Part shown: positions 1-60,422 of the stretch, piece by piece
Position numbering within the stretch: position 1 is the stretch's first letter
How the letters are laid out: each line of letters starts with the position of its first letter
NCBI GenBank assembly: GCA_043814605.1
Contig: JBDRJV010000027.1
Span: 1-60,422 of the forward strand
Direction of reading: 5' to 3'
Length of the DNA stretch: 60,422 nt
Origin: Candidatus Omnitrophota bacterium
GTDB lineage: Bacteria > Omnitrophota > Gorgyraeia > B26-G9
Notes under the pieces: generated by a model
Told to the model about the DNA's origin: nothing
The model's database searches: none
What the model saw: the letters and a program-made list of their open reading frames with translations, nothing else
Program-made: the position numbers and the translations under genes

Positions 1-146
1 AAATTTAATTTTATATCTCTTTATTAAAATTAGAGTTACATTATACAAAAAAAATACTCTTTTATATTATAAAGGTATAGATTTTGCGTATATGAATTGA
101 GAGCTACAAAAACATTTAAACTTTTACAAAAGGAGGGGAAATCACA

Positions 147-470
147 ATGCATAAAAAATTTACTACTTACCTGGTACTAGCAGCAATTATCTTAGCAACA
201 TCTGGCTGCGGCACGCTGGTTGATAAAATGAACCGGCTTTCTATTAGTATGCATAAAGATGAAGTACGTGCATTATTCGGCAATAATTTTAAAGCCATCG
301 CTTCCAAAGTAGATCCGGAGGGAAATGTTTTAGATTTGTGGGAATTTTACGATCAAAAAAGCAAAGAAAAATACCAGATATTTTTCTTAAATGATAAGGT
401 TTCACAATGGGGCAAACAAGATGATTTAAAAGCATTCCCTACATTACACGCACCAAATTATAAACCATAA
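147..470 (+). CDS. Putative secreted lipoprotein, function unknown
   Basis: 107-aa ORF with a hydrophobic N-terminus ending in the lipobox-like LATSGC. A hairpin terminator follows. Confidence 0.55.
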   Translation: MHKKFTTYLVLAAIILATSGCGTLVDKMNRLSISMHKDEVRALFGNNFKAIASKVDPEGNVLDLWEFYDQKSKEKYQIFFLNDKVSQWGKQDDLKAFPTLHAPNYKP

Positions 471-482
471 TTTTTTTAAAAC

Positions 483-520
483 AAAAAAAGGACAGTTAAA
501 ATTTAGCTGTCCTTTTTTTT
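483..520. terminator. Bidirectional intrinsic terminator between convergent genes
   Basis: A-run, stem GGACAGT/GCTGTCC (490-512), then T8. It reads as hairpin plus U-tract on both strands. Confidence 0.6.
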
Positions 521-1523
521 ATTTATTAATCATCAAATTTATCCTCTTTTCCCCTTTTTTAGCCTTATTACATGTGATCTTCAGTACCCGTTCTTTATTT
601 TTATTGCGAACAATAACCCGATATTGTATATTTTCTTGTGTATCGCTATAAGCAGTACAAATTTCCGCCGCAGACTGAACGTGCTTACTTAGTTTATCTC
701 CCCTGAGCAAGCACATCGGCCCGGGTATATTTTCCACTAATAACAAATAGTCTTTTGTTTGATCAAAAACCGCTTCGATTAAATCATTTTCCCCTTTGTC
801 CCGGCCTACAATTAATTTAGCCGCATCGGAAAAGCGATAATGCCGCCCTAATTTAAGTAAATGTAAATCTTTATCGGAAAATTTTTGTTTTGAATTAAGT
901 AAATCTTTAAGCCGCTGGGAAAACCCTTTATCTGTTAGTAAACATCCTCCGGCAGGATTAGGGTATTCCTTAACTTTAAATTTCCGGGCTAACTCAATCT
1001 GCCTTTTCCTTCCCCGGCCGCAGATATTCAACAATTTTTCTCTATCGATAACTCCTTTTTTTTCCGGAACTGATTTTTCTAATAATTTTGCACTTAATGG
1101 CCTAATAATCTGATTCTTAAATCCAGAAATTTTTGCTACAATATCCAACGATCTTCTGTTTTGCGACATCGGCCGCTCATCCAGCACTTCTCCGCTAAAA
1201 ATAAAATCAAAATTCCTTTTCCTCATTATTTGACCAGCAATTTTAAACATTAACGCATGACAATCAATACAGGGATTCATGGTTTTGCCAAATCCGTGCA
1301 AAGGATTTTTTACAACTTTAAAATGCTCATTTGTAATGTCTTTAATTATTAATGAGATACTTAAATCATTTGCGGCTTTTTCCGCTAATTTTGACCCAAA
1401 AAAAGGCGTGACAAAAGAAAGTCCAACAACTTCTATTCCTTGTTGTTGGACTACTTTTACCGCTAAAATACTATCCAATCCTCCGGAAAGCAAGCCTATA
1501 GCCTTAACTTTTTGTCGCTTCAT
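519..1523 (-). CDS. PP-loop ATP pyrophosphatase, tRNA thiolation (ThiI/MnmA-like) family
   Basis: 334 aa with the N-terminal SGGLDS PP-loop motif and a CIDCH cysteine pair typical of tRNA sulfurtransferase-type enzymes. Confidence 0.6.
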   Translation of the reverse strand: MKRQKVKAIGLLSGGLDSILAVKVVQQQGIEVVGLSFVTPFFGSKLAEKAANDLSISLIIKDITNEHFKVVKNPLHGFGKTMNPCIDCHALMFKIAGQIMRKRNFDFIFSGEVLDERPMSQNRRSLDIVAKISGFKNQIIRPLSAKLLEKSVPEKKGVIDREKLLNICGRGRKRQIELARKFKVKEYPNPAGGCLLTDKGFSQRLKDLLNSKQKFSDKDLHLLKLGRHYRFSDAAKLIVGRDKGENDLIEAVFDQTKDYLLLVENIPGPMCLLRGDKLSKHVQSAAEICTAYSDTQENIQYRVIVRNKNKERVLKITCNKAKKGEKRINLMINK

Positions 1524-1570
1524 TTTATCCTTCTAATTATCCGCTTTACGCTAAACGCTATACGCTGTGT

Positions 1571-2041
1571 TTACCTGCTGATTTCTAATATTTCAATAGT
1601 AATCATGCCCGCCGGGATTTTCACCTGAACAACATCACCCACTTTATATCCCAAAACACCTTGCCCCAAAGGAGAACTTACCGAAATTTTATTTTGGCTA
1701 AAATCCGCTTCTGCTTCTGAGACAAGTGTATACTCTTCTATTTCATTATCGTTAACAATACGTATTTTAATTTTTGCTCCCAGTAATGCTTTATCTTTAT
1801 CAATATTAGTCTCATCAATCATGCGGGAATTAGCTAAAGTATTTTCTAAATCCGCAATTTTTGCTTCATTTAAAGAATGCGCTTCCTTTGCCGCATGATA
1901 TTCCGCGTTTTCTTTTAAATCTCCCAAAGCTCTGGCCTTTTCAATCGCTTCAGCAATTTTTCTTCTTTTAATCTGTTTAAGATTTTCTAATTCTTTTTGC
2001 AATTGCTCAAATCCTTCTTTTGTTAAATATCTTCCTGTCAT
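1571..2041 (-). CDS. greA: Transcription elongation factor GreA
   Basis: 156 aa with an N-terminal coiled-coil (LKENAEYHAAKE) and a C-terminal GreA/GreB globular domain (SPLGQGVLGYKVGD). Confidence 0.9.
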   Translation of the reverse strand: MTGRYLTKEGFEQLQKELENLKQIKRRKIAEAIEKARALGDLKENAEYHAAKEAHSLNEAKIADLENTLANSRMIDETNIDKDKALLGAKIKIRIVNDNEIEEYTLVSEAEADFSQNKISVSSPLGQGVLGYKVGDVVQVKIPAGMITIEILEISR

Positions 2042-2097
2042 TTTTTTGCCTTTTTAAAAAATTTTTAACTTGATTATTAACAATATGTTAATTAAAA

Positions 2098-2679
2098 TTA
2101 CCTTTTAAACTTTGTAATTTTCTGCCACCAAGTACTGCTATCCCAAGCTTTTAAATTTCGCCACAAATTTTTGGCACCTTTTGTTTTTAAAAATTTTGGC
2201 GCTTTTTTGAAAAAAAGTTTCGCTTGCGGAAATCCCTGGTCTAAATATTCTTTGGCTTGAACTAAGCATTCTAAAATATCTGCATCCCGGGCAATAATAC
2301 TTTCTTTTGTTTTTTGTTCTGTATAAGACTTGCGCCAACTGCGCATTTCTTTTTTTATTGCGGTTGGCAATTTTTCTGTTTGATCATGAAAAGCCCTATC
2401 CTCCGCCGCTTGATAATTAATATATCGCACAGCAACTTTGTGTGCATCATTAATTCTCGCCTCATGGATATCATTAAAAAGACACATCATAATTACTTTA
2501 TAAGGCTGGACATTTTCTCTTTTTGCTAAAATATAACCAATAACTGCACAGCGAAAACTATGCTCTGCTACTGTTTCTGGATCTTTTATCCCGATTACCC
2601 ACCAGCCACTGCGCCTGACTTTTTTTAAAAGTCCTGATTCACCTAACAAATTTAGCAATTTTCTCTCGGTTTTTCCCAT
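2098..2679 (-). CDS. HD-domain phosphohydrolase (YfbR-like 5'-nucleotidase family)
   Basis: 193 aa with H...HD metal-binding motifs (VAEHSF, FNDIHEARINDAHK). Confidence 0.75.
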   Translation of the reverse strand: MGKTERKLLNLLGESGLLKKVRRSGWWVIGIKDPETVAEHSFRCAVIGYILAKRENVQPYKVIMMCLFNDIHEARINDAHKVAVRYINYQAAEDRAFHDQTEKLPTAIKKEMRSWRKSYTEQKTKESIIARDADILECLVQAKEYLDQGFPQAKLFFKKAPKFLKTKGAKNLWRNLKAWDSSTWWQKITKFKR

Positions 2680-2681
2680 AA

Positions 2682-3098
2682 TTATTTGCTTTTAGTCTGT
2701 CTTTCAATCTCATTAATTAAGTCAGTAACTTTTTCTTTTATAATATCGCGCACCGCATAAAAAAAACTAGGATCTTTTGCTTTCGGATCAGGAATATCCC
2801 AATTTATATTTTTAATTGCCGGTACATACGGACATTTATCCTTGCAACCTAGAGTAACCACATAATCAAATTCATTTTTTGGTAAATCATAAAATCCTTT
2901 TGATTTAGCATTACTAAGATCAATACCTATTTCACTCATTACTTTAATCGCTTGAGGGTTAACATAGCCTGCAGGTTTAGACCCCGCACTAAAAACCGTA
3001 ACCTTATCCTTCCCAATTTCCCGGGCAAAGCCTGCGGCAATCTGGCTGCGGCAGGAATTTTCTATACACGCAAATAATAAGCTGGGTATTTTACTCAT
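2682..3098 (-). CDS. arsC: Arsenate reductase / low-molecular-weight phosphotyrosine phosphatase family
   Basis: 138 aa with the CX5R(S) P-loop CIENSCRSQ near the N-terminus, as in the thioredoxin-coupled ArsC/LMW-PTP fold. Confidence 0.7.
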   Translation of the reverse strand: MSKIPSLLFACIENSCRSQIAAGFAREIGKDKVTVFSAGSKPAGYVNPQAIKVMSEIGIDLSNAKSKGFYDLPKNEFDYVVTLGCKDKCPYVPAIKNINWDIPDPKAKDPSFFYAVRDIIKEKVTDLINEIERQTKSK

Positions 3099-3112
3099 AA
3101 TTATCTTCTTTT

Positions 3113-4378
3113 TTAGAATTTATTGATGACAAGGCCAGTAATCGGTTTGGGGTAAAAATATGTTGATTTTTGCGGCATGCGCATACCCGATAATGCAATT
3201 TTCTTAACTTGTTCTGCTTTTGTTGAATTAGGAAAGAATGCAATTGCCGCTTGTTTTTTCTTCACACTTTTAATCGCAAAATCTAAATCCCGGGTATAAT
3301 AAATATTTTCTTCTTTTTTTGCTGCATTAAGTTTGAAAATATGTTCAAATACAACTTTATTCAGCATTGCCACATCCAGTTCTCTCCACTCTACCGGTGA
3401 TTTACGCATTAGCCGGTCCAGTAAAACCCGGTCTTTCATCTGCAGTAAATAAAACTTATCTTTAAAATACATGCCTAAAGAAAAGCCTCTCGCCTTTTGC
3501 TGTGCCAAATTTAAATTTTTAATATCATTAAACCGGGTAATTTTAAAATATTTATCCAGGCTTCTAACCTTGGCATCAAGATCCGGTATGTTTTTAACTA
3601 ATCTGTGTGTTGGTAAAACACTTAAGTTCTGCTTATTAAATCCGGTAAAATAAACCATACAATAATTAAAACCGTTATTTTTCATCTTCTTTTTAAGCAT
3701 TTCATCCCGAAACATTTTGGAAACCTCATAGCGATGGTGGCCATCGGCAATAAATGCTTGTTTTGATTTCATTAACTTACTTATTTTTTTAATTATTTCC
3801 GGATCATCTATTTTCCAAAACTTATGCGTAATCTCATATTTATCTTTAAACTTTATGATTGGTTTTTTCCTGATTGTTGGCTGAAAACTGTTTTCAATAG
3901 TATTTTTAGAATCTAAATAAAAAGAAAAAATAGGGCTAAGATTTGCTTCTACTGCCCGCATTAATAACAATCTGTCCACTTTTGGTTTTGCTAATGTTTG
4001 TTCGTGCGGCAGACATTCCTTTCTTTTTTCCCCAAACTGCATGCGGGCGATAAAACCAAGCCTAGTTCTTTTTTCTTTGCCCATAAAATATTCTTGCACA
4101 TAAACATAAATTGCAGGTTTTTCGTCAAATACCAGGATTTTATCGGTTATCCATTTATTTAAAAATCCCGCTGCGCGAGTGTAACGATTACTTTTTTTGT
4201 TGTCCTTATTTGTAGTTTTGCCGAGAATCAAACGGATTACATTAAAAGGATGCTGAGTATAAAGTTCCTTTTGTTCTTGTGGGGAGATAACATCATAGGG
4301 TGGAGCAAAGATTTTATTTATGTTTTTTATTTTTTTGACGTTATATCTGAGCCCGTAAAAAGGAAAAATATCTGCCAT
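3113..4378 (-). CDS. DUF1015 family protein
   Basis: 421 aa. The N-terminus (FPFYGLRYN...PPYDVIS) and the length are typical of the DUF1015 family. Confidence 0.7.
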   Translation of the reverse strand: MADIFPFYGLRYNVKKIKNINKIFAPPYDVISPQEQKELYTQHPFNVIRLILGKTTNKDNKKSNRYTRAAGFLNKWITDKILVFDEKPAIYVYVQEYFMGKEKRTRLGFIARMQFGEKRKECLPHEQTLAKPKVDRLLLMRAVEANLSPIFSFYLDSKNTIENSFQPTIRKKPIIKFKDKYEITHKFWKIDDPEIIKKISKLMKSKQAFIADGHHRYEVSKMFRDEMLKKKMKNNGFNYCMVYFTGFNKQNLSVLPTHRLVKNIPDLDAKVRSLDKYFKITRFNDIKNLNLAQQKARGFSLGMYFKDKFYLLQMKDRVLLDRLMRKSPVEWRELDVAMLNKVVFEHIFKLNAAKKEENIYYTRDLDFAIKSVKKKQAAIAFFPNSTKAEQVKKIALSGMRMPQKSTYFYPKPITGLVINKF

Positions 4379-4420
4379 TTTATCAATCTCCTGTTTAATA
4401 AATTTAAAAACCCCGAGAAG

Positions 4421-4777
4421 TTACTTACGAAATAATACTGCTCCAATCAATGCTCCAATACTATCATAAATGACATCAATCACGCAAGGTATTCTCAATG
4501 GCACAAAATACTGATGAAATTCATCACTAATTCCATAACCAATTGCAATGACTATTGCTAAAATTCTAAAATTATTCTTTGTTTTTTCTCCGGATGCATT
4601 TTTAAAAGCACGCGCCAGTAAAAACGATAACCCCGCATAAAGTACTGTATGCCATAATTTATCCAAAGAGATTATTTTACTTACACTGAGAGGAAAAATA
4701 GATATACTGGACAAAAGAAAAATTAAAGCTGCTTGTAAGCTTACCGGCAGCCAATACTTTATAAATTTGTCATTCAT
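4421..4777 (-). CDS. VanZ-like membrane protein
   Basis: I start it at the internal ATG (MNDKFIKYW) at 4777, immediately after the upstream stop. It is a multi-TM protein with a VanZ-type DEFHQ motif. The longer track ORF (to 4993) overlaps the zinc-ribbon gene in another frame. Confidence 0.6.
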   Translation of the reverse strand: MNDKFIKYWLPVSLQAALIFLLSSISIFPLSVSKIISLDKLWHTVLYAGLSFLLARAFKNASGEKTKNNFRILAIVIAIGYGISDEFHQYFVPLRIPCVIDVIYDSIGALIGAVLFRK

Positions 4778-4778
4778 T

Positions 4779-5114
4779 CTAATTTTTCTTTTCTGTTTTT
4801 CTTGCTTTCTCTGAATTGCCTGGTTTTTTCTCTGGGTAATTTTCTGATTTTGTTTTTCCCTGATTATCCCCGGCCTTTTTAACCTGAGAATCTTCTGTTT
4901 TAGGCGCAGTTTCTTTTGTTGGGGGCTCTTTGCGTTTATAATCGGTTTCATAAAACCCCGAACCTTTAAAAATAATACCCATTCCCGAACCAATGCGTCT
5001 TTTTGCTTTCAATCTTCCGCATTCAGGACATTTACGTATGGGGTTATCGGTCATTTTCTGAAACAATTCAAATTCGTGAGCACAGCTTTCACATTGATAA
5101 TCATATGTTGGCAA
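4779..5114 (-). CDS. FmdB-family zinc-ribbon protein with K/E-rich tail
   Basis: MPTYDYQCESC...CPECG is the CxxC...CxxC zinc-ribbon signature. The start codon is TTG, with the SD GGAAGGTG 8 nt upstream. Confidence 0.75.
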   Translation of the reverse strand: MPTYDYQCESCAHEFELFQKMTDNPIRKCPECGRLKAKRRIGSGMGIIFKGSGFYETDYKRKEPPTKETAPKTEDSQVKKAGDNQGKTKSENYPEKKPGNSEKARKTEKKN

Positions 5115-5311
5115 TTTTAAGCACCTTCCTTTTCAAAACAGATTATAGACAACAAACCACAGACCATGGATAAAAAATTAAAAACTTTTAATTGCTTGAT
5201 TATTTATGTTTATTGCTAATCGTGTTTTATTTTAAACAGACACATATGTTCGCTTTTTCTTTACAATATCGACTTTTTTGAGATCTAGCGTCCAATAGCT
5301 AAGATCAGGTT

Positions 5312-6460
5312 TTAGCCGCCAAATGCTTTTTTTAGTTTTTCAGAAATAGATCCGTTTTGAATATCTTCCCCTCTTAATTTTGCAAATTCTAATAATAATT
5401 TCTTTTCCCGTTCGGATAAATTAACCGGCACACTAACATGAACCTGCACAAATTGATCTCCTTTTTTATACCCGCGTAAATCTGTAAACCCTTTACCGTT
5501 AATTCGAAATACCTTTTCACTTTGCGTACCGGCGGGAATTTTCATTTTAATTTTTCCCTCGTATAAAGTAGGCACTTGAATTTCAGTGCCTAAAGCTGCT
5601 TGCACAAAACTGATTGATTTCTTGCAGTAAATATCATTACGATGCCTTTCGAAAATCTTATGTTTTTTCAGCCGAATTAATATATATAAATCACCGCGCG
5701 GGCCGTCTCGCGTTCCGGCTTCTCCTTCGCCGCGTACACGTAAATGCGAACCGGAATCAACTCCTGCGGGGACTTTAACATTTATTTTTCTTTGTACGCT
5801 CACCTTTCCTGTACCGCGGCAGCTTTTGCAAGGATTAGTAATAATTACTCCCTCACCGCGGCAGCTATCACAAGTCCGGGCAATGGTAAAAAACCCTGCG
5901 GATTGCCCAACTTGTCCGGATCCTTTACAGGCAGGACAAGTAATCTTTTTTGTTCCGGATTGAGCTCCTTCTCCATTACAGGCAGAACATACTTCTTTAC
6001 GGTTTATGGCAATACTTTTTTCTATACCCGCCGCTGCTTCTTCAAATTCAAGTGCCAATTCGTATTCTAAATCTGCGCCGCGCCGCGGACCGCCCCGTGA
6101 ACGTCTTGAACCTGAGAATCCAAATCCGGAAAAAATATCTTCAAAAATACCGCCGCCGCTAAAACCCATTTCCTCAAATATTGAACTAAAATCTGCACCG
6201 CGGAAAATATCTTCTTCACTGTATTGGTTATCAATTCCCGCATGGCCAAAACGATCATATTGCGCACGCTTATTCGTATCTGATAAAACCGCATAAGCCT
6301 CGGAAATTTCTTTAAATTTTTCTTCTGATTCTTTACGTTTATCTCCTGAGACACGGTCCGGATGATATTTCATCGCCAGTTTACGGTATGTTTTTTTGAT
6401 TTCATCAACGGAAGCATTTTTTTCAACACCCAGTATTTCATAATAATCCCGTTTTGTCAT
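5312..6460 (-). CDS. dnaJ: Molecular chaperone DnaJ
   Basis: J-domain (YYEILGV...HPD), G/F region and four CxxCxGxG zinc-finger repeats. The ATG at 6460 with an AGGA SD is preferred over the upstream GTG at 6484. Confidence 0.95.
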
Positions 6461-6553
6461 AATTATCCTATCATAGATAAACACAGATTAGAAATAAGAT
6501 AAACGCGGGTATCTGTGTTTATCCCTTCTTTATCTGTGTTCATCAAAAAGTGT

Positions 6554-8440
6554 TTACTTTTCGTCTTCTACTTTATATTCTGCATCCACTACATCTTCTG
6601 GCGTTTTCGCATCAGACTGAGCTTGATCTGCTTGTGATTGCTCAGACTGCTGAGATTGCTCAGACTGCTGTTGGGCTTGATTTGCCTTTGTTTGTGCTTT
6701 ATACACAGCTTCAGCTAATTTATGGGAAGCTTGCGAAAGTTCTTCCATTGATTTTTTAATCTTTTCCGCATCACTTTCTTTAAGTACTTCTTTTAGCTCG
6801 TCGATTTTTTTCTGAATATTTTCTTTATCTTGCGTGCTTACCTTATCCCCAAAATCCTTTAAAGATTTTTCTGTAGAATAAACTAAAGCATCGGCCTGGT
6901 TTCTTGTCTCAACTTCCTCTTTCTTTTTTTTATCTGCTTCGGCAAACTGTTCTGCATCTTTTACCATTTTTTTAATTTCTTCTTCCGAAAGTTTTCTCGG
7001 CGCAGTAATCTTTATTGATTGCTCTTTACCAGTGCCTAAATCTTTTGCACTAACATGAACCAGACCATTAGCATCAATATCAAAAGTGACTTCAATTTGC
7101 GGAATCCCGCGCGGAGCCGGAGGAATTCCCACAAGATTAAAACGTCCCAGCTCAACATTATCATTAGCCATTTGTCTTTCCCCTTGTAAAACCCGGATTG
7201 TTACCTCGGTCTGGTTATCCGCCGCGGTAGAAAATGTCTGGCTTTTTTTCGTGGGAATTGTTGTATTCCTTTCGATTAATTTTGTGCAAACACTGCCTAA
7301 TGTCTCAATCCCGAGAGAAAGCGGGGTAACATCAAGTAACAAAATATCTTTTACCTCTCCTTTAATAATTCCGGCCTGAATCGCTGCACCCATAGCTACA
7401 CATTCCATAGGATCAACTCCGCCTTCAATTTTCTTTCCGACAAAACCTTCAACAAATTTTTGTACAATCGGCATTCTTGTCGGACCGCCAACCATAATAA
7501 TTTTGTGTATTTGATTCGGAGTTAATTTAGCATCCGCCATTGCCTTCTCAATCGGAGAACGGCATTTTTGCACAATCGGATTGACTAATTCTTCCAATTT
7601 TGCTCTATTTATATTTAAAGTTAAATGTTTTGGTCCTGAGGCATTGGCAGTAATAAAGGGGAGATTAATATCTGTCGTAAGCGTGCTGGATAACTCAATC
7701 TTTGCTTTTTCTGCTGCCTCACGCAACCTTTGCATTGCCATTCTATCATTACGCAAATCAATCCCATTTTCTTTTTGGAAAGATTCAGCAATATAATCAA
7801 TAATCACATTATCCATATCTGTACCGCCCAATTGTGTATCTCCGTGTGTTGATTTTACTTCAAAAACACCTTCGGCCATTTCCATAATGGTTACATCTAA
7901 AGTCCCTCCGCCTAGATCAAAAACTAAGATCTTTTGTTCCTTTCCTGACTTGTCCAAGCCATAAGCCAAACAAGCAGCAGTTGGTTCATTAATGATTCTG
8001 AGAACTTTTAAGCCGGCAATTTCTCCGGCATCCTTGGTTGCGGCACGCTGGTTATCATCAAAATATGCGGGACAAGTAATTACAGCTTCTTCCACTTTAT
8101 CCCCCAAATAGTTTTCTGCATCTTCTTTAATTTTTTGTAAGATAAACGCGGATATTTGCTGGGGAGTAAATTTTTTATTATAAGCTTCAAATTTAAAATC
8201 CGTACCCATCTTTCTTTTCGCCGCAATTATTGTGCCTTGCGGATTAATCGCTGCCTGACGACGCGCCGGCTCCCCCACCAAGCGTTGACCTTCTTTTGTA
8301 AACGCAACATAGGAAGGAAATGCTTTACCGCCGCCAACGGTTGTTCCTTCCGCTGATGGAATAATTGATGGCCTGCCTGCTTCCAGAATTGCCGCTGCAG
8401 AATTAGATGTTCCCAAATCGATTCCGATTACTTTTGCCAT
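6554..8440 (-). CDS. dnaK: Molecular chaperone DnaK (Hsp70)
   Basis: 628 aa with Hsp70 signatures ([19 protein letters not shown]) and a Q/S/E-rich C-terminal tail. Confidence 0.97.
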
Positions 8441-8474
8441 GATCTCTACCTCCTTATTTATTTTTTATTCTTAA

Positions 8475-9029
8475 TTAATTCTGTTCTTTTTCTTTAGCAA
8501 CTTTTACTTTTGCTGTTCTTAAAACTCTATCGTTTAATAAATATCCCTTTTGCAGTTCTTCCACAACCGTATTTTCCGGATATTCATCAGTCTCCGCTTG
8601 TAATATCGCTTCATGATAAGCCGGATTAAACTTTACCCCTTTGGCTTTGATTTCGGAGACTCCTTTTGATTTTAAAAATTCTAAAATATGGTTTAAAATC
8701 ATTTCTACTCCTTTATGCAAAATATCAAAATCTTTTGTCTTATCCGCTGCTTCAAAAGCACGCTGGAAATCATCAATAAACGGAATTATATCTGCGATTA
8801 TCTGTTCATTAGAATATTTAATAAATTCAATTTTATCCCGTGTTAACCTTTTTTTTATGTTTTCAAAATCCGCCTGTAAACGTAATATTCTATTTTCCGC
8901 ATCTTGAGCTATTTGTGCTTGTGATTTTAAAGTATTATACTCATCTTGCGTCAGCGTTATTTCTTGTTTTTCTGGGACGATTTCTTTTTCATCCAGCTTT
9001 TCTAAATTCTGTTTTTTTTTCTGCAGCAT
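8475..9029 (-). CDS. grpE: Nucleotide exchange factor GrpE
   Basis: 184 aa with the GrpE signature (RLQADFENIKKR...) and a position between hrcA and dnaK. Confidence 0.93.
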   Translation of the reverse strand: MLQKKKQNLEKLDEKEIVPEKQEITLTQDEYNTLKSQAQIAQDAENRILRLQADFENIKKRLTRDKIEFIKYSNEQIIADIIPFIDDFQRAFEAADKTKDFDILHKGVEMILNHILEFLKSKGVSEIKAKGVKFNPAYHEAILQAETDEYPENTVVEELQKGYLLNDRVLRTAKVKVAKEKEQN

Positions 9030-9059
9030 TAATATCTTGTTTCTCGCACATAAATCCCT

Positions 9060-10127
9060 CTATTCTAAACTGTAGTTTTCTAAAATTGCACTTAAAATTC
9101 CGGAAACATAACTCACCGTAGCAATTGCCTTACCGTAATCCATTCGTTTGGGGCCGATTATTCCTAAAGTACCTAATATCTGTTTATTAATTTGATATCC
9201 CCCCATAACAATTGCACAGTCATCAAAAGCAATTTCCGGTGCTTCTTTACCGATGAAAACTTTAATTTTCTCCCCCGTTGTTTCTTGCCTATCAATAATC
9301 TCCTGAATCAATATTTCCCAGGAATCTCTTTCATCAAAAATTTTCATAAAGCTGCGGATCATCGCCGAATTTTCAAATTCAGGAAAATTCAAAATATTAC
9401 TAAACCCTTCCCAATAAAAATGTGTTTTTTCTTCTATTAAAGAACTGGAATCAACGAATTCAATTGCTTGCTTTAAAAGCATAAATAATGAGTTTCTTTC
9501 CTGAATCATCATCTTACGCAGTTTTGTCCTGATCCGATCTAAAGGCACATCTTCTAACTGATCATTCATGAAGTTTTCAATTCTTTTTAATTTATCTTTA
9601 TCAATTTTAAAGTTTTTTATATCAAAATTAACCACAGAACTTTTTGTCATGCCTGTACTAGTAACTAACATAACACAAACTTTATTATTATCCAGTAACA
9701 CAAATTGAATCCGTTTAAACTTACTTTTTTTTAACTGCGGCTGTGAAACAACCGCAGCATAATTGGTAAATTGTGAAAGAACGCGCGATGTCCTTCGGAC
9801 AATCTCATCCAACGCTAATTGTTTATCAATGTATTCGTTGCTGAGTACTGTTTTTTCCTGGGAAGTCAGCCCTGCAGTATCTAAAAGCTGATCCACATAA
9901 AAACGGTATCCTTTATCCGTAGGGACACGTCCAGCGGATGTGTGCAGATGTGTAATCAACCCTCTTTCTTCAAGGTCAGCCATAACATTTCGCACTGATG
10001 CTGCACATAAGTTCAAATGATATTGCGTACAGATTGTCCGTGAACTTACCGGATTACCAGTTGTTATGTAATTATTAATAATAATTCTTAGGATTTTATC
10101 TCTTCTGGCGTTAATATCAATTTTCAT
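9060..10127 (-). CDS. hrcA: Heat-inducible transcription repressor HrcA
   Basis: N-terminal winged helix (RRDKILRIIINNYITTGNPVSSRTI) and first gene of the hrcA-grpE-dnaK-dnaJ operon. I prefer the ATG at 10127. The track start (GTG at 10151) lies inside the CIRCE operator. Confidence 0.9.
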   Translation of the reverse strand: MKIDINARRDKILRIIINNYITTGNPVSSRTICTQYHLNLCAASVRNVMADLEERGLITHLHTSAGRVPTDKGYRFYVDQLLDTAGLTSQEKTVLSNEYIDKQLALDEIVRRTSRVLSQFTNYAAVVSQPQLKKSKFKRIQFVLLDNNKVCVMLVTSTGMTKSSVVNFDIKNFKIDKDKLKRIENFMNDQLEDVPLDRIRTKLRKMMIQERNSLFMLLKQAIEFVDSSSLIEEKTHFYWEGFSNILNFPEFENSAMIRSFMKIFDERDSWEILIQEIIDRQETTGEKIKVFIGKEAPEIAFDDCAIVMGGYQINKQILGTLGIIGPKRMDYGKAIATVSYVSGILSAILENYSLE

Positions 10128-10144
10128 TTTTTTATCTACTTTTT

Positions 10145-10171
10145 TTGGCACTCTCGCGCCCAGAGTGCCAA
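10145..10171. promoter_or_regulatory. CIRCE operator (HrcA binding site)
   Basis: TTGGCACTC-N9-GAGTGCCAA is a perfect 9-bp inverted repeat with a 9-nt spacer. It differs from the CIRCE consensus TTAGCACTC-N9-GAGTGCTAA at one position per arm. Confidence 0.85.
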
Positions 10172-10172
10172 T

Positions 10173-10202
10173 ATCTTAACATACTGGTCAAATTTCTGTC
10201 AA
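10173..10202 (-). promoter_or_regulatory. Candidate sigma70-type promoter of the hrcA operon
   Basis: Minus strand reads TTGACA (10202-10197)-N18-TAAGAT (10178-10173), immediately upstream of CIRCE. The -35 lies inside the hflX 3' end. Confidence 0.5.
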
Positions 10203-11432
10203 GACCTTTTTTGCAATCAAAATTGGTAATTTTGCCTTAATTAAAATAGCATCCTCTTTATAGTCGCAATATATCACTTTCCCTTGTGCATGGATTGTAT
10301 TTAAGAGTTTCATCTGAGAATGACTCAGGGAGACTTTGATAACCATTGTTGCCTGCTGCAGACAATCCTCAATCTTTTCTAAAAGTTTATTAATATTTTG
10401 TGAAAATTTTGCGGATATTGCTACGGAATCATCAAATTTTCTCATAAATCTTTTAACAATGTTGTTGTTATTAATTTTGTCGATTTTATTCAAAACATAA
10501 ATTACCGGCTTATCTTGCGCGTTTAATTTGTTCAATACCTCCCAAACCGCATCATTATGTTTATAAACCAACTCCTGTGATATATCTAAAACAACCAGTA
10601 AAAGGTCAGCGGCAGTAACTACTTCTAATGTGGCTCTAAACGCCTCAATTAAATGATGTGGCAGATCGTGTAAAAACCCGACTGTATCGGAAAAAAGAAT
10701 TTTTAAATTACTCGCGGGAAGTGTAAATTTTTTTGTGATTGGGTCAAGCGTACTAAACATCTCATCTTTCGCTTTTACTTCAGCTTGAGTTAACTTATTC
10801 AGCAATGTAGACTTTCCGGTATTCGTATACCCGACTAATGCTACATTAAAAAGAGCATTCTCCTGCCTTCTTTTTCTCACCTCAAAACGGCGTTTTTTCA
10901 AGGCATCAATATCTTTTTTTAAATAGTCGATTCTTTTGCGAATTCTCCTGCGGTCAATTTCTAATTTTTGCTCCCCCGGTCCGCGGGTTCCGATTCCGCC
11001 GCCTAAACGCGATAAAGCAACACCTTTGCCGGATAATCGCGGTAACAAATATTGCAGCTGCGCAAGTTCAACCTGAACCTTACCTTCCTGGGTTTTTGCA
11101 TGTTGGGCAAAAATATCTAAGATTAACTGTGTCCGGTCAATGATTTTAATGCCGATTTTTTGTTCGAGGTTACGGCTTTGCGTTGGGTTTAAATCATTAT
11201 TAAAAATTATGGTTTGTGCCTGTGTTTGCTCAACTAGGCTTTTCAATTCTTTAACTTTTCCCTTCCCTATATAAAAAGCTGGATCAGGACTGGGGCGTGA
11301 GCATTTTATTTCTCCCACAACCTCACCGCGAACTGTTTTTGTTAAAACTTTTAATTCACTTTCCTGCTCATCGTTTGACCAGTCTAATTTAATATTCTGA
11401 ATATTTATAATTACTAATATTATTTTTTCCAT
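10188..11432 (-). CDS. hflX: GTPase HflX
   Basis: 414 aa with the HflX N-domain, a GTP-binding G-domain ([21 protein letters not shown]) and a glycine-rich segment ([11 protein letters not shown]). Confidence 0.9.
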
Positions 11433-11573
11433 TTATTATTTTTTTATAATCCTTTAATTAACAATGTGTTATGTAAACAAAAAAATGGCTATCTGTTTCC
11501 TTTAAAACATTATACCATAAATAACCAGCGGGATAACAAAGGTTTAAATCAGGCAAGAAAATAAATCCGTAAA

Positions 11574-14237
11574 TTAAATTGATTGTCCTAAAAACTTCGG
11601 ATCGTTAATAACATTAAAATCAGGTTTTAAAATCTCTGGGATAAAATCTAAAAAGCTTTTATCCTCAGAATATTCTGCTATTTTTTTGATTACAAAACAA
11701 ACATCATCAGCTGCAGAATGCTCATTTAAATATTTAAAAAAATCTTCTTTTAAATTAAAATCTTCAAGATACGGTTTTATTTTGTCAAATCCATAGATAT
11801 TCACAATTTTTACTAAAATTTTGAATATTGGTTGATAATTTTTAACCAAAAATTTTTTTTCAAAAGAAAGGTCTTGCATTAAAAATTTTACAGCCTTATC
11901 AACTTCTTCTAAACTAATGCTGGGTTTTAAAGAAATTATTTTGACCCATTTATCGTGCGGGAAAATCTCCGCTAATAATTCTAATAATTCAAATCTGGTT
12001 TTTTTGTGTATTGATATGCCCGCACCAAAAATAATTCTGGTTAATTCTTCTGTAGCAATCTTTTTCTTTAACTCAGGAATAATTCTTTCATCAATATCTT
12101 TTATTCCGATATCTCGGCCAAAAAAACTGCAGATTTGTTCCTGCGTAATTTCTCTTAAGCTTTGACTGGCTAATAGAAGGTGCAGGTTGCCTTTACCCCA
12201 AGGGTCTTCATGTTCTAAACAGATTTTCTGTAATAATATATTTATTGCCTGAATAACTGTTTTTTCAACAACCGGCCGGTCACCACCTCTGCTGGCTTTT
12301 AGTTTTTCTAATTGCTTTATTTTCTCTGGATTAATAATCCCTTGGTTGCCAATCGCTAAAATAAACGCAATAAATTCCCCATCAAACACATTTTTAGCAA
12401 TATACTTCTTTAAGTATTTTTCGAATAAATTTCTTGTAAGGTAAATATTTCCCGAATCAATTACACATGCCTGCCCCTCTAGAATAACAATGCTTCTTTC
12501 TAAATTAGCTCTTTCTTTTTTTAATTTAGCGATACTTTCTTCTAAATTTACTGTTTCTTTTTTCAACTTAATAAGCAATTCCGCTTCAGGGGGTCCTTCC
12601 AATAAATCAATAGTACTTGTTAATTGACTTAACTCTGCTTGCCACAAATTAATTATTTCGTTTATTCCCCCATGAGCATTAATGCTTAATATATTTAATA
12701 CTTCTGAATCATCAATCTGCCCTAAAACTTCACTGATCAGCAAAGTTAAATATCCCCCCATAGTATAGCGGTCCTTACCTCTTTTTTTAATCATATCAAA
12801 AAATAATCTAGGAAAAGCCTGATTAATAATTCTTTTTTGAACAGAAATATCCTGCCCTTTTTTCTGTAAAGCCTCAAAAAGTAAAATCGGGATAATACTA
12901 TAAAAAGGACTATCTAATTGTTCAATTAATTCATCGACATCTGAAACATCGCGAACCTCTAATTGTTTCCATACCTTGTGCACCTGATTAATCTGCTGAT
13001 ATTTAGCCACAATATTTTCTGCTTGACTAATTTTCAATAATGTATCGGAAAGAACTTCTAAACGCAGTCTTGCATTCGAAGTTATAATCGGACCCTGTAA
13101 ATACTTAACTGAAGTAAACCCTATTTCTTTTTTAAAATAATTAATCCGCGACATAACATACCGATGATATTCGCGATCTGTCATTGCCGTAATCGCTAAA
13201 AAGCTCACCAATGCATTCATTATCTTCGGCGTAAAATAAGTCAACTGCTGCGGTTTATCCTCATAAAGCAAAAGAAAAACAAAAATATCCCGGATAATAA
13301 TTTCCACATCAGAAAAACGCTGGATATTAAAAATATATTCCTGATCATTTAAGCTAATTTTCCCGGTCAGGAGAAAATCAATAATTTCTTCTGAGGTAGC
13401 TGTTTTAAAAAATTTTATTTCCGGACTTTCTCTTAAATTTTTTAAATCTATTGCAGCTTTAATCTTATCCTTAATTATCTCAACTTTAAAATCTTCTTCC
13501 GGAAAATTAAGATCATCATAGACTTCTTTACCAATAATTTTTTTAATTAAAGAAACAGGTGTTGCTTGATCATTTTCTAATTTTAAAATATCATAAATTT
13601 TTTCTTGCCTTTTTTTATCAACTTCTCCATAAGCATTAAAACGAGAAACAAGCTTGTTCAAAACATATAATTTTTCTGCCCGATCAAACTCCTTATTTTC
13701 AGGAAACTGCGCTTTAATCGTCTGCAAAAGCATGCCGTAACCTAAAGCTAAAAGCAGTAAATCATCATTTTCTTGTTTTTTAAAATAAGCAATATTAACG
13801 ATGATTAAATTATTCTCAACTTTTATAACCGGCGCATCCAGGGAAGAATCATCAATAAGTTTAAATTCAGAAAGATCTTTTTTGAAATTACAATTAGCAT
13901 AACGAAAATTATATAATTTAACCCAGTCTTGAATTGTTAAAAGAATACGGCTAATTTTATCTAGATCAACAGAATCCTTTATCTGACTAATCTCCGCTTT
14001 AAATTTTTTAATTTCCGGCGGTATGAAATAATTATTCGCCAGGCTATTATCCTTATGAAAAACTTTAAGCATCTGCATATTAATTAACAATCTCGGGGAC
14101 AAATTGCTTGATTGTTTGTGAAAGCAGTCATAACCTAATTGGGCAGATTCGCATAAGCCGGCTTTTCCAAAAACTAAAATTTGGATAATACCTAAAGAGA
14201 TCACCGTAAAAAATATATTGTTTTTCCTTTTTTTCAT
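11574..14237 (-). CDS. Large secreted or membrane-anchored protein, no recognisable domain
   Basis: 887-aa uninterrupted ORF with an N-terminal signal/anchor (IFFTVISLGIIQILVF) and one internal coiled-coil-like repeat (LKKETVNLEESIAKLKKERANLERSI). Confidence 0.6.
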   Translation of the reverse strand: MKKRKNNIFFTVISLGIIQILVFGKAGLCESAQLGYDCFHKQSSNLSPRLLINMQMLKVFHKDNSLANNYFIPPEIKKFKAEISQIKDSVDLDKISRILLTIQDWVKLYNFRYANCNFKKDLSEFKLIDDSSLDAPVIKVENNLIIVNIAYFKKQENDDLLLLALGYGMLLQTIKAQFPENKEFDRAEKLYVLNKLVSRFNAYGEVDKKRQEKIYDILKLENDQATPVSLIKKIIGKEVYDDLNFPEEDFKVEIIKDKIKAAIDLKNLRESPEIKFFKTATSEEIIDFLLTGKISLNDQEYIFNIQRFSDVEIIIRDIFVFLLLYEDKPQQLTYFTPKIMNALVSFLAITAMTDREYHRYVMSRINYFKKEIGFTSVKYLQGPIITSNARLRLEVLSDTLLKISQAENIVAKYQQINQVHKVWKQLEVRDVSDVDELIEQLDSPFYSIIPILLFEALQKKGQDISVQKRIINQAFPRLFFDMIKKRGKDRYTMGGYLTLLISEVLGQIDDSEVLNILSINAHGGINEIINLWQAELSQLTSTIDLLEGPPEAELLIKLKKETVNLEESIAKLKKERANLERSIVILEGQACVIDSGNIYLTRNLFEKYLKKYIAKNVFDGEFIAFILAIGNQGIINPEKIKQLEKLKASRGGDRPVVEKTVIQAINILLQKICLEHEDPWGKGNLHLLLASQSLREITQEQICSFFGRDIGIKDIDERIIPELKKKIATEELTRIIFGAGISIHKKTRFELLELLAEIFPHDKWVKIISLKPSISLEEVDKAVKFLMQDLSFEKKFLVKNYQPIFKILVKIVNIYGFDKIKPYLEDFNLKEDFFKYLNEHSAADDVCFVIKKIAEYSEDKSFLDFIPEILKPDFNVINDPKFLGQSI

Positions 14238-14459
14238 TTCCTTATTATTTTTATTTTATAACTTTAAATATTCACTAAATAAAATTCTTTACAAACTTAT
14301 TGATTTTAAAATATTTATATATAAAAAGCAGTAAAGTATACCATAACATTAATTGCTTTACAAATTTAAATTGAGAAAATTTTCCATAATTTAAACGAGA
14401 AAACAATTTTATAACTATAATTATTTAAAGTAGTTACAGATTAGATTGAGTTATTGTTT

Positions 14460-15968
14460 TTATTTACTTCGATTATTTTTTTGAGTTAAAAGCAGTAGTT
14501 TTTGAGAAATTGGGGGTGTGATCTGGTGCGGTAAAATCCGCCATTTCCAGTTACCCTGTGCTGCTCCGGGTAAATTCATGCGGTATTCTTGACCTAAGCC
14601 TAAAATATCCTGAGCTGGAATAATAATAATCTTAGCTACAGATTCCATTAAAACTTTAATCAATTCCCAATGGATTTGATCAGCGCTGACTTCTTTTTTT
14701 AAATATTTAAATAATTTTGCCTTATTTTCCGGTTCCAGCTCATTTTCAAACCAGCCGCGCGCTGTATTATTATCATGGGTGCCGGTATACGCCACACAAT
14801 TGGGAATAAAATTATGCGGTAAGTAAGGATGCTTTTCTAAATCCTCATAAAAAGCAAATAACAATATTTTCATACCCGGAAGTTTTAATTTACGAATCGC
14901 ATCTTTAACCTCATCGGTAATAATACCTAAATCTTCGGCAATGATCTGATCCCGGGAGAATTTTTGAAAAACCTTTTCGAAAAAATCATAAACCGGTGCT
15001 TTTTGCCAGGCACCGTTCATGGCAGTAGTCTGGCCTTTGGGTACTTGCCAATAATCAACAAATCCGCGGAAATGATCAATTCGGATTAAATCAAAAAGTT
15101 TCAAGTTATGCTCAATGCGTTTAATCCACCAGCTGTAATTATTTTCTTTTAATTTCTCCCAATTATACACTGGATTTCCCCATAATTGGCCGGTTTTACT
15201 AAAATAATCCGGTGGTACTCCGGCTAAAAACTCTAATCTTTTATCTTTATCCAGTTTAAATATTTCCGGATTAGCCCAGGTATCCGCACTATCATAAGTA
15301 ACATAAATCGGGATATCGCCAATAATTTTTATTTTCTTTTTATTACAGTATTTTTTTAAATCATGCCATTGCTGAAAAAATAAATATTGCAAAAATTTCT
15401 CTTTCTCTATCTCCGGTTCTAGTCTTTTCTTTAAATCATTCACCGCATTTAGATCTCGATCTCGGATTTTTTCCGGCCACTTACTCCAAATTATATTATT
15501 AAAGTGTTTTTTAAACACAATAAATACTGTATAAGTATCCAGCCAATCATCATTTTCTTTACAAAATTTTAAATATTCTTTATCTGCATCTAATTTTCCC
15601 TGTGCTTTAAAATTCTCAAAAGCTTTTATAAAAAGCATCCCTTTAAGTTTATATACCTGTTCAAAGTCGACATAAGTTTTGGGCAATTTTTCTAATTCAT
15701 TAAGATCTTTTTTCTTTATTAATTTTGCCTCAACTAAAATTTCCGGACTGATCAGAATATTATTAACAGCAAAAGCGCAACTACTGCTGTAAGGAGAATT
15801 TCCGTTTACAGAATTTGTCGGGTTAAGAGGTAAAACTTGCCAATACTTTTGTTTGGCTCCAGTTAAAAAATCAGCAAATTTATAGGCTTCAGGCCCCAAG
15901 TCCCCGATTCCATAGTTTGATGCCAGACTGCTAATATGCAGAAAAATACCACTGCCTTTTTTTATCAC
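14460..15968 (-). CDS. malQ: 4-alpha-glucanotransferase (amylomaltase, GH77)
   Basis: 502 aa with an N-terminus (GIFLHISSL...YGIGDLG) and catalytic-region motifs (RIDHFRGF, IIAEDLG) typical of MalQ. Confidence 0.9.
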   Translation of the reverse strand: MIKKGSGIFLHISSLASNYGIGDLGPEAYKFADFLTGAKQKYWQVLPLNPTNSVNGNSPYSSSCAFAVNNILISPEILVEAKLIKKKDLNELEKLPKTYVDFEQVYKLKGMLFIKAFENFKAQGKLDADKEYLKFCKENDDWLDTYTVFIVFKKHFNNIIWSKWPEKIRDRDLNAVNDLKKRLEPEIEKEKFLQYLFFQQWHDLKKYCNKKKIKIIGDIPIYVTYDSADTWANPEIFKLDKDKRLEFLAGVPPDYFSKTGQLWGNPVYNWEKLKENNYSWWIKRIEHNLKLFDLIRIDHFRGFVDYWQVPKGQTTAMNGAWQKAPVYDFFEKVFQKFSRDQIIAEDLGIITDEVKDAIRKLKLPGMKILLFAFYEDLEKHPYLPHNFIPNCVAYTGTHDNNTARGWFENELEPENKAKLFKYLKKEVSADQIHWELIKVLMESVAKIIIIPAQDILGLGQEYRMNLPGAAQGNWKWRILPHQITPPISQKLLLLTQKNNRSK

Positions 15969-16041
15969 TTTCCCTCCTTGATCTTTTGAAAATTAAAGGC
16001 CGGATTAAACTGGATACTATCTGTGGTACTTAGAATATCCA

Positions 16042-18465
16042 TTACTTACTCTTGATTGAAAGATATTCACCTAGAGCATTAAAATTTTCTACCCATTTTT
16101 TTGCCGTAACATCTTTCTGGTCAGCTTTAGTCCTCATCATTTCAAATAATTCTTTTTTTATGGAAAAATATACGTTCTGAGTTTCCCAAATCCTTAACTG
16201 CAGCGATAATGGGTTTAGAATTATAAAAATATTTTTTATTTTTTTAGCCAAGTCTATATTCTGGGGGTTTGTATTAAATCGCTCCATAAGTAAACGGATT
16301 TTTTCACTAGCCAGGAAACCTAAAGTTGTTTTATCAATTTTTAAAGACCAAAGCTTAGCTTCTTTTACCAAATCCTGGAGGCGGTTAATATCTATTTCTT
16401 CATTATTTAATTCGCTTTTTAAATCCTTATTTATTATAAACTCAAAAGTATTCGCAAATATACTCGGCAGCGGCATGCCGATTTCTTTCATGGCCAGCAT
16501 GATTGGATAATGATGTTCATTGATTTGCCGGAATGATAATTCGATTTCCAGTAAAGTTGAATCTAATATTTTATCTAATATCTTTCTTTGCTCATCGCGG
16601 AATAAATGCCATAATCTGTAATCGTGACTCTTAAAGTACTTATCAAAAAGTGAAACTACTGCGGAAACATCGCTTTTATTAAAAGCTAGTTTAACTTCTT
16701 TATGCATTTGGGCAAATTCTTCATTTTTTAATATATCGCAAACCCCTCCGAATAAAACATGGTCTCCGAGGGATAACACGGCATAACTAAATTTATCTTC
16801 CTCGTAAACTATATTTGATTTAATTTTAATATTACCGATTATCAGCTGCTGTTTCCCCACTTCCATCCGTTCACAAATTTCACTGATTACTTCATAGCAA
16901 TAAATGTTTGTTTTGGGCTCATACTCATTAAATAAAGAAGAAATTGCATAATGCGCCCCCACTCTTTTTAAATCAAGCACTGTTGATTTTACAAAACGCT
17001 GGTATAAATTTGCCGCATCTGCGTATTCTTCAATATTACTTTTAGCTTTTTTCAACAATTTCAAATAATCCGGCTCCAGATCAGTACCGGTTACTTGTTT
17101 TGCCAATTGTATCGCCCGCGCTGCATAATTTATAACTTGAACCGTTTCAATTCCAGAGACTTCATCAAAGAACCATCCGCAGCTTGTATACATAAGCATT
17201 GCATGACGCTGCATTTCCAGCAGTTTAAGCACATTGGTTTTTTCTGTTTCAGATAAAGTTTTATTTATATTTTCTTGCAAAAATTTATTTACATTATCCT
17301 GGCTCCGGTTGAGAATGACACTAATATAATTATTTCTGAGTTTCCAGGGGTCCTCTGTGTATTTAGATATTTGCTCAATGTATACAGGAACTAATTTTTC
17401 GTTTAACCAATCCATGGCTTTTCTTAAATATTTTCGCCAGCTTTGATTCCAATTAGCATTAGTCCTGACATTACATCCGCAATCATTCTGCCATCGTTCA
17501 ACTCCGTGGAAACAACTCCAGGATGAATTTTCAATAATTTTCACTTCGTATTTCGGCGGAAATTTTTCTAAATATTCACCGTAAATAGTAATTTGCGCTT
17601 TTTTAAATTTATCAATATGATAAAATCCATAGGACAAAGCCATTTCTCCATAATTATGATGATGCCCGTATGTTTCTCCATCAGCAGCTATATGCACCAG
17701 CTGAGGATTATCTGTATCGGAAAAAATTCCGACTAACCGGCCTACTAAATTTTCTCCGTTAGATAATAAACCGCCAAAAGCAATATCTTGAGATACCGGT
17801 CCGTCATAAAAGAAAATATTTATTGCCCGGCCGGAATCTAGCTTACAAAGATAAGGCATTTTCGGGTCAATTTTTCCGCTGCTAACATCTAACCAATCTT
17901 TTTCCTCTATTTTTTTAATCTTCTGGGCCTGATAAGGCGATAATATTGTGAATTTTATGCCAAATTCTGCCATAATATCCAAAGTCTGTAAATCTACTGC
18001 TGTTTCAGCCAACCACATCCCCTCCGGAAACCGTCCAAAACGGTATTCAAAATCTTTAATTCCCCATGCAATTTGAGTATAGCGATCATTAGTATTCGCT
18101 AGCGGCATAATCATATGATTATAGACTTGTGCAATTGCACTGCCGTGCCCGGAAAAATTTTTCTGACTAATACGGTCAGCATTTATAATTGCTTGATAGA
18201 TTTGGGGTTTTTTCCTTTGCAGCCAGGAAAGTAATGTTGGGCCAAAATTAAAACTAATTTTTTGATAATTATTGACAATATCAATTATTTTATTTTCCCG
18301 GTCAAGAATTCGGGAAGCACTGTTAGGAGCATAACATTCAATTGTAATTCTTTCATTCCAGTCATGATAAGGATAAGCAGAATCCTGTATCTCTACTTCC
18401 TCAAGCCAGGGATTCTCCCGGGGCGGTTGATAAAAATGTCCGTGTACACAAAGATAACGATTCAC
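16042..18465 (-). CDS. Glycoside hydrolase family 57 protein with a long C-terminal (DUF3536-like) extension
   Basis: The N-terminus VHGHFYQPPRENPW is the GH57 signature. 807 aa, GTG start, with the SD AAGGAGGG 8 nt upstream. Confidence 0.8.
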   Translation of the reverse strand: MNRYLCVHGHFYQPPRENPWLEEVEIQDSAYPYHDWNERITIECYAPNSASRILDRENKIIDIVNNYQKISFNFGPTLLSWLQRKKPQIYQAIINADRISQKNFSGHGSAIAQVYNHMIMPLANTNDRYTQIAWGIKDFEYRFGRFPEGMWLAETAVDLQTLDIMAEFGIKFTILSPYQAQKIKKIEEKDWLDVSSGKIDPKMPYLCKLDSGRAINIFFYDGPVSQDIAFGGLLSNGENLVGRLVGIFSDTDNPQLVHIAADGETYGHHHNYGEMALSYGFYHIDKFKKAQITIYGEYLEKFPPKYEVKIIENSSWSCFHGVERWQNDCGCNVRTNANWNQSWRKYLRKAMDWLNEKLVPVYIEQISKYTEDPWKLRNNYISVILNRSQDNVNKFLQENINKTLSETEKTNVLKLLEMQRHAMLMYTSCGWFFDEVSGIETVQVINYAARAIQLAKQVTGTDLEPDYLKLLKKAKSNIEEYADAANLYQRFVKSTVLDLKRVGAHYAISSLFNEYEPKTNIYCYEVISEICERMEVGKQQLIIGNIKIKSNIVYEEDKFSYAVLSLGDHVLFGGVCDILKNEEFAQMHKEVKLAFNKSDVSAVVSLFDKYFKSHDYRLWHLFRDEQRKILDKILDSTLLEIELSFRQINEHHYPIMLAMKEIGMPLPSIFANTFEFIINKDLKSELNNEEIDINRLQDLVKEAKLWSLKIDKTTLGFLASEKIRLLMERFNTNPQNIDLAKKIKNIFIILNPLSLQLRIWETQNVYFSIKKELFEMMRTKADQKDVTAKKWVENFNALGEYLSIKSK

Positions 18466-18972
18466 TCTCTCATCCCTCCTTAAATACTCTTTAGGTAATT
18501 TTTATAACCGGCACAACTTATCGCACTTAAATTAATTTTTTAATTTTTTCGATTAACTTCAATATCTGCTGGTAAAACCATGCCTTCTGCCGTCTAAAAC
18601 ATATCGCTTGAATCTAAAACCTTCGGCTATCTCCCTTGTGGGCAAATAAAATAAACATTACCTTTGTTCAAGTCCATCAACCAAAATATTTCATTGTTAT
18701 TATACCATCTTCTGATAAAAACAACATTCTCTTTATTAAAAGTCTTTATTGCCGTTATATTTTATACTTTCCTTAATGATTTTTATCTCTGGCCAATGAT
18801 TTTGGCAAAAGAGCTTAAAGCACAAATTCATAGTTATTTTTTTCCTAAATAAGTTGCATTGATTTTTGTAAAATTTTCCGCTTTTTTCAAAATTATTTGG
18901 AAATAGATTATTGAATTGAAATTTTACCATTTAGATAAAACTAATGGTTTTAACATTAGCTTAAAGATCAAA

Positions 18973-21396
18973 TTATTTATTTTTATCCAGGCTAACTGTA
19001 AGAATTTTTCCCGGAATAACAAAATATTGCTTTAAATTTATCTGGATAGGAAATTTTTTAAGATTTTTTGAAGGATTTTTAAGCGAAACCTGAATTTTTG
19101 TTTTTTGTAATTCAAAACAAATACATTGTTTCTGATAATTTAATTGCATTTTTATTTTATGCCATTTATGTGGCAATCGTGGTGTAACGAAAATGCCCTG
19201 GTCTGTAATTTGGATTCCGGCAAAAGATCTAATTACAATATCAATTGACCCGCCCATAACCCCGGCATGGATCCCCTCGGGAGTAGTACCACCCTGAGTA
19301 TCATAAATATCTGATTGTAAAACTTCGGAAAACCAAGTCCAAAAAGCCTTTTCTCTCCCGGCCAATTGTGAAACAAAACAATGCACAACTTTACTTAACG
19401 TAGAACCATGCGATGTCCGTTGAACATAATAATCATAATTTTTTTTGATTAATCCCGCGTTAAAATTATAACCTAAACGCTTTAATATTTCCTGAACCTC
19501 TAATTGCGTTAATAAATAGAAAATCATTAAAACATCACCTTGTTTGGCTAGTTTATAATTATCCGGAAATTTTCCTTCTGATTTTAGGATCCTATCTAAG
19601 CGGTTAATTTTTTTGTACTTCTTTTTGTACTTATCCCAATCAAGCTCTTTTAATTGAAAATAACCTTTAAACTGGCTAATAATGCCCTGCTCATTAAAAA
19701 TAATATTCATGCGCCGGGTGATTAAATCCCAGCGTTCTAATTCTTCTGCGTTAAGTTTAATTTTTTTCATTAAACTAATTCGAGTTTTTTTAGGCAGCAA
19801 TGCCAATATTTCCTGAGCTTTCTGTAATGTCCAAACTGCCATTATATTGGTATAAGCATTATCAATTAATCCCGGCTGATTTATACCCAGAAATCTTTCA
19901 TGAAACTCATCTGGCCCCACAACTCCCCGGATATGGAATTTTCTGTCTTGAGGATCGTACTCTGCTAAGCTGGAAGCAAATTGCGCAATAGAAAGTAAAG
20001 TTTCTGCTCCATATTTTTCCATAAATTCAAAATCCTGCGTAATTTTCCAAAAATTCCATATATTGTAAGCAATTGCAAATGAAACATGACGTTGCTTACG
20101 GCTATAATCCGGGCCCCATCTCCCGGAACGGGGATTAAGATGTACTATTTGGGTTTCCTCTTTACCGGTTGAACCGCTTTGCCAGGGAAACATAGCTCCG
20201 TGATATCCGTTATTCCGGGCATATTCACGTGCTCGACCTAAACGCCGATAACGGTATTTTAATATTGCCTTTGAAATCTCCGGCATATGTAAATTAAAAA
20301 AAGGCAGGATAAACACTTCATCCCAAAAAATATGTCCCCGGTATGCTTCTCCGTTTAAACCCCGGGCCGGAAACCCTGCATCAATATTTATATTATGTCT
20401 AGACCCGGTTTGTAGAAGATGAAATATGTGTAATCTTATCACCAGTTGTGAAAAAATATCACCTTCAATTTTAATATCAAATTCTTTCCATATTTTATTC
20501 CAAGCTTTTCTATGAGAATTTAACAGATTTTCAAACCGGGGTAATTTTTTCGTTAAATTAATCGCCTCTGTTTTAGGGAACTTTACTGCTTTATCCCGAG
20601 AACTAAAAATTGAAACTGTTTTTTCAATTTGAAGTGACTGGCGTTTTTTTAAAAACATCCTAAACTCTTGCCCGACAACTTTCTTTCCATGACGGATAAT
20701 ATCAATTAAAGGTTCCTTTTCTTTTCCCGCAACAAATACTCTTAATTTAGCTGCTTCATACACTTCAATTTTAGATTGACTGGTTTTAACCCCCAGAAAA
20801 ATACCATTATGAGAAAATTTACCTAAAACATGTGCCCGCCAATGATGAAAATTAAGTTCCCGGTATCTTTCTACATTCATATTTAATACTGCACCATCAA
20901 GCATTGAACGCACACTGATATAATCACTATAGTTCTCAGGCGTAATAATATATTTAATCGCACAGACATGAGGATTATCCATATGCACAATTCTGGTTTC
21001 CTGCACCCAGGTTTTATGCCCATGCCGAGTTTGAAATAATATTTTTCGGGAAAAAACTCCGTGGCGAATATCTAATTCTTGGCGATAAAAAAGAATTTTT
21101 GTGGCTGAAGGACTAAACCAAATTCCATCTCTAATTTTAAATGTTAAATATGTCCAGTTCGGGCAATTAACTAAGTCTTCATTATATATTGTCCGCCCCG
21201 AGATATGCGTCCCTAATCGATTGTATACACCGGCAATATAAGTTCCGGGATAATGCATTTCTGTCGGAGCTGCTTCCGAAGCAACGCCGCGCGTGCCTAA
21301 ATATCCATTACCTAAAGCACATAAAACTTCTCTTAATCCCTCTTCCTCAGGAATAAAGTTTTTATATATTAATTTCCAAGGATGACCTTTATCCAT
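18973..21396 (-). CDS. Glycoside hydrolase family 65 phosphorylase (trehalose/maltose/kojibiose phosphorylase-like)
   Basis: About 800 aa with GH65 N-, catalytic (HIFWDEVF) and C-domains. The start at 21396 (MDKGHPW) has an AAAGGAAA SD. The track start at 21435 would overlap the upstream gene by 29 nt. Confidence 0.8.
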   Translation of the reverse strand: MDKGHPWKLIYKNFIPEEEGLREVLCALGNGYLGTRGVASEAAPTEMHYPGTYIAGVYNRLGTHISGRTIYNEDLVNCPNWTYLTFKIRDGIWFSPSATKILFYRQELDIRHGVFSRKILFQTRHGHKTWVQETRIVHMDNPHVCAIKYIITPENYSDYISVRSMLDGAVLNMNVERYRELNFHHWRAHVLGKFSHNGIFLGVKTSQSKIEVYEAAKLRVFVAGKEKEPLIDIIRHGKKVVGQEFRMFLKKRQSLQIEKTVSIFSSRDKAVKFPKTEAINLTKKLPRFENLLNSHRKAWNKIWKEFDIKIEGDIFSQLVIRLHIFHLLQTGSRHNINIDAGFPARGLNGEAYRGHIFWDEVFILPFFNLHMPEISKAILKYRYRRLGRAREYARNNGYHGAMFPWQSGSTGKEETQIVHLNPRSGRWGPDYSRKQRHVSFAIAYNIWNFWKITQDFEFMEKYGAETLLSIAQFASSLAEYDPQDRKFHIRGVVGPDEFHERFLGINQPGLIDNAYTNIMAVWTLQKAQEILALLPKKTRISLMKKIKLNAEELERWDLITRRMNIIFNEQGIISQFKGYFQLKELDWDKYKKKYKKINRLDRILKSEGKFPDNYKLAKQGDVLMIFYLLTQLEVQEILKRLGYNFNAGLIKKNYDYYVQRTSHGSTLSKVVHCFVSQLAGREKAFWTWFSEVLQSDIYDTQGGTTPEGIHAGVMGGSIDIVIRSFAGIQITDQGIFVTPRLPHKWHKIKMQLNYQKQCICFELQKTKIQVSLKNPSKNLKKFPIQINLKQYFVIPGKILTVSLDKNK

Positions 21397-21406
21397 AGTT
21401 TCCTTT

Positions 21407-23035
21407 TTAATTTTCTTTGTTTTCTTTTTTATCAACTAGTTTTTTAAATAGTTGTCCCACTTCATCCGGCGAAGATAAATAAAATTGCGCTGCCGAATAT
21501 TTTCGGTTTTCGCTTACTAAAATTCCTACGCCCCTTGCCCCAACAGCCCGGAAAGCATCTTCATCGGTTGTATCATCACCAATATAACAAACTACATTAT
21601 CTTCCCAATTAAGATTTAATGCTTTCATTATCCAGCTCAGAGCTTTACCTTTATTCCAATCAATTGCCGGTAAAACTTCAAAAACCATTTTCCCGTACAT
21701 TAACCTTAGATCGGGATTTTTTTTAACTTCTTCTTCCACTATTTTTTTAATAAAGCTGTGATATTCTTTTTTAACTGATCGGAAATGTACCGCTACACTA
21801 AACTTTTTTTCTTCAATAATCACACCTTCAATGGCTCCTATTTCATCTTTAAAGTAGTCAGTAATTTTACTTATTACGGGAATTTTTTCTTTTGCTTTAG
21901 GCTGAATCATTGCAACCCCTTGGCCTAATATATCAAAGCCATGACTTCCGGCATAAAAAATTCCCTTAATTTTTGCTAGTTTTTCCACATCCTCTCTCAT
22001 CCTTCCGCTAACAATCGCTGTTATAAATTTTTTAGAAAGTTCGGTAACAATATTTCTCATTGCATCAGAAATAATTGCCATATCCGGGCGCTCAACAATC
22101 GGGGTTAAAGTTCCGTCATAATCTAAAAAAAATACTGGTTTTTTCTCCCCTTCAAAAATAGTTTTCGGCGTTCGTAAATAATATGGATTAATTGTGATTT
22201 TTCTTTCATCTAATTCCAATTGTAAATATTCATGATTAATACCGTTCTGATTAGCCCAAACATTAAACAAAGCTACAGGCTTTTTATTAAACCATTTTTC
22301 AAACCAATCTAAGTCAACCGCAGACAGGCAAGTAACCACAATATCCGCTCCGTTATTATTTAATTCATCAATATTATTACTCCGGGCAACTCCCACAACT
22401 AATCCGAATCCTCCGTTACGCCCTGCCTGCACTCCGGATATTGCATCTTCAAAAACAATACTGCGGCTAGGAATTGTGCCTAAATCTAAAGCCGCTTTTA
22501 CAAAAATATCTCCTTCTGGCTTTCCCTCCAGCCCTAACTCTTCGGCAACTATTCCATCAACTCGAGTTTCAAAAACATCCAGCATATTCGCAGCCTTAAG
22601 AACAAACTGACAATTTTTGGACGAGGTCACAACTCCCACCTTAATCCCGTTTTCTTTACATTTTCTAATCAATTCCACAGTAGGAGTATAGAGTTCCACG
22701 CCTTTTGTTGTTAAAACCTCTTTAAATTTTTCGTTCTTTTTATTCCCTATAGCATAAATTGTTTCTGCACCGTAAGGGTCATCCGCTTGGCCCTGAGGCA
22801 GATTTATCCCTCTGGATTCTAAAAAGCTTTGAATACCTTTCAATCTTGGCTTTCCGTCTACAAATTGCAGATAATCCTGATGCGTAAATTCTCCGAAAAC
22901 TAAACCCTCACGCGACTCTTTTAATTTTAGATACTCATCAAAAACCAGCTTCCAAGCCATTGCATGAACAGAAGCTGTTTTGGTAATAATTCCATCCATA
23001 TCAAAAATAGCTGCATCAAATGAATATTGCCCCAT
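21407..23035 (-). CDS. Fusion of a beta-phosphoglucomutase-like HAD hydrolase and trehalose-6-phosphate phosphatase (OtsB-like)
   Basis: The N-terminal half has HAD motifs (FDMDGII, GKPEGD, FEDAISG). The C-terminal half has trehalose-phosphatase motifs (FFLDYDGTLTPIV, GDDTTDEDAF). Confidence 0.8.
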   Translation of the reverse strand: MGQYSFDAAIFDMDGIITKTASVHAMAWKLVFDEYLKLKESREGLVFGEFTHQDYLQFVDGKPRLKGIQSFLESRGINLPQGQADDPYGAETIYAIGNKKNEKFKEVLTTKGVELYTPTVELIRKCKENGIKVGVVTSSKNCQFVLKAANMLDVFETRVDGIVAEELGLEGKPEGDIFVKAALDLGTIPSRSIVFEDAISGVQAGRNGGFGLVVGVARSNNIDELNNNGADIVVTCLSAVDLDWFEKWFNKKPVALFNVWANQNGINHEYLQLELDERKITINPYYLRTPKTIFEGEKKPVFFLDYDGTLTPIVERPDMAIISDAMRNIVTELSKKFITAIVSGRMREDVEKLAKIKGIFYAGSHGFDILGQGVAMIQPKAKEKIPVISKITDYFKDEIGAIEGVIIEEKKFSVAVHFRSVKKEYHSFIKKIVEEEVKKNPDLRLMYGKMVFEVLPAIDWNKGKALSWIMKALNLNWEDNVVCYIGDDTTDEDAFRAVGARGVGILVSENRKYSAAQFYLSSPDEVGQLFKKLVDKKENKEN

Positions 23036-23152
23036 AATCTCCCCTTGAAAACTTAATTTTGTATGTTTTTCCCATTATTAATAATTTTAATTAGATTTCT
23101 TATTATCATAACATAATATAAAAAATTTTCAAAATTTACTTATATAAAAATT

Positions 23153-23659
23153 CTACTTTAAAATAAAACTTTCTAAATTATCACGCTGGCCTTTTCTTAA
23201 TTTAAACTCATTTAGCTGATCATACCCAAAAGCGATCACAGCCATAAGTTCCAATTGATTTTTAATCCCTAAAAGTTTATTAGCCTGGTCTTTTTTATTT
23301 AAAATTTCCCCTAACCAACAGCTTCCTATGCCGATTGAAAAAGCATAAAGCAGCATATTCTGAATACAAGCACCAATTGCCATAATATCCTTATCCCGGT
23401 CATACATGACTTCTTTTTCTAAAAAAACACAAATTACACAAGGTGCTTTTTCAATAATAGAATTATATTTAGTAAGTTGTGCAAGTTTATTTTTAATAAT
23501 CGGTTCGGTTATAATTTTGAATCTCCACGGCTGATTATTTAAACCTGACGGAGCCCAAATCCCGGTTTCTAAAATATTTTGAATAGTTTCCTCACAAATA
23601 GCTTTCTTTTTATATTTTCGTACTGATCTTCTTTCCAGAATCAATTCTTTAAGATTCAT
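23153..23659 (-). CDS. Nitroreductase family protein
   Basis: RRSVRKY...PSGLNNQPWRF signature. The ATG at 23659 sits 5 nt after an AAGGAG SD. The track start is a GTG overlapping that SD. Confidence 0.8.
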   Translation of the reverse strand: MNLKELILERRSVRKYKKKAICEETIQNILETGIWAPSGLNNQPWRFKIITEPIIKNKLAQLTKYNSIIEKAPCVICVFLEKEVMYDRDKDIMAIGACIQNMLLYAFSIGIGSCWLGEILNKKDQANKLLGIKNQLELMAVIAFGYDQLNEFKLRKGQRDNLESFILK

Positions 23660-23867
23660 AAACACTCCTTTTATTATTTATCTCAATTATATATTTTTTA
23701 ATGTGCGAGAAATATCTGTGAATATGGTTATGAATGTTATTATTCAGTTGAAATAATTATTTTAATTATAACAAAACATTATAAAAATATCGATAAATAT
23801 ATAACTTTCAATCAGGGGGAAGATAATCGTTTTCTAGAGGTAAGAAAAGGGTTAATAGAGTAATTTT

Positions 23868-24257
23868 TTAATAATCAAGGGTAAATTCGCAGGGAGATTT
23901 ATTGTCTTTAGTTTTGCTCCAATTTTCATAGCAAGCTTCAACAAAATACTGTCTTTCGATTGCATCAAATTCTTGTAACTGGACCCCGGCTTCAAATCCC
24001 AGTCCGGAATGAGTATCACTTTCTTTAACCCAGATAACGCGTGCGGTAACAAAAAAAGGCATGATTGATTGGGGAAAAGTCATTTCACATTCCAGTAAAG
24101 AATTTTGTTCAATTTGCTGATTAAAAATTGCCCGAAAGCCGCCACGACTAAAATTATTCGTAACAAATAAACCCTGTATAGATGAGCCACATGATTTAAA
24201 CTCACCGTTTACATCTGTTTCAAAACGCATATGTCTTCTTTTTTCAATAATAGACAT
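23868..24257 (-). CDS. PilZ-domain (c-di-GMP-binding) protein
   Basis: 129 aa with an RxxxR motif (KRRHMR) and a D/NxSxxG motif (NFSRGG). Confidence 0.7.
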   Translation of the reverse strand: MSIIEKRRHMRFETDVNGEFKSCGSSIQGLFVTNNFSRGGFRAIFNQQIEQNSLLECEMTFPQSIMPFFVTARVIWVKESDTHSGLGFEAGVQLQEFDAIERQYFVEACYENWSKTKDNKSPCEFTLDY

Positions 24258-24353
24258 ATTTCCCCTTTATTTAGATTGCAATTTATTCCTGGATAAAGCC
24301 AAGCAAGTATACCACAGTTTTGATTTTTTTCAAGGGCAAGAAAATTAATCAGT

Positions 24354-25436
24354 TTAATCCAAAGCTTGTTGTGCTTCATTAACAATTTCGTCTAAAAGCT
24401 CTTTTACGGAAACAATTTTATCCACACGGGAAACATTACTACCCGCAAAAACAACAGAATCATCAATATTACCTTTAACCGCATTAAATAAAGCTTTGGC
24501 AATACAATAAGGCACTGTCGCGGGATCACAAGTTCTTAGGCAGCGGTAATTACAAATTACAGGCTCTCTTCCTCCTTCGACAACACGTTTAATCAATGCT
24601 GTTTTGATTGCCCTTCCCGGCATTCCTACGGGACTTTTAATAATTACGACATCTTCATCTTTCGCTTCTAAGTATAATTTTTTAAATTTTTCTGGAACTG
24701 TACATTCATGCGTTGCCACAAAACGTGTTGCTATTTGCACACCACTAACCCCTAATTTAAAAAATTTAGCGACATCAGTTCCAGTAAAAATACCGCCTGC
24801 AGCAATTACGGGAATTTTTGTTTTAAACTCTTTTTCAAAATCATTAACAACTTTTAATACTTCCGCCACTAAATCTTCAAGTTTATTTTCTTCCATTTTA
24901 TTTAATTGATCCAAATCAAACCCCAAATGCCCCCCGGCCATCGGGCCTTCCACGACAATAGCATCCGGAATCCGATTGTATCTTCTTTTCCAGGTCTTAA
25001 TTATAATTGTTGTTGCCCGAGGAGAAGAAACAATAGGAATAAGTTTAACGGAAGAACCTTGAGTAACTTCTGGCAATTTTAAAGGCAAACCCGCACCGGA
25101 AACAATAAAATCTGCTTTTTCTTCTACCACAACCTTTACTAAATCATCATAATTGCTTACCGCAACCAAGATATTTGCCCCAATTACTCCTTTAGATAAT
25201 TGTTTGGCATTACGTATTTCTTTTTGTAATCCTTCTCGGGAAGCTTTTACAAAATTACTCATATTTTCATTCGACTGATAACCTAGTCCTACACTTGCTA
25301 TTGTGCCAGCGGCCCCATAATTAGCCACAGCACTAGCTAAAGAAGCTGTAGAGATAGCAACGCCCATGCCTCCTTGTATAATCGGCACCTTGAGTTCTAA
25401 ATCTCCCAGTATTAGTGGTTTCAATTTATTTGCCAT
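24354..25436 (-). CDS. Nitronate monooxygenase / FabK-like FMN oxidoreductase (NPD family)
   Basis: 360 aa TIM-barrel FMN enzyme with the signatures PIIQGGMGV and GPMAGGHLG. Confidence 0.8.
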   Translation of the reverse strand: MANKLKPLILGDLELKVPIIQGGMGVAISTASLASAVANYGAAGTIASVGLGYQSNENMSNFVKASREGLQKEIRNAKQLSKGVIGANILVAVSNYDDLVKVVVEEKADFIVSGAGLPLKLPEVTQGSSVKLIPIVSSPRATTIIIKTWKRRYNRIPDAIVVEGPMAGGHLGFDLDQLNKMEENKLEDLVAEVLKVVNDFEKEFKTKIPVIAAGGIFTGTDVAKFFKLGVSGVQIATRFVATHECTVPEKFKKLYLEAKDEDVVIIKSPVGMPGRAIKTALIKRVVEGGREPVICNYRCLRTCDPATVPYCIAKALFNAVKGNIDDSVVFAGSNVSRVDKIVSVKELLDEIVNEAQQALD

Positions 25437-25653
25437 ATTAGTTAATCTTTCTTTTTATTTTATGTTGGTAATTTAAAAATTTACCGATGTACTATTTATT
25501 ATATTACTACTCCTCCTCTAATTTTTCACTCAAAATCTCTTTTCTTATCGCTATCTTCTTCTTTGTTAATAGTATTTTTAAGGCAGCTTTACTTGTTTGG
25601 CTTCTGCTTCTAATCAATATATGATTTGCTTTACATTCCCCCATCTAAAATTT

Positions 25654-25731
25654 TGGGGTGGATGATGGGATTCGAACCCACGGCATCAAGAACCACAATC
25701 TTGCGCTCTAACCAACTGAGCTACACCCACC
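25654..25731 (-). tRNA. tRNA-His (anticodon GTG)
   Basis: Cloverleaf folded by hand. It has the extra G-1 paired to C73, the anticodon loop TTGTGGT, the T-loop TTCGAAT and an encoded CCA. Confidence 0.95.
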
Positions 25732-25837
25732 ATAAAATTAGTTGTAAGTTTTAAGTAGTAAGCAAAAATAAATCCGCCTTTATTTCCAGTAGTAAAATTT
25801 ACTTCATTCTTAATACTTACCACTTATCACTAATTCG

Positions 25838-25914
<77 letters not shown>

Positions 25915-25943
25915 CCCCAAAATCTTTACCTTTGTTTAAGCGT

Positions 25944-26022
25944 TGGTCGGGGCAGGTGGATTTGAACCACCGACTTCTTGGTCCCAAACCAAGCGCTCTA
26001 AGCCAAGCTGAGCCATGCCCCG
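25944..26022 (-). tRNA. tRNA-Pro (anticodon TGG)
   Basis: Acceptor stem CGGGGCA/TGCCCCG, anticodon stem-loop CTTGG-TTTGGGA-CCAAG, T-loop TTCAAAT and an encoded CCA. Confidence 0.95.
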
Positions 26023-26122
26023 TAAAAAAATTACAAAGACCGATAAGACTAAAAATGTAGAGAAAAATGTACTTTTCTCTACATTTTAAATCAATTTTTA
26101 ATAAAAATTTATAAATTTTCCC

Positions 26123-26485
26123 CTAATTTTTTTCCGGTGTTGCTGTTGCCCTTACTATACTTAAAGAGATTAGAACATTTTTTTCTTTACCTTTCTTGTC
26201 AGTTTCTTTACGATAAGTTGTTAAAATTGTTGTTCCATCCTTTAAATCTTTAAGTGAAATTTCTACAGATTCACCTTTATTATCTTTTACAACAAAATTT
26301 GCTTTTCCTTTAGACTTGAAATCAACATATTGTACTTTACCCACTGCACCAAATATTTTTTGATCTTGCATCCCTTTACTAGTTAAGATAGTTTCTGCTT
26401 TATCTTGCGCAAATATATTATAATTATTCAAAAAAAGTAATAAAGCAATAAGGAAAATATTTACTTTTAATGCTTTTTTAACCAT
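26123..26485 (-). CDS. Small secreted protein, function unknown
   Basis: 120 aa with an N-terminal signal peptide (VNIFLIALLLFLNNYNIFA). Confidence 0.5.
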   Translation of the reverse strand: MVKKALKVNIFLIALLLFLNNYNIFAQDKAETILTSKGMQDQKIFGAVGKVQYVDFKSKGKANFVVKDNKGESVEISLKDLKDGTTILTTYRKETDKKGKEKNVLISLSIVRATATPEKN

Positions 26486-26679
26486 TTTAACCCCCTTAAT
26501 AAGTATGAAAACACTAAAAAATCTATTTGTAAAATATTAAATTTTTATTTTTATTATAAATTATACGTATAAACATAACATCAAAAATCACCAAACTCTA
26601 AAAAGTCAGCTTAAGTATATCACTATTTAAAACTAACGTCAAGAAAATAGGCAGAGTAAAAATACTCAATCGATAAACG

Positions 26680-27096
26680 CTAGAACTGTTTTTTCCAGAA
26701 CAACTTAAGGCGATCATCCCCTGGATCAACCCTTAAATCCAGCTTATAGCGATTTAAGTAAGGATCATCCAGCCTGTTAAGCCATTCGATGCAATCAACC
26801 CCCTTAACTAATAATTCCGATACTTGGGGCACATAGTATTCATTTAAGGTTAACCGTACAGTTTCGGGCGTTATTTTCTTTTTATCAGGGTATATATCCT
26901 TTTTCTCTTCGGGTTTATTCATCGTAGTATTCCAGCCCGAAGATTGATAACTGTGTTTAGGACATTTATAATCTTCATTGATATTATCTTCTGCACCTTT
27001 TGCCAATTTAATATTAGATATAAAAAAAAATAAAAACCCGAAACTTATTAAAAAAGCTATTATTTTTAACTTAATAATTAACTTATAAATTTTCAT
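26680..27096 (-). CDS. Membrane-anchored or secreted protein, function unknown
   Basis: 138 aa with an N-terminal hydrophobic anchor. It ends in TAG. Confidence 0.5.
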   Translation of the reverse strand: MKIYKLIIKLKIIAFLISFGFLFFFISNIKLAKGAEDNINEDYKCPKHSYQSSGWNTTMNKPEEKKDIYPDKKKITPETVRLTLNEYYVPQVSELLVKGVDCIEWLNRLDDPYLNRYKLDLRVDPGDDRLKLFWKKQF

Positions 27097-27158
27097 ATTG
27101 AAAACTCTATATTATCTGTAATTATAGTTATTACAGCTAGTTAAATCAGTAAGATCAG

Positions 27159-27887
27159 CTATACTGCTTTTGATAATTGTTTTTGCCGAGTAATTTCATA
27201 ACAAAGGATTGAAGTCGCTACTGCGGCATTTAAAGAAAGCTCTTGCCCGGGCATAGGCAAACTAAACTTAAAATCAACGCAAGCCAACACTCCGGGACGA
27301 ATCCCTTTATCTTCTGATCCAATTACAATACATAAAGGAAAAGTAAAAGAAGATTTCAATATATCCTGGCCATTTTTTGTTACCGCAGCGGATACCCAAT
27401 ATCCATTTTGTTTTAACTTTTCTAATGCAGGGATAATATTCGCGGTTAACACAACCGGGACATAATTTTCCCCGCCGCAAGCAATCCTTAATACTGTTTC
27501 ATTGATACTCACACTGCGATGCCTGGGAATAATTAAAGCAAATTCACCAAAACATGCAGCTGTCCTTAAAATTACTCCTAAATTCTGCGTATCGGTAATA
27601 TGGCTTAAAACGATAAAAGTATACTTGTTCTGAGGCTTAGAATTTAAAAGACCGTCTAAATCTGCATAAACAAAATCATCAATCTCAGCTGCAACTCCTT
27701 GAGAATTATAATGTTGGGATAGCTGGGATAGATCTTTAGCTTGAATAATATTAAATTGAATATTATTTTTTTCCGCTAATTCCTTAATTATATTAAAATC
27801 ACTACTTTTTTTTAAATAAATCTTTTTAATACTCTGGGGATTAGCTTTTATTCTTTCAATGATTTGATTTTTACCATATAAAAACAT
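27159..27887 (-). CDS. rlmB: TrmH/SpoU-family RNA 2'-O-methyltransferase (RlmB-like)
   Basis: 242 aa with an N-terminal substrate-binding domain (LYGKNQIIERI) and the SpoU methylase motifs (IVIGSEDKGIR, SLNAAVATSI). Confidence 0.75.
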   Translation of the reverse strand: MFLYGKNQIIERIKANPQSIKKIYLKKSSDFNIIKELAEKNNIQFNIIQAKDLSQLSQHYNSQGVAAEIDDFVYADLDGLLNSKPQNKYTFIVLSHITDTQNLGVILRTAACFGEFALIIPRHRSVSINETVLRIACGGENYVPVVLTANIIPALEKLKQNGYWVSAAVTKNGQDILKSSFTFPLCIVIGSEDKGIRPGVLACVDFKFSLPMPGQELSLNAAVATSILCYEITRQKQLSKAV

Positions 27888-27912
27888 AGTATGTTTCCCT
27901 CATAATAAGATT

Positions 27913-28020
27913 ATGGAACCCCCACGGGCTAAAGCCCGTGGTTCCTGGGGTGGAATACTCAAGCGGCCTCCTTTTATCCGCGCCATAAATGGGCGCGGTT
28001 TTAGGCCGCGGATGTATAAA
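27913..28020 (+). repeat. 108-nt GC-rich structured intergenic repeat, copy 1 of 3
   Basis: It differs from the copies at 47577-47684 (same orientation) and 53360-53467 (inverted) by one base each, and contains nested GC-rich hairpins. Confidence 0.9.
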
Positions 28021-28064
28021 TTATATTTTTTTAAAATTTTATAAAAAAATCAGCTATAAAAAAT

Positions 28065-29468
28065 CTATTGCAAAACAGGCAGGATAAGTTGAGCAACTTT
28101 AAAATATATTATCAGGCCAATAATATCAACAATGCTGGTTGTAATGGGGCCAGCTAATACAGCTGGGTCAAGGCCTATTTTTTTGGAAATAATCGGCAAT
28201 GAAATTCCTGTGCAAATAGCTAATAACACGATGAGAAACATTGTTAATCCGACAACGATTGCAACAAAGAAATCTTTTTGCAGTAAAATTGCCCGGATAA
28301 ACGCCACAATACCGACAATTACTCCCATTACTAAAGCTGCGCCAAATTCTAATTTGATCATACGTTTGAGATTATCAAAACTTACATCGCCGGTTGCTAA
28401 ACCGCGAATCACGGTAATTGAACTTTGTGTTCCCGCATTACCTCCTGTACCTAAAAGCATGGGAATAAAAAATACCAGTGCGACTGCGCTGTTTAAAGTG
28501 CTTTGGAATGTTTTTAGAATAGTTGCCGTAATAAAATCAAAGACTAACAAAAACATTAACCATCCGGCACGGCGGCTGATAATGTCTTTTACTGTAGCCG
28601 TTGTGTAAGTAATCATCTTCCCTTCACCCGCAGTCATTTTACCAACTTCGTAAATTTCTTTTGTTGCTTCTCTATCCATAATATCCACAATATCATCAAT
28701 TGTAATAACTCCCAGCAACTCACTATGTTGTTCATCAACAACCGGAGCTTCAATCAAATCATAGCGTTTAAAAAGTTGTGCTACTTCCTCATCCGGAGCA
28801 TACTCATTAATTTTAATAAAATCAGTACTTTCCATAATATCTTTGATTAACATATCCTGAGGCGCTTTAAATAAATCCTGTAATTCTACAAGTCCTAATA
28901 ATCGATGCTCTGTATCTGTAACATATATTGAACTAATATCTAAATCATCGTCAAAACTTAGGGTATCCTACAATTTTAAAATTGCCGCACGGGCGGTGTA
29001 TTCTTTTCTCAGCTCAATATAATCAGTGGTCATTAATGCACCGGCTGTCCCCTCTTCATAAGTAATCAGTTCACGCACATCTTCGACTTCTTCTTTTTTC
29101 ATCAATTTAAAAAACTTTTTCATCACCTTAGGCGGTAAATCCCGGAAAAGATTAGCACGGTCATCCGGCGCCATTTCATTTAAAACTTGAGAAACCTCCT
29201 CATTCTCTAAATTATCCAAGAGGTATGCCTGGTCAGCAAACTTAAGCGCTTCAAAAACTTCTATTGCTAAACGCGTACGCAAGAGTTTAAAAATTAAAAT
29301 TTTTTCTTGATTTTCAAATTTATGCCACCGTTCTGCTACATCAATAGAAGGAATTTTGGAAAGGACTGCTTTTACATCAGAAAACTTCTTTTCATTTAAA
29401 AGAGATTTGATTTCCGGGACAAAAAGCGCCGCAATATTTAACGATTTTTTACTGTTTTTTTTAGACAT
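28065..29468 (-). pseudogene. mgtE: Magnesium transporter MgtE interrupted by a single in-frame TAG (28968-28970)
   Basis: ORF 28968-29468 encodes the MgtE N-domain. ORF 28065-28853 encodes CBS2 plus the TM domain. Both are in the same frame, and the 117 nt between them translate to a CBS1-like segment (SSIYVTDTEHRLLGLVELQDL). Confidence 0.8.
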
Positions 29469-29583
29469 TTTTAATCCCTAATTTTAAAACATATACTAAC
29501 ACTTTATATTTTTTTATAAACCCACTCTTTATTAATAATAGCTCACTCTTTTTTTAAGTCAAAATAATTATATTATTTCTGCC

Positions 29584-31251
29584 TTAAGAATTGTCTTCTG
29601 AATGCAGTTTTTCGCTGATCCTTGTCCTGTCCCATTGTAATTTACCTAAGACAGCCTGAGCAACATTAGTAAGATGATCTCCGATTTTTTCAAAATTGCT
29701 AACCATATCTAAAAATATAATTCCGGAAAGAACATTACATTTTTTTTGAGATAAACGACTTATATGATTTTCTCTTAATTTAAAAGTTAACTGGTCAACT
29801 TGATTTTCCAACTTCAACACGGCTTGTGCTTCTTCGGGGTCATTAGTATCTAAAGAATTAATCGTTACCTTTCCCATTTTTTCTACTAAGGAGAACATTT
29901 CTTTAAGCTCTTCTTGTGCCTCAGTTGTAAAAGGTAAATCTAAGGTAATTTTTCTTTCACTTAATTCTGTCAAATTCTCAGAATGGTCACCTATTCTTTC
30001 AATATCATTAACGCTATGCAATAAAGAAGGGATTTTTTGCGCAATTTCCGGAGAAATTTCTTTCTGCATTAGCTCCATTAAATAATTTGTAATTGACTCC
30101 TGCAGATTATCCACTACTTTTTCTTTTCTCGGAACAAACTTCAATAATTTCATATCTTGGCTTAAAAATCCCTGCATGGCATCATTAAACATGCTGCAGG
30201 AAATCCCTGTCATCCGGATTATTTCTTTTACCGAAGCATCTATGGCTATCGGTGGTGTATGCAAAAGATGCTTTTCTAAAAATTTTGGTTGTGTATCAAT
30301 AATTATATCTTCCCCGGGCACCAACTTTGTAACAAGTTTTGTAATCAAACCAACAAAAGGGAGAAAGAGTAATGTATTCGCTACATTAAAAATAGTATGC
30401 GCATTGGCTATTTGACGAGCAATATCCACAGATGTATATCCTACTATCCGAATAAATATTCCTTTAAAAATAAATAATGTTGGGAAAAATATAATCGCAC
30501 CCATGATTTGAATTAAAACATGAGCAAATGCTGTCCGCCTTGCAGAAATAGTTGTTCCGATAGACGCCAATACTGCCGTAATACAGGTTCCAATATTACA
30601 ACCAAAAACAAGCGGAATAGCTGCTTGCAACTCAAGCAACCCCATCGCTCCCAATCCAATAATGATACCCGTCGTTACGCTCGAACTTTGGAAAATAGCT
30701 GTTAATACTGCTCCGGTTAATATTCCTAAAAACGGGTTTTTACTAAAATTAATAAAAATTTCTTTTATTGCCGGATTATCAGCTAATGGTTTTATCCCTG
30801 AAGTCATTATGTTTAAACCTAAAAACAAAATTCCAAACCCTAAAAAAAATAATCCTAAGAATTTCCAAAATCTCCTTTCAACAAATAAAAATAAAATAGT
30901 TCCTAACGCTATAATTGGCAAGGCATAATCCGTTAATTTGAAAGCAATAATTTGCCCGGTAATTGTCGTTCCGATATGCGCCCCTAGAATCACCGCAATT
31001 GCCTGCCGAAGCCCCATTAAACCCGCATTAACAAACCCAACCAACATAACTGTAGTTGCGGATGAGCTTTGAATTAAAGCTGTAATAAATGTTCCTACAG
31101 CCGCACCCATTAATCTATTTTTAGTAAGTATTTTTAATAAGCGACGCAAACGATCTCCGGAAGCATTCTGCAACCCTTCCCCCATGAGATGAATCCCATA
31201 AATAAATAATCCTAAGCCGCCAATAACACCAAAAATAATTCCCTGGACCAT
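29584..31251 (-). CDS. Na/Pi cotransporter family protein with C-terminal PhoU-like repeats
   Basis: 555 aa with two Na/Pi-cotransporter repeats (QSSSATT, QSSSVTT) and C-terminal PhoU-like helices (ERIGDH, EKIGDH). Confidence 0.85.
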   Translation of the reverse strand: MVQGIIFGVIGGLGLFIYGIHLMGEGLQNASGDRLRRLLKILTKNRLMGAAVGTFITALIQSSSATTVMLVGFVNAGLMGLRQAIAVILGAHIGTTITGQIIAFKLTDYALPIIALGTILFLFVERRFWKFLGLFFLGFGILFLGLNIMTSGIKPLADNPAIKEIFINFSKNPFLGILTGAVLTAIFQSSSVTTGIIIGLGAMGLLELQAAIPLVFGCNIGTCITAVLASIGTTISARRTAFAHVLIQIMGAIIFFPTLFIFKGIFIRIVGYTSVDIARQIANAHTIFNVANTLLFLPFVGLITKLVTKLVPGEDIIIDTQPKFLEKHLLHTPPIAIDASVKEIIRMTGISCSMFNDAMQGFLSQDMKLLKFVPRKEKVVDNLQESITNYLMELMQKEISPEIAQKIPSLLHSVNDIERIGDHSENLTELSERKITLDLPFTTEAQEELKEMFSLVEKMGKVTINSLDTNDPEEAQAVLKLENQVDQLTFKLRENHISRLSQKKCNVLSGIIFLDMVSNFEKIGDHLTNVAQAVLGKLQWDRTRISEKLHSEDNS

Positions 31252-31302
31252 TCATCCCTCCCTAAACAATACTTTTATAATATTTAACTTACCTTTATAG
31301 TT

Positions 31303-31953
31303 TTAAGATAGTTCCATATTAATTTTGTTAATTATTTTATCCAGCTCATCCAGCACGCTGTCTGATAAAAATTTATTTAATTTTACTTCTCTTTTAATTG
31401 AATTTAGCATCCCGATTATGCGACGCACATGATTAATTCGGCGAGATATCCTCGCTGTTTCCGGATCAGCTTCTTTTACTGCTTTTAACATTGACCGATA
31501 AACATCCTTAACTTCCTTTTCCGGCTTACCTTCCTCTAAAACATGGCGTTTAATCCGCTCATAATCAGCAATGCCAATCGCTTTATTTGTTTTTGCCTGG
31601 CGGATAACATTTACTGATTCATAGGAAGGAACCTGAGGCGTATTAAGAGATTCTAAATATTCTTTTCGAATATATTGAGGCTCTTCCTGCTCTAAAAAAT
31701 AATATGATTTTAATAATTTTAAAGCTGTTTGTTTTCTTATCCCTATCTCTTTTTGCGCATAACTTTCAAAGGTAAGATAACCCCAGTCTTTATAGTGTTT
31801 ATCTTTATGTACAGTCATTAAATGTTGGCCTAATTCCAGCCAGGAACTTTTAAAATTTTTGGCGCAAATTAAAATTGACTGCCGCAAGCTGCCGGGTTCA
31901 ACTGTTTCGATATTTGCTTCAATCCGGGTGAGGGCTTTAGTTTTTTTGTACAT
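31303..31953 (-). CDS. Hypothetical protein
   Basis: 216-aa ORF with no confidently recognised domain. A helix-turn-helix-like segment is possible (ESYAQKEIGIRKQTALKLLK). Confidence 0.45.
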   Translation of the reverse strand: MYKKTKALTRIEANIETVEPGSLRQSILICAKNFKSSWLELGQHLMTVHKDKHYKDWGYLTFESYAQKEIGIRKQTALKLLKSYYFLEQEEPQYIRKEYLESLNTPQVPSYESVNVIRQAKTNKAIGIADYERIKRHVLEEGKPEKEVKDVYRSMLKAVKEADPETARISRRINHVRRIIGMLNSIKREVKLNKFLSDSVLDELDKIINKINMELS

Positions 31954-32199
31954 TTTTATACCCTTTTTTTTATATTTTTAAATCATCTTCTGGTTTTCAG
32001 TTATTCTCAATTTTTACTCAGAATATTTAGGCAGGTTTCATATTAAAGTGGCTTTCAAAATTCAGCCGTATTTTAGCATACAACACTTTTATTATCAAGC
32101 AATAATATTCAGAATAAAAATGACCGGAATTTCTTTAAGAAATAAAAACTTTCTTACTTTTTTACCTATATTTTTATATCATGGCTGAGAGTAAAAAAA

Positions 32200-32421
32200 T
32201 TATATTCTGGCAATAACCCTTTTTTTAGCTCGATCCGCACTAATTAGCGGTAATTCATAACCCGTTCTTTTAACCGCTTTAATCATGCGGCAATAGGCAA
32301 CATTTGGGGTTGCACCCTCAGTAAGATTATTCAAACAAATTGCTGCATATCCGCGGCGATTAATAATTTTAAAAATTCTTACTTTTTGTGAAGATATTTT
32401 TCTTAACACCTTTTTTTTCAT
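32200..32421 (-). CDS. Small basic protein (73 aa), function unknown, behind a long structured leader
   Basis: The ATG at 32421 is preceded by the SD AAAGGAGGG. The first 9 codons of the track ORF are leader sequence shared with gdhA. Confidence 0.55.
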   Translation of the reverse strand: MKKKVLRKISSQKVRIFKIINRRGYAAICLNNLTEGATPNVAYCRMIKAVKRTGYELPLISADRAKKRVIARI

Positions 32422-32433
32422 ACCCCCTCCTTT

Positions 32434-32511
32434 AAATGAGCACATCACTTATAGAGCATAAGCGACACAAGTGATCTGTGCGCCTGTCCGCCAGGTTTTA
32501 TGGCGGGAATT
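32434..32511 (-). repeat. Leader motif unit, proximal copy (78 nt, identical to 32574-32651)
   Basis: Exact direct repeat, compared base by base. Confidence 0.9.
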
Positions 32512-32573
32512 TATCCCGGATTTTTGTGTTTAGAATTTCACAAGAAATTCGAGCACAGTCTAAAATACTGGGA

Positions 32574-32651
32574 AAATGAGCACATCACTTATAGAGCATA
32601 AGCGACACAAGTGATCTGTGCGCCTGTCCGCCAGGTTTTATGGCGGGAATT
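32574..32651 (-). repeat. Leader motif unit, distal copy (78 nt, identical to 32434-32511)
   Basis: Exact direct repeat, compared base by base. Confidence 0.9.
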
Positions 32652-32745
32652 CCCTGAGAAATCCACAGGATTTCCAGGGCTTTAGTTCCGGGAATCATTT
32701 TGATTCCTCAAAGCTTCTTTGAATATTTTTTATTACTTTAGATTT

Positions 32746-33069
32746 TTAAGTTTTTTTATTTTTAATTTTTAAAACTTTTTTCTTTTCCCTTTCTAAAGCT
32801 TCTGATAATATAACCAGTTTTTTATTCAAATTATCAATTTGCTTTTGAGAATTTTTTACAACATTTAAAGAAATATTCTTTATTTTTTTCTCAAGTTCCT
32901 GATCTAGCTTTTTTGTCCCTTTAAGCAGCCGGTTAAGCACTGCCTTTTTATCTTTGGCCTTAATTTGACCTTTAGTGATTAACAATTCCACCAAAGCTTC
33001 GGCTTTTTCTTTAGTTAAATTTGCTAATCCTACTCCAGCTAAAATAATCTTTTCCAGCACCTCAAACAT
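32746..33069 (-). CDS. Phasin-family (PHA granule-associated, COG3937-like) protein
   Basis: 107 aa. The N-terminus (ILAGVGLANLTKEKAEALVELLITKG) is typical of the family, and a strong SD (AAAGGAGGAAG) precedes it. Confidence 0.6.
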   Translation of the reverse strand: MFEVLEKIILAGVGLANLTKEKAEALVELLITKGQIKAKDKKAVLNRLLKGTKKLDQELEKKIKNISLNVVKNSQKQIDNLNKKLVILSEALEREKKKVLKIKNKKT

Positions 33070-33244
33070 TACTTCCTCCTTTTTGTTTAAATTCTAACCT
33101 TGTTAATTTAAAAACCCTAAACACTAAATCCTAAACAAACTCCAAATCACAAACCCAAAATACTTTTCAATAATAGCAAAACGAATTTTATTACCTTGTA
33201 TTTTTAATTTAGAATTTATTTAGTGTTTCGGATTTAGAGTTTAC

Positions 33245-34504
33245 CTAAATTATTGTATGCGCAGGTAATATTGCACCCCGCTTGATAATTGTTATACCAT
33301 CACGGATACAGTAAGTATCTGCCTCAAAATCCGGCAAGCTGCTTTTATCTCGAATATGACAAAAATCTTCAATTGTCGCATTTTTATCTACTATCGCCTT
33401 TTCAATAATAACCTCGCGGCCAATGTGTGGTTCTTTTATAAACTCACTCGACTTATCCTGGTAATAATCATTACCGATAATTATTGAATCTTTAATTTTT
33501 GTCTCATTCTTAATCTGACTTCTTAATCCAATAATCGAATTTTCAATACTGCTGCAAAAAATATGACAGCCATCAGCAATTAATGTATTTGTAATTTTAG
33601 AATTAATAATTTTACTTGGCGGTAAAAACCGCGCCCGGGTCATCAGCGGCCAAGTATCATCATACAAATTAAAACTGGGACTTTTACTGATCAAATCCAT
33701 ACTTACTTGATAATAACTTTTTATTGTTCCAATATCCCGCCAATACCCTTTAAACTCATAGGCAAAAACTTTATGGTTATTTTTAACTAGCAATGGCAAA
33801 ATATGCCGGCCAAAATCAGTTGCTTTTGTTTTTGTCAAAATATCAAAAAGCAATTTTTTATTGAATAAATAAACACCCATAGAAGCACAATATTGTTTTA
33901 CTTTTTTATCCTGGGTCTTAAGCAAATTGGATTTTACTTTTAAGCGCTCAGGGCTTAAAGGTTTCTCAATAATTCTTCTTAAGCGCCCGGAATCAGCACA
34001 ATCAAGAATTCCCATCCGAGAGGCTTCATTTTCATTGACAAAAATTGAAGCCAAAGTAACTTCGGATTTTCTTTGTATATGAAAATTTAATAATTTCTGG
34101 TAATCCATTTTATATAAATGGTCACCAGAAAGAATTAATACATACTCTTGCGGTAAATAACGTAAATGTTTTAAAACCTGACGTACAGCATCTGCAGTCC
34201 CCTGAAACCAATCAAAACTTTTATGTGATTGTTCCGCAGAAAGAATCTCCACAAAACCTTTAGAAAAGTTGTCAAATCTATATGTATGCATTAAATGCCC
34301 GTGCAAACTGGCCGAAAGAAATTGGGTTAAAACAAAAATTTTATTGTATCCTGAATTGATACTATTCGAAACAGGAATATCAATTAACCGGTATTTACCT
34401 GCAAATCCGATTGCCGGCTTACTTCTTTCTGAAGTTAACGGAAAAAGCCGCGTCCCTTTCCCCCCGCCTAAAATCAAAACTAAGCAATCTGGAGCATTTA
34501 TCAT
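33245..34504 (-). CDS. glgC: Glucose-1-phosphate adenylyltransferase
   Basis: 419 aa with the signature LGGGKGTRLFPLTSERSKPAIGFAGKYRLIDIPVSN. Confidence 0.9.
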   Translation of the reverse strand: MINAPDCLVLILGGGKGTRLFPLTSERSKPAIGFAGKYRLIDIPVSNSINSGYNKIFVLTQFLSASLHGHLMHTYRFDNFSKGFVEILSAEQSHKSFDWFQGTADAVRQVLKHLRYLPQEYVLILSGDHLYKMDYQKLLNFHIQRKSEVTLASIFVNENEASRMGILDCADSGRLRRIIEKPLSPERLKVKSNLLKTQDKKVKQYCASMGVYLFNKKLLFDILTKTKATDFGRHILPLLVKNNHKVFAYEFKGYWRDIGTIKSYYQVSMDLISKSPSFNLYDDTWPLMTRARFLPPSKIINSKITNTLIADGCHIFCSSIENSIIGLRSQIKNETKIKDSIIIGNDYYQDKSSEFIKEPHIGREVIIEKAIVDKNATIEDFCHIRDKSSLPDFEADTYCIRDGITIIKRGAILPAHTII

Positions 34505-34539
34505 TTGTTACCTTTAACTAAATTCATTTAATTGATTTT

Positions 34540-35364
34540 TTACATTTTATTACTTAGTGCTAAAATAATCGTGATAATTGCCATACTAAAACAATAATAT
34601 GCAAAATAATAAAATTTTGCACGCTTAATTATTTTTGATAAAATTATTAAAGCCAGATATCCACTTAAAAATGCAATCACAAAACTTATGCTCAAAATTA
34701 TAAAACTGATGTTTAATTCACCCCACCCGCATTTAAGTTTATAACCTGTTGCCCCAATTATCGTTGGGACAGCCAGTAAAAATGAGAACTTTGCGCATTT
34801 TTCCCGATTTATACCTTGTAATAATCCCGCGGAAATTGTTAAGCCAGAGCGGGAAATACCCGGAATAATTGCTATTGCCTGGGCAATGCCGATTAAAAAA
34901 GTATTTATAAAATTTAATTCTTTTAATTCTTTATGAGATTTTTTAAACTTAGTCATAAATAAAACAAATCCAGTAATAAAAAAACTACCTGCTAATATTT
35001 TTGCAGAATTAAATAGATTTTCAATTAAATCATGCAAAAAAAATCCCACTAAAAATATCGGGATCAGGGCAAATGTAATTAAAACAATTAACCTTAGGTG
35101 AATATAATTTTGCCATATTTGCTTTAGCGGTTTATTTTTTGATAAATCAATTAATCCTAAGAAAAATTCCTCAAAAATTTCTTTTATTTCCATCCGCAAA
35201 AAAATAATCACTGCCAAAGCAGTAGCTAAATGCAAAATTATATCAAAGCAGAACAGCGGTTCTTTAAAACCAAACAGCATTTGGAAAAAAGCTAAATGCC
35301 CGGAACTGGAAACCGGTAAAAATTCAGTCAGGCCTTGAATAAACGCTAAAAAAAAATATTCCAT
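34540..35364 (-). CDS. uppP: Undecaprenyl-diphosphate phosphatase
   Basis: 274 aa polytopic membrane protein with the BacA motifs (QGLTEFLPVSSSGH, PGISRSG). Confidence 0.9.
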   Translation of the reverse strand: MEYFFLAFIQGLTEFLPVSSSGHLAFFQMLFGFKEPLFCFDIILHLATALAVIIFLRMEIKEIFEEFFLGLIDLSKNKPLKQIWQNYIHLRLIVLITFALIPIFLVGFFLHDLIENLFNSAKILAGSFFITGFVLFMTKFKKSHKELKELNFINTFLIGIAQAIAIIPGISRSGLTISAGLLQGINREKCAKFSFLLAVPTIIGATGYKLKCGWGELNISFIILSISFVIAFLSGYLALIILSKIIKRAKFYYFAYYCFSMAIITIILALSNKM

Positions 35365-35461
35365 AATGAATATTATTATAATGGGTGAAATAACGATTCA
35401 ATACTTAATTATTGTAACACAGTAAATACACTCAAGCAATATATGTATATTTAAAAAAATT

Positions 35462-36154
35462 TTAAAAAATATTTCCAATCCTAATTCCCTGCTTTTGTAA
35501 AAAATTTTTCATGTCCTGCGGCAGTTCTGATTTAAATACCAATTTATTTTTATGTTGAGGATGTTTAAATTCGATACTTGCTGCATGCAAGCAAACTCTT
35601 TTGAATCTTATCGGCCAATCACGTGCAAAAGCAAATCGGCGCTCTCCCACAAGGGGGTGCCCAATATTTTTGAACTGAATTCTTATTTGATTTGTCCGGC
35701 CAGTTACAGGTTCTACCCGGAGAATACTCAATTCTTTTCTTTGATAAAGAACCTCATATTTCGTAATCGCTATTTTTTTCTTTTCATGCTTATTATAAGG
35801 CCAGGCTCCTTTTATATAATTTTTTAAAATTCCCGTTTTTTTATCCAGACTTCCCTGGACAAAAGCTATATAATGTTTACAAACATTTCTTGACCTAAAT
35901 TCATCCATTATTAATTGTTGCATTATTTGTCCGCGGGCAAAAATCATCACGCCAGATGTTTCCTTGTCTAACCGATGGCACGGTAGAATTGGTGTGTTTT
36001 TTATATTTTCTGGAGAGCTGGATTCGTTTAACAATGCAGTCAAATCTTTTTCCTGCAAATTATCCGTTGGCACAACCAATAATCCTGCTGGTTTATCTAC
36101 AATAACCAGGTAATCATCTTCAAATAATATTTTTATTTTTTTTAAATCCTGCAT
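35462..36154 (-). CDS. RluA-family pseudouridine synthase
   Basis: 230 aa with the catalytic HRLDKETSGV motif and GRTNQIR. Confidence 0.85.
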   Translation of the reverse strand: MQDLKKIKILFEDDYLVIVDKPAGLLVVPTDNLQEKDLTALLNESSSPENIKNTPILPCHRLDKETSGVMIFARGQIMQQLIMDEFRSRNVCKHYIAFVQGSLDKKTGILKNYIKGAWPYNKHEKKKIAITKYEVLYQRKELSILRVEPVTGRTNQIRIQFKNIGHPLVGERRFAFARDWPIRFKRVCLHAASIEFKHPQHKNKLVFKSELPQDMKNFLQKQGIRIGNIF

Positions 36155-36213
36155 TGTCCCTTAAAATAAAAAAACCGGAGAAAAATATCCGGGTTTTAAT
36201 TTAATTTTTCCTT

Positions 36214-36525
36214 TTATTCAACTTCAGCTTCTCCGGGATTTGACCCGTTATTAATTTCATCCGCATTACTAATTCCATCCCCATCACTGTCTATCTCATC
36301 GATTTGCTGAACTGCTCCTAAATTCCTCCCGGCATCATTGTAAGCTTGTCCATAACTATTTAAAGCTTTAAAATTACCTTCCCGGTGACAAACCGTACAA
36401 CTCACCGTTGCTTCCTTATATACTGCTTTAACATGGTTGGCATCCGGTATTGCTGTAAAACCAACATTCTCCAAAATAAAAATAGTTGCCAATAAAACAA
36501 CAATTATCAAATAATCTGCTTTCAT
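36214..36525 (-). CDS. Small secreted mono-haem c-type cytochrome-like protein with a C-terminal acidic Ca-binding-type repeat
   Basis: Signal peptide, a single CxxCH (CTVCH), and a C-terminal DSDGDGISNADE DxDxDG-type loop. Confidence 0.6.
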   Translation of the reverse strand: MKADYLIIVVLLATIFILENVGFTAIPDANHVKAVYKEATVSCTVCHREGNFKALNSYGQAYNDAGRNLGAVQQIDEIDSDGDGISNADEINNGSNPGEAEVE

Positions 36526-36545
36526 TATCCGCTCCTTTTACGTTT

Positions 36546-36574
36546 AGATTAATATGGAGGGTTTTAAATGTCAA
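36546..36574 (-). promoter_or_regulatory. Candidate sigma70-type promoter of the cytochrome-like gene
   Basis: Minus strand reads TTGACA (36574-36569)-N17-TAATCT (36551-36546). The SD AAGGAG and the ATG follow. Confidence 0.55.
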
Positions 36575-36831
36575 TATTTTACTTTAGAAAATTTATGGGT
36601 TTAATATTAAAATTGCTGTTTTTATTCGACTAAAAAATCAATGTGGTTTCAGGAAGAACCTTGCGGGGAACTTTGATCCCCCCAAAGGCGGAGGACTTCA
36701 AATTTAATCTTAAAACTTTTTTTGATTTCCCCGCCTTTGGGAATGTTTAACATCCTTGTTCTTATCAAAATTGGGACCGGACTGCTTATTTTCAGTATTT
36801 AATCAAAGATGAAAAAGTAAATCAGCAGCTA

Positions 36832-36915
36832 TTATTTTTTCTTTTTCTTTGCTACTTTTTTCTTTGCTTTTTTCTTTGCTACTTTTTTCTTTGCTTTTTT
36901 CTTTTTAACTACCAA
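36832..36915 (-). CDS. Candidate lysine-rich micro-ORF (27 aa from TTG, 30 aa from the in-frame GTG at 36924)
   Basis: An SD (GGGGGTGA) precedes TTG, giving the peptide VVKKKKAKKKVAKKKAKKKVAKKKKK and a TAA stop. It is built from a 27-nt tandem repeat and is absent from the ORF track because it is under 60 aa. Confidence 0.35.
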   Translation of the reverse strand: MVVKKKKAKKKVAKKKAKKKVAKKKKK

Positions 36916-37143
36916 AATACTCACCCCCTTTCTTTAAAATTTTATATAACTCAAAATTACTTTTCCTCTAAAAATATTTTGGTGGACCTTTACAAAAAAA
37001 TTTTTATTGTTTATTTTATCTACAATTAATAATATACAACATAATCATAACTGATTTCAAGTAAAAAATTAAAAAAAATGAAAAAAAATTTTTTTTAAAA
37101 AGTTTTTTTGCCTTCTTTTTTAAAAAAAATACTAATTCTTTTT

Positions 37144-37842
37144 TTATTTTTTGTTCTTGATTTCAAAAGACAGGATAATTGCTTCCGCAATATCCTTCAT
37201 CGGCAGGCGTTTACTCATACTCGTTTTTCTTAATAAATTATATGCTTTTTCTTCACTGAGATTTTGTTCTTTCATCAAGATACCTTTTGCTTTTTCTACT
37301 TTTTTTCTCGCTTCTAATTCTTCCTGGATGACTTTAGTTTTCACAATCAACTCTGTATTTTCTATCGCCACTGCTGCCTGATTAGCAATCGTACTGACGA
37401 GGTCAATATCGCTTTTGCCAAATTTATATTCAGATGTTGTATAACAATTAATTACACCGATGACTTTATTTTTAACCATCATCGGAACGCTAAGCATAGA
37501 AACAAGGTTTTCTTTCTTAGCTAAAATTTTCTCTTTATATTTTTTATCTTTTTGGACATTTATAATTAAATTGGGTTTTTTTGTCATCGCCACTAAACCC
37601 ACAATTCCTTCCCCCACTTTTATACTTCTTTCCTTTAAATATTCGCTGCTCATCGCTTGAGTTGCTTTAATTTTAAGTTCCTGAGTTTTTTCATCCAGTA
37701 ACCATAGCGCACAAATTTTTGCTTTCATTACATTAGCAGTTAAAGTTACAATCAGTTTGAGCATATCTTCTAAATAAAGATCACTGGTGATCGCATTGCT
37801 GATTTTACTTAATGCGGCTATGTATTTTTTTTCTGATTTCAT
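37144..37842 (-). CDS. GAF-domain / ANTAR-domain RNA-binding antitermination regulator
   Basis: 232 aa with an N-terminal GAF domain and a C-terminal ANTAR helix bundle (ELEARKKVEKAKGILMKEQNLSEEKAYNLLRKTSMSKRLPMKDIAEAI). It lies 23 nt downstream of pyrG. Confidence 0.8.
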   Translation of the reverse strand: MKSEKKYIAALSKISNAITSDLYLEDMLKLIVTLTANVMKAKICALWLLDEKTQELKIKATQAMSSEYLKERSIKVGEGIVGLVAMTKKPNLIINVQKDKKYKEKILAKKENLVSMLSVPMMVKNKVIGVINCYTTSEYKFGKSDIDLVSTIANQAAVAIENTELIVKTKVIQEELEARKKVEKAKGILMKEQNLSEEKAYNLLRKTSMSKRLPMKDIAEAIILSFEIKNKK

Positions 37843-37865
37843 TTCAAATCCTAAACTTAATTTAT

Positions 37866-39464
37866 TTATTTCCCTAATGCAGCTTTAATAAAATCTCTGA
37901 ATAAAGGATGTACGTTGTCCGGTTTTGATTTAAATTCAGGATGAAACTGACAAGCTACAAACCAGGGATGGTTTTTTAATTCTATAATTTCAACTAATTT
38001 TGTCTGCTGATTAATACCTGAGAAAACTAACCCTTTTTTATCCATTATTTCCTTGTAGTCATTATTAAATTCATAACGGTGCCTATGTCTTTCAGAAATT
38101 TTTTCTTTTTTGTAAGATTTATAGGTGGTTGTGCCTTTTTTTATCTGACAATCGTACGCGCCCAGACGCATTGTTGCGCCTTTAATTTTAACTTTTTTTT
38201 GTTCTTCCAGCAAACTTATCACTGGATAGTGCGTATTTTTAGCAAACTCTGTTGAATTTGCATTTTTTAGATTACAAACATTTCTCGCAAATTCAATTAC
38301 TGTTGTCTGCATTCCCAGGCATATGCCAAAAAAAGGAATTTTATTTTCCCGGGCAAATTTCACAGCTTTAATTTTCCCTTCTATGCCCCGCGTACCAAAT
38401 CCTCCGGGAATTAAAATCCCCTTTACATCTTTTAAATATTTTTCTGCTCCATTTTTTTCAATATCCTCCGAATCAATTTTTTTAATAATTAATTTTGCAT
38501 CATTTTCAATTGCTCCGTGAAGAAGCGCCTCGTATATAGATTTATAAGCATCCTGCAATGATATATACTTGCCGACTACAGCAATCTTAACCTCTTGTGA
38601 GGGATATTTTAATCTTTTAATTACGCATTCTTCCCAGGTCGATAAATCACTGCTGCCGCATTTTAAATTAAGTAGTTTTATGATTAGCCCATCCAATTTT
38701 TCCTTGATTAATGTTCCGGGAACCTCATAAATACTTTTTACATCTACCGCCGGGATTACCGCATCGGCGTCAACATTACAAAAAAGAGCAATTTTTTCTT
38801 TTGTTTCTTTGGTTAAAATTTTTTCGGTACGGCACAATATAATATCCGGAATAATTCCAATCTCCCGTAAAGTTCCCACACTATGTTGAGTCGGTTTTGT
38901 TTTAATTTCACCGGCGGACTTAATATAAGGCACGAGTGTCACATGGATATTAAGCGCATAATCCTTGCCTAATTCAAGTTTTAATTGCCGGATAGATTCA
39001 AGAAAGGGAAGCCCTTCAATATCCCCCACAGTACCGCTGATTTCTACAATTACAACATCCACTTTTTTCCCATATGCTACTTTCTTGATACAATTTTTTA
39101 TTTCATCCGTAATATGGGGAATTATTTGTACTGTTTTTCCCAAATAACTGCCTTCGCGTTCTTTGGTAATAACCGAATGGTATATTTTACCCGTAGTAAT
39201 ATTATTATTTTTGGTCAACTTTGCATTAGTAAAACGCTCATAATGCCCTAAATCTAAATCAGTTTCCGCCCCATCCTCGGTTACATAGACTTCTCCGTGT
39301 TGAAAAGGATTCATGGTGCCTGGATCAACATTAATATAAGGATCGCATTTAATCAGTGTTACCTTTAGTCCTCGAGACTCAAGTAATTTCCCGATAGCCG
39401 CCGAAGCAATTCCTTTTCCTAAACTTGAAACAACTCCACCTGTGATAAATATATATTTAGACAT
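37866..39464 (-). CDS. pyrG: CTP synthase
   Basis: 532 aa with [18 protein letters not shown] at the N-terminus and a C-terminal glutamine amidotransferase domain (GICLGMQ, HRHRYE). Confidence 0.97.
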
Positions 39465-39737
39465 GATAGTTTTCCTTTTAAATCATCTATTCCATATTAC
39501 AAATACAACATTTTTTACTATCTTTTAATTTAGCACTTGGACACCCTCCTGTCCAGCAATATAAGCAAAGCTGTTAACGAAATAAACCCGAAGCCTTAAT
39601 CGCATCTTATAAATTCAAGATATTATTTATTATCAAACTTTTTTGCTCTTTTCAAAATTATTGTAGTTTGTTTTTTTAAATATTTTTAATTATCAAACCC
39701 GATTTTCTGACTCATAATTAATTCCCAATATAAGTAT

Positions 39738-41108
39738 TTATTTTTCTAATATCTTTTTTGAAAACCTTTTCGGAATCTTTGTTGGATATTTGCCGTCAAA
39801 ACAGGCGGTACAAAATTCACAGCTCGGTAAAAGCATTGTTTTTAACATCCCTTTTAAACTCAAGTATTTTAAACTATCCAACCCAATAAAATCGCGAATT
39901 TCAGAAACAGAGTAGTTCGCGGCAATCAATTCTTTCTTAGTGGGAAAATCTATACCATAAAAACAAGGATATTTAATTGGAGGACAACTAATGCGCATAT
40001 GCACTTTTTTTGCGCCGGAATTATAGAGTGTTTTGATACGGGCTTTACTTGTTGTCCCCCGTACTATAGAATCTTCAACCACCGCTAAGTTTTTCCCCTT
40101 AATCATATCTTTTATCGGATTAAGCTTTACTTTTACTCTAAAATCACGGATAAACTGAGAGGGCTGAATAAAAGTGCGTCCGATATAATGATTACGAATC
40201 ATGCCTACTTCAAAGGGAAGTTTAGCTTTTTTTGCAAAACCTAAAGCAGCATAATTTCCCGAATCCGGGATAGGCATAACTAAATCACATTTAACCGGAG
40301 ATTCTTTCGCTAATTGTTCCCCTAAACGTTTTCGGGTTAGATAAACATTTTTGCCAAAAATATTACTATCCGGCCGGGCAAAATAAATATATTCAAAGAT
40401 ACAAAAAGCATGCTTTTTTTTCGGAAACGGTTTTACAGATTCTATTTTATTATTGCGGATAAATACTATTTCTCCGGGCTCAATTTCTCGGAAATATTTT
40501 GCCTCGATTAAATCCAGCGCGCAAGTTTCACTAGCAAAAACATAAGCCCCGTCAAGTTTTCCGATACATAATGGTTTAAACCCATGCGGATCACGTGCTC
40601 CGATTAAAATATTATCAAGCATCATCACTAAAGAATATGCGCCTTCTAAAGAAAACAAGGCATTGATCACTTTTTTCTGATAATCCTTTTCTTTTGATTG
40701 TGCCAGAAAATGTACTATGGTTTCCGAATCCATTGTTGTTTGAAAAATAGACCCCTGTTCTTCCAATTGTTCACGCAATTGTGCTGTATTAGTAAAATTT
40801 CCATTATGGGCAATAGCAATATGCCCTTGTTTATGATTAACTAAAAAAGGCTGGATATTCCTGGCCAAACTTGATCCGGTTGTGGAATAGCGTACATGGC
40901 CCAGGGCTATTTTACCGCGCAGTTTACGAATTGCCGGTTCATCAAAAATATCTTCTACCAATCCCATCCCTTGATGCGAATAGGTTTTTTTACAATCATA
41001 GCTGACAATACCCGCACTTTCCTCTCCTCGATGCTGCAATGCATATAAACCTAAATAAGTTAATCTCGCCGCATCCTTATGTCCTGAAACGCCAAATATT
41101 CCACACAT
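39738..41108 (-). CDS. purF: Amidophosphoribosyltransferase
   Basis: 456 aa with the N-terminal MCGIFG Ntn-amidotransferase nucleophile and a PRTase domain (VVEDSIVRGTT). Confidence 0.95.
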   Translation of the reverse strand: MCGIFGVSGHKDAARLTYLGLYALQHRGEESAGIVSYDCKKTYSHQGMGLVEDIFDEPAIRKLRGKIALGHVRYSTTGSSLARNIQPFLVNHKQGHIAIAHNGNFTNTAQLREQLEEQGSIFQTTMDSETIVHFLAQSKEKDYQKKVINALFSLEGAYSLVMMLDNILIGARDPHGFKPLCIGKLDGAYVFASETCALDLIEAKYFREIEPGEIVFIRNNKIESVKPFPKKKHAFCIFEYIYFARPDSNIFGKNVYLTRKRLGEQLAKESPVKCDLVMPIPDSGNYAALGFAKKAKLPFEVGMIRNHYIGRTFIQPSQFIRDFRVKVKLNPIKDMIKGKNLAVVEDSIVRGTTSKARIKTLYNSGAKKVHMRISCPPIKYPCFYGIDFPTKKELIAANYSVSEIRDFIGLDSLKYLSLKGMLKTMLLPSCEFCTACFDGKYPTKIPKRFSKKILEK

Positions 41109-41127
41109 AATATTTATCCTGTTCTGA

Positions 41128-44100
41128 TTAGGAATTCTTAATATATTCCTGAATTGGGGTTACCGTAAAATCATTCCTCATTCTTGATTCAATACCATTA
41201 ACTGCTGCTTGTGCACCCTGAATAGTCGTAATACAGGGAATTCCATGCATTACTGCGGCATTGCGAATCGGCTTCATATCCGATTGTCCCTTTGGACCAG
41301 TAGGAGTATTAATTACCAATTTTATCTCCCCAGTTTTTATTAAATCTAAAATTTCTGAACTGCCTTCACTGATCTTTTTCACACTTTGGGCTTTTATATT
41401 ATTTGAATTAAGCACTTTATATGTCCCTTTTGTCGCAATTAATTTAAATCCCAAATTAAAAAGCTTTTTTGCCACAAATACAATATCTCTTTTATCATCA
41501 TTTTTTACACTGATGAATATTTTACCTTTTTTCGGTAAAAAAGAGCCGGCTGCAATCTGAGATTTATAAAAAGCAATATCAAAAGATCTATCGATCCCCA
41601 TAACTTCCCCGGTTGATTTCATTTCCGGGCCTAAAATAATATCCACACCGGAAAAACGGGAAAAAGGCAGTACAGATTCTTTTACAGCAACGTGTTCAAT
41701 TTTTTTCTCCGTAGTTATGCCTAATTCTGATAATTTCTTCCCGGACATAATTTTTGCCGCAATCTTAGCCAAGGGTACACCGGTGGCTTTAGAAACAAAA
41801 GGTGCTGTACGCGAAGCCCGCGGATTAACTTCCAACACATAAACAGTATTATTTTTCACGGCAAATTGTATATTAATAAGGCCTTTGACTTTTAATTCCT
41901 GCGATAAAACTACAGTACATTTTCTGATATTATCAATTATTTCATCATCTAGAGTATGCGGCGGAATTACACACGCAGAATCGCCGGAATGCACACCTGC
42001 TTCTTCGATATGTTCCATTATTCCGCCAATCACTGTATTTTCTCCGTCAGATAAAGCATCAACATCAACTTCAACTGCACCTTCTAAAAATTTATCGATT
42101 AAAATTGGTTTTTCCGGAGATACATCTACAGCTTCCTGCATAAATTTTTCTAATTCCTGTTGCTGATAAACAATCCGCATTGCCCGTCCGCCCAAAACAT
42201 AAGAAGGCCGGACCAAAACCGGATAGCCAATTTCTTGTGCAATACTAATTGCTTGTTTAAGCGAAGTTGCTGAACCATTCGGCGGCTGATTAATATTTAA
42301 TTTTTTAATAAGTTTGGCAAATTTATCCCGGTTCTCAGCCCGGTCAATTGATTCAACAGATGTACCAATTATCGGCGCTCCGGCATCAGAGAGTTCTTTT
42401 GCTAAATTTAATGGCGTCTGCCCGCCAAACTGCACAATAATTCCGTCCGGCTTTTCTTTATCCACAATATTCATCACATCTTCAAATGTTAAAGGCTCAA
42501 AATAAAGTTTATCCGAAGTATCATAATCTGTAGAAACAGTTTCCGGATTAGAATTAACCATTATTGTCTCATACCCTAATTCTTTTAATGCAAATGCTGC
42601 ATGACAACAACAGTAATCAAATTCTATGCCCTGTCCAATACGGTTAGGCCCTCCTCCTAAAATCATAATTTTTTTCTTATGGGAAACCCGCATTTCATCT
42701 TCTGTTTCATAAGTAGAATAATAATAGGGGGTATAAGCTTCAAATTCCGCAGCACATGTATCCACTAATTTATAAGTCGGGATAATCCCTGTTTTCTTAC
42801 GGTAATTTCTGACACTAATCTCATCGGAATCAATTAGTTGGGCAATTTGTCTATCACTAAATCCATACTGTTTGGCTTGGAGTAATAATTCTGAATCAAA
42901 ATTATTTATCCCCTGCTTTGTTTTGTACTGCTTAATTTTATCTTCCAGTTCAACTATTTGTAAAATATTATCTAAAAACCAAAGATCAATTTTTGTGATT
43001 TCAGCAATCTTCTTTATACTCATACCTTTCTGCAAGGCATATTTAATATAAAAAATTCTCGAAGCATTTGGTTCTTTTAAACGATGCAGAAGTTTTTCTT
43101 CGTCAATTTCATTGAAATCTTGTTTATTATCTAAGCCAATATGTTCAATTTCCAATCCGCGTAATCCTTTTTGTAACGCCTCTTTAAATGTACGGCCAAT
43201 TGCCATTGTCTCGCCTACAGACTTCATTGAAATTCCTAAAATATCCTTAGCTTCCGGGAATTTCTCAAAAGTAAACCGCGGAATTTTCACCACACAATAG
43301 TCAATCGTTGGTTCAAAAGAAGCCGGGGTTTCTTGGGTAATATCATTACAGATTTCATCCAGTGTATAACCTACGGCAAGTTTTGCCGCAAATTTTGCAA
43401 TGGGAAACCCCGTGGCTTTACTGGCTAAGGCGGATGAGCGGGAAACACGCGGGTTCATTTCAATAACAACCATTCTCCCTGTAGCCGGGTTAACCGCAAA
43501 CTGGATATTGGAACCGCCGGTTTCCACTCCAATTTCACGGATAATTGCCAAAGATGCATCACGCATTTTTTGATACTCTCTATCCGTTAATGTCTGCGCC
43601 GGAGCCACAGTTATGGAATCGCCAGTATGAATACCCATAGGATCAAAATTTTCAATTGAGCAAACAATTACTACATTATCTTTTTTATCCCGCATTACTT
43701 CCAGTTCATACTCTTTCCAGCCTAAAATTGATTCCTCAACTAAAATTTCACTGATCATGCTATTTTTTAGACCTAAATCCGCAATGCTTATAAATTCTTC
43801 TTCAGTTGTCGCAATGCCGCCGCCTGTACCTCCGAGTGTAAAACTGGGTCTAATAATCAACGGCAGGCCGATTTCTTTCAACGCTGCTTTTGCCTCGGCC
43901 ATATTATAAGCTAAAGCACTTCTGGGTAAATCTAACCCAATTTTCTGCATTGCTTCTTTAAAATATTTTCTATCTTCAGCTTTTTGGATTGCTTTGGTAT
44001 TCGCACCAATCATTTTTACATTATATTTTTTTAATATTCCTAGTTCTGCGGCCTTCATTGCTGTATTTAATCCGGTTTGTCCGCCTAATGTCGGTAATAT

Positions 44101-44355
44101 TGCATCCGGTCTCTCTTTAGCAATAATTTTTTCTAATACTTCCGGAGTTATCGGTTCAATATAAGTTGCATCCGCTATTTCCGGATCAGTCATAATTGTT
44201 GCCGGATTAGAATTAATCAGTACAACTTTATACCCTTCTTCTCTGAGTGCTTTACAAGCCTGGGTACCGGAATAATCAAATTCGCAAGCCTGGCCAATAA
44301 TTATCGGGCCAGAACCAATAATCAATATTTTTTTTATGTCTGTTCGCTTGGGCAT
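41128..44355 (-). CDS. carB: Carbamoyl-phosphate synthase large subunit
   Basis: 1075 aa with duplicated ATP-grasp halves and an MGS-like C-terminal domain. Confidence 0.97.
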
Positions 44356-45485
44356 TTTTTTAATCCTAATTTATAAGTTTCTATCAAAGCAACAAATCTT
44401 TTAAACAAATATGCTGAATCATGCGGACCCGGGCAGGATTCCGGATGAAACTGCACAGAAAAAACCGGCAGTTTTCTATGTCTAATCCCTTCCAGTGTCT
44501 GATCATTAAGATTTATATGTGTAATTTCAATTTCATCTTTATTTAAAGAATTAAGGTCAACGCAAAAACTATGGTTCTGTACAGTGATATCAATTTTTTC
44601 AGTTTCTAAATCTTTAACCGGTTGATTGCCTCCATGGTGGCCAAACTTTAATTTATAAGTTCTCCCGCCTAAAGCTAAACCCAGCATTTGCTGCCCTAAA
44701 CAAATCCCGAACATCGGTATTTTTTTCTTATGTGCCAAAATCTTTTTCACAGTCTCAATCACATAAGTTACTGCTGCCGGGTCTCCCGGGCCGTTAGAAA
44801 GCATTATCCCGTCCGGATTTAATTTTAAAATTTCACCAAATCCGGTTTGCGCCGGAACAACATAAACAGCACAATTATTATTGGCTAAAGAACGTAAAAT
44901 ATTAAGTTTTACGCCGCAATCTATAACCACAACCTTATATTTACCCTCTTTTTTAAAGCAATAAGTTTTTTGGCAAGTCACTTCCTTAACCAGGTCAATT
45001 CCAACTAACCCTTGAGAATTTTCTGCTTTTTTAATTAAACTTTTATCATCTAAATCTTCAGTGGAGATTACGGCTTTCATTGCTCCTTTTAAACGCGTAT
45101 GACGTGTCAGCGCCCGGGTATCCACGCCTTCAATTCCGATGATATTATTTTGTTTTAAATATTCATTCAGTGTTTGAGTTGCGCGCCAATTACTATAAAA
45201 GCGTGAACATTCCCGAACTACAAAAGCCTCAACCCAAGGCCTAGTAGATTCTATATCGTCTGAATTTACACCATAATTACCGATTAAAGGATAGGTCATG
45301 GTAACAATTTGACCTTTATAGGAAGGATCTGTAAGAATTTCCTGGTACCCGGACATGCTGGTATTAAATACTACTTCTCCGAATGTTGTTCCGGTTGCCC
45401 CAAAAGAATATCCGGAAAAAATTCGGCCATCTTCTAAAGCAATCTTTGCTTTTGTTCTTTTGCCATATAGTTTATTATCAGTCAT
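44334..45485 (-). CDS. carA: Carbamoyl-phosphate synthase small (glutaminase) subunit
   Basis: 383 aa with the GATase triad region (GICLGQQ, FHPE). Its 3' end overlaps the carB start by 22 nt. Confidence 0.95.
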
Positions 45486-45661
45486 AAAATATATATTAAA
45501 AAATGCACTTTATTCAGTAGATTTTCAGTATTTTTTAAGGCCCTGCAAAAAAAACAGGAGTTTTGAAGGGTTTTCAATCTCTATGATTATAATATATAAC
45601 ATTTAAATTTGAAAGATTTTTTTTAAAAAATTAAACTTCTATTGTTTTTACAGAAACCATT

Positions 45662-45699
45662 AAAAAAGGCAGATTCTTAACCCAGAACCTGCCTTTTTT
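45662..45699 (-). terminator. Intrinsic terminator downstream of gdhA (bidirectional form)
   Basis: Stem GGCAGGUUCU/AGAAUCUGCC (one mismatch) with a hexaloop. It is flanked by an A6 run and a T6 run. Confidence 0.65.
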
Positions 45700-45727
45700 A
45701 TCTTATAACTTCGCTGCTAAATTAACG

Positions 45728-47408
<1,681 letters not shown>

Positions 47409-47490
47409 ATAATAAAATAAAAAAAGACATTTCCTCCTTGTTCAGGAAACGTCTTTGTTTCTTCCATATACAATACAAACATTGTATTGT
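47409..47490 (-). promoter_or_regulatory. ANTAR-type dual-hexaloop antiterminator overlapping an intrinsic terminator (gdhA leader)
   Basis: P1 is ACAAUAC[AAUGUU]GUAUUGU and P2 is GAAAC[AAAGAC]GUUUC. The 3' half of P2 forms the 5' arm of a 13-bp terminator stem that is followed by a U-tract. Confidence 0.65.
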
Positions 47491-47497
47491 GAAAATA

Positions 47498-47526
47498 AGC
47501 TTATCAAAATTCAAAAATATTGTCAA
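47498..47526 (-). promoter_or_regulatory. Candidate sigma70-type promoter of gdhA
   Basis: Minus strand reads TTGACA (47526-47521)-N17-TAAGCT (47503-47498). P1 begins 7 nt downstream. Confidence 0.5.
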
Positions 47527-47576
47527 TAAAAAAATCGCCTGATTTTTAAGCAAATTTTATTTTTAATTTATTATTA

Positions 47577-47684
47577 ATGGAACCCCCACGGGCTAAAGCC
47601 TGTGGTTCCTGGGGTGGAATACTCAAGCGGCCTCCTTTTATCCGCGCCATAAATGGGCGCGGTTTTAGGCCGCGGATGTATAAA
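47577..47684 (+). repeat. 108-nt GC-rich structured intergenic repeat, copy 2 of 3
   Basis: Identical to copy 1 except T at 47601 (C at 27937). Confidence 0.9.
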
Positions 47685-47719
47685 CCAATGCTTCAATATA
47701 AAGCAAAAAATTAAAATTA

Positions 47720-48928
47720 TTATATACTAGATTTTTTAACTCCCTGATTCCAGCGATCTTTAAGTTTAGGATTATCAATCCAGGATAACAAGTATTTTGT
47801 ATATTCCTCTCCGGTTACTCCGGTATCCCTGCCGGTAATTATCATCTTTTTTTCAAATTGCCCGCAGATATCTAAAGCCATTTCTACTTTTTCTGCTTGA
47901 TTATTAAATCCAATATGTCTAATCAGCATTGCACTGGCACGAATCATAGAACAGGGATCAGCAAATTTTGCCCGCCCTTCTTTAACCATACGCGGCGCAC
48001 TGCCATGAATTGCTTCAAACATTGCCCATTTTTTCCCGATGTTTGCACTGCCAGCTGTACCTACGCCGCCTTGCATTTGCGCGGCTTCATCCGTTAAAAT
48101 ATCGCCGTAAAGATTCGGCAGAACTAACACCTTAAATTCTTTGCGCCTAGCCGGATCAATTAACTTTGCACTCATAATATCAACATACCACTCATCCAGT
48201 TTAATTTTCGGATATTCCCGGGCAACACGAAAAGCAACCCGGGAAAACCGGCCGTCTGTAGTTTTTATAACATTTGATTTGGTAACTACGGTCACACGGT
48301 TAATATTATTCTTCTTTGCATATTCAAAGGCCATACGAATAATACGCTCTGAACCTTGCTCTGTTATGACTTTAAAGTCTATACTCAAATTTTCGGAAAC
48401 ATCAAATCCTCTGGAACCTAAAACATAAGCCCCTTCTGTATTCTCTCTAAAAAAACACCAATCAATGCTTTCTTGAGGAATTTTTATTGGCCGTATATTA
48501 GCAAAAAGATCCAAATGCCGGCGCATGGCTACATTGGCGCTTTCAATGTTTGGCCACTTATCCCCAGCTTGCGGTGTTGTTGTCGGGCCTTTAAGAATTA
48601 CATGGCATGATTTTATTTCTTCGAGCACATCATCGGGAATTGCCTTTTTATGTTTAACCCTGTTTTCAATTGTTAATCCCGTAATATCTTTAAATTTAAT
48701 TTTTCCTTGAGCTATCTGAGTTTTTAACATATGTTCTAAAACTACTTGCGCATGTTTGGAAATAATTTCACCGATCCCATCGCCCCAGCAAATACCGATA
48801 ATAATCGGCGATAAAGTTGTATAATCCGGGCTCTGGACATCTTTTTTCATTTCTTCAACGCGTGCTAACTGCTCTTGGATTATAATTTTAAATTTTTCCT
48901 GTGCATTTTTTATCATTTCTTGCGACAT
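47720..48928 (-). CDS. icd: Isocitrate/isopropylmalate dehydrogenase family enzyme (probable isocitrate dehydrogenase)
   Basis: The family motif NLYGDILTDEAAQMQGGVGTAGSANIG is present. The ATG at 48928 with an AGAGGT SD is preferred over the upstream GTG at 48958. Confidence 0.7.
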   Translation of the reverse strand: MSQEMIKNAQEKFKIIIQEQLARVEEMKKDVQSPDYTTLSPIIIGICWGDGIGEIISKHAQVVLEHMLKTQIAQGKIKFKDITGLTIENRVKHKKAIPDDVLEEIKSCHVILKGPTTTPQAGDKWPNIESANVAMRRHLDLFANIRPIKIPQESIDWCFFRENTEGAYVLGSRGFDVSENLSIDFKVITEQGSERIIRMAFEYAKKNNINRVTVVTKSNVIKTTDGRFSRVAFRVAREYPKIKLDEWYVDIMSAKLIDPARRKEFKVLVLPNLYGDILTDEAAQMQGGVGTAGSANIGKKWAMFEAIHGSAPRMVKEGRAKFADPCSMIRASAMLIRHIGFNNQAEKVEMALDICGQFEKKMIITGRDTGVTGEEYTKYLLSWIDNPKLKDRWNQGVKKSSI

Positions 48929-49027
48929 TTTTTTACCTCTAATATTTTTTAAAATCACCTTTTCTTTTTCTTTAGATCAGTTTTTCCTTTAATACATTAT
49001 ACCCTAAATTATTATTTTTATAAACCT

Positions 49028-50425
49028 CTACCATTTACCAGTTTTTAAATATTGATCTATTACACGTGCGGCAGTTTTTCCTGCTCCCATTGCCGAGATT
49101 ACTGTCGCTGCTCCGGTTGCAATATCTCCGCCGGCAAATACCCCTTTTTTACTGGTCTTTCCGGTTTCAGAATCAATTTCGATATTACCTTTTTTGCCAA
49201 TTTTAAGTCCCGGAGTTGTCTCCGGAACTAGAGGATTTGGGCTATTACCAATAGCTACCACAACCACGTCTACAGGGATTTTAAAATTAGAATCTTCAAT
49301 CGGGACAGGGCGTCTTCTGCCTGATGCATCGGGTTCTCCTAATTTCATTCTTAAGCACTCCATTTCCCTTACCCAGCCCTTTTTATCTGCGTAATAAGCT
49401 ATCGGCAAGGTTAAAAATTCAAATTGAACTCCTTCTTCTTCGGCATGATGGATTTCTTCATTACGTGCGGGCATTTCTGCTTTTGATCTTCTGTAGATAA
49501 CCATTGCTTTTTCTGCGCCTAAACGTAATGCTGTTCTCACTGAATCCATAGCTACATTCCCGCCGCCAATCACTGCCACGTTTTTGCCTTTTATTGTCGG
49601 CGTGTCATATGCCGGAAAACTGTATGCTTTCATTAAATTGCTTCTGGTTAAATATTCATTTGCGGAAAATATTCCGCTATAATTCTCTCCGGGTAAAGAC
49701 ATAAACCAGGGCAGACCTGCCCCAGTTCCGACAAAAATCGCATTAAATTCATTAAGAAGTTCATCGATAGTTTTTAATTTACCCACCACAAAATCAGTTA
49801 CAATTTCTACGCCTAAGGAGTGAATATATTCAACTTCTCTTTCTACAATCGAATTAGGCAGTCGAAATTCAGGGATCCCATAGACAAGTACCCCTCCCAT
49901 CTCATGTAATGCTTCAAATATCGTTACTGCATGTCCGAGTTTTACCAGTTCACCCGCAACGGTAAGCCCTGCCGGACCTCCACCCACACAAGCGACTTTT
50001 TTTCCGGTAGAAATTTTCTTAACTGGCCTGAAAATGTTATCCTGTTTAGCTTCCCAGTCAGCAATAAATCTTTCTAACCTTCCAATCGCTACGGGCTCTC
50101 CCATTTTAGAGAGAATACAAACTTTTTGGCATTGATCTTCCTGCGGACATACCCGGCCACATATAGCTGGAAGCACATTAGTTTCTTTCATCTTTTTTAT
50201 GGAAGCATGGAAATCTGCTTTAGCAATTAAATCTATAAATCCCGGAATATCTATACCCACAGGACAACCTTTAACACACAAAGGATTTTTACATTGTAAA
50301 CACCTTTTTGCTTCCAAAACCGCTTCTTCTTCAGAATATCCAAAAGGGACTTCCTTAAAATTTTTAATTCTTTCCCGGGGTATTTGTTCACGCATGGGTA
50401 TTTGAGTAGGATCTACTTTTGCCAT
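49028..50425 (-). CDS. nfnB: NfnB-like / GltD-like (homotetrameric-type NADPH glutamate synthase family) FAD and Fe-S oxidoreductase
   Basis: 465 aa with N-terminal cysteine clusters (CLQCKNPLCVKGCPV, CGRVCPQEDQC) and two Rossmann GxGxxG motifs. Confidence 0.7.
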   Translation of the reverse strand: MAKVDPTQIPMREQIPRERIKNFKEVPFGYSEEEAVLEAKRCLQCKNPLCVKGCPVGIDIPGFIDLIAKADFHASIKKMKETNVLPAICGRVCPQEDQCQKVCILSKMGEPVAIGRLERFIADWEAKQDNIFRPVKKISTGKKVACVGGGPAGLTVAGELVKLGHAVTIFEALHEMGGVLVYGIPEFRLPNSIVEREVEYIHSLGVEIVTDFVVGKLKTIDELLNEFNAIFVGTGAGLPWFMSLPGENYSGIFSANEYLTRSNLMKAYSFPAYDTPTIKGKNVAVIGGGNVAMDSVRTALRLGAEKAMVIYRRSKAEMPARNEEIHHAEEEGVQFEFLTLPIAYYADKKGWVREMECLRMKLGEPDASGRRRPVPIEDSNFKIPVDVVVVAIGNSPNPLVPETTPGLKIGKKGNIEIDSETGKTSKKGVFAGGDIATGAATVISAMGAGKTAARVIDQYLKTGKW

Positions 50426-50439
50426 GATTTATTAATTCC

Positions 50440-51276
50440 TTAATTTTTGTTCTTAATTTTTTCCTCAAGCTTACACAGAGAACGATTCTCATGCGGAATA
50501 AATCTCTTCTGTCTATCCATCAGCTCATTAAAATCAACTTGATGTCCATCAAAATCCGGTCCGTCAACACAAGTAAATTTAGTTTCTCCCCCGATTGTAA
50601 CCCGGCATCCGCCACACATTCCTATCCCATCGATCATAATAGAATTCAAACAAACCAATGTATATATATCAAATTGTTTAGTTAGATTAGAGACTGCACG
50701 CATCATAGGCAGAGGGCCGACACAAAAGACCAGGTTATAATTTGATTTTTTTTCAATTAATTTTTTCAACGGATCCGTTACTATTCCCTTTTGCCCGAGT
50801 GAACCATCATCAGTTGTTATGTATAAAGCATCTGAGTATTCATTTATTTGTTCTTTTAGTATTACTAGATCAGCGGTGCGGCCGCCTAAAATTGATGTGA
50901 TTGAACACCCGGCTTGTTTCAATGCCCGTACTACTGGCAGAAGCTCCGCAATGCCAACTCCCCCGCCGACAACAATTATATTCCCGTAATTTTTTATCGG
51001 TGTAGGTTTTCCTAAAGGCCCGACCAGAGAATATAAAGAATCGCCTACTGTTAACCCCGCCAATAATTTCGTAGTATATCCTACTTCCTGAAAAATAATA
51101 GTTATACACTTATTTTCTTTATCTGAGTCCACAATGGTCAGCGGAATACGCTCCCCTTCTTTATTCACCATTAGCATAATAAATTGTCCGGGCAAAGCTT
51201 TCTCCGCAATAAGCGGCGCTTCGATGATAAATTTAGTTAAATCCTTGGTAATTTTTTCTTTAGCTAAAATCTTCAT
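50440..51276 (-). CDS. nfnA: NfnA-like sulfide/dihydroorotate-dehydrogenase-type FAD/NAD-binding subunit with a C-terminal 2Fe-2S cluster
   Basis: 278 aa with a ferredoxin-reductase-type fold and a C-terminal cysteine motif (GMCGGCRV...FTCVDGP). It lies directly upstream of the nfnB-like gene. Confidence 0.7.
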   Translation of the reverse strand: MKILAKEKITKDLTKFIIEAPLIAEKALPGQFIMLMVNKEGERIPLTIVDSDKENKCITIIFQEVGYTTKLLAGLTVGDSLYSLVGPLGKPTPIKNYGNIIVVGGGVGIAELLPVVRALKQAGCSITSILGGRTADLVILKEQINEYSDALYITTDDGSLGQKGIVTDPLKKLIEKKSNYNLVFCVGPLPMMRAVSNLTKQFDIYTLVCLNSIMIDGIGMCGGCRVTIGGETKFTCVDGPDFDGHQVDFNELMDRQKRFIPHENRSLCKLEEKIKNKN

Positions 51277-51295
51277 TTTTTCACCTTAGTTTAAC

Positions 51296-51375
51296 GAAAC
51301 AAAAAAAAGACATTTTCCAGTTTTAAATTTAGGATAACGTCTTTGTTATTATTAAATTCAATATCATCATTGTAT
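51296..51375 (-). promoter_or_regulatory. ANTAR-type dual-hairpin antiterminator overlapping an intrinsic terminator (nfnAB leader)
   Basis: P1 is AUACAAU[GAUGAU]AUUGAAU and P2 is AUAAC[AAAGAC]GUUAU. The terminator AAAGACGUUAUCC/GGAAAAUGUCUUU plus U8 follows, and the SD and ATG lie about 30 nt downstream. Confidence 0.6.
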
Positions 51376-51384
51376 TAAAAATCA

Positions 51385-51413
51385 AGATTACCATGATCTA
51401 AAAAAAAAGTCAA
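51385..51413 (-). promoter_or_regulatory. Candidate sigma70-type promoter of the nfnAB operon
   Basis: Minus strand reads TTGACT (51413-51408)-N17-TAATCT (51390-51385). Confidence 0.55.
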
Positions 51414-51431
51414 GAGGGCAAAGTGGGACAT

Positions 51432-51653
51432 TTATTCAATTCCTAGAGGATTAATAATATTGCGGTGCAGAGATCCATTATAGGTAGGCACTTCCCCTTC
51501 AAAAGGCTTAGATATAATATCCGGGGTAGACAGCTTATCCCATAGCACAATAATCACAAAAATTAGCAATAATAAAATAATCACCGCAATCAATTCCTGT
51601 TGAAATAAGTTGTGTTCCTCTTCTTTCTTCTGTTTATTCTCAATATTAATCAT
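51432..51653 (-). CDS. Small single-pass membrane protein, function unknown
   Basis: 73 aa with one central TM helix (LIAVIILLLLIFVIIVLW). Confidence 0.45.
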   Translation of the reverse strand: MINIENKQKKEEEHNLFQQELIAVIILLLLIFVIIVLWDKLSTPDIISKPFEGEVPTYNGSLHRNIINPLGIE

Positions 51654-51673
51654 ATTTCAGCCATGCAATAAAT

Positions 51674-52129
51674 TTAGGGGCGGGGCGGTTTTAATCTAAT
51701 TCTTTGGATATCTTTTTCTAATTCTTTTGTCTGCGCTTGAGATTCTTTAATCGCTTGCTCTAAAGCTTCTTTGGCTTCTGCCTCTAACTCTTTGTTTCTT
51801 TTTTTTGTATAATCCTCTGCTTCTTTTAATAATTTCTCCAGTTCATCCTCAAGATTTTTTATTTTTAATTTTGTTTCAATCTGAGCTTTTTTCATGCCTT
51901 GGTTAGTTTCCTCATCCGCTTGTTTGATGATTTGCTCTAATTCTTCTTGATTTTCTCTTTCTTCTTTTTTTATTTTTTCGCTTTCAATCAAAGCCTCATG
52001 GCGAGCTATTTTTTCAGAAATAGTTAATTCCTTTTGTTCCCCAGCTGCTGCATTAATTTCAAAAACGTAGCCAAAAACCAGTGTGAATAAAAAAATTAAT
52101 GAGAAATTAAAAAATAATACTTTCTTCAT
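51674..52129 (-). CDS. Secreted coiled-coil protein rich in E/K, function unknown
   Basis: 151 aa with a signal peptide and a long charged helical region. Confidence 0.5.
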   Translation of the reverse strand: MKKVLFFNFSLIFLFTLVFGYVFEINAAAGEQKELTISEKIARHEALIESEKIKKEERENQEELEQIIKQADEETNQGMKKAQIETKLKIKNLEDELEKLLKEAEDYTKKRNKELEAEAKEALEQAIKESQAQTKELEKDIQRIRLKPPRP

Positions 52130-52171
52130 TATTTCCTCCGTTTATTTTTTATTATAAAAAAATAAATTTAA

Positions 52172-52729
52172 TCAGGCAATAATATCTTTTAAAATTTTGA
52201 ATTTATTCTTACCTTGCTTTAAAAATTTAAGAAATACTTTTGCCGTTACCAAAGCATCGTCTAACGCCCGATGATAATTATGGTTTTTGATCCCTAATCG
52301 TTTTGCTACTTTTTCCAGTTTATGGCTGCGTTCGCAGGAGAATAGGTTTCGGGACATTAAAAGCGTATCCACGCAATAGGCGTTAGCATTAACATCAAAA
52401 TCATTACATAAAAACGGAAGGTCAAAAGACTTAATGTTGTGGCCAACCAATACACAATCTTTGACAAATTCACAAAACTGATTACGTACAGTATTTAAGG
52501 TCGGCGCATCCATTAACATATCCACATTAATTCCGTGTACCCGCGTAGCATAATAAGGCACAAAGTCTGTATAGATAAGTGATTCAAATTTATCTTCTAT
52601 TTTACCAGCTTTAACTTTAACTGCGGCAACTTCAATAACTGAATCATGCAGAGCAGAAAATCCTGTAGTTTCTAAATCAATCACAGCAAAATTTATCTGA
52701 CCCAGGGATTTGTTTAATATTTTTTTCAT
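52172..52729 (-). CDS. DnaQ-like 3'-5' exonuclease (DEDDh family)
   Basis: 185 aa with the ExoI motif FAVIDLETTG, the ExoII motif VGHNIKSFDLPFL and the ExoIII motif HRALDDA. Its start overlaps the thiE stop by 4 nt. Confidence 0.85.
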   Translation of the reverse strand: MKKILNKSLGQINFAVIDLETTGFSALHDSVIEVAAVKVKAGKIEDKFESLIYTDFVPYYATRVHGINVDMLMDAPTLNTVRNQFCEFVKDCVLVGHNIKSFDLPFLCNDFDVNANAYCVDTLLMSRNLFSCERSHKLEKVAKRLGIKNHNYHRALDDALVTAKVFLKFLKQGKNKFKILKDIIA

Positions 52730-53358
52730 ATTTTTGATACTTTTTTTAGCTCAAATAATTTTTGAAATTTTAATATATTAGCAGTCAGTTTGTTTTGCTT
52801 CTGCAATGCAGATATAGCGCAGAGCATATCTACTTCTGTATCAATAACTGCCTGTGCATTATTCAGATCAATTCCGCCAATTGCAACAATTGGGACAGAT
52901 ATTCTTTGTCTAACGTTCCTGAGGACATTGATGCCTATATTTTTTATATCCGGTTTTGCCTGTGTAGGAAACACCGGGCCAATCCCGATATAATCAGCGC
53001 CCCTGTTTTGAGCTTCTTGGGCTTGTTCAAGGCTATGTGTACTCATCCCAATAATTTTATTTTTGCCTAAAATTTTCCGCGCTTTCTCAATCGGTAAATC
53101 ATCCTGCCCGAGATGCACCCCATCTGCTTCAGTTGCCTGCGCCAGATCAACTCGGTTATTAACAATAAATATTACTTCATGACAAAGTTTTTTAATCTTT
53201 AGAGCTTCTGCAAACATCTGCTGATCATTTAAATTTTTACTGCGGTATTGAATTATTTTCACGCCGGCAGCTAAAGCTGCTTGGACATCAGAAATATTTT
53301 TTTTAAGACTTAACTGAGCACATGTAATAAAATAAAATCCTTTTATATTAATTTTCAT
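52726..53358 (-). CDS. thiE: Thiamine-phosphate synthase
   Basis: ThiE motifs are present (GVHLGQDDLP, GIGPVFPTQAKPD). The ATG at 53358 is preferred because the 11 extra track codons are read out of the 108-nt repeat. Confidence 0.88.
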   Translation of the reverse strand: MKINIKGFYFITCAQLSLKKNISDVQAALAAGVKIIQYRSKNLNDQQMFAEALKIKKLCHEVIFIVNNRVDLAQATEADGVHLGQDDLPIEKARKILGKNKIIGMSTHSLEQAQEAQNRGADYIGIGPVFPTQAKPDIKNIGINVLRNVRQRISVPIVAIGGIDLNNAQAVIDTEVDMLCAISALQKQNKLTANILKFQKLFELKKVSKI

Positions 53359-53359
53359 T

Positions 53360-53467
53360 TTTATACATCCGCGGCCTAAAACCGTGCCCATTTATGGCGC
53401 GGATAAAAGGAGGCCGCTTGAGTATTCCACCCCAGGAACCACGGGCTTTAGCCCGTGGGGGTTCCAT
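53360..53467 (-). repeat. 108-nt GC-rich structured intergenic repeat, copy 3 of 3 (inverted)
   Basis: It is the reverse complement of copy 1 except T at 53385. It ends 1 nt before the thiE ATG. Confidence 0.9.
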
Positions 53468-53487
53468 TAATTAAATTGGATTAAAAG

Positions 53488-53520
53488 GAGTTTTTGTTTT
53501 AACCAAAAAAACAAAAACTC
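53488..53520 (-). terminator. Intrinsic terminator downstream of the EF-hand protein gene
   Basis: A perfect 13-bp stem GAGUUUUUGUUUU/AAAACAAAAACUC with a 7-nt loop, followed on the minus strand by CUUUUAAU. Confidence 0.6.
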
Positions 53521-53746
53521 TTCCCTACTTAATAGTAATAACCTCTTTAAAAATAAACTTGCAGCTTACATTACCTGGCTATTTTCTATGCACAAAAAGA
53601 TTATTCCTACAAGTATAACCACTAAAAATATGCCCACTAAATAGTAACCTAACATCATCTATAATATTTAGGTTAAAACTGCTTAAATCTATTATACAAT
53701 AATAACGAAAATTGGTGTATATTTTTAAAATAATTATGTCAGAATT

Positions 53747-54292
53747 CTATTGTGAGTCTTCCTTCATTATCTGAGCTTCAAGATAACTGATCATTCCGTC
53801 GTTGTCTGCATCATATTCTGCTTCAATGGCACTATCCACTTTTGCCTGGCCATTAGTTGCAATAAACTGGTGTCTGTCTTTTAAAAGTTCTCTGGCTTCA
53901 TCTTTTTGCAGCCAACCGTCTCCGTTGCCATCATATTTAGCTTCAAGTTGAGTATTTACCTTAGATCTAATTTTAATTCTTTCTTTTTTTGTAACCATCC
54001 CGTCATTATTAATATCAACTTTATCTTTTGTTTCTTCTTTAAATGCTTGTTTTTCTGTTTTTGTCGCAATGCCATCTTGATTTGTATCTGCTTTTTTCTC
54101 CCATTTAGTATTTACTTTTGCATCCTTATTCTCCTTTATCTGCCATTCTTTTGCACCAATTGTTCCATTCTTATTTTTATCGATTTTGTCAAAAACACTT
54201 TTTGATTTTGTCCGGGGGCCAGCATAGCCTTCTCCGATTAACCCGGTAAAAATCAATCCTAATAATAATAAATAAATACCTATTCTTTTCAT
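53747..54292 (-). CDS. Secreted protein with five EF-hand-type calcium-binding loops
   Basis: Signal peptide plus the loops DKNKNGTIGAKE, DTNQDGIATKTE, DINNDGMVTKKE, DGNGDGWLQKDE and DADNDGMISYLE. Confidence 0.7.
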   Translation of the reverse strand: MKRIGIYLLLLGLIFTGLIGEGYAGPRTKSKSVFDKIDKNKNGTIGAKEWQIKENKDAKVNTKWEKKADTNQDGIATKTEKQAFKEETKDKVDINNDGMVTKKERIKIRSKVNTQLEAKYDGNGDGWLQKDEARELLKDRHQFIATNGQAKVDSAIEAEYDADNDGMISYLEAQIMKEDSQ

Positions 54293-54335
54293 CCTGCCTC
54301 CTGGGTCATAAAATAATTTGTTTTTTGATAAAATT

Positions 54336-54605
54336 TTAAAAAACTATTTTTATACCTGATTCTGCTTTCAGTTTTTCATAAATATCATCTCTTTGCTTTT
54401 GGTTGTTTACTGTTACTTGTAAATTAAAAGAGATATATTTCCCTTTATTACTAATATTTGAAAAACAGATTTTAATTTTAGTATCTCCGATAACATTTTT
54501 AATTGATTTTTCAATATCATTTCTATTTGTACCAATAACTTTATACAACCAGATACAAGGATATTTAATCTGAGTTTTTTTATTTATTCTACTTTGCATA
54601 TTCAT
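54336..54605 (-). CDS. DUF493 (YbeD-like) family protein
   Basis: 89 aa. The YPCIWLYKVIG start of the beta-alpha-beta fold is typical of YbeD/UPF0250. Confidence 0.55.
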   Translation of the reverse strand: MNMQSRINKKTQIKYPCIWLYKVIGTNRNDIEKSIKNVIGDTKIKICFSNISNKGKYISFNLQVTVNNQKQRDDIYEKLKAESGIKIVF

Positions 54606-54628
54606 TGATTAATCCCACACAAAAAATA

Positions 54629-55570
54629 TTATAAAAACTTACCGGATTCCATAATTTTTTTATCATCAGCATAAACATCGGGTTTGGTAATAACCCCATC
54701 CAGATGTAAAGGCACATCATTATTACCGCCGTAAGATAAATTATTTCCGACTGCTATATGCACTGTCCCTTTAACTTTTTCATCCTCAAGTACAATTCCA
54801 ATTATTTTGGCTTTAGGATTTAACCCTATCCCTAATTCTGCCACACAATAAGCTCGGAAGCCAGCTTGATCAAGCCTGTCTTTTATTGTTTGCGCATATT
54901 TACCTCTAATATTTTTGACTATACCCGCGGCCACTTCAAAGTAAAGGGGGAAATCTAAAATACCTAATCCTGGAAATGAAGCATCAACAACATAAGTTCC
55001 TTGAGCATTTTCCGGAGCAAACGATACTTCCCCTTCCGGCAAATTACCAAAAGCCCCGGGGTAATCAAAACTGCCCCCGTTTTCACCGAACCATTTGCTT
55101 TTACCTACATCAAAAACTATATCTGTACCTAATTCTGTTTTTACTTTTATTTGTTTAGCATTAGACAGAACAGCATGCAATTTTTGGGACTCATTTTTTA
55201 GTAATCGATAATCAATTGCACAACAGCGGTTAATTATATCTTCTGTGATGTCTGGCATGGATGCAATTCTCGCGCCCTTATTTGAAGCATCCCGCCGGCT
55301 CTTAGTATGAGAAAGAGATTTATCTGTAATTAAAAACTGTACGTCATAATCTAGCATTTCTTTTTCAACTTCAGGTGGCGGTTCGCTTCCGTGTTCTTTT
55401 GTCGGCTGCATAACACAAATTTTCACATTGGAAGTTATTGCCCCGGCATATTCATAAAAAGCTCTTGCAATCGGTTCTTTTATTTTATCCGTCACAATCA
55501 AGCAAGATTCATTAGTTTTAAGCTTAACCGCTCCAAAAAATATTGCATTTAAAGCAACTTTTTCTATCAT
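54629..55570 (-). CDS. Aminopeptidase (AmpS/M29-like family)
   Basis: 313 aa. The overall pattern (LIVTD..., NLPEGEV, HIAVGNN, HLDGV) resembles thermophilic-type metalloaminopeptidases. Confidence 0.6.
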   Translation of the reverse strand: MIEKVALNAIFFGAVKLKTNESCLIVTDKIKEPIARAFYEYAGAITSNVKICVMQPTKEHGSEPPPEVEKEMLDYDVQFLITDKSLSHTKSRRDASNKGARIASMPDITEDIINRCCAIDYRLLKNESQKLHAVLSNAKQIKVKTELGTDIVFDVGKSKWFGENGGSFDYPGAFGNLPEGEVSFAPENAQGTYVVDASFPGLGILDFPLYFEVAAGIVKNIRGKYAQTIKDRLDQAGFRAYCVAELGIGLNPKAKIIGIVLEDEKVKGTVHIAVGNNLSYGGNNDVPLHLDGVITKPDVYADDKKIMESGKFL

Positions 55571-55620
55571 TTTTTCTCCCGAAAGTTTAATTATTTAATC
55601 AATCTTTAAAAAATATTTTT

Positions 55621-56289
55621 TTATTTTTTAAACCCAACCGGAATAATGTAGACAGGCTCATGATCAACTGGCAAGTTTAAAATATTTTTTACTTCTTTAT
55701 CTTCAAAAGCCCCGATCGAAACAGATCCTAAACCTAAAGCTACTGCTTGCAGATGAATATTTTGTCCGATGTGTCCGGCCTCAATATAGCTATACCTGAT
55801 TCCCCTTTGACCGTATTTACCCGTAATCCGGGAATAAACTACACATAAGACAATATTTACAGCTGCTTCTTTTACACTCGATTGTCCCAAGGCAGCATTG
55901 GAAAGTGCGCGGCGTAAATCCTGTTTTTGCAATATTTCGATTTTCTGTGTAAGCGGCAGATAATGATAAACTCCATTTTTTGATATTACATATATTTCGA
56001 TGGGGTATAAAGCTCCGGCGGAAGGAGCAGTGCGCAAATTACCTCCTGTGTTTTTTTCTGTTATTCCTCCGGCTGCCCATAATATTTGGCTTAATTGATT
56101 CTGGGTTAAATCCTTATCTTGAAAAGAACGCTGAGAACGTCTAGATTGAAGAGTTTTCTCTAAAGAAATTTTTCCATCTATTTGTATTTGAGGTAGAGAG
56201 AGAGTTTCTAATTCAGCCATGATTAAATAATTAGGAAATAAAATTAATAAAAAAATAATTAAAATATAAACAATTTTATTTATTCGCAT
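55621..56289 (-). CDS. SagB/ThcOx-type nitroreductase-fold dehydrogenase with an N-terminal signal/anchor
   Basis: 222 aa with the signature RRSQRSF...LSQILWAAGGIT...RTAPSAGALYPIEIY. Confidence 0.75.
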   Translation of the reverse strand: MRINKIVYILIIFLLILFPNYLIMAELETLSLPQIQIDGKISLEKTLQSRRSQRSFQDKDLTQNQLSQILWAAGGITEKNTGGNLRTAPSAGALYPIEIYVISKNGVYHYLPLTQKIEILQKQDLRRALSNAALGQSSVKEAAVNIVLCVVYSRITGKYGQRGIRYSYIEAGHIGQNIHLQAVALGLGSVSIGAFEDKEVKNILNLPVDHEPVYIIPVGFKK

Positions 56290-56310
56290 TTAACTTTGCT
56301 TTGCCCATAA

Positions 56311-56700
56311 TTACCAATCTGCCTTGTAGTCAAAAAACCCTTTTACAAAAATTCCTAATCCCGTAAGCATCGGGCCAATCGCAATTACATAATATGCACC
56401 GCCTCTTTTTATCGCCATCGCTTCTGAAATCCAGGTCACCAAAACTCCGCAGCAAAATAAAACTCCTCCGATGATCATATTTTTCTTCCCGGCATGAGGA
56501 TAATCATCCCTTTCCGGTTTAACTCCCGGCAAATTATCACAAATCATAACCGCAGCAGCCTGAGGCAATCCTTTTTCCGTAAGTTTTTTTTGCATCACAT
56601 CTTTGATGATTTCAGCTGGAACTCCTTCTGCCTTCATTTCGGCTGCTTCTTTATATACATTTCTTACTGCTTCACCCTTAGCTAAATCCGCTTCGTTCAT
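56311..56700 (-). CDS. Membrane protein, function unknown
   Basis: I start it at ATG 56700 (MNEADLAKGE), which has an AAGGA SD. This removes the overlap with the upstream small ORF. Two C-terminal TM helices are present. Confidence 0.5.
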   Translation of the reverse strand: MNEADLAKGEAVRNVYKEAAEMKAEGVPAEIIKDVMQKKLTEKGLPQAAAVMICDNLPGVKPERDDYPHAGKKNMIIGGVLFCCGVLVTWISEAMAIKRGGAYYVIAIGPMLTGLGIFVKGFFDYKADW

Positions 56701-56734
56701 TAAAAAAATCCTTATAATCTTATTGTAAAAAAAA

Positions 56735-56935
56735 TTACAACCTGTTGATAATTTTTTCAAGTACAAAAATAATGAATTTACCTAAAAACCATATTGCAAA
56801 AATTACCAAAATAAACATTACAATAATCCGTAAAAAAAACACTAAAGCAAAAATAAAAGGAAAAAGTAAAATACCCACACCAAAAAATAAAGCTGCCGCA
56901 ATTAAAAAAAATAGCCCGATTAAAAATGCTCTCAT
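56735..56935 (-). CDS. Small hydrophobic membrane protein (66 aa)
   Basis: Two predicted TM helices, rich in F/I/L. Confidence 0.4.
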   Translation of the reverse strand: MRAFLIGLFFLIAAALFFGVGILLFPFIFALVFFLRIIVMFILVIFAIWFLGKFIIFVLEKIINRL

Positions 56936-56955
56936 TTTATTTTCCCATTATTTTT

Positions 56956-57456
56956 TTATTTGTTTTGTGTCACTTGTGCCGCAATACCAATAATCACCAA
57001 TATTAAAAACAATATTTGTGTCAATTGCAAACTAAAATTCATAGTTGAAATAATCAAGAATGCTCCGGTAAGGCAAGACAATATGATCAGAGCCCAATCA
57101 AAAAGAAAAGCGCTCAGCAGCGCCCCGATAATACCGCCTAAGAGAAAAACTAACCACGGAATCCAACCGAGTTTAACCCCTAACTCATTAATAATACTTA
57201 CCGCGACATACCCGCCGGCCATAAACCCGGCGATGCCTATGCCTATTTTTTGCATCAAAAAAGTTAAGATAATCGCAATCATCCCAATAACTAAAGCGGC
57301 AATTAAAACAACCTGATCCGAGGCGTCTTTTAACAGGAGAGTCGTATACTCACAACCTAAAATAAAACCAATACCGCCGGCAAAAAGCCAGAATAACTTT
57401 CTACCCATCATCAACAAAATTATGCCTAAAGATAAATAAATTATTTGTAAATACAT
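56956..57456 (-). CDS. Polytopic membrane protein (about five TM helices, glycine-rich), function unknown
   Basis: 166 aa, almost entirely hydrophobic helices. Confidence 0.55.
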   Translation of the reverse strand: MYLQIIYLSLGIILLMMGRKLFWLFAGGIGFILGCEYTTLLLKDASDQVVLIAALVIGMIAIILTFLMQKIGIGIAGFMAGGYVAVSIINELGVKLGWIPWLVFLLGGIIGALLSAFLFDWALIILSCLTGAFLIISTMNFSLQLTQILFLILVIIGIAAQVTQNK

Positions 57457-57524
57457 GATAATTTCAGAATATCGGGTAAGGGGTGAAGAATGAAAATTCC
57501 TCGCTTTTTATTTTTTCCCTTAAC

Positions 57525-58313
57525 CTATACTCTGCTCCTTAATTTATATTGTTCCCAAATGTTTTCTAATGCTTCTTTTGCACTTTGATTGATTTTTATC
57601 TCAACAAGACTAGATATTTCTGTTATTTCCGGATTTATTTCCACAGTAAACTTTCCGGATCGGCTTGCCTGCATTACAGGTTGACTAATATAAGGAAACA
57701 CACTTGTTGTGCCAATAGAAAAATATACATCAAAACCTTTATTTAATTCATCCGCTAATTTTTCTACTTTTTCCCGCGGTAACATTTCCCCAAAAAATAC
57801 TACTTCCGGCCGGATTACACCCCCGCATTCTGGACAAATTGGCGGTAGTGAAAACCCGTTGTAATTATTGACCCTTGTGCACGTTAAACATTGCATGCAA
57901 ACAAGATTATGAAAATCACCGTGAATATCGATTACATTCCGTGACCCTGCCGCACTATGAAAACCGTCAATATTCTGCGTTAATACCCAAACCCGTTCAA
58001 AATGATTTTCAAATTCCGCAATAATCTTGTGTGCTTGATTAAATTTAGCATCGCGGCAATTTTGCTCAATCCGCAAAAGATATTTCCAGGCAGTTTCCGG
58101 CTTTGCATAAAGTGTTTCTCCGGCTAAGGCTGTTTCTATTGGAATGCCATCTTCTGTCAACTGACCATTATAAAGCCCGCCAATCCCCCTGTATGTGGGT
58201 AATCCTGAATCTGCGGAAATTCCTGCTCCGGTAATAAAAAGAATACTTTTACTATTATGCAGCTTATCAACTATTTTTTCAATTTTTTTAATTAAACTCG
58301 TTTTAACCAACAA
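57525..58313 (-). CDS. cobB: NAD-dependent protein deacylase, Sir2 family
   Basis: 262 aa with GAGISADSGLPTYRG, QNIDGFH and a Zn ribbon (CMQC...CPECGG). Confidence 0.88.
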   Translation of the reverse strand: MLVKTSLIKKIEKIVDKLHNSKSILFITGAGISADSGLPTYRGIGGLYNGQLTEDGIPIETALAGETLYAKPETAWKYLLRIEQNCRDAKFNQAHKIIAEFENHFERVWVLTQNIDGFHSAAGSRNVIDIHGDFHNLVCMQCLTCTRVNNYNGFSLPPICPECGGVIRPEVVFFGEMLPREKVEKLADELNKGFDVYFSIGTTSVFPYISQPVMQASRSGKFTVEINPEITEISSLVEIKINQSAKEALENIWEQYKLRSRV

Positions 58314-58336
58314 TTTTACCTTTTATCTTATTTATC

Positions 58337-58810
58337 TTATTGCTCTGTTTTGGCTGCTTCTTTTACTTTTGCTTGCTCTGGAGGCTGAATTTTAGTTTCA
58401 AATTCTTCAATTCTTACAGTTAAAATATTTAATTCCTCTTTTAATGTTTTAATCTGCTCTTGTAATTGCACATTCTGCATTTTTTGTTCCTTAACCTGCT
58501 CCTGCATTTCCTGCTTCATCTGCCAAAGAATCCGTGCCATATACTTGTCTACAGGCTCAACTGTATAAACCGCGCCTTTTTGGTCTACTTTTGCTCCCTG
58601 CGGCACTAATATTTTTGTTTGTCCGACAACACGCATTTCCATTCCATCCGGAGCGCCATCTGCTGTAAATTCCTGAGCAAAAATTTCCTTAATTAAAAAA
58701 GCAATGCAAAATATAACCAACATTCCCAAATAGATAAATTTTTTATTGATGTTCATAGCTAATAGTATAACAATCTCCGCTATTATAAACAAACAAAAAA
58801 AATATAACAA
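58337..58810 (-). CDS. Membrane-anchored coiled-coil protein, function unknown
   Basis: 157 aa. The start is uncertain, and the internal ATG at 58756 gives a cleaner signal peptide. Confidence 0.45.
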   Translation of the reverse strand: MLYFFCLFIIAEIVILLAMNINKKFIYLGMLVIFCIAFLIKEIFAQEFTADGAPDGMEMRVVGQTKILVPQGAKVDQKGAVYTVEPVDKYMARILWQMKQEMQEQVKEQKMQNVQLQEQIKTLKEELNILTVRIEEFETKIQPPEQAKVKEAAKTEQ

Positions 58811-58912
58811 TTTTATTTACAAAATTTATTGCCTAATTTGTTTAATTCAGCTATAATTTAAATGAAAATTAATTCTAGATTTAATTAAAAACCAAAAACA
58901 AAAGGATTTGTT

Positions 58913-60244
58913 ATGCCTGCCAAAAAAGCCAAAACATTTGTTTTAGACACTAACGTAATTCTCCACGACAGTTCCTGTATGTACCAATTTAAAGACCATG
59001 ATATTGTTATTCCTATCCAGGTTTTAGAAGAATTAGATAGATTTAAAAAAGGCAATGAAACCCTTAATTTTCATGCCCGGGAATTTGTCCGCGCTTTGGA
59101 TGACTTAAGCGGCGATCAAATATTTGACGAAGGAGTTAATATTGCCCCCGGCCGCAGTAAAATTATTATCAAGTTAGGTAAAGCTATCCATGAAAATCTT
59201 ACGCTTAATTTCTTCGGTAATATTAAGGATCATCAAATTTTAAATACAGCTTATTGTTTAGCTCAGGAAAATCCGGATCGGCAAATCACTCTAGTCAGTA
59301 AAGACGTTAATCTGCGCATGAAAGCAAAAGCAGTAGGGTTAATTGCTGAAGATTATACAACCGACCATGTTAAAGATATTTCAGAATTATATAAAGGCTA
59401 CCAAGTTGTCGAAGATGTTTCAGAAGAAATTATTAACTCTCTTTATAAAGAACCTTATGAGATTGATATTACCGAATTAAACACAAAAAGAGAATTCTTA
59501 CCGAATGAATATGTAATCATGCGTAATGGTAAGAAATCAGCTTTAGCCCGATTTTATTCCGAAACAAAAAAAATCCATCGTGTACAAAAAGTTCCTGCAT
59601 ATGGTATTATGCCGCGTAATGCCGAACAAATATTTGCATTAGATGCTCTAATGGACCCTAAAATTCAGCTGGTAACAATTTCCGGCAAAGCCGGTACCGG
59701 AAAAACACTTCTGGCTTTAGCCGGAGCCTTAGCTAACAAAAAAGAGTATTTTCAGATTTATATGGCCCGTCCAGTTGTGCCCTTAAGCAATAAAGATATT
59801 GGATTTTTACCCGGGGATATTCAATCTAAGCTAGAACCATATATGCAGCCTTTGTACGATAATTTAGGCGTAATCAAGCATAAATTTTTGGAATCTGCAT
59901 CCAAGCAGCGAAGAATTCAGAAACTACTCGATGAAGAAAAATTGGTTATTGCTCCTTTAGCCTATATTCGCGGCCGCAGTTTAGTGGATATATTTTTTAT
60001 TGTGGATGAGGCGCAAAATCTCACGCCGCATGAAGTAAAAACAATTCTTACCCGCGCGGGTGATAATACTAAGATGGTTTTTACCGGCGATATTTTCCAA
60101 ATTGATCATCCTTATTTAAACACCTATTCTAATGGTCTGACCTATATGATTGATAAAATGAAGGGCCAGAATCTTTATACACATATTAATCTGGAAAAAG
60201 GCGAACGCTCAGAATTAGCAGAACTCGCCAGTAATGTACTTTAA
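58913..60244 (+). CDS. PhoH-like ATPase with an N-terminal PIN domain (PhoH2/YlaK type)
   Basis: 443 aa with an N-terminal PIN domain (FVLDTNVILHD) and a C-terminal PhoH P-loop ATPase (GKAGTGKT, IVDEAQN). Confidence 0.88.
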   Translation: MPAKKAKTFVLDTNVILHDSSCMYQFKDHDIVIPIQVLEELDRFKKGNETLNFHAREFVRALDDLSGDQIFDEGVNIAPGRSKIIIKLGKAIHENLTLNFFGNIKDHQILNTAYCLAQENPDRQITLVSKDVNLRMKAKAVGLIAEDYTTDHVKDISELYKGYQVVEDVSEEIINSLYKEPYEIDITELNTKREFLPNEYVIMRNGKKSALARFYSETKKIHRVQKVPAYGIMPRNAEQIFALDALMDPKIQLVTISGKAGTGKTLLALAGALANKKEYFQIYMARPVVPLSNKDIGFLPGDIQSKLEPYMQPLYDNLGVIKHKFLESASKQRRIQKLLDEEKLVIAPLAYIRGRSLVDIFFIVDEAQNLTPHEVKTILTRAGDNTKMVFTGDIFQIDHPYLNTYSNGLTYMIDKMKGQNLYTHINLEKGERSELAELASNVL

Positions 60245-60252
60245 CCATAGTT

Positions 60253-60309
60253 ATAAGTTATAACTTATCACTAGTGATAAGTTATCACTAGTGTCCGGTT
60301 GTTTTTTTT
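60253..60309 (+). terminator. Palindrome cluster and probable terminator after the PIN-PhoH gene
   Basis: It contains overlapping perfect palindromes ATAAGTTATAACTTAT (60253-60268) and ATAACTTATCACTAGTGATAAGTTAT (60260-60285). It also contains two self-complementary CACTAGTG boxes (60269-60276, 60286-60293), followed by a T8 run at 60302-60309. Confidence 0.5.
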
Positions 60310-60422
60310 AATATTTTTGTAATACAATTAATTATAACAGGTTATGAAAAAAATATCTGTAATCGATTTGAAATCAGTTTTATACTATGGTCATTCTTTT
60401 TTAAACAAACAAAAAGGAGTGG

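Follow-up and report, generated by a model that had tools for sequence, protein, structure and literature searches.

Palindrome-associated transposable elements (PATEs) are ORF-less derivatives of IS200/IS605 insertion sequences, and REPINs are thought to be moved by RAYT (TnpA-REP) tyrosine transposases. In IS200/IS605 elements, the left end is invariably inserted into single-stranded DNA, just 3' of a tetra- or pentanucleotide that is specific to the element (PMC5027513), and ORF-less PATEs are mobilised in trans (PMC10055086). A 108-nt repeat of a Candidatus Omnitrophota genome was compared with these systems, and is very probably a mobile, non-coding, structured element.

The repeat was analysed in a window of 60,422 nt (the whole stretch of DNA under study), which is contig C27 of a 2.35 Mb assembly of 47 contigs (the source genome). 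Three copies in both orientations, each one base away from the first, had been proposed by a sequence-only reading of the window. All three were located exactly, and dinucleotide-preserving shuffles of the sequence gave 0 matches to the repeat. The copies and their neighbour genes were mapped as follows:

27913-28020, + strand: copy 1, the exact sequence of the 108-nt repeat (exact match; sharp borders in the flank alignment; covariance model score 129 bits)
47577-47684 (putative insert 47579-47681), + strand: copy 2, one mismatch relative to copy 1
53360-53467 (putative insert 53363-53465), - strand: copy 3, one mismatch relative to copy 1
27159-27887, - strand: SpoU/RlmB-type RNA methyltransferase gene (Pfam PF00588 and PF08032), start 25 nt from copy 1
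28065-28853, - strand: gene with CBS and MgtE transporter domains (Pfam PF01769 and PF00571), stop 44 nt from copy 1
45728-47137, - strand: Glu/Leu/Phe/Val dehydrogenase-family gene, neighbour of copy 2
47720-48958, - strand: isocitrate/isopropylmalate dehydrogenase-family gene, neighbour of copy 2

Any two of the three copies differ by no more than two bases. When their 100-nt flanks were aligned, identity fell off abruptly at both borders. The ORF and Pfam map places copy 1 between the stop of the CBS and MgtE domain gene and the start of the SpoU/RlmB-type methyltransferase gene, in agreement with the earlier assignment to an mgtE-rlmB spacer, and the G+C content of the element (56%, versus ~34% for the window) bears out the richness that had been described. 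Copy 3 is among the few copies co-directional with their flanking genes, and ends 4 nt upstream of the probable ATG of a thiamine-phosphate synthase gene.

In the source genome, BLASTN located ~28 copies of full or almost full length; they are 93-100% identical and are spread over 15 contigs and both strands, so that near-identical copies do exist beyond the window. One further copy is internally deleted (C7:192279-192354) and another has 20 extra nt within the hairpin 1 loop (C12:8783-8911). The contig ends of C10 and C32 fall inside copies: C10:30-137 and C32:1-102, whose ends differ at several positions, are probably one locus split at a contig break. Repeats normally break assemblies in this way, and such contig ends do not point to an artefact from which the repeat arose. 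On gene maps that were crude ORF maps, of genomes that are mostly MAGs, the source-genome copies were intergenic or overlapped an ORF solely in a doubtful 5' extension. Their flanks were unrelated, except for an A directly before ATGG in 22 of 27 cases. Exact-protein look-ups with two flanking genes returned no record from other strains, and metagenome scans for the empty site of copy 1 and for the core of the source-genome subfamily returned no matches.

Relatives at 75-80% identity were detected by BLAST in three genomes from other families, and a covariance model of the repeat was built from ten sequences. With this model, the family was found in 74 of 401 Omnitrophota genomes (about a fifth), representing 61 of 282 genera, and all matches except one lay within the class of the window. 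With laxer filters, the richest genomes carried 47, 29 and 24 copies. A degenerate pattern scan of one genome per species (185,579 species) gave 71 matches, nearly all in records titled Candidatus Omnitrophota or Omnitrophica; the other labels were approximately ten automatic Planctomycetes-type, one Paceibacterota and one Thermoanaerobaculia. Every genome has its own near-identical subfamily of the element. On balance, the repeat is probably a gene-less mobile element specific to Omnitrophota.

The repeat was also compared with described families. When the window was searched against Rfam 15, tRNAs alone passed (three), and at permissive thresholds (E up to 10) the best match to the element reached 20.8 bits against a cut-off of 80; the repeat therefore matches no Rfam family. 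It likewise matched the ends of no transposase-bearing element. No conserved neighbouring gene or protein family was found beside the copies across genomes, and a literature search by phylum name found nothing on Omnitrophota repeats.

For the comparison of filled and empty sites, thirteen loci of the genome with 47 copies (G329) were searched with their flanks in three sister species of the same genus (G354, G033 and G299). Five sites were precisely empty in G354, the flanks of which are ~90% identical, with the position of the insert (^) as follows:

Site 1: AGGAAAAT^AAAAGCG
Site 2: AGAAAGAT^TAAAATT
Site 3: AAAAAAAT^AAAGGAT
Site 4: AACAAAT^AAAAATC
Site 5: AAAAAGAT^CAAGGCT

An empty ARAT^NAA site thus corresponds to a filled site that reads ...ARAT, then the insert G(G/A)AGCC...GAATGTAT, then NAA... 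Some of the sister-species sites hold other inserts or an internally deleted copy. Such exact differences between sister species, with an orthologous site filled in one and empty in another, demonstrate the mobility of the family. Together with the copies and their distribution, the empty sites uphold one of the two readings offered from the sequence, a REP/MITE-like mobile element. At the locus of copy 1, the rlmB-mgtE adjacency is kept in all 17 other genomes of the bacterial family, with the element present in 0 of the 17, and the spacer measures 77 nt in one of them (G002), whereas the matching stretch of the source genome measures ~185 nt (177 nt from ORF to ORF).

By analogy with the filled and empty sites, the insert of copy 1 would extend from G3 to T105 of the repeat, and the leading AT and trailing AAA would be target sequence. 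The 108-nt repeat proposed earlier is therefore real and sharply bordered, but would not be the inserted unit itself. The corresponding features are:

27910-27914, + strand: putative left target half-site ATTAT (family consensus A-A-A-T before the cut)
27915-28017, + strand: inferred mobile insert of copy 1, GGAACC...GGATGTAT, 103 nt (analogy with filled and empty sites, and flank profiles)
28018-28020, + strand: putative right target half-site AAA

The family target profile, drawn from 123-152 distinct copies, is A(54%) A(79%) A(88%) T ^ A(84%) A(95%) A(82%), in which the three bases after GTAT are from 152 distinct copies. The right-end variants GTATTAA and GTATCAA reflect the local flank, as TAA and CAA were already in the empty alleles. 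Because AT occurs at both junctions, the boundary of the insert can slide by 2 nt. The junctions share only this dinucleotide and carry no classical target duplication; a TA or a 3-nt duplication was ruled out by the junction sequences. Terminal inverted repeats were absent from all subfamilies: GGAACC... and ...GGATGTAT are not complementary. The earlier statement that inverted ends and target duplications are lacking was therefore correct, and both features are likewise lacking in IS200/IS605 elements (IS608, ISDra2) and PATEs. Also as in these systems, the left end of the element abuts a short target (A-R-A-T) and the right end closes with a related motif (G-T-A-T). To our knowledge, no insertion target defined by exact junctions, such as that of the element, has been shown for REPs.

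The target contains TAA; therefore, co-directional copies very often have an upstream stop codon within 20 nt, and copies often land in or beside a Lys-stop (AAA TAA). Ten ORFs end with a lysine codon followed by a TGA that is made by the T of the flank and the GA of the element (element positions 2-4), and subfamilies that start with GA restore a TGA stop codon.

The insert folds into two hairpin domains, and the two hairpins that had been drawn from the sequence are those backed by the comparative analysis (covariation and RNAalifold). The structural features of copy 1 are:

27915-27945 (positions 3-33), + strand: domain 1 hairpin GGAA(CCC)CCACGGGC-TAAA-GCCCGTGG-TTCC (helices 1 and 2)
27946-27954, + strand: variable linker (TGGGGTGGA) between the domains (poorly conserved, length-variable columns)
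27955-28017 (positions 43-105), + strand: domain 2 three-tier stem (ATACTC/GA-GTAT, GCGGCCT/AGGCCGC and CCGCGCC/GGCGCGG)
27978-28002, + strand: inner hairpin of domain 2 followed by TTTT (read from sequence and fold)

The basal pair of domain 1 begins at the left end of the insert, and the basal pair of domain 2 (basal helix ATAC/GTAT; internal loop TCCTTTTAT / TTTTA) terminates at its right end. A hairpin domain at each end, on one strand, is shared with IS200/IS605 elements and PATEs. In contrast to IS608, the ends of which resemble each other, the left and right hairpins of the element are dissimilar, and their bases lie at the cut sites, with no obvious room for a left guide tetranucleotide. 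Folding of either strand was markedly more favourable than that of shuffled sequence (z = -3.6 and -4.5), and the domain 2 stem was seen in the MFE fold.

Covariation was assessed in 97 model-aligned copies (90 distinct), in which cells are not independent events. Changes on both sides were found in 24 of 25 pairs: in 11 of 11 pairs of domain 1 (model helices 1 and 2, with 89-90% of cells paired) and in 13 of 14 pairs of domain 2 (helices 3 and 4). Paired cells amounted to 90.5%, versus 77.6% for column shuffles and 36-50% with slid partners, and 255 double-change cells were observed versus 70 expected. Since the 97-copy alignment was fitted to the model, an independent alignment was also made with MAFFT from one copy of each of 32 genomes and was analysed with RNAalifold. 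The stems found again in this way were the inner stem of hairpin 1 and, in domain 2, the inner stem and a portion of the outer one, with compensatory changes in 12 of 15 pairs. The fold is thus kept by compensatory substitutions across the class. In the window, the single C-to-T change of copy 2 makes a G-C pair of hairpin 1 a G.T, and the single G-to-A change of copy 3 disrupts one pair of the domain 2 inner hairpin.

The mismatched pairs indicate the strand concerned. G.U pairs outnumbered A.C/C.A pairs by 147:53 in all copies, by 56:23 on per-genome consensus sequences and by 51:22 among within-genome deviations; a hand count on the smaller MAFFT set gave the same direction more weakly (24:15). 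It follows from the excess of G.U over A.C that selection maintains the fold on the ATGGAAC ('top') strand. This strand is C-rich in the source genome, and the skew would if anything favour the opposite pair bias. A protein-coding reading was rejected: the + strand of the copy is open for 36 codons from ATG, but the ATG, frame and length are not conserved in relatives, and the counterpart of this frame in G349 reads ATG GAG CCC CAC CCG GGC TAA.

Single-strand mobilisation by a Y1-type enzyme is tentatively proposed, at somewhat less than even confidence. The element would move as single-stranded DNA of the top strand, and a HUH/Y1 transposase that recognises hairpins, and whose gene lies elsewhere in the genome, would act on it in trans. 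The enzyme would cut 3' of ARAT on the left and 3' of GTAT on the right, and the excised strand would be pasted 3' of another ARAT site. The junction of the excision circle would then read GTAT-GGAA (...GGATGTAT joined to GGAACCCC...).

Y1 is the sole tested candidate that was always present and it fits the anatomy of IS200/IS605 elements and PATEs; its action in trans was inferred on these grounds. Genes of this type were found in 18 of 18 element-rich genomes tested and in 16 of 20 element-free genomes. In the source genome there are 12 Y1/HUH (PF01797) genes: one IS200-like, several long RAYT-like and several short RAYT-like, the last of which adjoin GTAG-tagged hairpins of another kind than the element. 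The Y1 proteins of ~165 aa from nine element-rich loci were nearest to the product of the RAYT-like gene C47:24444-25289. Homologues of this gene were present in 68 of 74 element-positive and 238 of 327 element-negative genomes (odds ratio 4.2, p = 2e-4, kinship ignored). Since 306 of the 401 genomes of the phylum carry Y1, which makes it nearly ubiquitous, the association with the element is weak.

Only one source-genome copy adjoins a Y1 gene, as would be expected by chance ~30% of the time: a diverged copy lies 58 nt downstream of C47:24444-25289, with none upstream (~0.3 such cases expected by chance). No Y1 gene was found within 1-1.5 kb of ~95 copies in other genomes, and 17 Y1 loci had no element-like ends beside them, apart from one whole copy downstream of a RAYT-like gene. 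Parent elements were sought in several ways: no left-end and right-end halves enclosing a long interior were found as a pair, the source assembly had no multi-copy transposase ORF, and no autonomous element with the same ends was present in the genomes examined (MAGs, in which absence is not proof).

An enzyme that has gone unrecognised (a small homing-type nuclease or another HUH class), hairpin-specific and acting on an IS200/IS605-like substrate, is an unlikely alternative, albeit the best placed of the rivals to Y1. It would accommodate the lack of a parent element and of a specific Y1 partner, the cuts made exactly at the bases of both helices and an orientation behaviour that differs from that of IS608. 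For IS608, a lagging-strand-template rule applies, from which the source genome seems to depart: of 29 copies, 21 have their top strand on the C-rich strand, contrary to the IS608 expectation if the G-rich strand is the leading one (origins unmapped). No positive evidence speaks for such an enzyme, however, and Y1, present in every element-rich genome tested, is simpler.

A broader joint reading, slightly less probable again, is that the features belong to an undescribed transposition system, in which a strand-specific two-hairpin element is cut at its helix bases and guides its own targeting. Within this reading, base pairing to the T-rich internal loop conserved in domain 2 could select the AAAT^AAA target; the enzyme could be either a RAYT-like Y1 protein that works at a distance from its own gene or one that has gone unrecognised; and the element could be a partner of Omnitrophota that has been vertically inherited since the origin of the class.

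Movement as double-stranded DNA is considered quite unlikely. Here, a recombinase (IS607-type serine, IS110-type or other) would exchange strands at the shared 2-bp AT core. The AT, which filled sites show at each junction and empty sites a single time, is consistent with this, as is the lack of inverted ends, which IS607 and IS110 elements also lack. Resolvase-domain genes were found in 8 of 10 element-rich genomes, including the source genome (a 193-aa protein), but these were mostly large serine recombinases of ~550 aa, and they were missing from G349 (12 copies) and from G354. The IS110 transposase domain (PF01548) was present in 2 of the 10 genomes, absent from the other 8 and absent from the source genome, and TnpB (PF07282), the usual partner of IS607, was detected in 0 of the 10. 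Furthermore, double-stranded exchange leaves the hairpin covariation with its strand-specific G.T excess unexplained, and in the G051 subfamily GT stands as the left dinucleotide and does not recur on the right.

That the repeat is primarily a structured RNA (a multicopy small RNA, or a cis-acting mRNA stabiliser, processing site or terminator) which spread secondarily is improbable, although the strong covariation, including a conserved G.U pair, would suit it. The inner hairpin of domain 2, followed by U4 in a transcript, also looks like an intrinsic terminator, on the + strand alone, as judged from sequence and predicted fold. In the source genome, the top strand is antisense to co-directional neighbour genes in ~19 of 23 cases, a bias of ~19:4 that runs against target availability (AAATAAA: 296 sense versus 162 antisense, p = 5e-6), so that the supply of targets was rejected as its cause. 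A role as intrinsic terminator of the neighbour genes in this genome was discarded: the hairpin and T4 are on the opposite strand in these ~19 of 23 cases, copy 1 included, where the terminator-like hairpin points against flanking genes that are both on the - strand. Replication strand as the cause of orientation was unsupported by the two informative copies, in which the genes oppose the GC skew and the orientation follows the genes and not the skew. It is possible that selection against the + strand hairpin and T4 inside operons causes the source-genome bias, with G329 unaccounted for.

In other genomes the orientation is mixed. G176, G005 and G051 behave like the source genome, G329 is mostly sense, and the overall count outside the source genome is 27 sense and 22 antisense; in G176, a complete genome, the orientation of the element switches between chromosome halves. 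That the selected strand is antisense here and sense in G329 argues against a function borne by mRNA as what preserves the top-strand fold. The flanks being unrelated, no promoter travels with the element. The multicopy small-RNA gene that the sequence-only reading had offered as its second option is accordingly not supported. A structured RNA is further opposed by the Rfam result, by the lack of a conserved position or neighbour gene, by the empty orthologous sites of the sister species and by the persistence of internally deleted copies.

An origin as a classical MITE, from an insertion sequence with a DDE transposase, is scarcely credible: the size, the intergenic location and the multi-copy nature fit, but the ends (GGAACC... 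and ...GATGTAT) do not form inverted repeats, duplication is limited to the 2-nt AT with TA excluded, and the true MITEs among Correia/NEMIS, BOX, RUP and ERIC have both inverted ends and TA or longer duplications.

The preferred reading, held to be moderately probable, is that the element is non-autonomous, strand-specific and of the same kind as IS200/IS605 PATEs or REPINs. Like IS200/IS605 derivatives and PATEs, the element is non-coding, multi-copy and presumably moved in trans. Unlike them, it has no autonomous tnpA/tnpB element with its ends, and the family is conserved across a whole class and not tied to one IS. Its resemblance to REP, REPIN and BIME sequences lies in G+C-rich intergenic hairpin repeats that form genome-specific, near-identical populations and last in the lineage, and in the abundance of RAYT-like Y1 genes in its genomes. 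In contrast to REPs, which are 20-40-nt palindromes or an inverted doublet of them, the element is 103 nt long with two different hairpins in direct order, it has neither a GTAG nor a CGTC tag, and its copies, one of which adjoins a RAYT-like gene on the downstream side, do not appear to flank such genes. With the Correia/NEMIS, BOX, RUP and ERIC sequences, it shares the nature of a small structured intergenic repeat that supplies or disturbs terminators, start regions and stop codons. Since the element departs in one defining respect from PATEs and in one from REPINs, it was filed as new, akin to both and a member of neither: it is a new family of a familiar selfish-DNA kind.

Omnitrophota are uncultured, and the family provides a clean, testable case of a hairpin-dependent mobile element, with exact junctions, a defined 7-nt target, a strand-specific fold and dozens of subfamilies that serve as natural mutational data. 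For annotation, the copies matter because they restore stop codons, adjoin start codons and fragment assemblies. If the enzyme is a RAYT-like Y1 protein, a poorly understood group of proteins would be linked to a defined substrate outside the Proteobacteria.

Altered copies of the element were found in two forms. One copy in the source assembly, G000 (GCA_043814605.1), lying outside the window at contig C12:8783-8911, has its hairpin 1 interrupted precisely at the TAAA loop by 20 extra nucleotides (CTTGTCCCGCCTAAGCGGTG); the inserted sequence is itself a small hairpin, and is possibly another, very small element with the A-rich loop as its target. Other copies were internally deleted, with both ends kept and most of domain 2 (the three-tier stem) lost, and this same kind of deletion is of independent origin in two genomes.

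Internally deleted copies of the element
G033:C9:47858-47978, in a sister species of the element-rich genome G329 (locus L123)
G000:C7:192279-192354

Further repeats were located in the spacers that hold the element. The 439-nt spacer beside copy 2 also contains a 104-nt stretch (window 47310-47413; 92% identity to C6:15182-15285 of G000), which is a repeat family different from the element. At sites that are filled by the element in one species, sister species carried unrelated inserts of ~90-130 nt with hairpins of their own; the short spacers concerned look like hot spots shared by several repeat families.

Sites with unrelated inserts
G033:C15:10170-10410 (L131)
G033:C8:73350-73540 (L132)
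G354:C48:27660-27890 (L133)
G016:C112:12070-12340 (L143)

The Mg2+ transporter gene next to copy 1 (28065-29468, minus strand) is split into two ORFs on the same strand.

ORFs of the split Mg2+ transporter gene
28968-29468, minus strand, MgtE N-domain
28065-28853, minus strand, CBS and MgtE membrane domain

Copy 3 stops 4 nt short of what is probably the ATG of the thiamine-phosphate synthase gene (MKINIKGFYFITCAQ...; junction at window 53355-53363, minus strand), so that any ribosome-binding site of this gene would have to lie inside the right end of the element (GCGGAUGUAUAAAAAUG).

Contigs C10 (1-137) and C32 (1-131) of G000 both end within an element copy and have 29 nt of right flank in common, with a few differences; the two ends probably belong to a single locus at which the repeat, or variation between strains, interrupted the assembly. 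A stretch of 4.2 kb occurs in two places in G000 (C32:3867-8059 versus C42:6564-10749, 82.6% identity); either the two are paralogous, or one of them comes from a related strain and was binned with this genome. Two good copies came from assemblies labelled as other phyla, which could reflect mis-binning, mislabelling or horizontal transfer.

Copies labelled outside Omnitrophota
JBBABQ010000019.1, assembly labelled Paceibacterota (L155)
CAYQTL010000011.1, assembly labelled Thermoanaerobaculia (L159)

Finally, short (~180-aa) RAYT-like genes of the Y1 transposase type and their fragments form a group in G000.

Short RAYT-like Y1 genes and fragments
C45:15725-17051
C6:20599-21153
C7:112189-112482
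C28:3023-3223

GTAG-tagged, G+C-rich hairpins (e.g. GTAGGGGCCGG...CCGGCCC) adjoin them at three of these loci, and together the short genes and tagged hairpins are a REP-like system of G000 that is separate from the element.

Follow-up and report, generated by a model that had tools for sequence, protein, structure and literature searches.

The 325-nt spacer in front of a small conserved ORF (73 aa) in a stretch of Candidatus Omnitrophota DNA contains copies of a structured repeat that forms a multi-copy family in this phylum: its members show covariation, are dispersed among mixed gene neighbors, and are polymorphic for insertion. We consider it likely, though well short of certain, that the spacer arose by insertion of a non-autonomous dispersed palindromic repeat, of the REP/BIME or MITE kind, which is co-transcribed as a leader hairpin. 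Judged against Rfam 15 and the searchable literature, the element is a previously undescribed repeat family.

The stretch that was analyzed, called the window here, is 60,422 nt long, and four units lie in it, two before the 73-aa ORF and two before gdhA. Two covariance models were used: R1, built from the four window units, and R2, the model of the family. The features that matter for the argument are the following.

32746-33069, minus strand: phasin-like gene (107 aa), supported by synteny with relatives
32680-32721, minus strand: what looks, by sequence comparison with composites, like a degenerate, truncated left (B') arm of a composite
32652-32679, minus strand: central hairpin CCCUGGAAAUCC-ugu-GGAUUUCUCAGGG, from the fold; same architecture in L163, L160, L166 and others
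32574-32651, minus strand: distal unit, 100% identical to the proximal one (exact repeat, models R1 and R2)
32512-32573, minus strand: inter-unit spacer of 62 nt, from the sequence
32434-32511, minus strand: proximal unit, of A type (exact repeat, fold, R1 74.5 bits, R2 33.7 bits with E = 2e-5)
32507-32511, minus strand: AAUUC of the proximal unit
32488-32506, minus strand: inserted hairpin CCGCCAuaaaaccUGGCGG of the proximal unit
32482-32487, minus strand: ACAGGC of the proximal unit
32440-32481, minus strand: main hairpin GCAC-AG-AUCACUU...AAGUGAU-GUGC of the proximal unit
32435-32439, minus strand: tail UCAUU of the proximal unit
32419-32433, minus strand: apparently native Shine-Dalgarno (SD) sequence AAAGGAGGGGG (32423-32433) and AUG (32419-32421); a comparable SD is found in element-free relatives
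32200-32421, minus strand: basic, conserved hypothetical protein of 73 aa (homologues, no Pfam domain)
47310-47366, minus strand: gdhA-distal unit (R2 46.1 bits, alignment with the ORF unit)
47127-47185, minus strand: gdhA-proximal unit, box GGGAUAAAUUC, stems GUGC/GCAC (R2 66.6 bits, E = 2e-13)

The two units before the 73-aa ORF form an exact 78-nt direct repeat with a start-to-start distance of 140 nt, and read AAUUC-CCGCCAuaaaaccUGGCGG-ACAGGC-GCAC-AG-AUCACUU-(18 nt)-AAGUGAU-GUGC-UCAUUU on the minus strand. Energy minimization predicts their main hairpin (-18 kcal/mol, z = -3.0; none of 200 shuffles folds as well), and the 47-nt core occurs twice in the window against zero expected. The initial annotation had described this repeat, the hairpin with its 18-nt loop followed by UCAUU, and a preceding CCGCC hairpin and ACAGGCG string, the latter also present in the gdhA-distal unit; sequence and fold bear out all of this. 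It was equally right about the pre-start sequence shared with gdhA (CTCATTTAAAGGAGG is found only before these two genes), about the spurious N-termini that result in ORF lists (MMCSFKGG... and MHSFKGG...), and in seeing the same kind of element at both places, since a single covariance model, R1, recovers all four units and nothing more in the window. Two additional hairpins that it had noted exist, at approximate coordinates; we place them at 32652-32679 (strong), 32691-32709 and 32709-32721. Its claim of a recent tandem duplication stands in part. The two units are recent copies of each other, but the 78-nt identity stops exactly at the limits of a family unit (AAUUC...UCAUUU), the flanks are unrelated, and TRF gives no 140-nt period, so that a plain 140-nt tandem duplication is rejected and a unit-wise copy is indicated instead. 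The 62-nt spacer is no more similar to the region upstream of the distal unit than shuffles are.

Within this spacer lie a small hairpin, GAAUUUCuuguGAAAUUC, and the 3' side of the helix at the base of the distal unit. The tail of the distal unit runs on as UUUUCCC, which could pair with a GGGAA box on its own 5' side, and GGGAUA, part of the box of the proximal unit, lies inside the spacer at 32512-32517. An anti-SD role for the C-rich strings after distal units was considered and discarded, since their pairing with the GGGA box, as the 3' side of the basal helix (P0), accounts for them better. On the upstream side, the CCC...GGG of the central hairpin at 32652-32679 closes straight onto AAUUC, as in composites of other contigs; beyond it, the putative B' arm at 32680-32721, missed by model R2, reads CAAAGAAGCUUUG, GAGGAAUCaaaauGAUUCC, CGGAACUAAAG, the family counterpart being GUGAGGAC...GUCC-GAACUUAUCCC. 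On the downstream side, the proximal unit ends 1 nt before the AAAGGAGGGGG-U-AUG of the 73-aa ORF, and the SD sequence, to judge from the relatives, is outside the element and native to the ORF.

The ORF units align with the gdhA-distal unit, including the CCGCC hairpin and ACAGGCG; the inserted hairpin of the former has its homologue in the 5' extension of the latter, CCCCGCCuaaaaacaGCGGG-ACAGGCG. The ORF units appear to have lost their own box through an 11-12-nt deletion, which fits their lower R2 score (34 bits versus 67 for the gdhA-proximal unit, of the window's copies the closest to the family consensus). The outer stems are GCAC/GUGC in the ORF units, and swapped to GUGC/GCAC in the gdhA units, for which the leader sequence gives 47127-47179 and 47310-47360.

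Judging by its 40 homologues (58-110 aa, 53-79% identity), the 73-aa ORF is a real conserved gene; those homologues that carry organism names are all from Candidatus Omnitrophota, and none of the 40 shows a Pfam domain. Six related loci (L001-L006) keep the order rluA-uppP-glgC-phasin-like gene(s)-73-aa ORF-216-aa ORF-Na/Pi cotransporter-mgtE. In these relatives the 73-aa ORF starts 13 nt past the phasin-like gene, or 33 nt past glgC, so that the 325-nt spacer of the window is lineage-specific, and a repeat unit before the ORF is absent from all six. The 13-nt gap suggests that the phasin-like gene and the 73-aa ORF probably form one operon; as the gene strand of the spacer has no promoter-like or terminator-like site, the ORF is probably still co-transcribed with the phasin-like gene in the window. 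Exact-protein look-ups for near-identical strains returned nothing on record. The number of phasin-like genes before the ORF varies: one in the window (32746-33069) and L004, two adjacent paralogues (95-113 aa) in L003, L005 and L006, and none in L001.

To define the family beyond the window, R1 was run on other loci, where it picked up L017 and L012. A degenerate pattern, AATTYN{0,30}GNNSMKAYNAYTTN{10,34}AARTNRTSNNCTCATT, which describes the known units and does not impose base pairing, matches the four window units and, in 93 other loci, a single copy, that of L012. JGI metagenome contigs contain at least 120 matching stretches, so the motif is not confined to two loci of one genome; among the 136 metagenome matches listed, 112 have perfect 4/4 and 7/7 stem pairs. 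An association with viruses was rejected, viral contigs having yielded just two pattern matches, AT-rich and chance-like. The family model R2 finds 166 copies in 546 kb (100 contigs among those listed), many of them head-to-head pairs and some in tandem. The other loci, 965 kb of which roughly one quarter is Omnitrophota sequence, contain only two R2 matches, which points to a patchy distribution. The window, L012 and L160 are all from Omnitrophota, and every named homologue of the NusG of L160, a contig with four copies, is from the same phylum. Rfam 15 gave nothing relevant for the window copies at gathering thresholds or at E <= 10, and no relevant match at E <= 0.1 for 12 loci with canonical copies; a known RNA family was rejected, as only tRNAs and noise were returned, and full-text literature searches, like Rfam 15, yielded nothing resembling such an element.

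In the window, R2 also gives weak matches (E about 1) at 42293-42337 and 34767-34813, both on the minus strand and the latter inside the uppP gene, which consist of box and tail with the internal hairpin absent (for example, CGGGAUAAAUUUG-5 nt-CUUAUUAAAAAA); they may reflect chance, or be what is left of units that decayed or were excised.

A unit is about 80 nt long. Its outermost helix, P0 (5 bp), joins the box GGGAUWAAUUC to the tail UCAUUWA; an invariant UC/UC internal loop separates P0 from P1, which has 4 bp of free sequence and is followed by a 2-nt bulge (AU, AG or CU), then by P2, a conserved 10-bp helix (AYAAYUUAYG/CRUAARUURU), by a second, mostly UC/UC loop, and by a variable tip. 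Each unit has about 22-27 stacked base pairs, with internal loops. This fold was assessed on an alignment of 94 sequences (92 metagenome units and the two gdhA units). As the metagenome set was fetched with a pattern taken from the window, conservation at the pattern positions is circular; the box-tail helix and P2b lie outside the pattern, and therefore provide independent confirmation of the fold. With the four-helix model, 94.4% of the cells pair, versus 28-44% when partner columns are slid. Seven pairs co-vary, each with two to four Watson-Crick types: 14-84 (AU 35, UA 35, CG 7), 21-77, 22-76 (CG 35, GC 34, AU 21), 27-73 (UA 59, CG 35, zero unpaired), 28-72, 30-70 and 35-66. Pairing is almost purely Watson-Crick, with 12 G·U versus 14 A·C among some 1790 stem cells, which, together with the occurrence of units as reverse complements, argues for selection on a DNA palindrome or on both strands, and not on one RNA strand.

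Units are found single, in tandem, or as inverted pairs around the CCC...GGG central hairpin, and many contigs have head-to-head A/B pairs 10-40 nt apart around it. The partner B units, which end in ACUUA, are the reverse-complement form of the element and give it dyad symmetry. On the gene strand a composite reads stop-UAAGUGAG-(B' hairpin)-GAACUUAUCCC-(central CCC...GGG hairpin)-AUUAAUUC-(A hairpin)-UCAUU-(SD)-AUG; it is a dyad of about 200 nt, with ends resembling terminal inverted repeats (TAAGTGAG...CTCATTA), that fills the gap between two genes. Membership in this family explains the exact repeat, the extra hairpins, the C-rich strings and the look-alike pre-start sequence of the window. 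Upstream of rpsP, L186 has a perfect tandem array of unit plus spacer with a 121-nt period (2629-2883, 2.1 copies, 100% identical), indicating that tandem amplification of units recurs in the family.

The genes downstream of units are unrelated housekeeping genes (hisH, hisF, glmS, guaA, nusG, rplC, rpsC, rpmE, ruvA, accC, pilB-like), and several units abut tRNAs on either strand. Units lie flush against start codons, stop codons and tRNAs. Among A-tail units (n = 112), 62% have the start of a long ORF within 40 nt on the same strand and 36% the end of an opposite-strand gene within 40 nt; the corresponding values are 23% and 65% for B-tail units (n = 26), and 30% and 11% for random positions (n = 3000). 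Tails thus face the neighboring genes and boxes face inward, with a strong orientation bias of A tails toward start codons and B tails toward stop codons.

Presence/absence polymorphism was observed at three independent sets of orthologous sites: at the 73-aa ORF, at gdhA, and at rpmG/tRNA-Trp with secE/nusG. In the last set, L160 has four units, arranged as inverted pairs at rpmG/tRNA-Trp and at secE/nusG, and no unit occurs in the 20.5 kb of either orthologous locus, L214 (96% NusG identity) or L215. At the empty site secE and nusG overlap (TTTAAATGAAG); the filled site of L160 reads TTTAAGTGAGGAC...(about 165 nt)...GGGCTCATTAAATGAAG, so that the left end of the element recreates the Lys-stop of secE while the original start context survives at the right end. 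Filled and empty sites, which come from different strains, gave no unambiguous target-site duplication: TAA or TTAA is possibly duplicated at secE/nusG, and no duplication is visible at rpmG/tRNA-Trp, these strains being non-identical. A phmmer screen of 2310 ORF segments from contigs (about 600 kb) with IS200/RAYT seeds had zero matches; this is a weak test, such genes being single-copy per genome. The RAYT of a REP system is a Y1 HUH transposase gene that units usually flank.

A function selected by the host would be equally compatible with the high conservation among copies, the orientation bias, the Lys-stop of secE, and the lack of a transposase or a clear duplication, and such a function could be generic and act on the RNA. 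We think it rather unlikely that the element is a host-selected generic RNA module of intercistronic 'punctuation' or processing. In that view a conserved protein, either a nuclease such as RNase III or an RNA-binding protein, would recognize the hairpins, and the outcome would be cleavage of polycistronic mRNA, protection of the ends so produced, or control over how ribosomes reach the next SD. The flush placement at start codons, stop codons and tRNAs, with its orientation bias, speaks for such a module, but that placement is partly trivial where empty junctions measure 0-30 nt; insertion also keeps the stop and start signals of the flanking genes, yet the element is missing from close relatives at the same junctions and is thus not essential. 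Its 22-27 stacked pairs with invariant internal loops have a geometry that would suit an RNase III-type enzyme, against which stand the Watson-Crick-only pairing, with no excess of G·U on the transcribed strand, and the presence of the element in both orientations. Finally, the consensus is kept beyond synonymous sites, including at the same junction in distant genomes: units preceding hisH, or guaA, share 75-86% identity, against 53-59% for the proteins and 33-42% for third codon positions. However, about four same-gene coincidences are expected by chance (a rough estimate, for about 110 units), so positional recurrence is not decisive, and we rejected the positional conservation at hisH, guaA and rpmE as proof of function, chance giving a similar number of coincidences. 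A more specific form, in which a functional 'gene punctuation' module of Omnitrophota has its UC/UC (GA/GA) loops read by a dedicated protein and is gained and lost between lineages, appears to us quite improbable; if true, it would mean that cistron boundaries are marked for RNA processing or translation control.

The initial annotation had inferred co-regulation from the leader common to gdhA and the small ORF, and this inference fails, since the element precedes unrelated genes, abuts tRNAs, and is lacking at the orthologous sites of relatives; tabulating the gene families that follow the motif gives no regulon. The corresponding explanation, a gene-specific cis-regulatory leader (riboswitch or protein-binding motif) serving one nitrogen-related regulon, is hardly credible. 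It could appeal to the two units directly before the SD at both loci, to the L012 copy between gdhA and an oxidoreductase/type III glutamine synthetase pair, and to glutamine-using genes downstream of units elsewhere (glmS, guaA, hisH). Yet the associated genes are mostly unrelated housekeeping genes or tRNAs, and not the one gene family or pathway expected of a cis-regulatory RNA, and the variable parts are the loop and tip, in which one would look for a ligand pocket. Nor is the leader conserved among orthologues of either gene, a possibility that synteny rules out: the relatives of the 73-aa ORF do not have it, and in a comparison set of 80 gdhA loci from species-representative genomes the covariance models found a unit in the leader of none. 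In that set, one unit lies beside gdhA (in L012, between gdhA and the next gene) and one, in L017, at the contig end, pointing away from gdhA. The core GYRCUCAUU was found within 420 nt upstream of gdhA in none of the 19 closest loci examined, and the gdhA leaders of L088-L093 have no unit. In L012, a metagenome-assembled genome of Omnitrophota, the copy reads GGGAUAAAUUC...GCAG-CU-ACAACUUACG...CGUAAGUUGU-CUGC-UCAUUUA-AUG and precedes the oxidoreductase gene next to gdhA.

Moreover, gdhA already has a different conserved attenuator. In the closest relatives found (GdhA 85-88% identical, same icd-icd-gdhA-carA-carB order), the leader comprises no more than a promoter, a small hairpin, and a GGAAC-AAAGGC-GUUCC...U-run terminator; some 30 nt further comes the SD. 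The gdhA of the window has this attenuator at about 47411-47526, and the units lengthen the stretch from there to the SD by about 290 nt. Relatives without units keep the SD context AAAGGAGGGAAAAUG, so that the 25 nt in which the two genes of the window resemble each other consist of the element's 11-nt tail and a strong SD that is native. We take this conserved leader, by the A1/G4 hexaloop rule, to be a candidate target of ANTAR-type antitermination. Its promoter comprises TTGACA (47521-47526) and TAAGCT (47498-47503), its first hairpin is ACAAUACAAUGUUUGUAUUGU (47470-47490), and its second, GAAAC-AAAGAC-GUUUC (47446-47461), overlaps the 5' half of the U-run terminator, all on the minus strand. 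L088-L090 and L093 have the same attenuator element before gdhA, and L093 has it before carA as well; a GAF+ANTAR protein (ANTAR E = 9e-20) is encoded at 37144-37842 on the minus strand of the window.

The start of gdhA deserves a comment, as two in-frame AUGs, each with its own SD, lie at 47068-47113 (minus strand): the database call is 446 aa long and starts with MSKSKIEQ, and a 461-aa form starts from 47113, directly after the repeat unit. The long form is called in some homologues (459-461 aa, for example in L093). In L093, the nearest relative with the long form, a lone short hairpin, AAUUU-GUGC-UUAAAAAUUAAUCAUUUUUU-GCAC-AUAAAUUAAG, lies between attenuator and SD (5900-5990); missed by both models, it may be a decayed unit.

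A portable promoter cassette, with TWAAUU of the box as -10 and the TTGACA of some central hairpins as -35, each unit driving the gene it faces, is very improbable: some composites do have CCTTGACA-16/17 nt-TTTAAT (for example L160, L099 and L183), and the Correia elements of Neisseria carry outward promoters, but at least 5/6 of TTGACA at 16-18 nt is found in 7 of 140 units and likewise in 7 of 140 for the offset control, none is present on the gene strand of the window spacer, and box-tail covariation shows that selection acts on the box as one side of a helix. A sigma-70 promoter in the box was discarded on this same offset control, and a sigma-54 promoter because the GG/GC spacing misfits -24/-12. 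Analogies with integron attC sites, kink-turns, retrons and IS200 ends were also rejected, as R-box consensus, bulge placement and gene context do not fit.

If the spacer is, as we favor, the insertion of a dispersed palindromic repeat, a composite copy would have landed between the phasin-like gene and the 73-aa ORF, and its left arm would then have decayed; the right unit would have lost its box by the 11-12-nt deletion and then been copied once, unit-precisely, 140 nt downstream. The gdhA leader has related copies between its ANTAR-type attenuator, which is conserved, and its SD. Both spread and uniformity of the family would be brought about at the DNA level, by transposition or by unit-wise recombination through hairpin DNA. 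The operon mRNA would carry the element passively, its long hairpins ending a few nucleotides before the SD, and effects on expression, if any, would presumably be generic - that is, on mRNA processing, stability or ribosome access - with no gene or ligand specificity.

Among known systems, REP, BIME and REPIN elements of Enterobacteria and Pseudomonas are likewise many-copy, extragenic, imperfect palindromes that persist vertically and are structures recognized as hairpin DNA. In BIMEs the two inverted unit types are the Y and Z units. The present element resembles them in its two alternating inverted unit types around a linker and in its tandem amplification. REPINs consist of two inverted REPs separated by a spacer (PMC3337134), and the Omnitrophota element has this inverted-doublet organization. 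A REP unit, however, is a short palindrome of 20-40 bp with a GTAG or CGTC tag at one end (PMC3733652), and the Omnitrophota element lacks these defining features: its units measure about 80 nt, start with GGGAUWAAUUC-G, and have no terminal GTAG/CGTC. It further differs in its two invariant UC/UC (GA/GA) loops, in units flush with start and stop codons, and in that no RAYT was found in the phmmer screen (about 600 kb).

Correia elements of Neisseria, ERIC/IRU of Enterobacteria, and RUP/BOX of Streptococcus are hairpin MITEs found in mRNA, and Correia RNA is cut by RNase III. Such MITEs can alter the expression of neighboring genes. Like them, the Omnitrophota element is non-coding, 100-200 nt long, located in intergenic regions that are probably transcribed, and present or absent between relatives, here at three independent site sets; terminal inverted repeats are represented by the composite ends TAAGTGAG...CTCATTA, the whole element being a dyad. 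Unlike them, it has no clear target-site duplication, and the contigs show no candidate for a parent IS whose ends match; what serves as 'terminal repeat' is in each case a conserved hairpin in its own right, found as a solo unit too, and the consensus extends across Omnitrophota with orthologous proteins 53-59% identical, instead of being limited to one species. Bacterial MITEs have been reviewed (PMC3184786).

Two other comparisons are more distant. The element shares its position between cistrons of operons, its tandem copies, and ends overlapping flanking stop/start signals with the MIRU of mycobacteria; these, reportedly described by Supply and colleagues in 1997, are said to be directly repeated units of 46-100 bp that contain small ORFs and lack a conserved hairpin, whereas the Omnitrophota element is a palindrome with no coding signal. 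The intercistronic RNase III hairpins of phage T7 are long and irregular, have internal loops, and lie directly before the next ribosome-binding site. The likeness is to long irregular intercistronic hairpins with internal loops, here as a predicted fold; there is no sequence relation, and T7 sites are fixed and functional, not a mobile multi-copy family.

For the annotation of the window, these results remove the tempting but wrong inference of a nitrogen-responsive leader common to gdhA and the small ORF; elements of this sort are a common source of false riboswitch candidates, and are useful for strain typing and for the study of genome dynamics. The hosts are members of a phylum that is uncultured and has small, densely packed genomes, in which the ends of the element replace flanking stop and start contexts without disruption. 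The family may reveal a mobilizing enzyme or a generic RNA-processing signal in Omnitrophota.

Variation in unit structure and ends was also observed. In a long variant, the 2-nt bulge is replaced by ACG-(extra hairpin)-CU after a fixed GCAG/CUGC outer stem, which produces a three-way junction; it is found in L101, L102, L133, L139, L156, L160, L189 and others. At L125 (5135-5213), L126 (555-646) and L180 (3743-3822), the tail continues as UCAUUUGACCUCC, which on the opposite strand is GGAGGUCAAAUGA, an SD plus AUG, so that in these three cases, on sequence grounds, the unit end may overlap an opposite-strand start codon.

Follow-up and report, generated by a model that had tools for sequence, protein, structure and literature searches.

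A predicted ANTAR-type antitermination switch in the gdhA leader of a Candidatus Omnitrophota bacterium

The window analysed here, a contig stretch of 60,422 nucleotides from a Candidatus Omnitrophota bacterium, carries a glutamate dehydrogenase gene (gdhA) whose leader holds a promoter, two short hairpins and an intrinsic terminator. A second unit of this kind and a gene for a GAF-ANTAR protein are found in the same window. The features are as follows.

37144 to 37842, minus strand: gene for a GAF-ANTAR one-component regulator of 232 aa, candidate antiterminator (Pfam ANTAR 9e-20, GAF_2 3e-20)
45728 to 47113, minus strand: gdhA, NADP-type glutamate dehydrogenase (Pfam ELFV_dehydrog 2e-93), the gene predicted to be controlled
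47411 to 47456, minus strand: intrinsic terminator, 13-bp stem (47456-47444 / 47435-47423), 8-nt loop, U-tract 47422-47411
47446 to 47461, minus strand: hairpin P2, GAAAC[AAAGAC]GUUUC, predicted antiterminator, true hexaloop (47456-47451) with A1/G4 and a C-G closing pair
47462 to 47469, minus strand: linker between P1 and P2, 8 nt, AUAUGGAA, read from the sequence
47470 to 47490, minus strand: hairpin P1, ACAAUAC[AAUGUUU]GUAUUGU, 7-bp stem, 7-nt loop (47483-47477), C-G closing pair
47498 to 47526, minus strand: gdhA leader promoter read from the sequence, -35 TTGACA (47526-47521), 17-nt spacer, -10 TAAGCT (47503-47498)
51298 to 51413, minus strand: second unit, upstream of an nfnA/sudB-like gene (50440-51276), recognised by pattern scan, covariance models and orthologous leaders
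51385 to 51413, minus strand: promoter-like TTGACT (51413-51408), 17-nt spacer, TAATCT (51390-51385) of the second unit
51360 to 51376, minus strand: P1-like AAUAC[AAUGAU]G(A)UAUU of the second unit, with one bulge
51334 to 51349, minus strand: P2 of the second unit, AUAAC[AAAGAC]GUUAU; its terminator runs to 51306 and its U-tract to 51298

The TTGACA-N17-TAAGCT promoter of the original prediction lies on the minus strand exactly as given, and a TG at 47506-47505 adds an extended -10. A scan for consensus promoters did not list it, because its -10 hexamer matches the consensus at only 3/6 positions; TTGACA and TTTTGATAA are nevertheless invariant, with a variable spacer, in the orthologous leaders of three related loci (L162, L163 and L165). 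No sigma-54 GG-N10-GC element was seen on reading through the gdhA leader. The probable transcription start, about 47491-47490, coincides with the foot of P1.

The element had been placed upstream of gdhA at the start of its transcript. The gene does lie downstream, but its start codon, at 47113 (RBS AAAGGAGGG) or 47068 (database gene call, 446 aa), follows some 300-345 nt after the U-tract rather than directly; the ORF offers a further start at 47137. The ~300 nt between terminator and gene are structured and contain a weaker promoter-like duplicate, TTGAAA-18-TAAGCT, at 47292-47263, and some transcription of gdhA may therefore escape the switch. There are no terminator-like sites between 47411 and the gdhA start codon, so that read-through would necessarily enter gdhA. 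Exact-sequence look-ups of GdhA (with both start codons) and of the ANTAR protein returned no database record.

The hairpin P2, with a folding energy of -3.5 kcal/mol, agrees in sequence, position and A1/G4 hexaloop with the earlier description, as does the 8-nt gap that separates it from P1. For P1 itself the coordinates stand, as do A1 and G4 in its loop AAUGUUU, but the hexaloop form ACAAUAC[AAUGUU]GUAUUGU does not: since the stretch 47490-47470 is 21 nt long, the loop has 7 nt and cannot be folded with 6 in any register. The minimum-free-energy fold of P1 has 9 bp and a UGU triloop. The terminator proposed at 47456-47423 was likewise found as described, its arms AAAGACGUUUCCU/AGGAAAUGUCUUU forming 13 pairs (four G-C, one G.U) followed directly by UUUUAUUUUAUU, which is the arrangement of a rho-independent terminator, a G+C-containing stem-loop with a U-tract directly after it. 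It folds at -17 kcal/mol (z = -4.8), and none of 200 shuffles folds as well. Its 5' arm is made up of the P2 loop and the P2 3' arm; because 47456-47446 belongs to both folds, P2 and the terminator are mutually exclusive, as had been claimed.

ANTAR targets are defined by A1/G4 loops, conserved closing pairs and a P2 that overlaps the terminator, and their regulons centre on nitrogen genes (PMC3369931); the dual hexaloop is part of the published definition (PMC3369931, PMC8164766). The gdhA leader has the two short hairpins, of 7 bp (P1) and 5 bp (P2), both of which are kept in L162, L163 and L165, with A first and G fourth in each loop, and an intrinsic terminator takes in the 3' half of P2. 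Of the two terminal loops only that of P2 is a hexanucleotide, and the label "dual hexaloop" used in the original prediction is therefore not literally true of a P1 with a heptaloop. Linkers between P1 and P2 range over 5-12 nt in eut and 2-25 nt in an actinobacterial survey (PMC3369931, PMC8164766). The 8 nt found in the window fall within the survey range; in L162, L163 and L165 the orthologous linkers measure 3, 18 and 20 nt, and those of 18-20 nt are still inside the survey range but beyond the tolerance of EutV, which fails with a linker of 3 or 14 nt or one lengthened by 20 nt (PMC3369931, PMC8934654). A strict dual-hexaloop scan did not recover the P1 of the window and paired P2 instead with a G.U-rich hairpin, AGGAGGA[AAUGUC]UUUUUUU, consisting of the terminator 3' arm and U-tract; this candidate was rejected because the relatives do not share it.

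When the leader was compared by nucleotide BLAST with the first 160 related loci, these proved too distant to show any conservation, and a structure-based scan was therefore used. The pattern and covariance search for the same module, which had been suggested earlier, was run over the window and related loci and gave the second copy at ~51376-51298 as well as about 45 copies of a P2-plus-terminator unit, nnAC[ARNGRC]GUnn, in related Omnitrophota loci. The pattern scan and the covariance models turned up no further copy in the window, and the regions ahead of carA, pyrG and the ANTAR gene were likewise free of the unit. The family leaders precede gdhA, nfnAB/gltD-like genes, carA/B, pyrG, glnA, amtB, a glutamate-synthase-domain gene and a GAF-ANTAR gene, all of them assigned to nitrogen assimilation. 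In 0.71 Mb of Omnitrophota-type loci, 40 of the 50 matches to the core have an overlapping terminator, whereas none of the 23 core matches in the other loci (1.69 Mb) has one. Within the window the core ACARNGRCGT occurs twice against 0.45 expected; what decides against chance is the evidence from the family.

Conservation within this family follows the structure. In the P2 alignment (n=36), A7, A9, G12, G15 and T16 are invariant and A1/G4 are present in 36/36, while stem pairs 3 and 4 change from G-C to A-U in 10-15 of the 36 sequences, a covariation score that none of 500 shuffles reached. The hexaloop pairs into the terminator in 41 members, where the overlap of the two structures is itself accompanied by covariation, loop position 5 changing together with the terminator 3' arm (G-C in 22, A-U in 13, G.U in 4). 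A 22-nt covariance model trained on 33 members from other loci, with the window left out, ranked the two sites of the window first and second (18.3 and 16.3 bits; 60 kb, both strands), although the E-values from this short model alone are marginal (0.07 and 0.22). All five of its matches in unseen loci were sudB or gdhA leaders, and both window sites belong to the family in having overlapping terminators with nitrogen-metabolism genes downstream. Leaders orthologous to the second unit were found upstream of sudB in L163 (CUAUAC[AAUGGU]GUAUAG and AGGAC[AAAGAC]GUUCU) and in L165.

The nearest relatives (GdhA 85-88% identity) have retained all four elements in front of gdhA, namely promoter, P1 with its heptaloop, P2 and terminator; the terminator lies only ~35 nt from the gdhA RBS, and there is no second promoter. 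Their P1 hairpins read AGUAC[AAUGUAG]GUGCU (L162), AGUAC[AUUGUUU]GUGCU (L163) and AGUAC[AAUGUAG]GUACU (L165). P1 pairs 1-4 are formed, by several pair types, in 14/14 P1-bearing leaders, so that this stem covaries as well, and the loop is conserved at A1 (14/14), G4 (14/14), A2 (13/14) and U5 (11/14); its length is 7 nt in every orthologous gdhA leader and varies from 6 to 8 nt in the family as a whole. Many members lack P1 and have a single hexaloop hairpin, 3-20 nt after the presumed transcription start; no second hexaloop was found in these leaders, only tetraloop hairpins within their terminator loops. Tandem "first units" were observed in L089, L092 and L004.

The gene at 37144-37842 had been taken to encode an ANTAR protein, which its Pfam matches bear out while adding a GAF domain, and an ANTAR-domain protein is thus available in the same genome. 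It lies directly downstream of pyrG, 9.6 kb from the gdhA switch, and no motif precedes it. Its ANTAR domain matches EutV 6wsh at 1e-11, with the G4-stacking tyrosine kept, and NasR 4akk at 4e-07; its GAF domain is closest to those of PtsP/EI-Ntr and NifA-like Nlh1. Homologues adjoin gdhA or glnA in L003, L096, L110, L095, L092, L011, L005, L083, L091, L098 and L163. At least 12 loci have a GAF-ANTAR gene next to a motif-controlled gene, and in L003, L011 and L092 the motif precedes the GAF-ANTAR gene itself; many motif-bearing loci have no ANTAR gene within 10 kb. No GAF-ANTAR protein had been characterised according to PMC3369931, only NasR and PAL are named as one-component ANTAR proteins (PMC7496416), and the literature searched assigns no RNA target or regulon to any GAF-ANTAR protein.

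Other classes of leader were also considered. At gathering thresholds an Rfam 15 scan of the whole window gave three tRNAs only, nothing relevant to the leader, and a permissive scan of 47000-47800 gave ctRNA_pT181 as its best match on the leader (29 bits, threshold 56). There was no match to Rfam riboswitch, leader or PyrR binding-site families at the gdhA leader, and a PyrR site was rejected on that ground; a CsrA site was rejected as most P2 loops have no GGA. A leader peptide beginning at AAGGAGGAAAUG in the terminator loop (23-codon ORF) was set aside, the RBS spacing being only 2 nt and the ORF absent from the orthologues.

The family, the covariation, the orthologous leaders and the position of an ANTAR gene in a nitrogen-metabolism cluster support the antitermination interpretation of the original prediction, and the gdhA leader is quite probably a protein-dependent ANTAR-type transcription attenuator that gates gdhA expression, with the GAF-ANTAR protein encoded at 37144-37842 as its most likely operator. 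A transcript begun at the sigma-70-type promoter (47526-47498) would fold its first 21 nt into P1, and P2 would form 8 nt later. Unless P2 were held, the far more stable terminator (-17 kcal/mol, compared with -3.5) would capture its loop and 3' arm, and transcription would stop in the U-tract at about 47420-47411, giving a leader RNA of ~75-80 nt and a default OFF state. A ligand of the GAF domain is expected to activate the protein, whose dimeric ANTAR domain would bind the A1/G4 loops of P1 and then of P2, the order proposed for EutV. The bound protein would stabilise P2 and block the terminator, and RNA polymerase would read into gdhA. A switch of the same kind is predicted at ~51376-51298, ahead of the nfnAB/gltD-like-icd operon, and the Omnitrophota leaders on glnA, amtB, carAB, pyrG, the glutamate-synthase-domain gene and the regulator gene suggest that both form one arm of a nitrogen-assimilation regulon.

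The switch might be real and yet be run by a different factor, whether an ANTAR protein encoded elsewhere in the genome or an unrelated RNA-binding protein, with the GAF-ANTAR gene merely co-regulated. The 9.6 kb between gene and switch, the 60 kb of genome examined, the many motif loci without an ANTAR gene within 10 kb, and P1 loops of 7-8 nt and single-hairpin leaders that depart from the canonical ANTAR target would all accommodate such a factor. It is nonetheless unlikely, given that A1, G4 and the C-G closing pair are the ANTAR signature (PMC3369931), that GAF-ANTAR genes adjoin motif-controlled ones at 12 or more loci, with the motif in front of the GAF-ANTAR gene itself in three, and that neither the CsrA GGA (missing from most P2 loops) nor PyrR or any other Rfam family offers a candidate. 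A rather more improbable reading is that the unit serves mainly as a stand-alone small RNA of ~75-80 nt, for example a decoy titrating the ANTAR protein, while gdhA is transcribed from the promoter-like site at 47292-47263. EutX/Rli55 is a decoy RNA of this sort, titrating EutV. The ~300 nt with a duplicated promoter block in front of gdhA, the tandem units of L089, L092 and L004, and a weak generic likeness to two-hairpin sRNAs (the ctRNA_pT181 match below threshold) are in keeping with it; the downstream promoter copy, however, has neither TTGACA nor the TG extension, no terminator separates the unit from gdhA, and the nearest relatives have no second promoter and only ~35 nt between the unit and the gdhA RBS.

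Two further readings are very improbable. The repeat GAAAC...GUUUC lies ~30-45 bp from the presumed transcription start, a typical operator position, and could be a site in the DNA at which a dimeric transcription factor acts just past the promoter, the terminator being incidental. The half-sites nonetheless covary (GGAC/GUCC, AAAC/GUUU, AGAC/GUCU) around a conserved asymmetric loop, and in every case the element lies on the sense strand and overlaps a terminator; changes in its loop are matched by changes in the terminator 3' arm. There is similarly scant likelihood that the unit is the ordinary terminator of icd with chance hairpins, or a metabolite-binding riboswitch. The icd stop codon does lie on the same strand, 265 nt ahead of the gdhA-leader terminator, but the unit has its own conserved promoter, precedes gdhA whatever lies upstream (icd, gltD-like or ANTAR), and also precedes sudB, carA, pyrG, glnA and amtB, while a 5-bp hexaloop hairpin offers no ligand pocket and has no Rfam match.

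Under the preferred reading, ANTAR-dependent attenuation, the gdhA locus and the ~45 related leaders provide a concrete candidate regulon for the GAF-ANTAR class, in a phylum without cultured members whose regulation is inferable from sequence alone. It is possible, though tentative, that a GAF-ANTAR antiterminator runs a core nitrogen-assimilation regulon in Omnitrophota (amtB, glnA, gdhA, glutamate-synthase-type, nfnAB/gltD-like, carAB and pyrG) whose targets break the dual-hexaloop rule, either as single-hairpin leaders or through a conserved 7-8-nt P1 loop, C[AAnGUUn]G, and that the GAF domain senses nitrogen status directly, for example as 2-oxoglutarate or glutamine. The minimal ANTAR binding unit is a single hexaloop, in which G4 stacks on a Tyr, whereas the EutV model requires P1 and expects single sites to work only away from a transcribing polymerase (PMC8934654). 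If the single-hairpin leaders are functional, one hexaloop would suffice for co-transcriptional antitermination, which goes beyond that model. Two-hexaloop searches miss heptaloop P1s and single-hairpin leaders, and ANTAR regulons have probably been under-counted.

Among known systems, EutV/EutW of Enterococcus faecalis eut shares the two short A1/G4 hairpins, the conserved closing pairs, the inclusion of the P2 3' half in a terminator, termination as the default state and the ANTAR domain (1e-11, G4-stacking Tyr kept). It differs in that the P1 loop here has 7 nt, P1 is often absent in the family and orthologue linkers span 3-20 nt, and in being a phosphorylated response regulator of ethanolamine use rather than a one-component GAF-ANTAR protein of nitrogen assimilation. 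NasR (NIT-ANTAR) and the nasF leader of Klebsiella oxytoca resemble the present system in the one-component design with a ligand-sensing N-terminal domain, the two A1/G4 hexaloop hairpins and the nitrogen-assimilation role (PMC7496416, PMC12591593), but NasR has a NIT sensor and a single nitrate operon, compared with a GAF sensor and a broader predicted regulon (gdhA, glnA, amtB, carAB, pyrG and nfnAB/gltD-like). The ANTAR regulons predicted in Desulfotomaculum and Pelobacter, also by computation only, have several leaders per genome and related nitrogen operons including glutamate synthase (PMC3369931); they were found in Firmicutes and Deltaproteobacteria by a strict model of two hexaloops, which the Omnitrophota heptaloop P1 and single-hairpin leaders would escape.

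In the GnfK/GnfR system of Geobacter sulfurreducens, the nifH, glnK and amtB leaders carry a terminator-overlapping CAGGCAANGGCGCC, that is GGC[AANGGC]GCC, bound by the ANTAR protein (PMC2995071). The GnfR hexaloop AANGGC is nearly identical to the Omnitrophota P2 loops AAAGGC/AAGGGC/AAAGAC, and both nitrogen regulons include amtB, although GnfR is a kinase-activated REC-ANTAR protein (PMC2995071). Geobacter gdhA has a sigma-54 promoter under GnfM and no antitermination, whereas in Omnitrophota gdhA is a predicted target with sigma-70-like promoters, which would place glutamate dehydrogenase under antitermination control instead of promoter-level regulation. ANTAR antitermination of nitrogen genes is already known, and the Omnitrophota switch extends this established theme; its novelty likely lies in a P1 loop of 7-8 nt or the absence of P1, and in a regulator from the GAF-ANTAR class.

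The leader of the glutamate dehydrogenase gene gdhA contains the elements below; P1 and P2 are its 5' and 3' hairpins, loops stand in square brackets, and A1 and G4 are A and G at loop positions 1 and 4.

47526-47521, minus strand: -35 element TTGACA of the promoter
47503-47498, minus strand: -10 element TAAGCT after a 17-nt spacer, with TG at 47506-47505
47490-47470, minus strand: P1, ACAAUAC-AAUGUUU-GUAUUGU, 21 nt, with both A1 and G4
between P1 and P2, minus strand: 8-nt linker
47461-47446, minus strand: P2, GAAAC[AAAGAC]GUUUC, a true A1/G4 hexaloop, -3.5 kcal/mol
47456-47423, minus strand: terminator AAAGACGUUUCCU/AGGAAAUGUCUUU, stem of 13 pairs (one of them G.U), 8-nt loop, then UUUUAUUUUAUU

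The promoter, linker, P2 and terminator of the original prediction were all confirmed in the sequence, P2 and the terminator also by folding. The terminator was recovered by a terminator scan as well, is the dominant structure when the entire leader is folded, and reaches -17 kcal/mol (z = -4.8; 0/200 shuffles equally stable); since it has 47456-47446 in common with P2, the two folds are mutually exclusive, as had been proposed. P1 stood in part: its coordinates, A1 and G4 hold, but with 21 nt its loop has 7 nt, not the 6 miscounted earlier. A P1 hexaloop is obtainable in no register, and in the ViennaRNA fold the stem grows to 9 bp, leaving a UGU triloop.

The predicted placement upstream of gdhA, identified by Pfam, also holds. 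Its likely starts, 47113 (RBS AAAGGAGGG) and 47068 (database gene call, 446 aa) on the minus strand, lie about 300-345 nt past the U-tract, and the terminator scan found no further terminator-like site between the leader terminator and the gdhA start. The start is ambiguous, as the ORF opens at 47137 and GdhA homologues of both lengths are known. GdhA has its best matches in Candidatus Omnitrophota, and the gene belongs to a nitrogen and carbon-skeleton module encoded entirely on the minus strand. A three-tRNA gene cluster lies at 25657-26022 (minus; Rfam tRNA, 64-68 bits).

50440-51276, minus strand: nfnA/sudB-like gene
49028-50425, minus strand: nfnB/gltD-like gene
47720-48958, minus strand: isocitrate/isopropylmalate-type dehydrogenase gene (icd)
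minus strand, other module genes: gdhA, carA, carB; class-II amidotransferase gene, pyrG; GAF-ANTAR gene

Nucleotide search matched the gdhA leader in none of the first 160 related loci (handles with L) and Rfam gave no match for it, so the scan targeted the structure itself: a hairpin with an A..G.. hexaloop, its loop and 3' arm doubling as the start of a terminator. In Omnitrophota-type loci a recurrent motif, nnAC[ARNGRC]GUnn fused to a terminator, was found, usually behind a TTGACA-N17-TAnnnT promoter. It precedes gdhA (L004, L012, L082, L087, L088, L094, L096), the sudB/gltD-like operon (12 loci), carA or carB, pyrG, the GAF-ANTAR gene itself (L003, L011, L092), glnA (L098), amtB (L095) and a glutamate-synthase-domain gene (L004). 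The core ACARNGRCGT overlapped a terminator in 40 of 50 matches in 0.71 Mb of Omnitrophota-type loci and in none of 23 in 1.69 Mb of other loci, which served as control.

A pattern search like the one that the original prediction had called for across the genome, run here on the window and related loci, revealed this family and a second window copy; the core occurs twice in the window, against 0.45 expected.

51349-51334: second P2, AUAAC[AAAGAC]GUUAU, upstream of the sudB-like gene, with a terminator to 51306

This sudB leader also has a P1-like hairpin, AAUAC[AAUGAU]G(A)UAUU, with one bulge. A P2 covariance model trained on 33 sequences from outside the window gave these two sites its two best scores over the 60 kb, both strands included (18.3 and 16.3 bits; next best 13.5), with E-values of 0.07 and 0.22 that are marginal because the model is just 22 nt long. 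In the unseen loci L162, L163 and L165 all five matches were sudB and gdhA leaders. Neither the pattern scan nor the covariance search found a third window copy.

When 36 P2 hairpins were aligned without gaps, A1, G4 and both inner pairs showed little or no variation. Pairs 3 and 4 alternate between G-C and A-U, in 10 and 15 sequences respectively, and leave 0-2 cells unpaired. The covariation score was reached by 0/500 shuffles, and slid registers all scored far lower. The hexaloop pairs into the terminator in 41 instances, and there the fifth loop nucleotide and its partner in the 3' arm of the terminator covary (G-C 22, A-U 13, G.U 4). Across the family P2 alone reaches 0 to -6.5 kcal/mol, whereas the segment from P2 through the terminator reaches -12 to -56 kcal/mol. 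Termination should therefore be the default, and it would take a trans-acting factor to keep P2 in place.

Nearer relatives (GdhA 85-88% identical) were obtained from a large-database search and their contigs compared. The window's gene order is common to L162, L163/L164 and L165-L167, and pyrG-GAF-ANTAR ends it in L163. Column identity between the window's gdhA leader and theirs is 82% over promoter, P1, P2 and terminator, with compensatory changes in all three hairpins and the terminator just about 35 nt from the gdhA RBS. P2 is GGAAC[AAAGGC]GUUCC, and P1 is AGUAC[AAUGUAG]GUGCU or GUACU, or AGUAC[AUUGUUU]GUGCU; their sudB leaders have a hexaloop P1, such as CUAUAC[AAUGGU]GUAUAG in L163. In many family members the -10 hexamer lies just 5-25 nt upstream of P2, leaving no room for P1, while a P1-bearing subset (L003, L004, L089, L092, L011) has a C-G-closed loop of 7-8 nt, C[AAnGUUn]G. 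Among 14 P1-bearing leaders, stem pairs 1-4 form in every one, with several pair types, and A1 and G4 occur in 14/14, A2 in 13/14 and U5 in 11/14. Because stem pairs, A1 and G4 are kept across these leaders, P1 is real and conserved in the window's clade, yet a heptaloop.

Other layouts were also seen. Tandem attenuators, a full promoter-P1-P2-terminator followed by a second P1-P2-terminator, occur at L089 11440-11640, L092 11390-11600 and L004 11400-11545, before pyrG, the GAF-ANTAR gene or a glutamate-synthase-domain gene. Divergent P2 hairpins upstream of sudB are GGC[AAAGGG]GUC (L081 ~5740-5800) and GAC[GAAGAC]GUC (L017 ~290-340), the latter with G at loop position 1. In L081 gdhA has almost no spacer after icd and no leader of its own; in L092 its leader (~9750-9945) is a different, GC-rich structure that spans about 190 nt and lacks the ANTAR-type motif, and may be another kind of regulatory RNA. 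UUAGGCAAA is conserved 10-25 nt 5' of the sudB-like start in L006, L007, L015, L081, L083, L086 and L091, where a Shine-Dalgarno would be expected and none is obvious.

The protein of 37144-37842, the predicted ANTAR regulator, proved to be a GAF-ANTAR protein (Pfam ANTAR 9e-20, GAF_2 3e-20). Its GAF domain is nearest to 3e0y, the GAF of PtsP/EI-Ntr (3ci6, 3trc) and NifA-like Nlh1, families that hint, speculatively, at a nitrogen-status ligand. The ANTAR domain matches RNA-bound EutV (6wsh, 1e-11), Rv1626, NasR and AmiR. In EutV a tyrosine stacks on G4 (PMC8934654); its segment EEAYQMLR aligns with EKAYNLLR here, whose tyrosine would correspond to EutV Tyr164. Homologues located by tblastn with the window's proteins lie directly upstream of gdhA (L003, L096, L110), directly downstream of it (L095, L092, L011), upstream of sudB (L005, L083, L091), right after glnA (L083, L091, L098) or a few kb off (L089, L098, L001, L163). 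Between the ANTAR gene and gdhA, L110 carries a textbook dual AAAGAU/AAAGAU hexaloop with terminator, and the L098 glnA leader is a canonical dual hexaloop too.

The icd-gdhA spacer measures 606 nt in the window against ~140-455 nt in relatives.

47684-47577, minus strand: 108-nt GC-rich repeat within the spacer
28020-27913, minus strand: further copy
53360-53471, plus strand: further copy
47407-47352, minus strand: GC-rich hairpins with CCUAAAAACAG, right after the leader terminator
47304-47262, minus strand: partial direct duplicate of promoter block 47553-47497, TTGCTTAAA...TAAGCTT
47261-47187, minus strand: three nested CCCGAAGAA / UUCUUCGGG inverted repeats, alternative hairpins being possible
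47168-47136, minus strand: 15-bp hairpin with CAUUUAAAGGAG, just 5' of the gdhA RBS

The repeat (TTTATACATCCGCGG...GGGGGTTCCAT) has three copies of 98-99% identity with sharp ends, all wholly or mostly intergenic, in a window of 35% G+C; it folds into two strong hairpins and had no Rfam match, and it may represent a MITE/REP-like element or a family of small RNA genes. A sequence similar to that of the post-terminator hairpins, GCGCCUAAAAACAGGC, lies 3' of the gdhA leader terminator in L096 (~9960-9985) and L082 (~9975-10000), and these hairpins may be a second conserved leader element. The promoter duplicate, TTGAAA-18-TAAGCT without TTGACA or TG extension, may be a weak second gdhA promoter bypassing the attenuator. 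The 313-nt terminator-to-gdhA segment folds far better than shuffles (z = -4.1). Region 47194-47119 (minus) is 78% identical over 76 nt to L006 902-974, which precedes an unrelated gene (288-aa product, then hydrogenase-like ORFs), and looks like a shared 5'-UTR element. Given these oddities, part of gdhA transcription may start downstream of the switch.

The original reading as ANTAR-type antitermination is supported. Transcription would most likely start at ~47490, with P1 folding first at the 5' end and P2 next. Without protein the terminator would prevail, releasing a leader of ~75-80 nt; with active GAF-ANTAR protein P2 would be held, no terminator would form and transcription would run into gdhA. 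Rival explanations are that another factor binds the leader, or that the unit acts as a stand-alone decoy sRNA. The P2 repeat might instead be a DNA operator, and the unit a plain icd terminator or a riboswitch, but all three fit poorly with the covariation, the strand specificity and the leaders of orthologous genes.

The proposed gdhA switch fits the ANTAR model (PMC3369931, PMC8934654), although the leader, tested for the defining pair of hexaloops, has only one. The nearest site in sequence is that of Geobacter GnfR, GGC[AANGGC]GCC, and Geobacter gdhA itself is under different regulation (PMC2995071). Nitrogen genes are already established targets of ANTAR antitermination, and a 2012 study predicted ANTAR regulons covering glutamate synthase genes (PMC3369931). 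What would be new, judging from sequence, is the phylum, gdhA as a target, a regulon assigned to the uncharacterised GAF-ANTAR class, and target RNAs whose P1 has a loop of 7-8 nt or is missing, outside the dual-hexaloop definition.

Follow-up and report, generated by a model that had tools for sequence, protein, structure and literature searches.

The locus examined here lies on the minus strand of a 60,422-bp stretch of DNA from a Candidatus Omnitrophota bacterium (the window), and it raises the question of whether the leader in front of a predicted nfnAB gene pair is a transcription attenuator of the ANTAR class and, if so, which protein would operate it. The preliminary description of the sequence had proposed that this leader carries the second copy of an antiterminator/terminator module that is also found in front of gdhA. 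To our knowledge, the Omnitrophota have no cultured representative, and we know of little about their gene regulation. Loci and contigs from related genomes are denoted by L and a number, and alignments by A and a number.

Genes of the locus and anatomy of the nfnA leader

The nfnA-like and nfnB-like genes (Table 1) are adjacent, 14 nt apart, and encode a small FAD/2Fe-2S subunit and a GltD-like 2x[4Fe-4S]/FAD subunit. The nfnA product scored 385 bits against NCBIfam NF004862 (cut-off 220) and the nfnB product 583 bits against TIGR01316 (cut-off 472). No exact match to the NfnA protein of the window was on record, and homologues were used instead, the nearest being 70-80% identical and from Candidatus Omnitrophota. 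The predicted identity of the pair as nfnAB (NADH-dependent reduced ferredoxin:NADP+ oxidoreductase; also SudAB or GltA-type) is a best guess because this family has borne three different names. Located 3′ of nfnB is a gene of the isocitrate/isopropylmalate dehydrogenase family (Icd-like), the product of which fell below every NCBIfam equivalog cut-off; it was assumed to be co-transcribed with nfnAB, and a scanner called a promoter-like sequence, TTTATA-N17-TATAAT, upstream of it at 49024-48996. Upstream of the nfnA leader is an operon consisting of thiE, a gene for RNase T, a 151-aa ORF and a 73-aa ORF ending at 51432.

Table 1. Coordinates of the genes and predicted leader elements in the window.
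Feature	Coordinates	Strand	Description
nfnA-like gene	50440-51276	-	FAD/NAD-binding, 2Fe-2S subunit, sulfide/dihydroorotate-dehydrogenase-like type; Pfam DHODB_Fe-S_bind, NAD_binding_1
nfnB-like gene	49028-50425	-	GltD / 'NADPH-dependent glutamate synthase GltA' family; Pfam Fer4_20, Pyr_redox_2
Isocitrate/isopropylmalate dehydrogenase family gene	47720-48958	-	Pfam Iso_dh 1.8e-69; 3′ of nfnB
gdhA, NADP-specific glutamate dehydrogenase	45728-47137	-	Pfam ELFV_dehydrog; NCBIfam NF006929 781 bits, cut-off 536
GAF-ANTAR protein gene, candidate trans-acting antiterminator	37144-37842	-	232 aa; Pfam GAF_2 2.9e-20, ANTAR 9.1e-20
nfnA leader: putative sigma-70 promoter	51385-51413	-	-35 TTGACT 51413-51408; 17-nt spacer; -10 TAATCT 51390-51385
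nfnA leader: P1 hairpin, homology register	51358-51378	-	UUAAUAC[AAUGAU]G(A)UAUUGAA; A51364 bulged
nfnA leader: P1 hairpin, register of the preliminary description	51375-51356	-	AUACAAU[GAUGAU]AUUGAAU; one A.A mismatch
nfnA leader: P2 antiterminator hairpin	51334-51349	-	AUAAC[AAAGAC]GUUAU; 5-bp stem; hexaloop A1, G4
nfnA leader: predicted intrinsic terminator	51301-51344	-	5′ arm AAAGACGUUAUCC 51344-51332; 13-nt loop; 3′ arm GGAAAAUGUCUUU 51318-51306; U8 51308-51301
gdhA leader, paralogous	47419-47526	-	same layout as nfnA leader; z-score -5.9
gdhA leader: putative promoter	47526-47521; 47506-47498	-	-35 TTGACA; TG + -10 TAAGCT
gdhA leader: P1	47489-47471	-	CAAUAC[AAUGUUU]GUAUUG; 7-nt loop, A1 + G4
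gdhA leader: P2	47461-47446	-	GAAAC[AAAGAC]GUUUC
gdhA leader: predicted terminator	47456-47423, U-run to 47419	-	called by consensus scanner

As read from the sequence, the nfnA leader (51413-51301) consists, in order, of a promoter, the hairpin P1, an 8-nt linker, the hairpin P2, an overlapping terminator, U8, a ribosome-binding site and the ATG of nfnA at 51276. The promoter sequence TTGACT-N17-TAATCT was present as originally given, as was P2 with its overlap of the terminator and U8, both on the minus strand; an extended -10 element (TG at 51393-51392) had escaped mention. The consensus scanner called the promoter of neither leader because each -10 box matches the consensus at just three of six positions, a shortfall that is compensated by the TGn, and it missed the nfnA terminator because the 13-nt loop is longer than 8 nt.

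The P1 sequence that had been reported was likewise present, but its register did not hold: the homologous loop is AAUGAU, closed by a C-G pair with a bulged A. The first loop therefore starts with G rather than the consensus A only as an artefact of the register that had been chosen, and the orthologues give the canonical A1 and G4. In the predicted structure, the nfnA P1 deviates from a plain hexaloop hairpin in that it needs either a bulged A or an A.A mismatch.

The terminator arms contain one A.A mismatch, and the 5′ arm, AAAGACGUUAUCC, is made up of the 3′ half of the P2 loop and the P2 3′ arm, so that P2 and the terminator are mutually exclusive. The terminator helix was the minimum free energy (MFE) fold at -11.4 kcal/mol, P2 had a value of -1.1 kcal/mol, and P1 was marginal (-0.4 kcal/mol when read in the homology register, +1.6 when read in the earlier one). 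Because both hairpins are far weaker than the terminator and the MFE structure of the whole leader is the one with the terminator, the antiterminator would need a stabilising factor.

The nfnA and gdhA leaders carry the same device

Aligned from the -35 box to the U-run, the nfnA and gdhA leaders had a mean column identity of 80%, with P1-P2 linkers of 8 and 9 nt, respectively (0-15 nt in most relatives). We confirmed that the P2 hexaloop AAAGAC is identical in the two leaders and that the P2 stems differ at two base pairs, both of them compensated (G-C to A-U and A-U to U-A). The strings that had been reported as common to both leaders, ACAAAGACGTT, AATGTCTTTTTTT and AATACAATG, had exact matches nowhere else in the window; each alone is not improbable (at least two matches in 14-28 of 100 shuffles), and it is the joint architecture of the two leaders that is clearly non-random.

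The covariance model R2, which was built from 28 relatives with the window sequences excluded, was used to search the 60-kb window. It was found that 51302-51353 scored 32.0 bits (E 6e-6) and 47419-47465 scored 30.3 bits (E 1.7e-5), and that the next-best match scored 13 bits (E 0.7); the R1 score for the nfnA terminator region was 36.7 bits beside the 32.0 bits of R2. There was no third copy in the window, all other R1 and R2 matches being at or below about 13 bits, and a generic scan of the window for a hairpin with an AxxGxx hexaloop, an upstream hairpin and a U-run gave no further convincing site. Two candidates for a third copy were rejected: the region upstream of carA (45485-45728), where the gdhA terminator lies together with a promoter-like site and a U-rich hairpin, is without the hexaloop motif, and the region upstream of pyrG has GGAC[AGGAGGGU]GUCC, with an 8-nt loop and without a terminator. 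No Rfam family was found for either leader, whether at the gathering threshold over the whole window or in E-value mode over 47000-51700 (E up to 5). The sole Rfam matches in the window at gathering level were three tRNAs elsewhere.

Conservation and covariation in related genomes

The preliminary description had staked its proposal on the conservation and covariation of P1 and P2 in related genomes, and both were found. Both leaders, complete with P1, P2 and terminator, recur on the syntenic Omnitrophota contigs L161-L163; the idea that the P1 of the window is merely a recent intragenomic copy was ruled out because P1 is present in both leaders of these contigs. Alignment A6 comprised nine leaders from the window and from the syntenic contigs L161-L163 and L166, in which P1 and P2 together were 92.3% paired, with six pairs changed on both sides (four in P1 and two in P2). 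When the partners were slid by 1-3 columns, the pairing was just 28-50%. The covariation score of A6 was 0.405 compared to 0.191 +/- 0.03 in shuffles and was reached by none of 500, and in alignment A4 (30 leaders) the 9-bp terminator core was paired to 97.8% (again a value reached by none of 500 shuffles) and showed compensatory changes at two of its pairs; because few sequences were compared and these are related to one another, the shuffle counts are not formal probabilities. An earlier dual-hairpin alignment (A3, MAFFT) was dropped because it misaligned the P1 3′ arms, owing to variable linker lengths, and the P2-plus-terminator alignments A4 and A5 and the close-clade A6 were used.

P2 was 100% paired in the nine close leaders of A6, although the inner two pairs and the loop are not independent evidence because the seed leaders were first gathered by a regular expression derived from the P2 of the window. 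The third P2 stem pair was kept paired in 29 of the 30 wider leaders. The loop G4 (column 14 of A4) was kept in all 30, but the collecting expression demanded it; loop position 1 was A and sometimes G or U across the relatives.

Orthologous P1 hairpins include GCAAUAC[AAAGUU]GUAUUGC (L161) and CUAUAC[AAUGGU]GUAUAG (L163), the consensus being xxAUAC[AAUGGU / AAAGUU / AAUGGC]GUAUxx. A P1-like hairpin was found 5′ of P2 in 32 of 51 family members, compared to 7.5 +/- 2.5 in shuffles. P1 was absent from many orthologous nfnA leaders (L002, L005, L012, L017 and L165-L167), and in many relatives without it P2 is predicted to sit at the 5′ end of the transcript. P1 is thus dispensable in many relatives, and the 'dual hairpin' rule does not hold throughout this leader family.

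Distribution of the motif

Loci with full-length GAF-ANTAR orthologues (L082-L125, 393 kb) gave 32 R1 matches, and loci with only GAF-like matches (L126-L160, 301 kb) gave none. Expressed as loci with the motif, the values were 20 of 45 and 0 of 35, respectively (Fisher p about 1e-6). The Omnitrophota-type GdhA loci L002-L017 (256 kb) contained 18 R1 matches, compared to one weak match in 966 kb of the negative control, GdhA loci of Bacteroidota, archaea and other phyla (L018-L080). Only loci from the lineage with GAF-ANTAR orthologues carry the motif.

The genes located 3′ of the motif were nfnA (10), the GAF-ANTAR gene itself (11), gltB-like (8) and gdhA (6), and further ones were glnA, nadE, carA, carB, pyrG, amtB and P-II. 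This set holds both GDH and GS/GOGAT/AmtB. The leader pair is not special to the genome of the window, and these distributions place it in a predicted lineage-wide nitrogen regulon.

The GAF-ANTAR protein as candidate regulator

The GAF-ANTAR gene is the last of a carA-carB-purF-pyrG cluster, 13.5 kb downstream of the nfnA leader, and a motif leader of its own, as sought in front of it in the window, is absent. Its product contains the sole ANTAR domain in the 60-kb window, a C-terminal Pfam ANTAR match over residues 173-223 (70.6 bits, cut-off 27.3). In phmmer searches, this domain matched EutV (6wsh, 5.8e-12), Rv1626 (1.8e-7), NasR (3.5e-7) and AmiR (3.6e-3), and it has the conserved motif 'RK..EKAKGIL....L.EE.AY..LR..SM..R', including the tyrosine of EutV 'EEEAY'. 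Antiterminators of this group (EutV, NasR, AmiR and Rv1626) have a C-terminal domain of three helices after a coiled coil, with conserved residues that contact the RNA. In EutV, the loop G4 stacks on Tyr164 (Walshe et al. 2022, PMC8934654); since the chain numbering differs by two, the tyrosines were matched through the motif and not through the residue number. The GAF domain is closest to the GAF domains of PtsP/EI-Ntr and NifA.

GAF-ANTAR orthologues 76-84% identical to the window protein are ubiquitous in Omnitrophota, in more than 100 sequence clusters that bear only generic annotation. They share contigs with syntenic nfnA leaders (L161, 63,055 bp; L165, 506,687 bp; L164, 44,135 bp), and they adjoin nfnAB-gdhA in L003, L005, L012 and L167. 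Together with the sole ANTAR domain of the window, this ubiquity and proximity argue against an alternative that we consider unlikely, namely that the attenuator is of the ANTAR type but answers to a different ANTAR-domain protein, either a paralogue or one of the REC-ANTAR type, whose gene lies beyond the 60-kb window. In favour of this alternative, the window is only part of a genome, L001 encodes a 411-aa double-GAF ANTAR protein, and in L012 nfnA is preceded by one GAF-ANTAR paralogue and gdhA is followed by another, which is of a different sequence type. Because some relatives have two such paralogues, the assignment of the window protein as the cognate one is not certain. Most likely, the nearby GAF-ANTAR protein switches on nitrogen-assimilation genes by means of both leaders.

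Discussion

The R2 matches, the covariation and the conservation in relatives support the original proposal of a second ANTAR-type module and of a device common to nfnA and gdhA. We interpret the nfnA leader as a predicted ANTAR-class, protein-dependent transcription attenuator within a nitrogen regulon, and we put the probability of this interpretation at roughly 0.78.

It is very improbable that the hairpin and U-run are a constitutive terminator of the upstream operon and that the likeness to the gdhA leader reflects a duplicated terminator/promoter cassette with no switch. The stop codon of the 73-aa ORF (51434-51432) is indeed just 18 nt 5′ of the -35 box, there is no other terminator before nfnA, and the nfnA promoter is weak by consensus. 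The -35/-10 pair nevertheless precedes P1, P2 and the terminator, in a position that is conserved in leaders with unrelated upstream genes (TTGACA-N16/17-TAnnnT occurs directly 5′ of the motif in more than 15 of them). Furthermore, a plain terminator requires neither conservation of an AxxG hexaloop nor a P2 5′ arm that is conserved and covaries with the terminator 5′ arm, and the motif tracks the nitrogen-assimilation function of the downstream genes and the presence of GAF-ANTAR genes.

Least probable of all is an attenuator controlled by a leader peptide, a small-molecule riboswitch or another RNA-binding protein (CsrA, PyrR-like or HutP-like): a 13-codon ORF (AUG AUG AUA ... UCC UAA) does start in the P1 loop at 51370 and run through P2, and the corresponding AUG in the gdhA leader opens a 33-codon ORF, but the AUG in the nfnA P1 loop has no Shine-Dalgarno sequence in front of it, simply belongs to the AAUG loop and is missing where the loop is AAAGUU or AAAGGC (L161, L082, L093), all Rfam scores are far below gathering level even at E up to 5, the conserved part consists of two mini-hairpins only and is therefore too small for a ligand pocket, and the window loop AAAGAC is without the GGA that CsrA sites carry.

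An ANTAR-class attenuator would agree with what has been reported for ANTAR substrates, which have two hexaloop hairpins bearing A1 and G4, the second (P2) overlapping a terminator, and are mostly located before nitrogen genes (Ramesh et al. 2012, PMC3369931). The EutV/eut (Enterococcus faecalis), NasR/nasF (Klebsiella) and AmiR/amiE (Pseudomonas) systems share with the window tandem A1/G4 stem-loops with a short linker, the second of which overlaps a terminator (PMC3369931, PMC8934654), and a 20-nt extension of the linker abolishes EutV action (PMC8934654). As in these systems, an ANTAR protein is encoded nearby and the predicted target genes deal with nitrogen. The differences are that the sensor is a GAF domain here and a REC, NIT or pseudo-REC domain in those systems, that P1 has a loop of 7 nt in the gdhA leader and a bulge in the nfnA leader, that the closing 'AC...GU' is strongly conserved, that many relatives have P2 only, and that the host is an uncultivated Omnitrophota bacterium. 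The targets nfnAB(-icd) and gdhA do not occur in the searched text of Table S2 of Ramesh et al. (2012). The nfnA leader is of a known ANTAR kind, and the link between NfnAB, an Icd-like protein and an NADP-dependent GDH is, to the extent of that text, not listed among earlier predicted ANTAR targets.

The GnfK/GnfR system of Geobacter sulfurreducens, in which an ANTAR protein relieves premature terminators of nitrogen genes (nif, glnK and amtB leaders), is similar (Ueki & Lovley 2010, PMC2995071). The GnfR site CAGGCAANGGCGCC, GGC[AANGGC]GCC, is nearly the GAC[AAAGGC]GUC of relatives and is close to the AAC[AAAGAC]GUU of the window. However, GnfR is a response regulator that is phosphorylated and is controlled by sigma-54/GnfM, whereas the window promoters are sigma-70-like, and in Geobacter gdhA is controlled at its promoter by GnfM and not by antitermination, whereas gdhA in the window carries an attenuator (PMC2995071). 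Predicted ANTAR nitrogen regulons of Firmicutes (Desulfotomaculum acetoxidans, Carboxydothermus; Clostridium nitR-type) also have the same attenuator before several units, namely glutamine synthetase, glutamate synthase, ammonium transport and P-II, often with the regulator gene within the regulon, as in the present family (PMC3369931; PMC4676874). The regulators in Firmicutes are REC-ANTAR proteins, whereas the Omnitrophota family is a one-component GAF-ANTAR type that adds nfnAB, gdhA, carA, carB, pyrG and nadE. No GAF-ANTAR protein had been characterised as of 2012 (PMC3369931), and the table of characterised ANTAR antiterminators in a 2025 review contains AmiR, NasR, EutV and Rv1626 only.

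The mechanism that we infer for the nfnA leader, from promoter and start through termination and protein binding to the identity of the cognate regulator, would run as follows. Transcription would start a few nucleotides 3′ of the TGnTAATCT -10 element, and by default the nascent RNA would fold into the terminator (51344-51306 plus U8, about -11 kcal/mol), such that the polymerase would stop after about 75-80 nt. In its RNA-binding state, a dimer of the GAF-ANTAR protein (37144-37842, or a paralogue encoded elsewhere in the genome) would capture the hexaloop hairpins as they emerge, P1 (loop AAUGAU) first and P2 (loop AAAGAC) next. When P2 is held, the AAGAC-GUUAU of the terminator 5′ arm would be sequestered and the terminator helix could not nucleate, allowing read-through into nfnA-nfnB and probably also into the Icd-like gene. 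The same device 4 kb downstream would govern gdhA, so that the supply of NADPH (Nfn) and 2-oxoglutarate (Icd-like) might be co-regulated with the NADP-specific GDH, within the lineage-wide nitrogen-assimilation regulon. Purely as conjecture, the signal would probably be nitrogen status, with the PtsP/NifA-like GAF domain sensing glutamine and/or 2-oxoglutarate; equally conjectural is the sign of the regulation, which would most likely be read-through under nitrogen limitation.

A broader reading, which we offer tentatively and at somewhat less than even odds, is that the GAF-ANTAR protein acts as a one-component master regulator of nitrogen in Candidatus Omnitrophota, sensing glutamine/2-oxoglutarate directly and gating purely by antitermination a regulon of amtB, P-II, glnA, gltB-like, gdhA, nfnAB, carA, carB, pyrG, nadE and its own gene, with many of the leaders being natural single-hexaloop antiterminators with which the transcript starts. 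Should this hold, a function would have been assigned to the GAF-ANTAR architecture for the first time, and there would be a natural test of the model in which a single hexaloop is the minimal motif.

In the window, the gap between true sites and background under the covariance model is about 17 bits or more, and the model could serve for mapping the regulon in Omnitrophota MAGs. The small and highly conserved GAF-ANTAR orthologue, with its obvious predicted RNA target, is a good entry to an uncharacterised class of regulators. The two leaders give the study of nitrogen control in the Omnitrophota a testable cis element of about 80 nt with defined critical bases, together with a candidate trans factor.

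Architecture of the nfnA and gdhA Leaders

The nfnA leader consists of a promoter with an extended -10 box, a weak upstream hairpin (P1), an antiterminator hairpin (P2), an overlapping terminator and a U-run, and the gdhA leader repeats this layout element by element; aligned between the -35 box and the U-run, the two have a mean column identity of 80%. Re-reading of the minus strand confirmed all coordinates and strings of the preliminary description, and the two differences between the P2 stems are both compensated, as it had stated. The 5′ arm of the nfnA terminator is made up of the final bases of the P2 loop and the P2 3′ arm, and therefore P2 and the terminator are mutually exclusive. 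In this leader, the free energies were -0.4 to +1.6 kcal/mol for P1, -1.1 for P2 and -11.4 for the terminator, and the MFE structure of the full leader was the terminator form. Because the terminator is far stronger than P1 and P2, termination after ~75-80 nt is expected to be the default.

Positions of leader elements and neighbouring genes in the window
Feature	Position	Strand	Remarks
nfnA -35 TTGACT	51413-51408	minus	followed by 17-nt spacer
nfnA -10 TAATCT	51390-51385	minus	extended -10 (TG at 51393-51392)
nfnA P1	within 51378-51356	minus	A/U-rich hairpin; 8-nt linker to P2
nfnA P2 AUAAC[AAAGAC]GUUAU	51349-51334	minus	
nfnA terminator helix AAAGACGUUAUCC x GGAAAAUGUCUUU	51344-51332 x 51318-51306	minus	13-nt loop, one A.A mismatch
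nfnA U-run	51308-51301	minus	eight U
nfnA ribosome-binding site AAGGUGA, then ATG	ATG at 51276	minus	
nfnA-like gene	50440-51276	minus	NF004862 (Pfam + NCBIfam run)
nfnB/GltD-like gene	49028-50425	minus	TIGR01316
Isocitrate/isopropylmalate-dehydrogenase-family (Iso_dh) gene	47720-48958	minus	Pfam/NCBIfam
gdhA promoter TTGACA-N17-(TGa)TAAGCT	47526-47498	minus	
gdhA P1	47489-47471	minus	
gdhA P2 GAAAC[AAAGAC]GUUUC	47461-47446	minus	
gdhA leader terminator	47456-47423	minus	U-run to 47419
gdhA, NADP-specific	45728-47137	minus	3′ of its leader; Pfam/NCBIfam
carA, carB, purF (TIGR01134), pyrG	run 37144-45485, regulator included	minus	glutamine-amidotransferase genes
GAF-ANTAR protein, 232 aa	37144-37842	minus	Pfam/NCBIfam

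Taken singly, the strings common to both leaders are ordinary, since two matches occurred in 14-28 of 100 shuffles; what is unusual is the architecture as a whole. When both strands of the window were scanned mechanically for an AxxGxx hexaloop hairpin with an upstream hairpin and a U-run, no further convincing site emerged. The window was also searched without filters using R2, a covariance model built from 28 related leaders with the window sequences excluded, and it was found that the nfnA leader scored 32.0 bits (E 6e-6, 51302-51353) and the gdhA leader 30.3 bits (E 1.7e-5, 47419-47465), with the third-ranked match reaching only 13 bits (E 0.7). A model that did include the window sequences, R1, led to an equivalent result. 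The 10-nt core is not independent evidence, because the relatives were first gathered with a regular expression from the window P2 (AC-RRRGRC-GT plus a U-run); the expression did not cover the outer stem pairs or the 3′ arm of the terminator, which do count as independent.

Conservation and Covariation in Relatives

NfnA homologues at 70-80% identity belonged in nearly all cases to Omnitrophota, and the closest loci in a GdhA scan were Candidatus Omnitrophota MAGs (79-84% identity, one genome per species). Among the latter, nfnA-nfnB-gdhA is contiguous in eleven and a GAF-ANTAR orthologue is adjacent in four; upstream of nfnA or gdhA there is always TTGACA-N16/17-TAnnnT, followed by GGAC[ARAGRC]GUCC overlapping a terminator. 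In the contigs of the NfnA homologues, L161-L166, the gene order is largely that of the window (thiE, RNase T, small ORFs, nfnA, nfnB, Iso_dh, gdhA, carA, carB), whereas in L167 the GAF-ANTAR gene lies directly upstream of nfnAB-gdhA.

Both leaders are present in the syntenic contigs L161-L163. The nfnA leader reads GCAAUAC[AAAGUU]GUAUUGC ... AGAAC[AAAGAU]GUUCU in L161 and CUAUAC[AAUGGU]GUAUAG ... AGGAC[AAAGAC]GUUCU in L163, and the gdhA leaders read AGUAC[AAUGUA]GUACU ... GGAAC[AAAGGC]GUUCC, with variants. In an unfitted MAFFT alignment of nine leaders (A6), 92.3% of the P1+P2 cells were paired, falling to 28-50% when the partners were slid by 1-3 columns. Six pairs had changes on both sides (reached by 1 of 500 shuffles), and the covariation score was 0.405, compared to 0.191 +/- 0.03 in shuffles, none of 500 reaching it. 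In the alignment of 30 leaders (A4), the nine-pair terminator core was 97.8% paired, with compensatory changes at two pairs (0/500 shuffles); the third P2 pair is kept in 29 of the 30 (G-C in 19, A-U in 5, G-U in 5). Therefore, the pairing and covariation in A6 and A4, together with the L161-L163 leaders, support the proposal of a second antiterminator module ahead of nfnAB, which had been staked on conservation and covariation in related genomes.

Register and Distribution of P1

The preliminary description had the first nfnA loop (GAUGAU, +1.6 kcal/mol) beginning with G instead of A. This anomaly most likely arose from the choice of register: the closing pairs of P1 in orthologues are ..AC[loop]GU.., and the homologous nfnA fold, UUAAUAC[AAUGAU]G(A)UAUUGAA (51378-51358, -0.4 kcal/mol), has a C-G closing pair, a bulged A51364 and the canonical A and G at loop positions 1 and 4 (A1/G4). 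For the gdhA P1, the preferred reading is CAAUAC[AAUGUUU]GUAUUG, with a 7-nt loop that has A1 and G4 and a stem identical to that in L082-L084 and L114.

Of 51 leaders, 32 have a P1-like hairpin before P2, compared to 7.5 +/- 2.5 in shuffles. P1 is not universal, as most nfnA leaders beyond the nearest sub-clade are too short for it. In seven of them (L002, L005, L012, L017, L165, L166 and L167), P2 begins ~3-25 nt past the -10 box without a P1 (~3-12 nt in L002, L012, L017 and L165-L167), and these resemble naturally occurring single-hexaloop antiterminators placed at the very start of the transcript. They fit the revised view of the ANTAR target, in which a single hexaloop is the minimal motif (PMC8934654).

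Genes Downstream of the Motif

Metagenomes were scanned with an alignment of GAF-ANTAR proteins; full-length orthologues were present at 45 loci, and 35 others had GAF-like matches only. R1 found 32 matches in 20 of the 45 (L082-L125, 393 kb) and none in the 35 (L126-L160, 301 kb; Fisher p ~1e-6). There were 18 matches in the Omnitrophota-type GdhA loci (L002-L017, 256 kb) and one weak match in 966 kb of GdhA loci from other phyla.

The first ORF 3′ of each of 52 motif sites was the GAF-ANTAR gene itself in 11 (often with two tandem attenuators), nfnA in 10, an archaeal-type gltB-like gene in 8, gdhA or another GDH in 6, nadE in 3 and glnA in 2; the remainder were carA, carB, pyrG, amtB, P-II, a GATase_2 (gltB) fragment and a few unclear ORFs. 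These genes form a putative nitrogen-assimilation regulon. Attenuators stand before GAF-ANTAR genes at L089 87-261, L113 9810-9986, L091 9786-9964, L125 9937, L012 4594-4786 and L003 217-267, which implies probable autoregulation in these relatives. Tandem attenuators are also found upstream of gltB-like genes (L105, L082, L004) and glnA (L090), and ANTAR-type leaders upstream of carA (L015, L010, L164, L166), carB (L002) and pyrG (L007).

No ANTAR-type leader was found upstream of carA or pyrG in the window. A hairpin upstream of the window pyrG (39540-39560, minus; GGAC[AGGAGGGU]GUCC) resembles the P2 stem of the family, but with an 8-nt loop and no terminator; it was unscored by the covariance models and may be a decayed leader. 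A promoter-like TTTATA-N17-TATAAT (48996-49024, minus) lies within the 69-nt nfnB/Iso_dh gap, and thus the Iso_dh gene may not rely solely on the nfnA leader.

Past its leader terminator, the gdhA 5′ UTR extends 281 nt to the ATG (47138-47418, minus), compared to ~30-150 nt in relatives, and holds inverted repeats of high GC content (ATCCCGCC...GGCGGGAT) together with a near-perfect palindrome (47209-47238); it is not repeated elsewhere and matched nothing in Rfam. A GC-rich element of ~110 bp occurs in the window in three intergenic copies of 98-99% identity (47573-47684, 27913-28020 and, inverted, 53360-53471). It is strongly structured (MFE ~-49 kcal/mol), absent from every related locus fetched and without an Rfam match, and could represent either a small structured RNA or an element of the MITE/REP type.

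The Candidate Regulator

The GAF-ANTAR gene closes the carA-carB-purF-pyrG run, 23 nt from pyrG and without a leader of its own; L003 has these genes in a comparable order. An ANTAR-domain HMM found no second ANTAR domain in a six-frame search of the window. The ANTAR domain aligns with EutV (6wsh, E 5.8e-12), Rv1626, NasR and AmiR, and in the EutV 'EEEAY' motif the tyrosine is kept, a correspondence that is motif-based, with chain numbering off by two. In EutV, Tyr164 stacks with the flipped-out loop G4 (Walshe et al., PMC8934654). The best 120 sequence clusters listed have 76-84% identity and generic names only, those with an organism name being nearly all Omnitrophota; the regulator is very conserved.

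Another ANTAR paralogue may be the cognate regulator, as one MAG contig (L012) encodes two GAF-ANTAR proteins of different sequence types (44-770 and 4791-5507) flanking nfnAB-gdhA. Another MAG encodes a 411-aa protein in which a single ANTAR domain is combined with two GAF domains (L001 14319-15554).

Among GAF domains, that of the window regulator is closest to the N-terminal one of PtsP/EI-Ntr and to that of NifA. The NifA GAF domain binds 2-oxoglutarate. That of EI-Ntr binds glutamine (PMC4848567). Because of this resemblance, and because the regulon includes amtB, P-II and glnA, we infer that read-through of the nfnA leader would occur under nitrogen limitation.

Discussion

The nfnA leader shows every defining feature of the ANTAR-target RNAs of EutV, NasR and AmiR that can be assessed in silico, and for those proteins antitermination by hexaloop capture is established (PMC3369931). 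In the proposed switch, an ANTAR dimer would capture the hexaloops as they emerge and keep P2 closed; closed P2 would withhold AAGACGUUAU from the terminator, and the polymerase would read on into nfnAB. Antitermination has likewise been shown for Geobacter GnfR, the site of which, GGC[AANGGC]GCC, forms a hairpin that differs little from P2 of the present family (PMC2995071).

The hairpin and U-run could instead be a plain terminator of the upstream operon, in which a 73-aa ORF ends at 51432. Three observations make this unlikely: the hairpins are preceded by a conserved promoter, the 5′ arm of P2 shows covariation, and the motif follows the function of the downstream gene. Control by a leader peptide is also unlikely: a 13-codon ORF (51329-51370, minus) begins at an AUG in the nfnA P1 loop and crosses P2, as does a 33-codon ORF (47385-47483, minus) from the gdhA P1 loop, but there is no SD and the AUG is missing from orthologues with AAAG loops, and we judge both ORFs to be incidental. 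A riboswitch is rejected, as the leader matched no Rfam family.

Taken together, the observation of a second such leader before nfnAB is confirmed and its interpretation as an ANTAR-type antiterminator is supported, with the P1 register corrected. Predictions of ANTAR attenuators upstream of nitrogen genes go back to 2012 and extend across phyla, and no GAF-ANTAR protein had been characterised at that time (PMC3369931); none appears in the characterised-ANTAR table of a 2025 review (PMC12591593). nfnAB(-icd) and gdhA are not among the targets in the accessible part of Ramesh Table S2. New here are the host phylum, the GAF sensor, the nfnAB(-icd) and gdhA targets and the frequency of single-hairpin leaders. 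The mechanism is as expected, but the finding is of use for the annotation of nitrogen control in an uncultivated phylum and, in time, for experiments on it.
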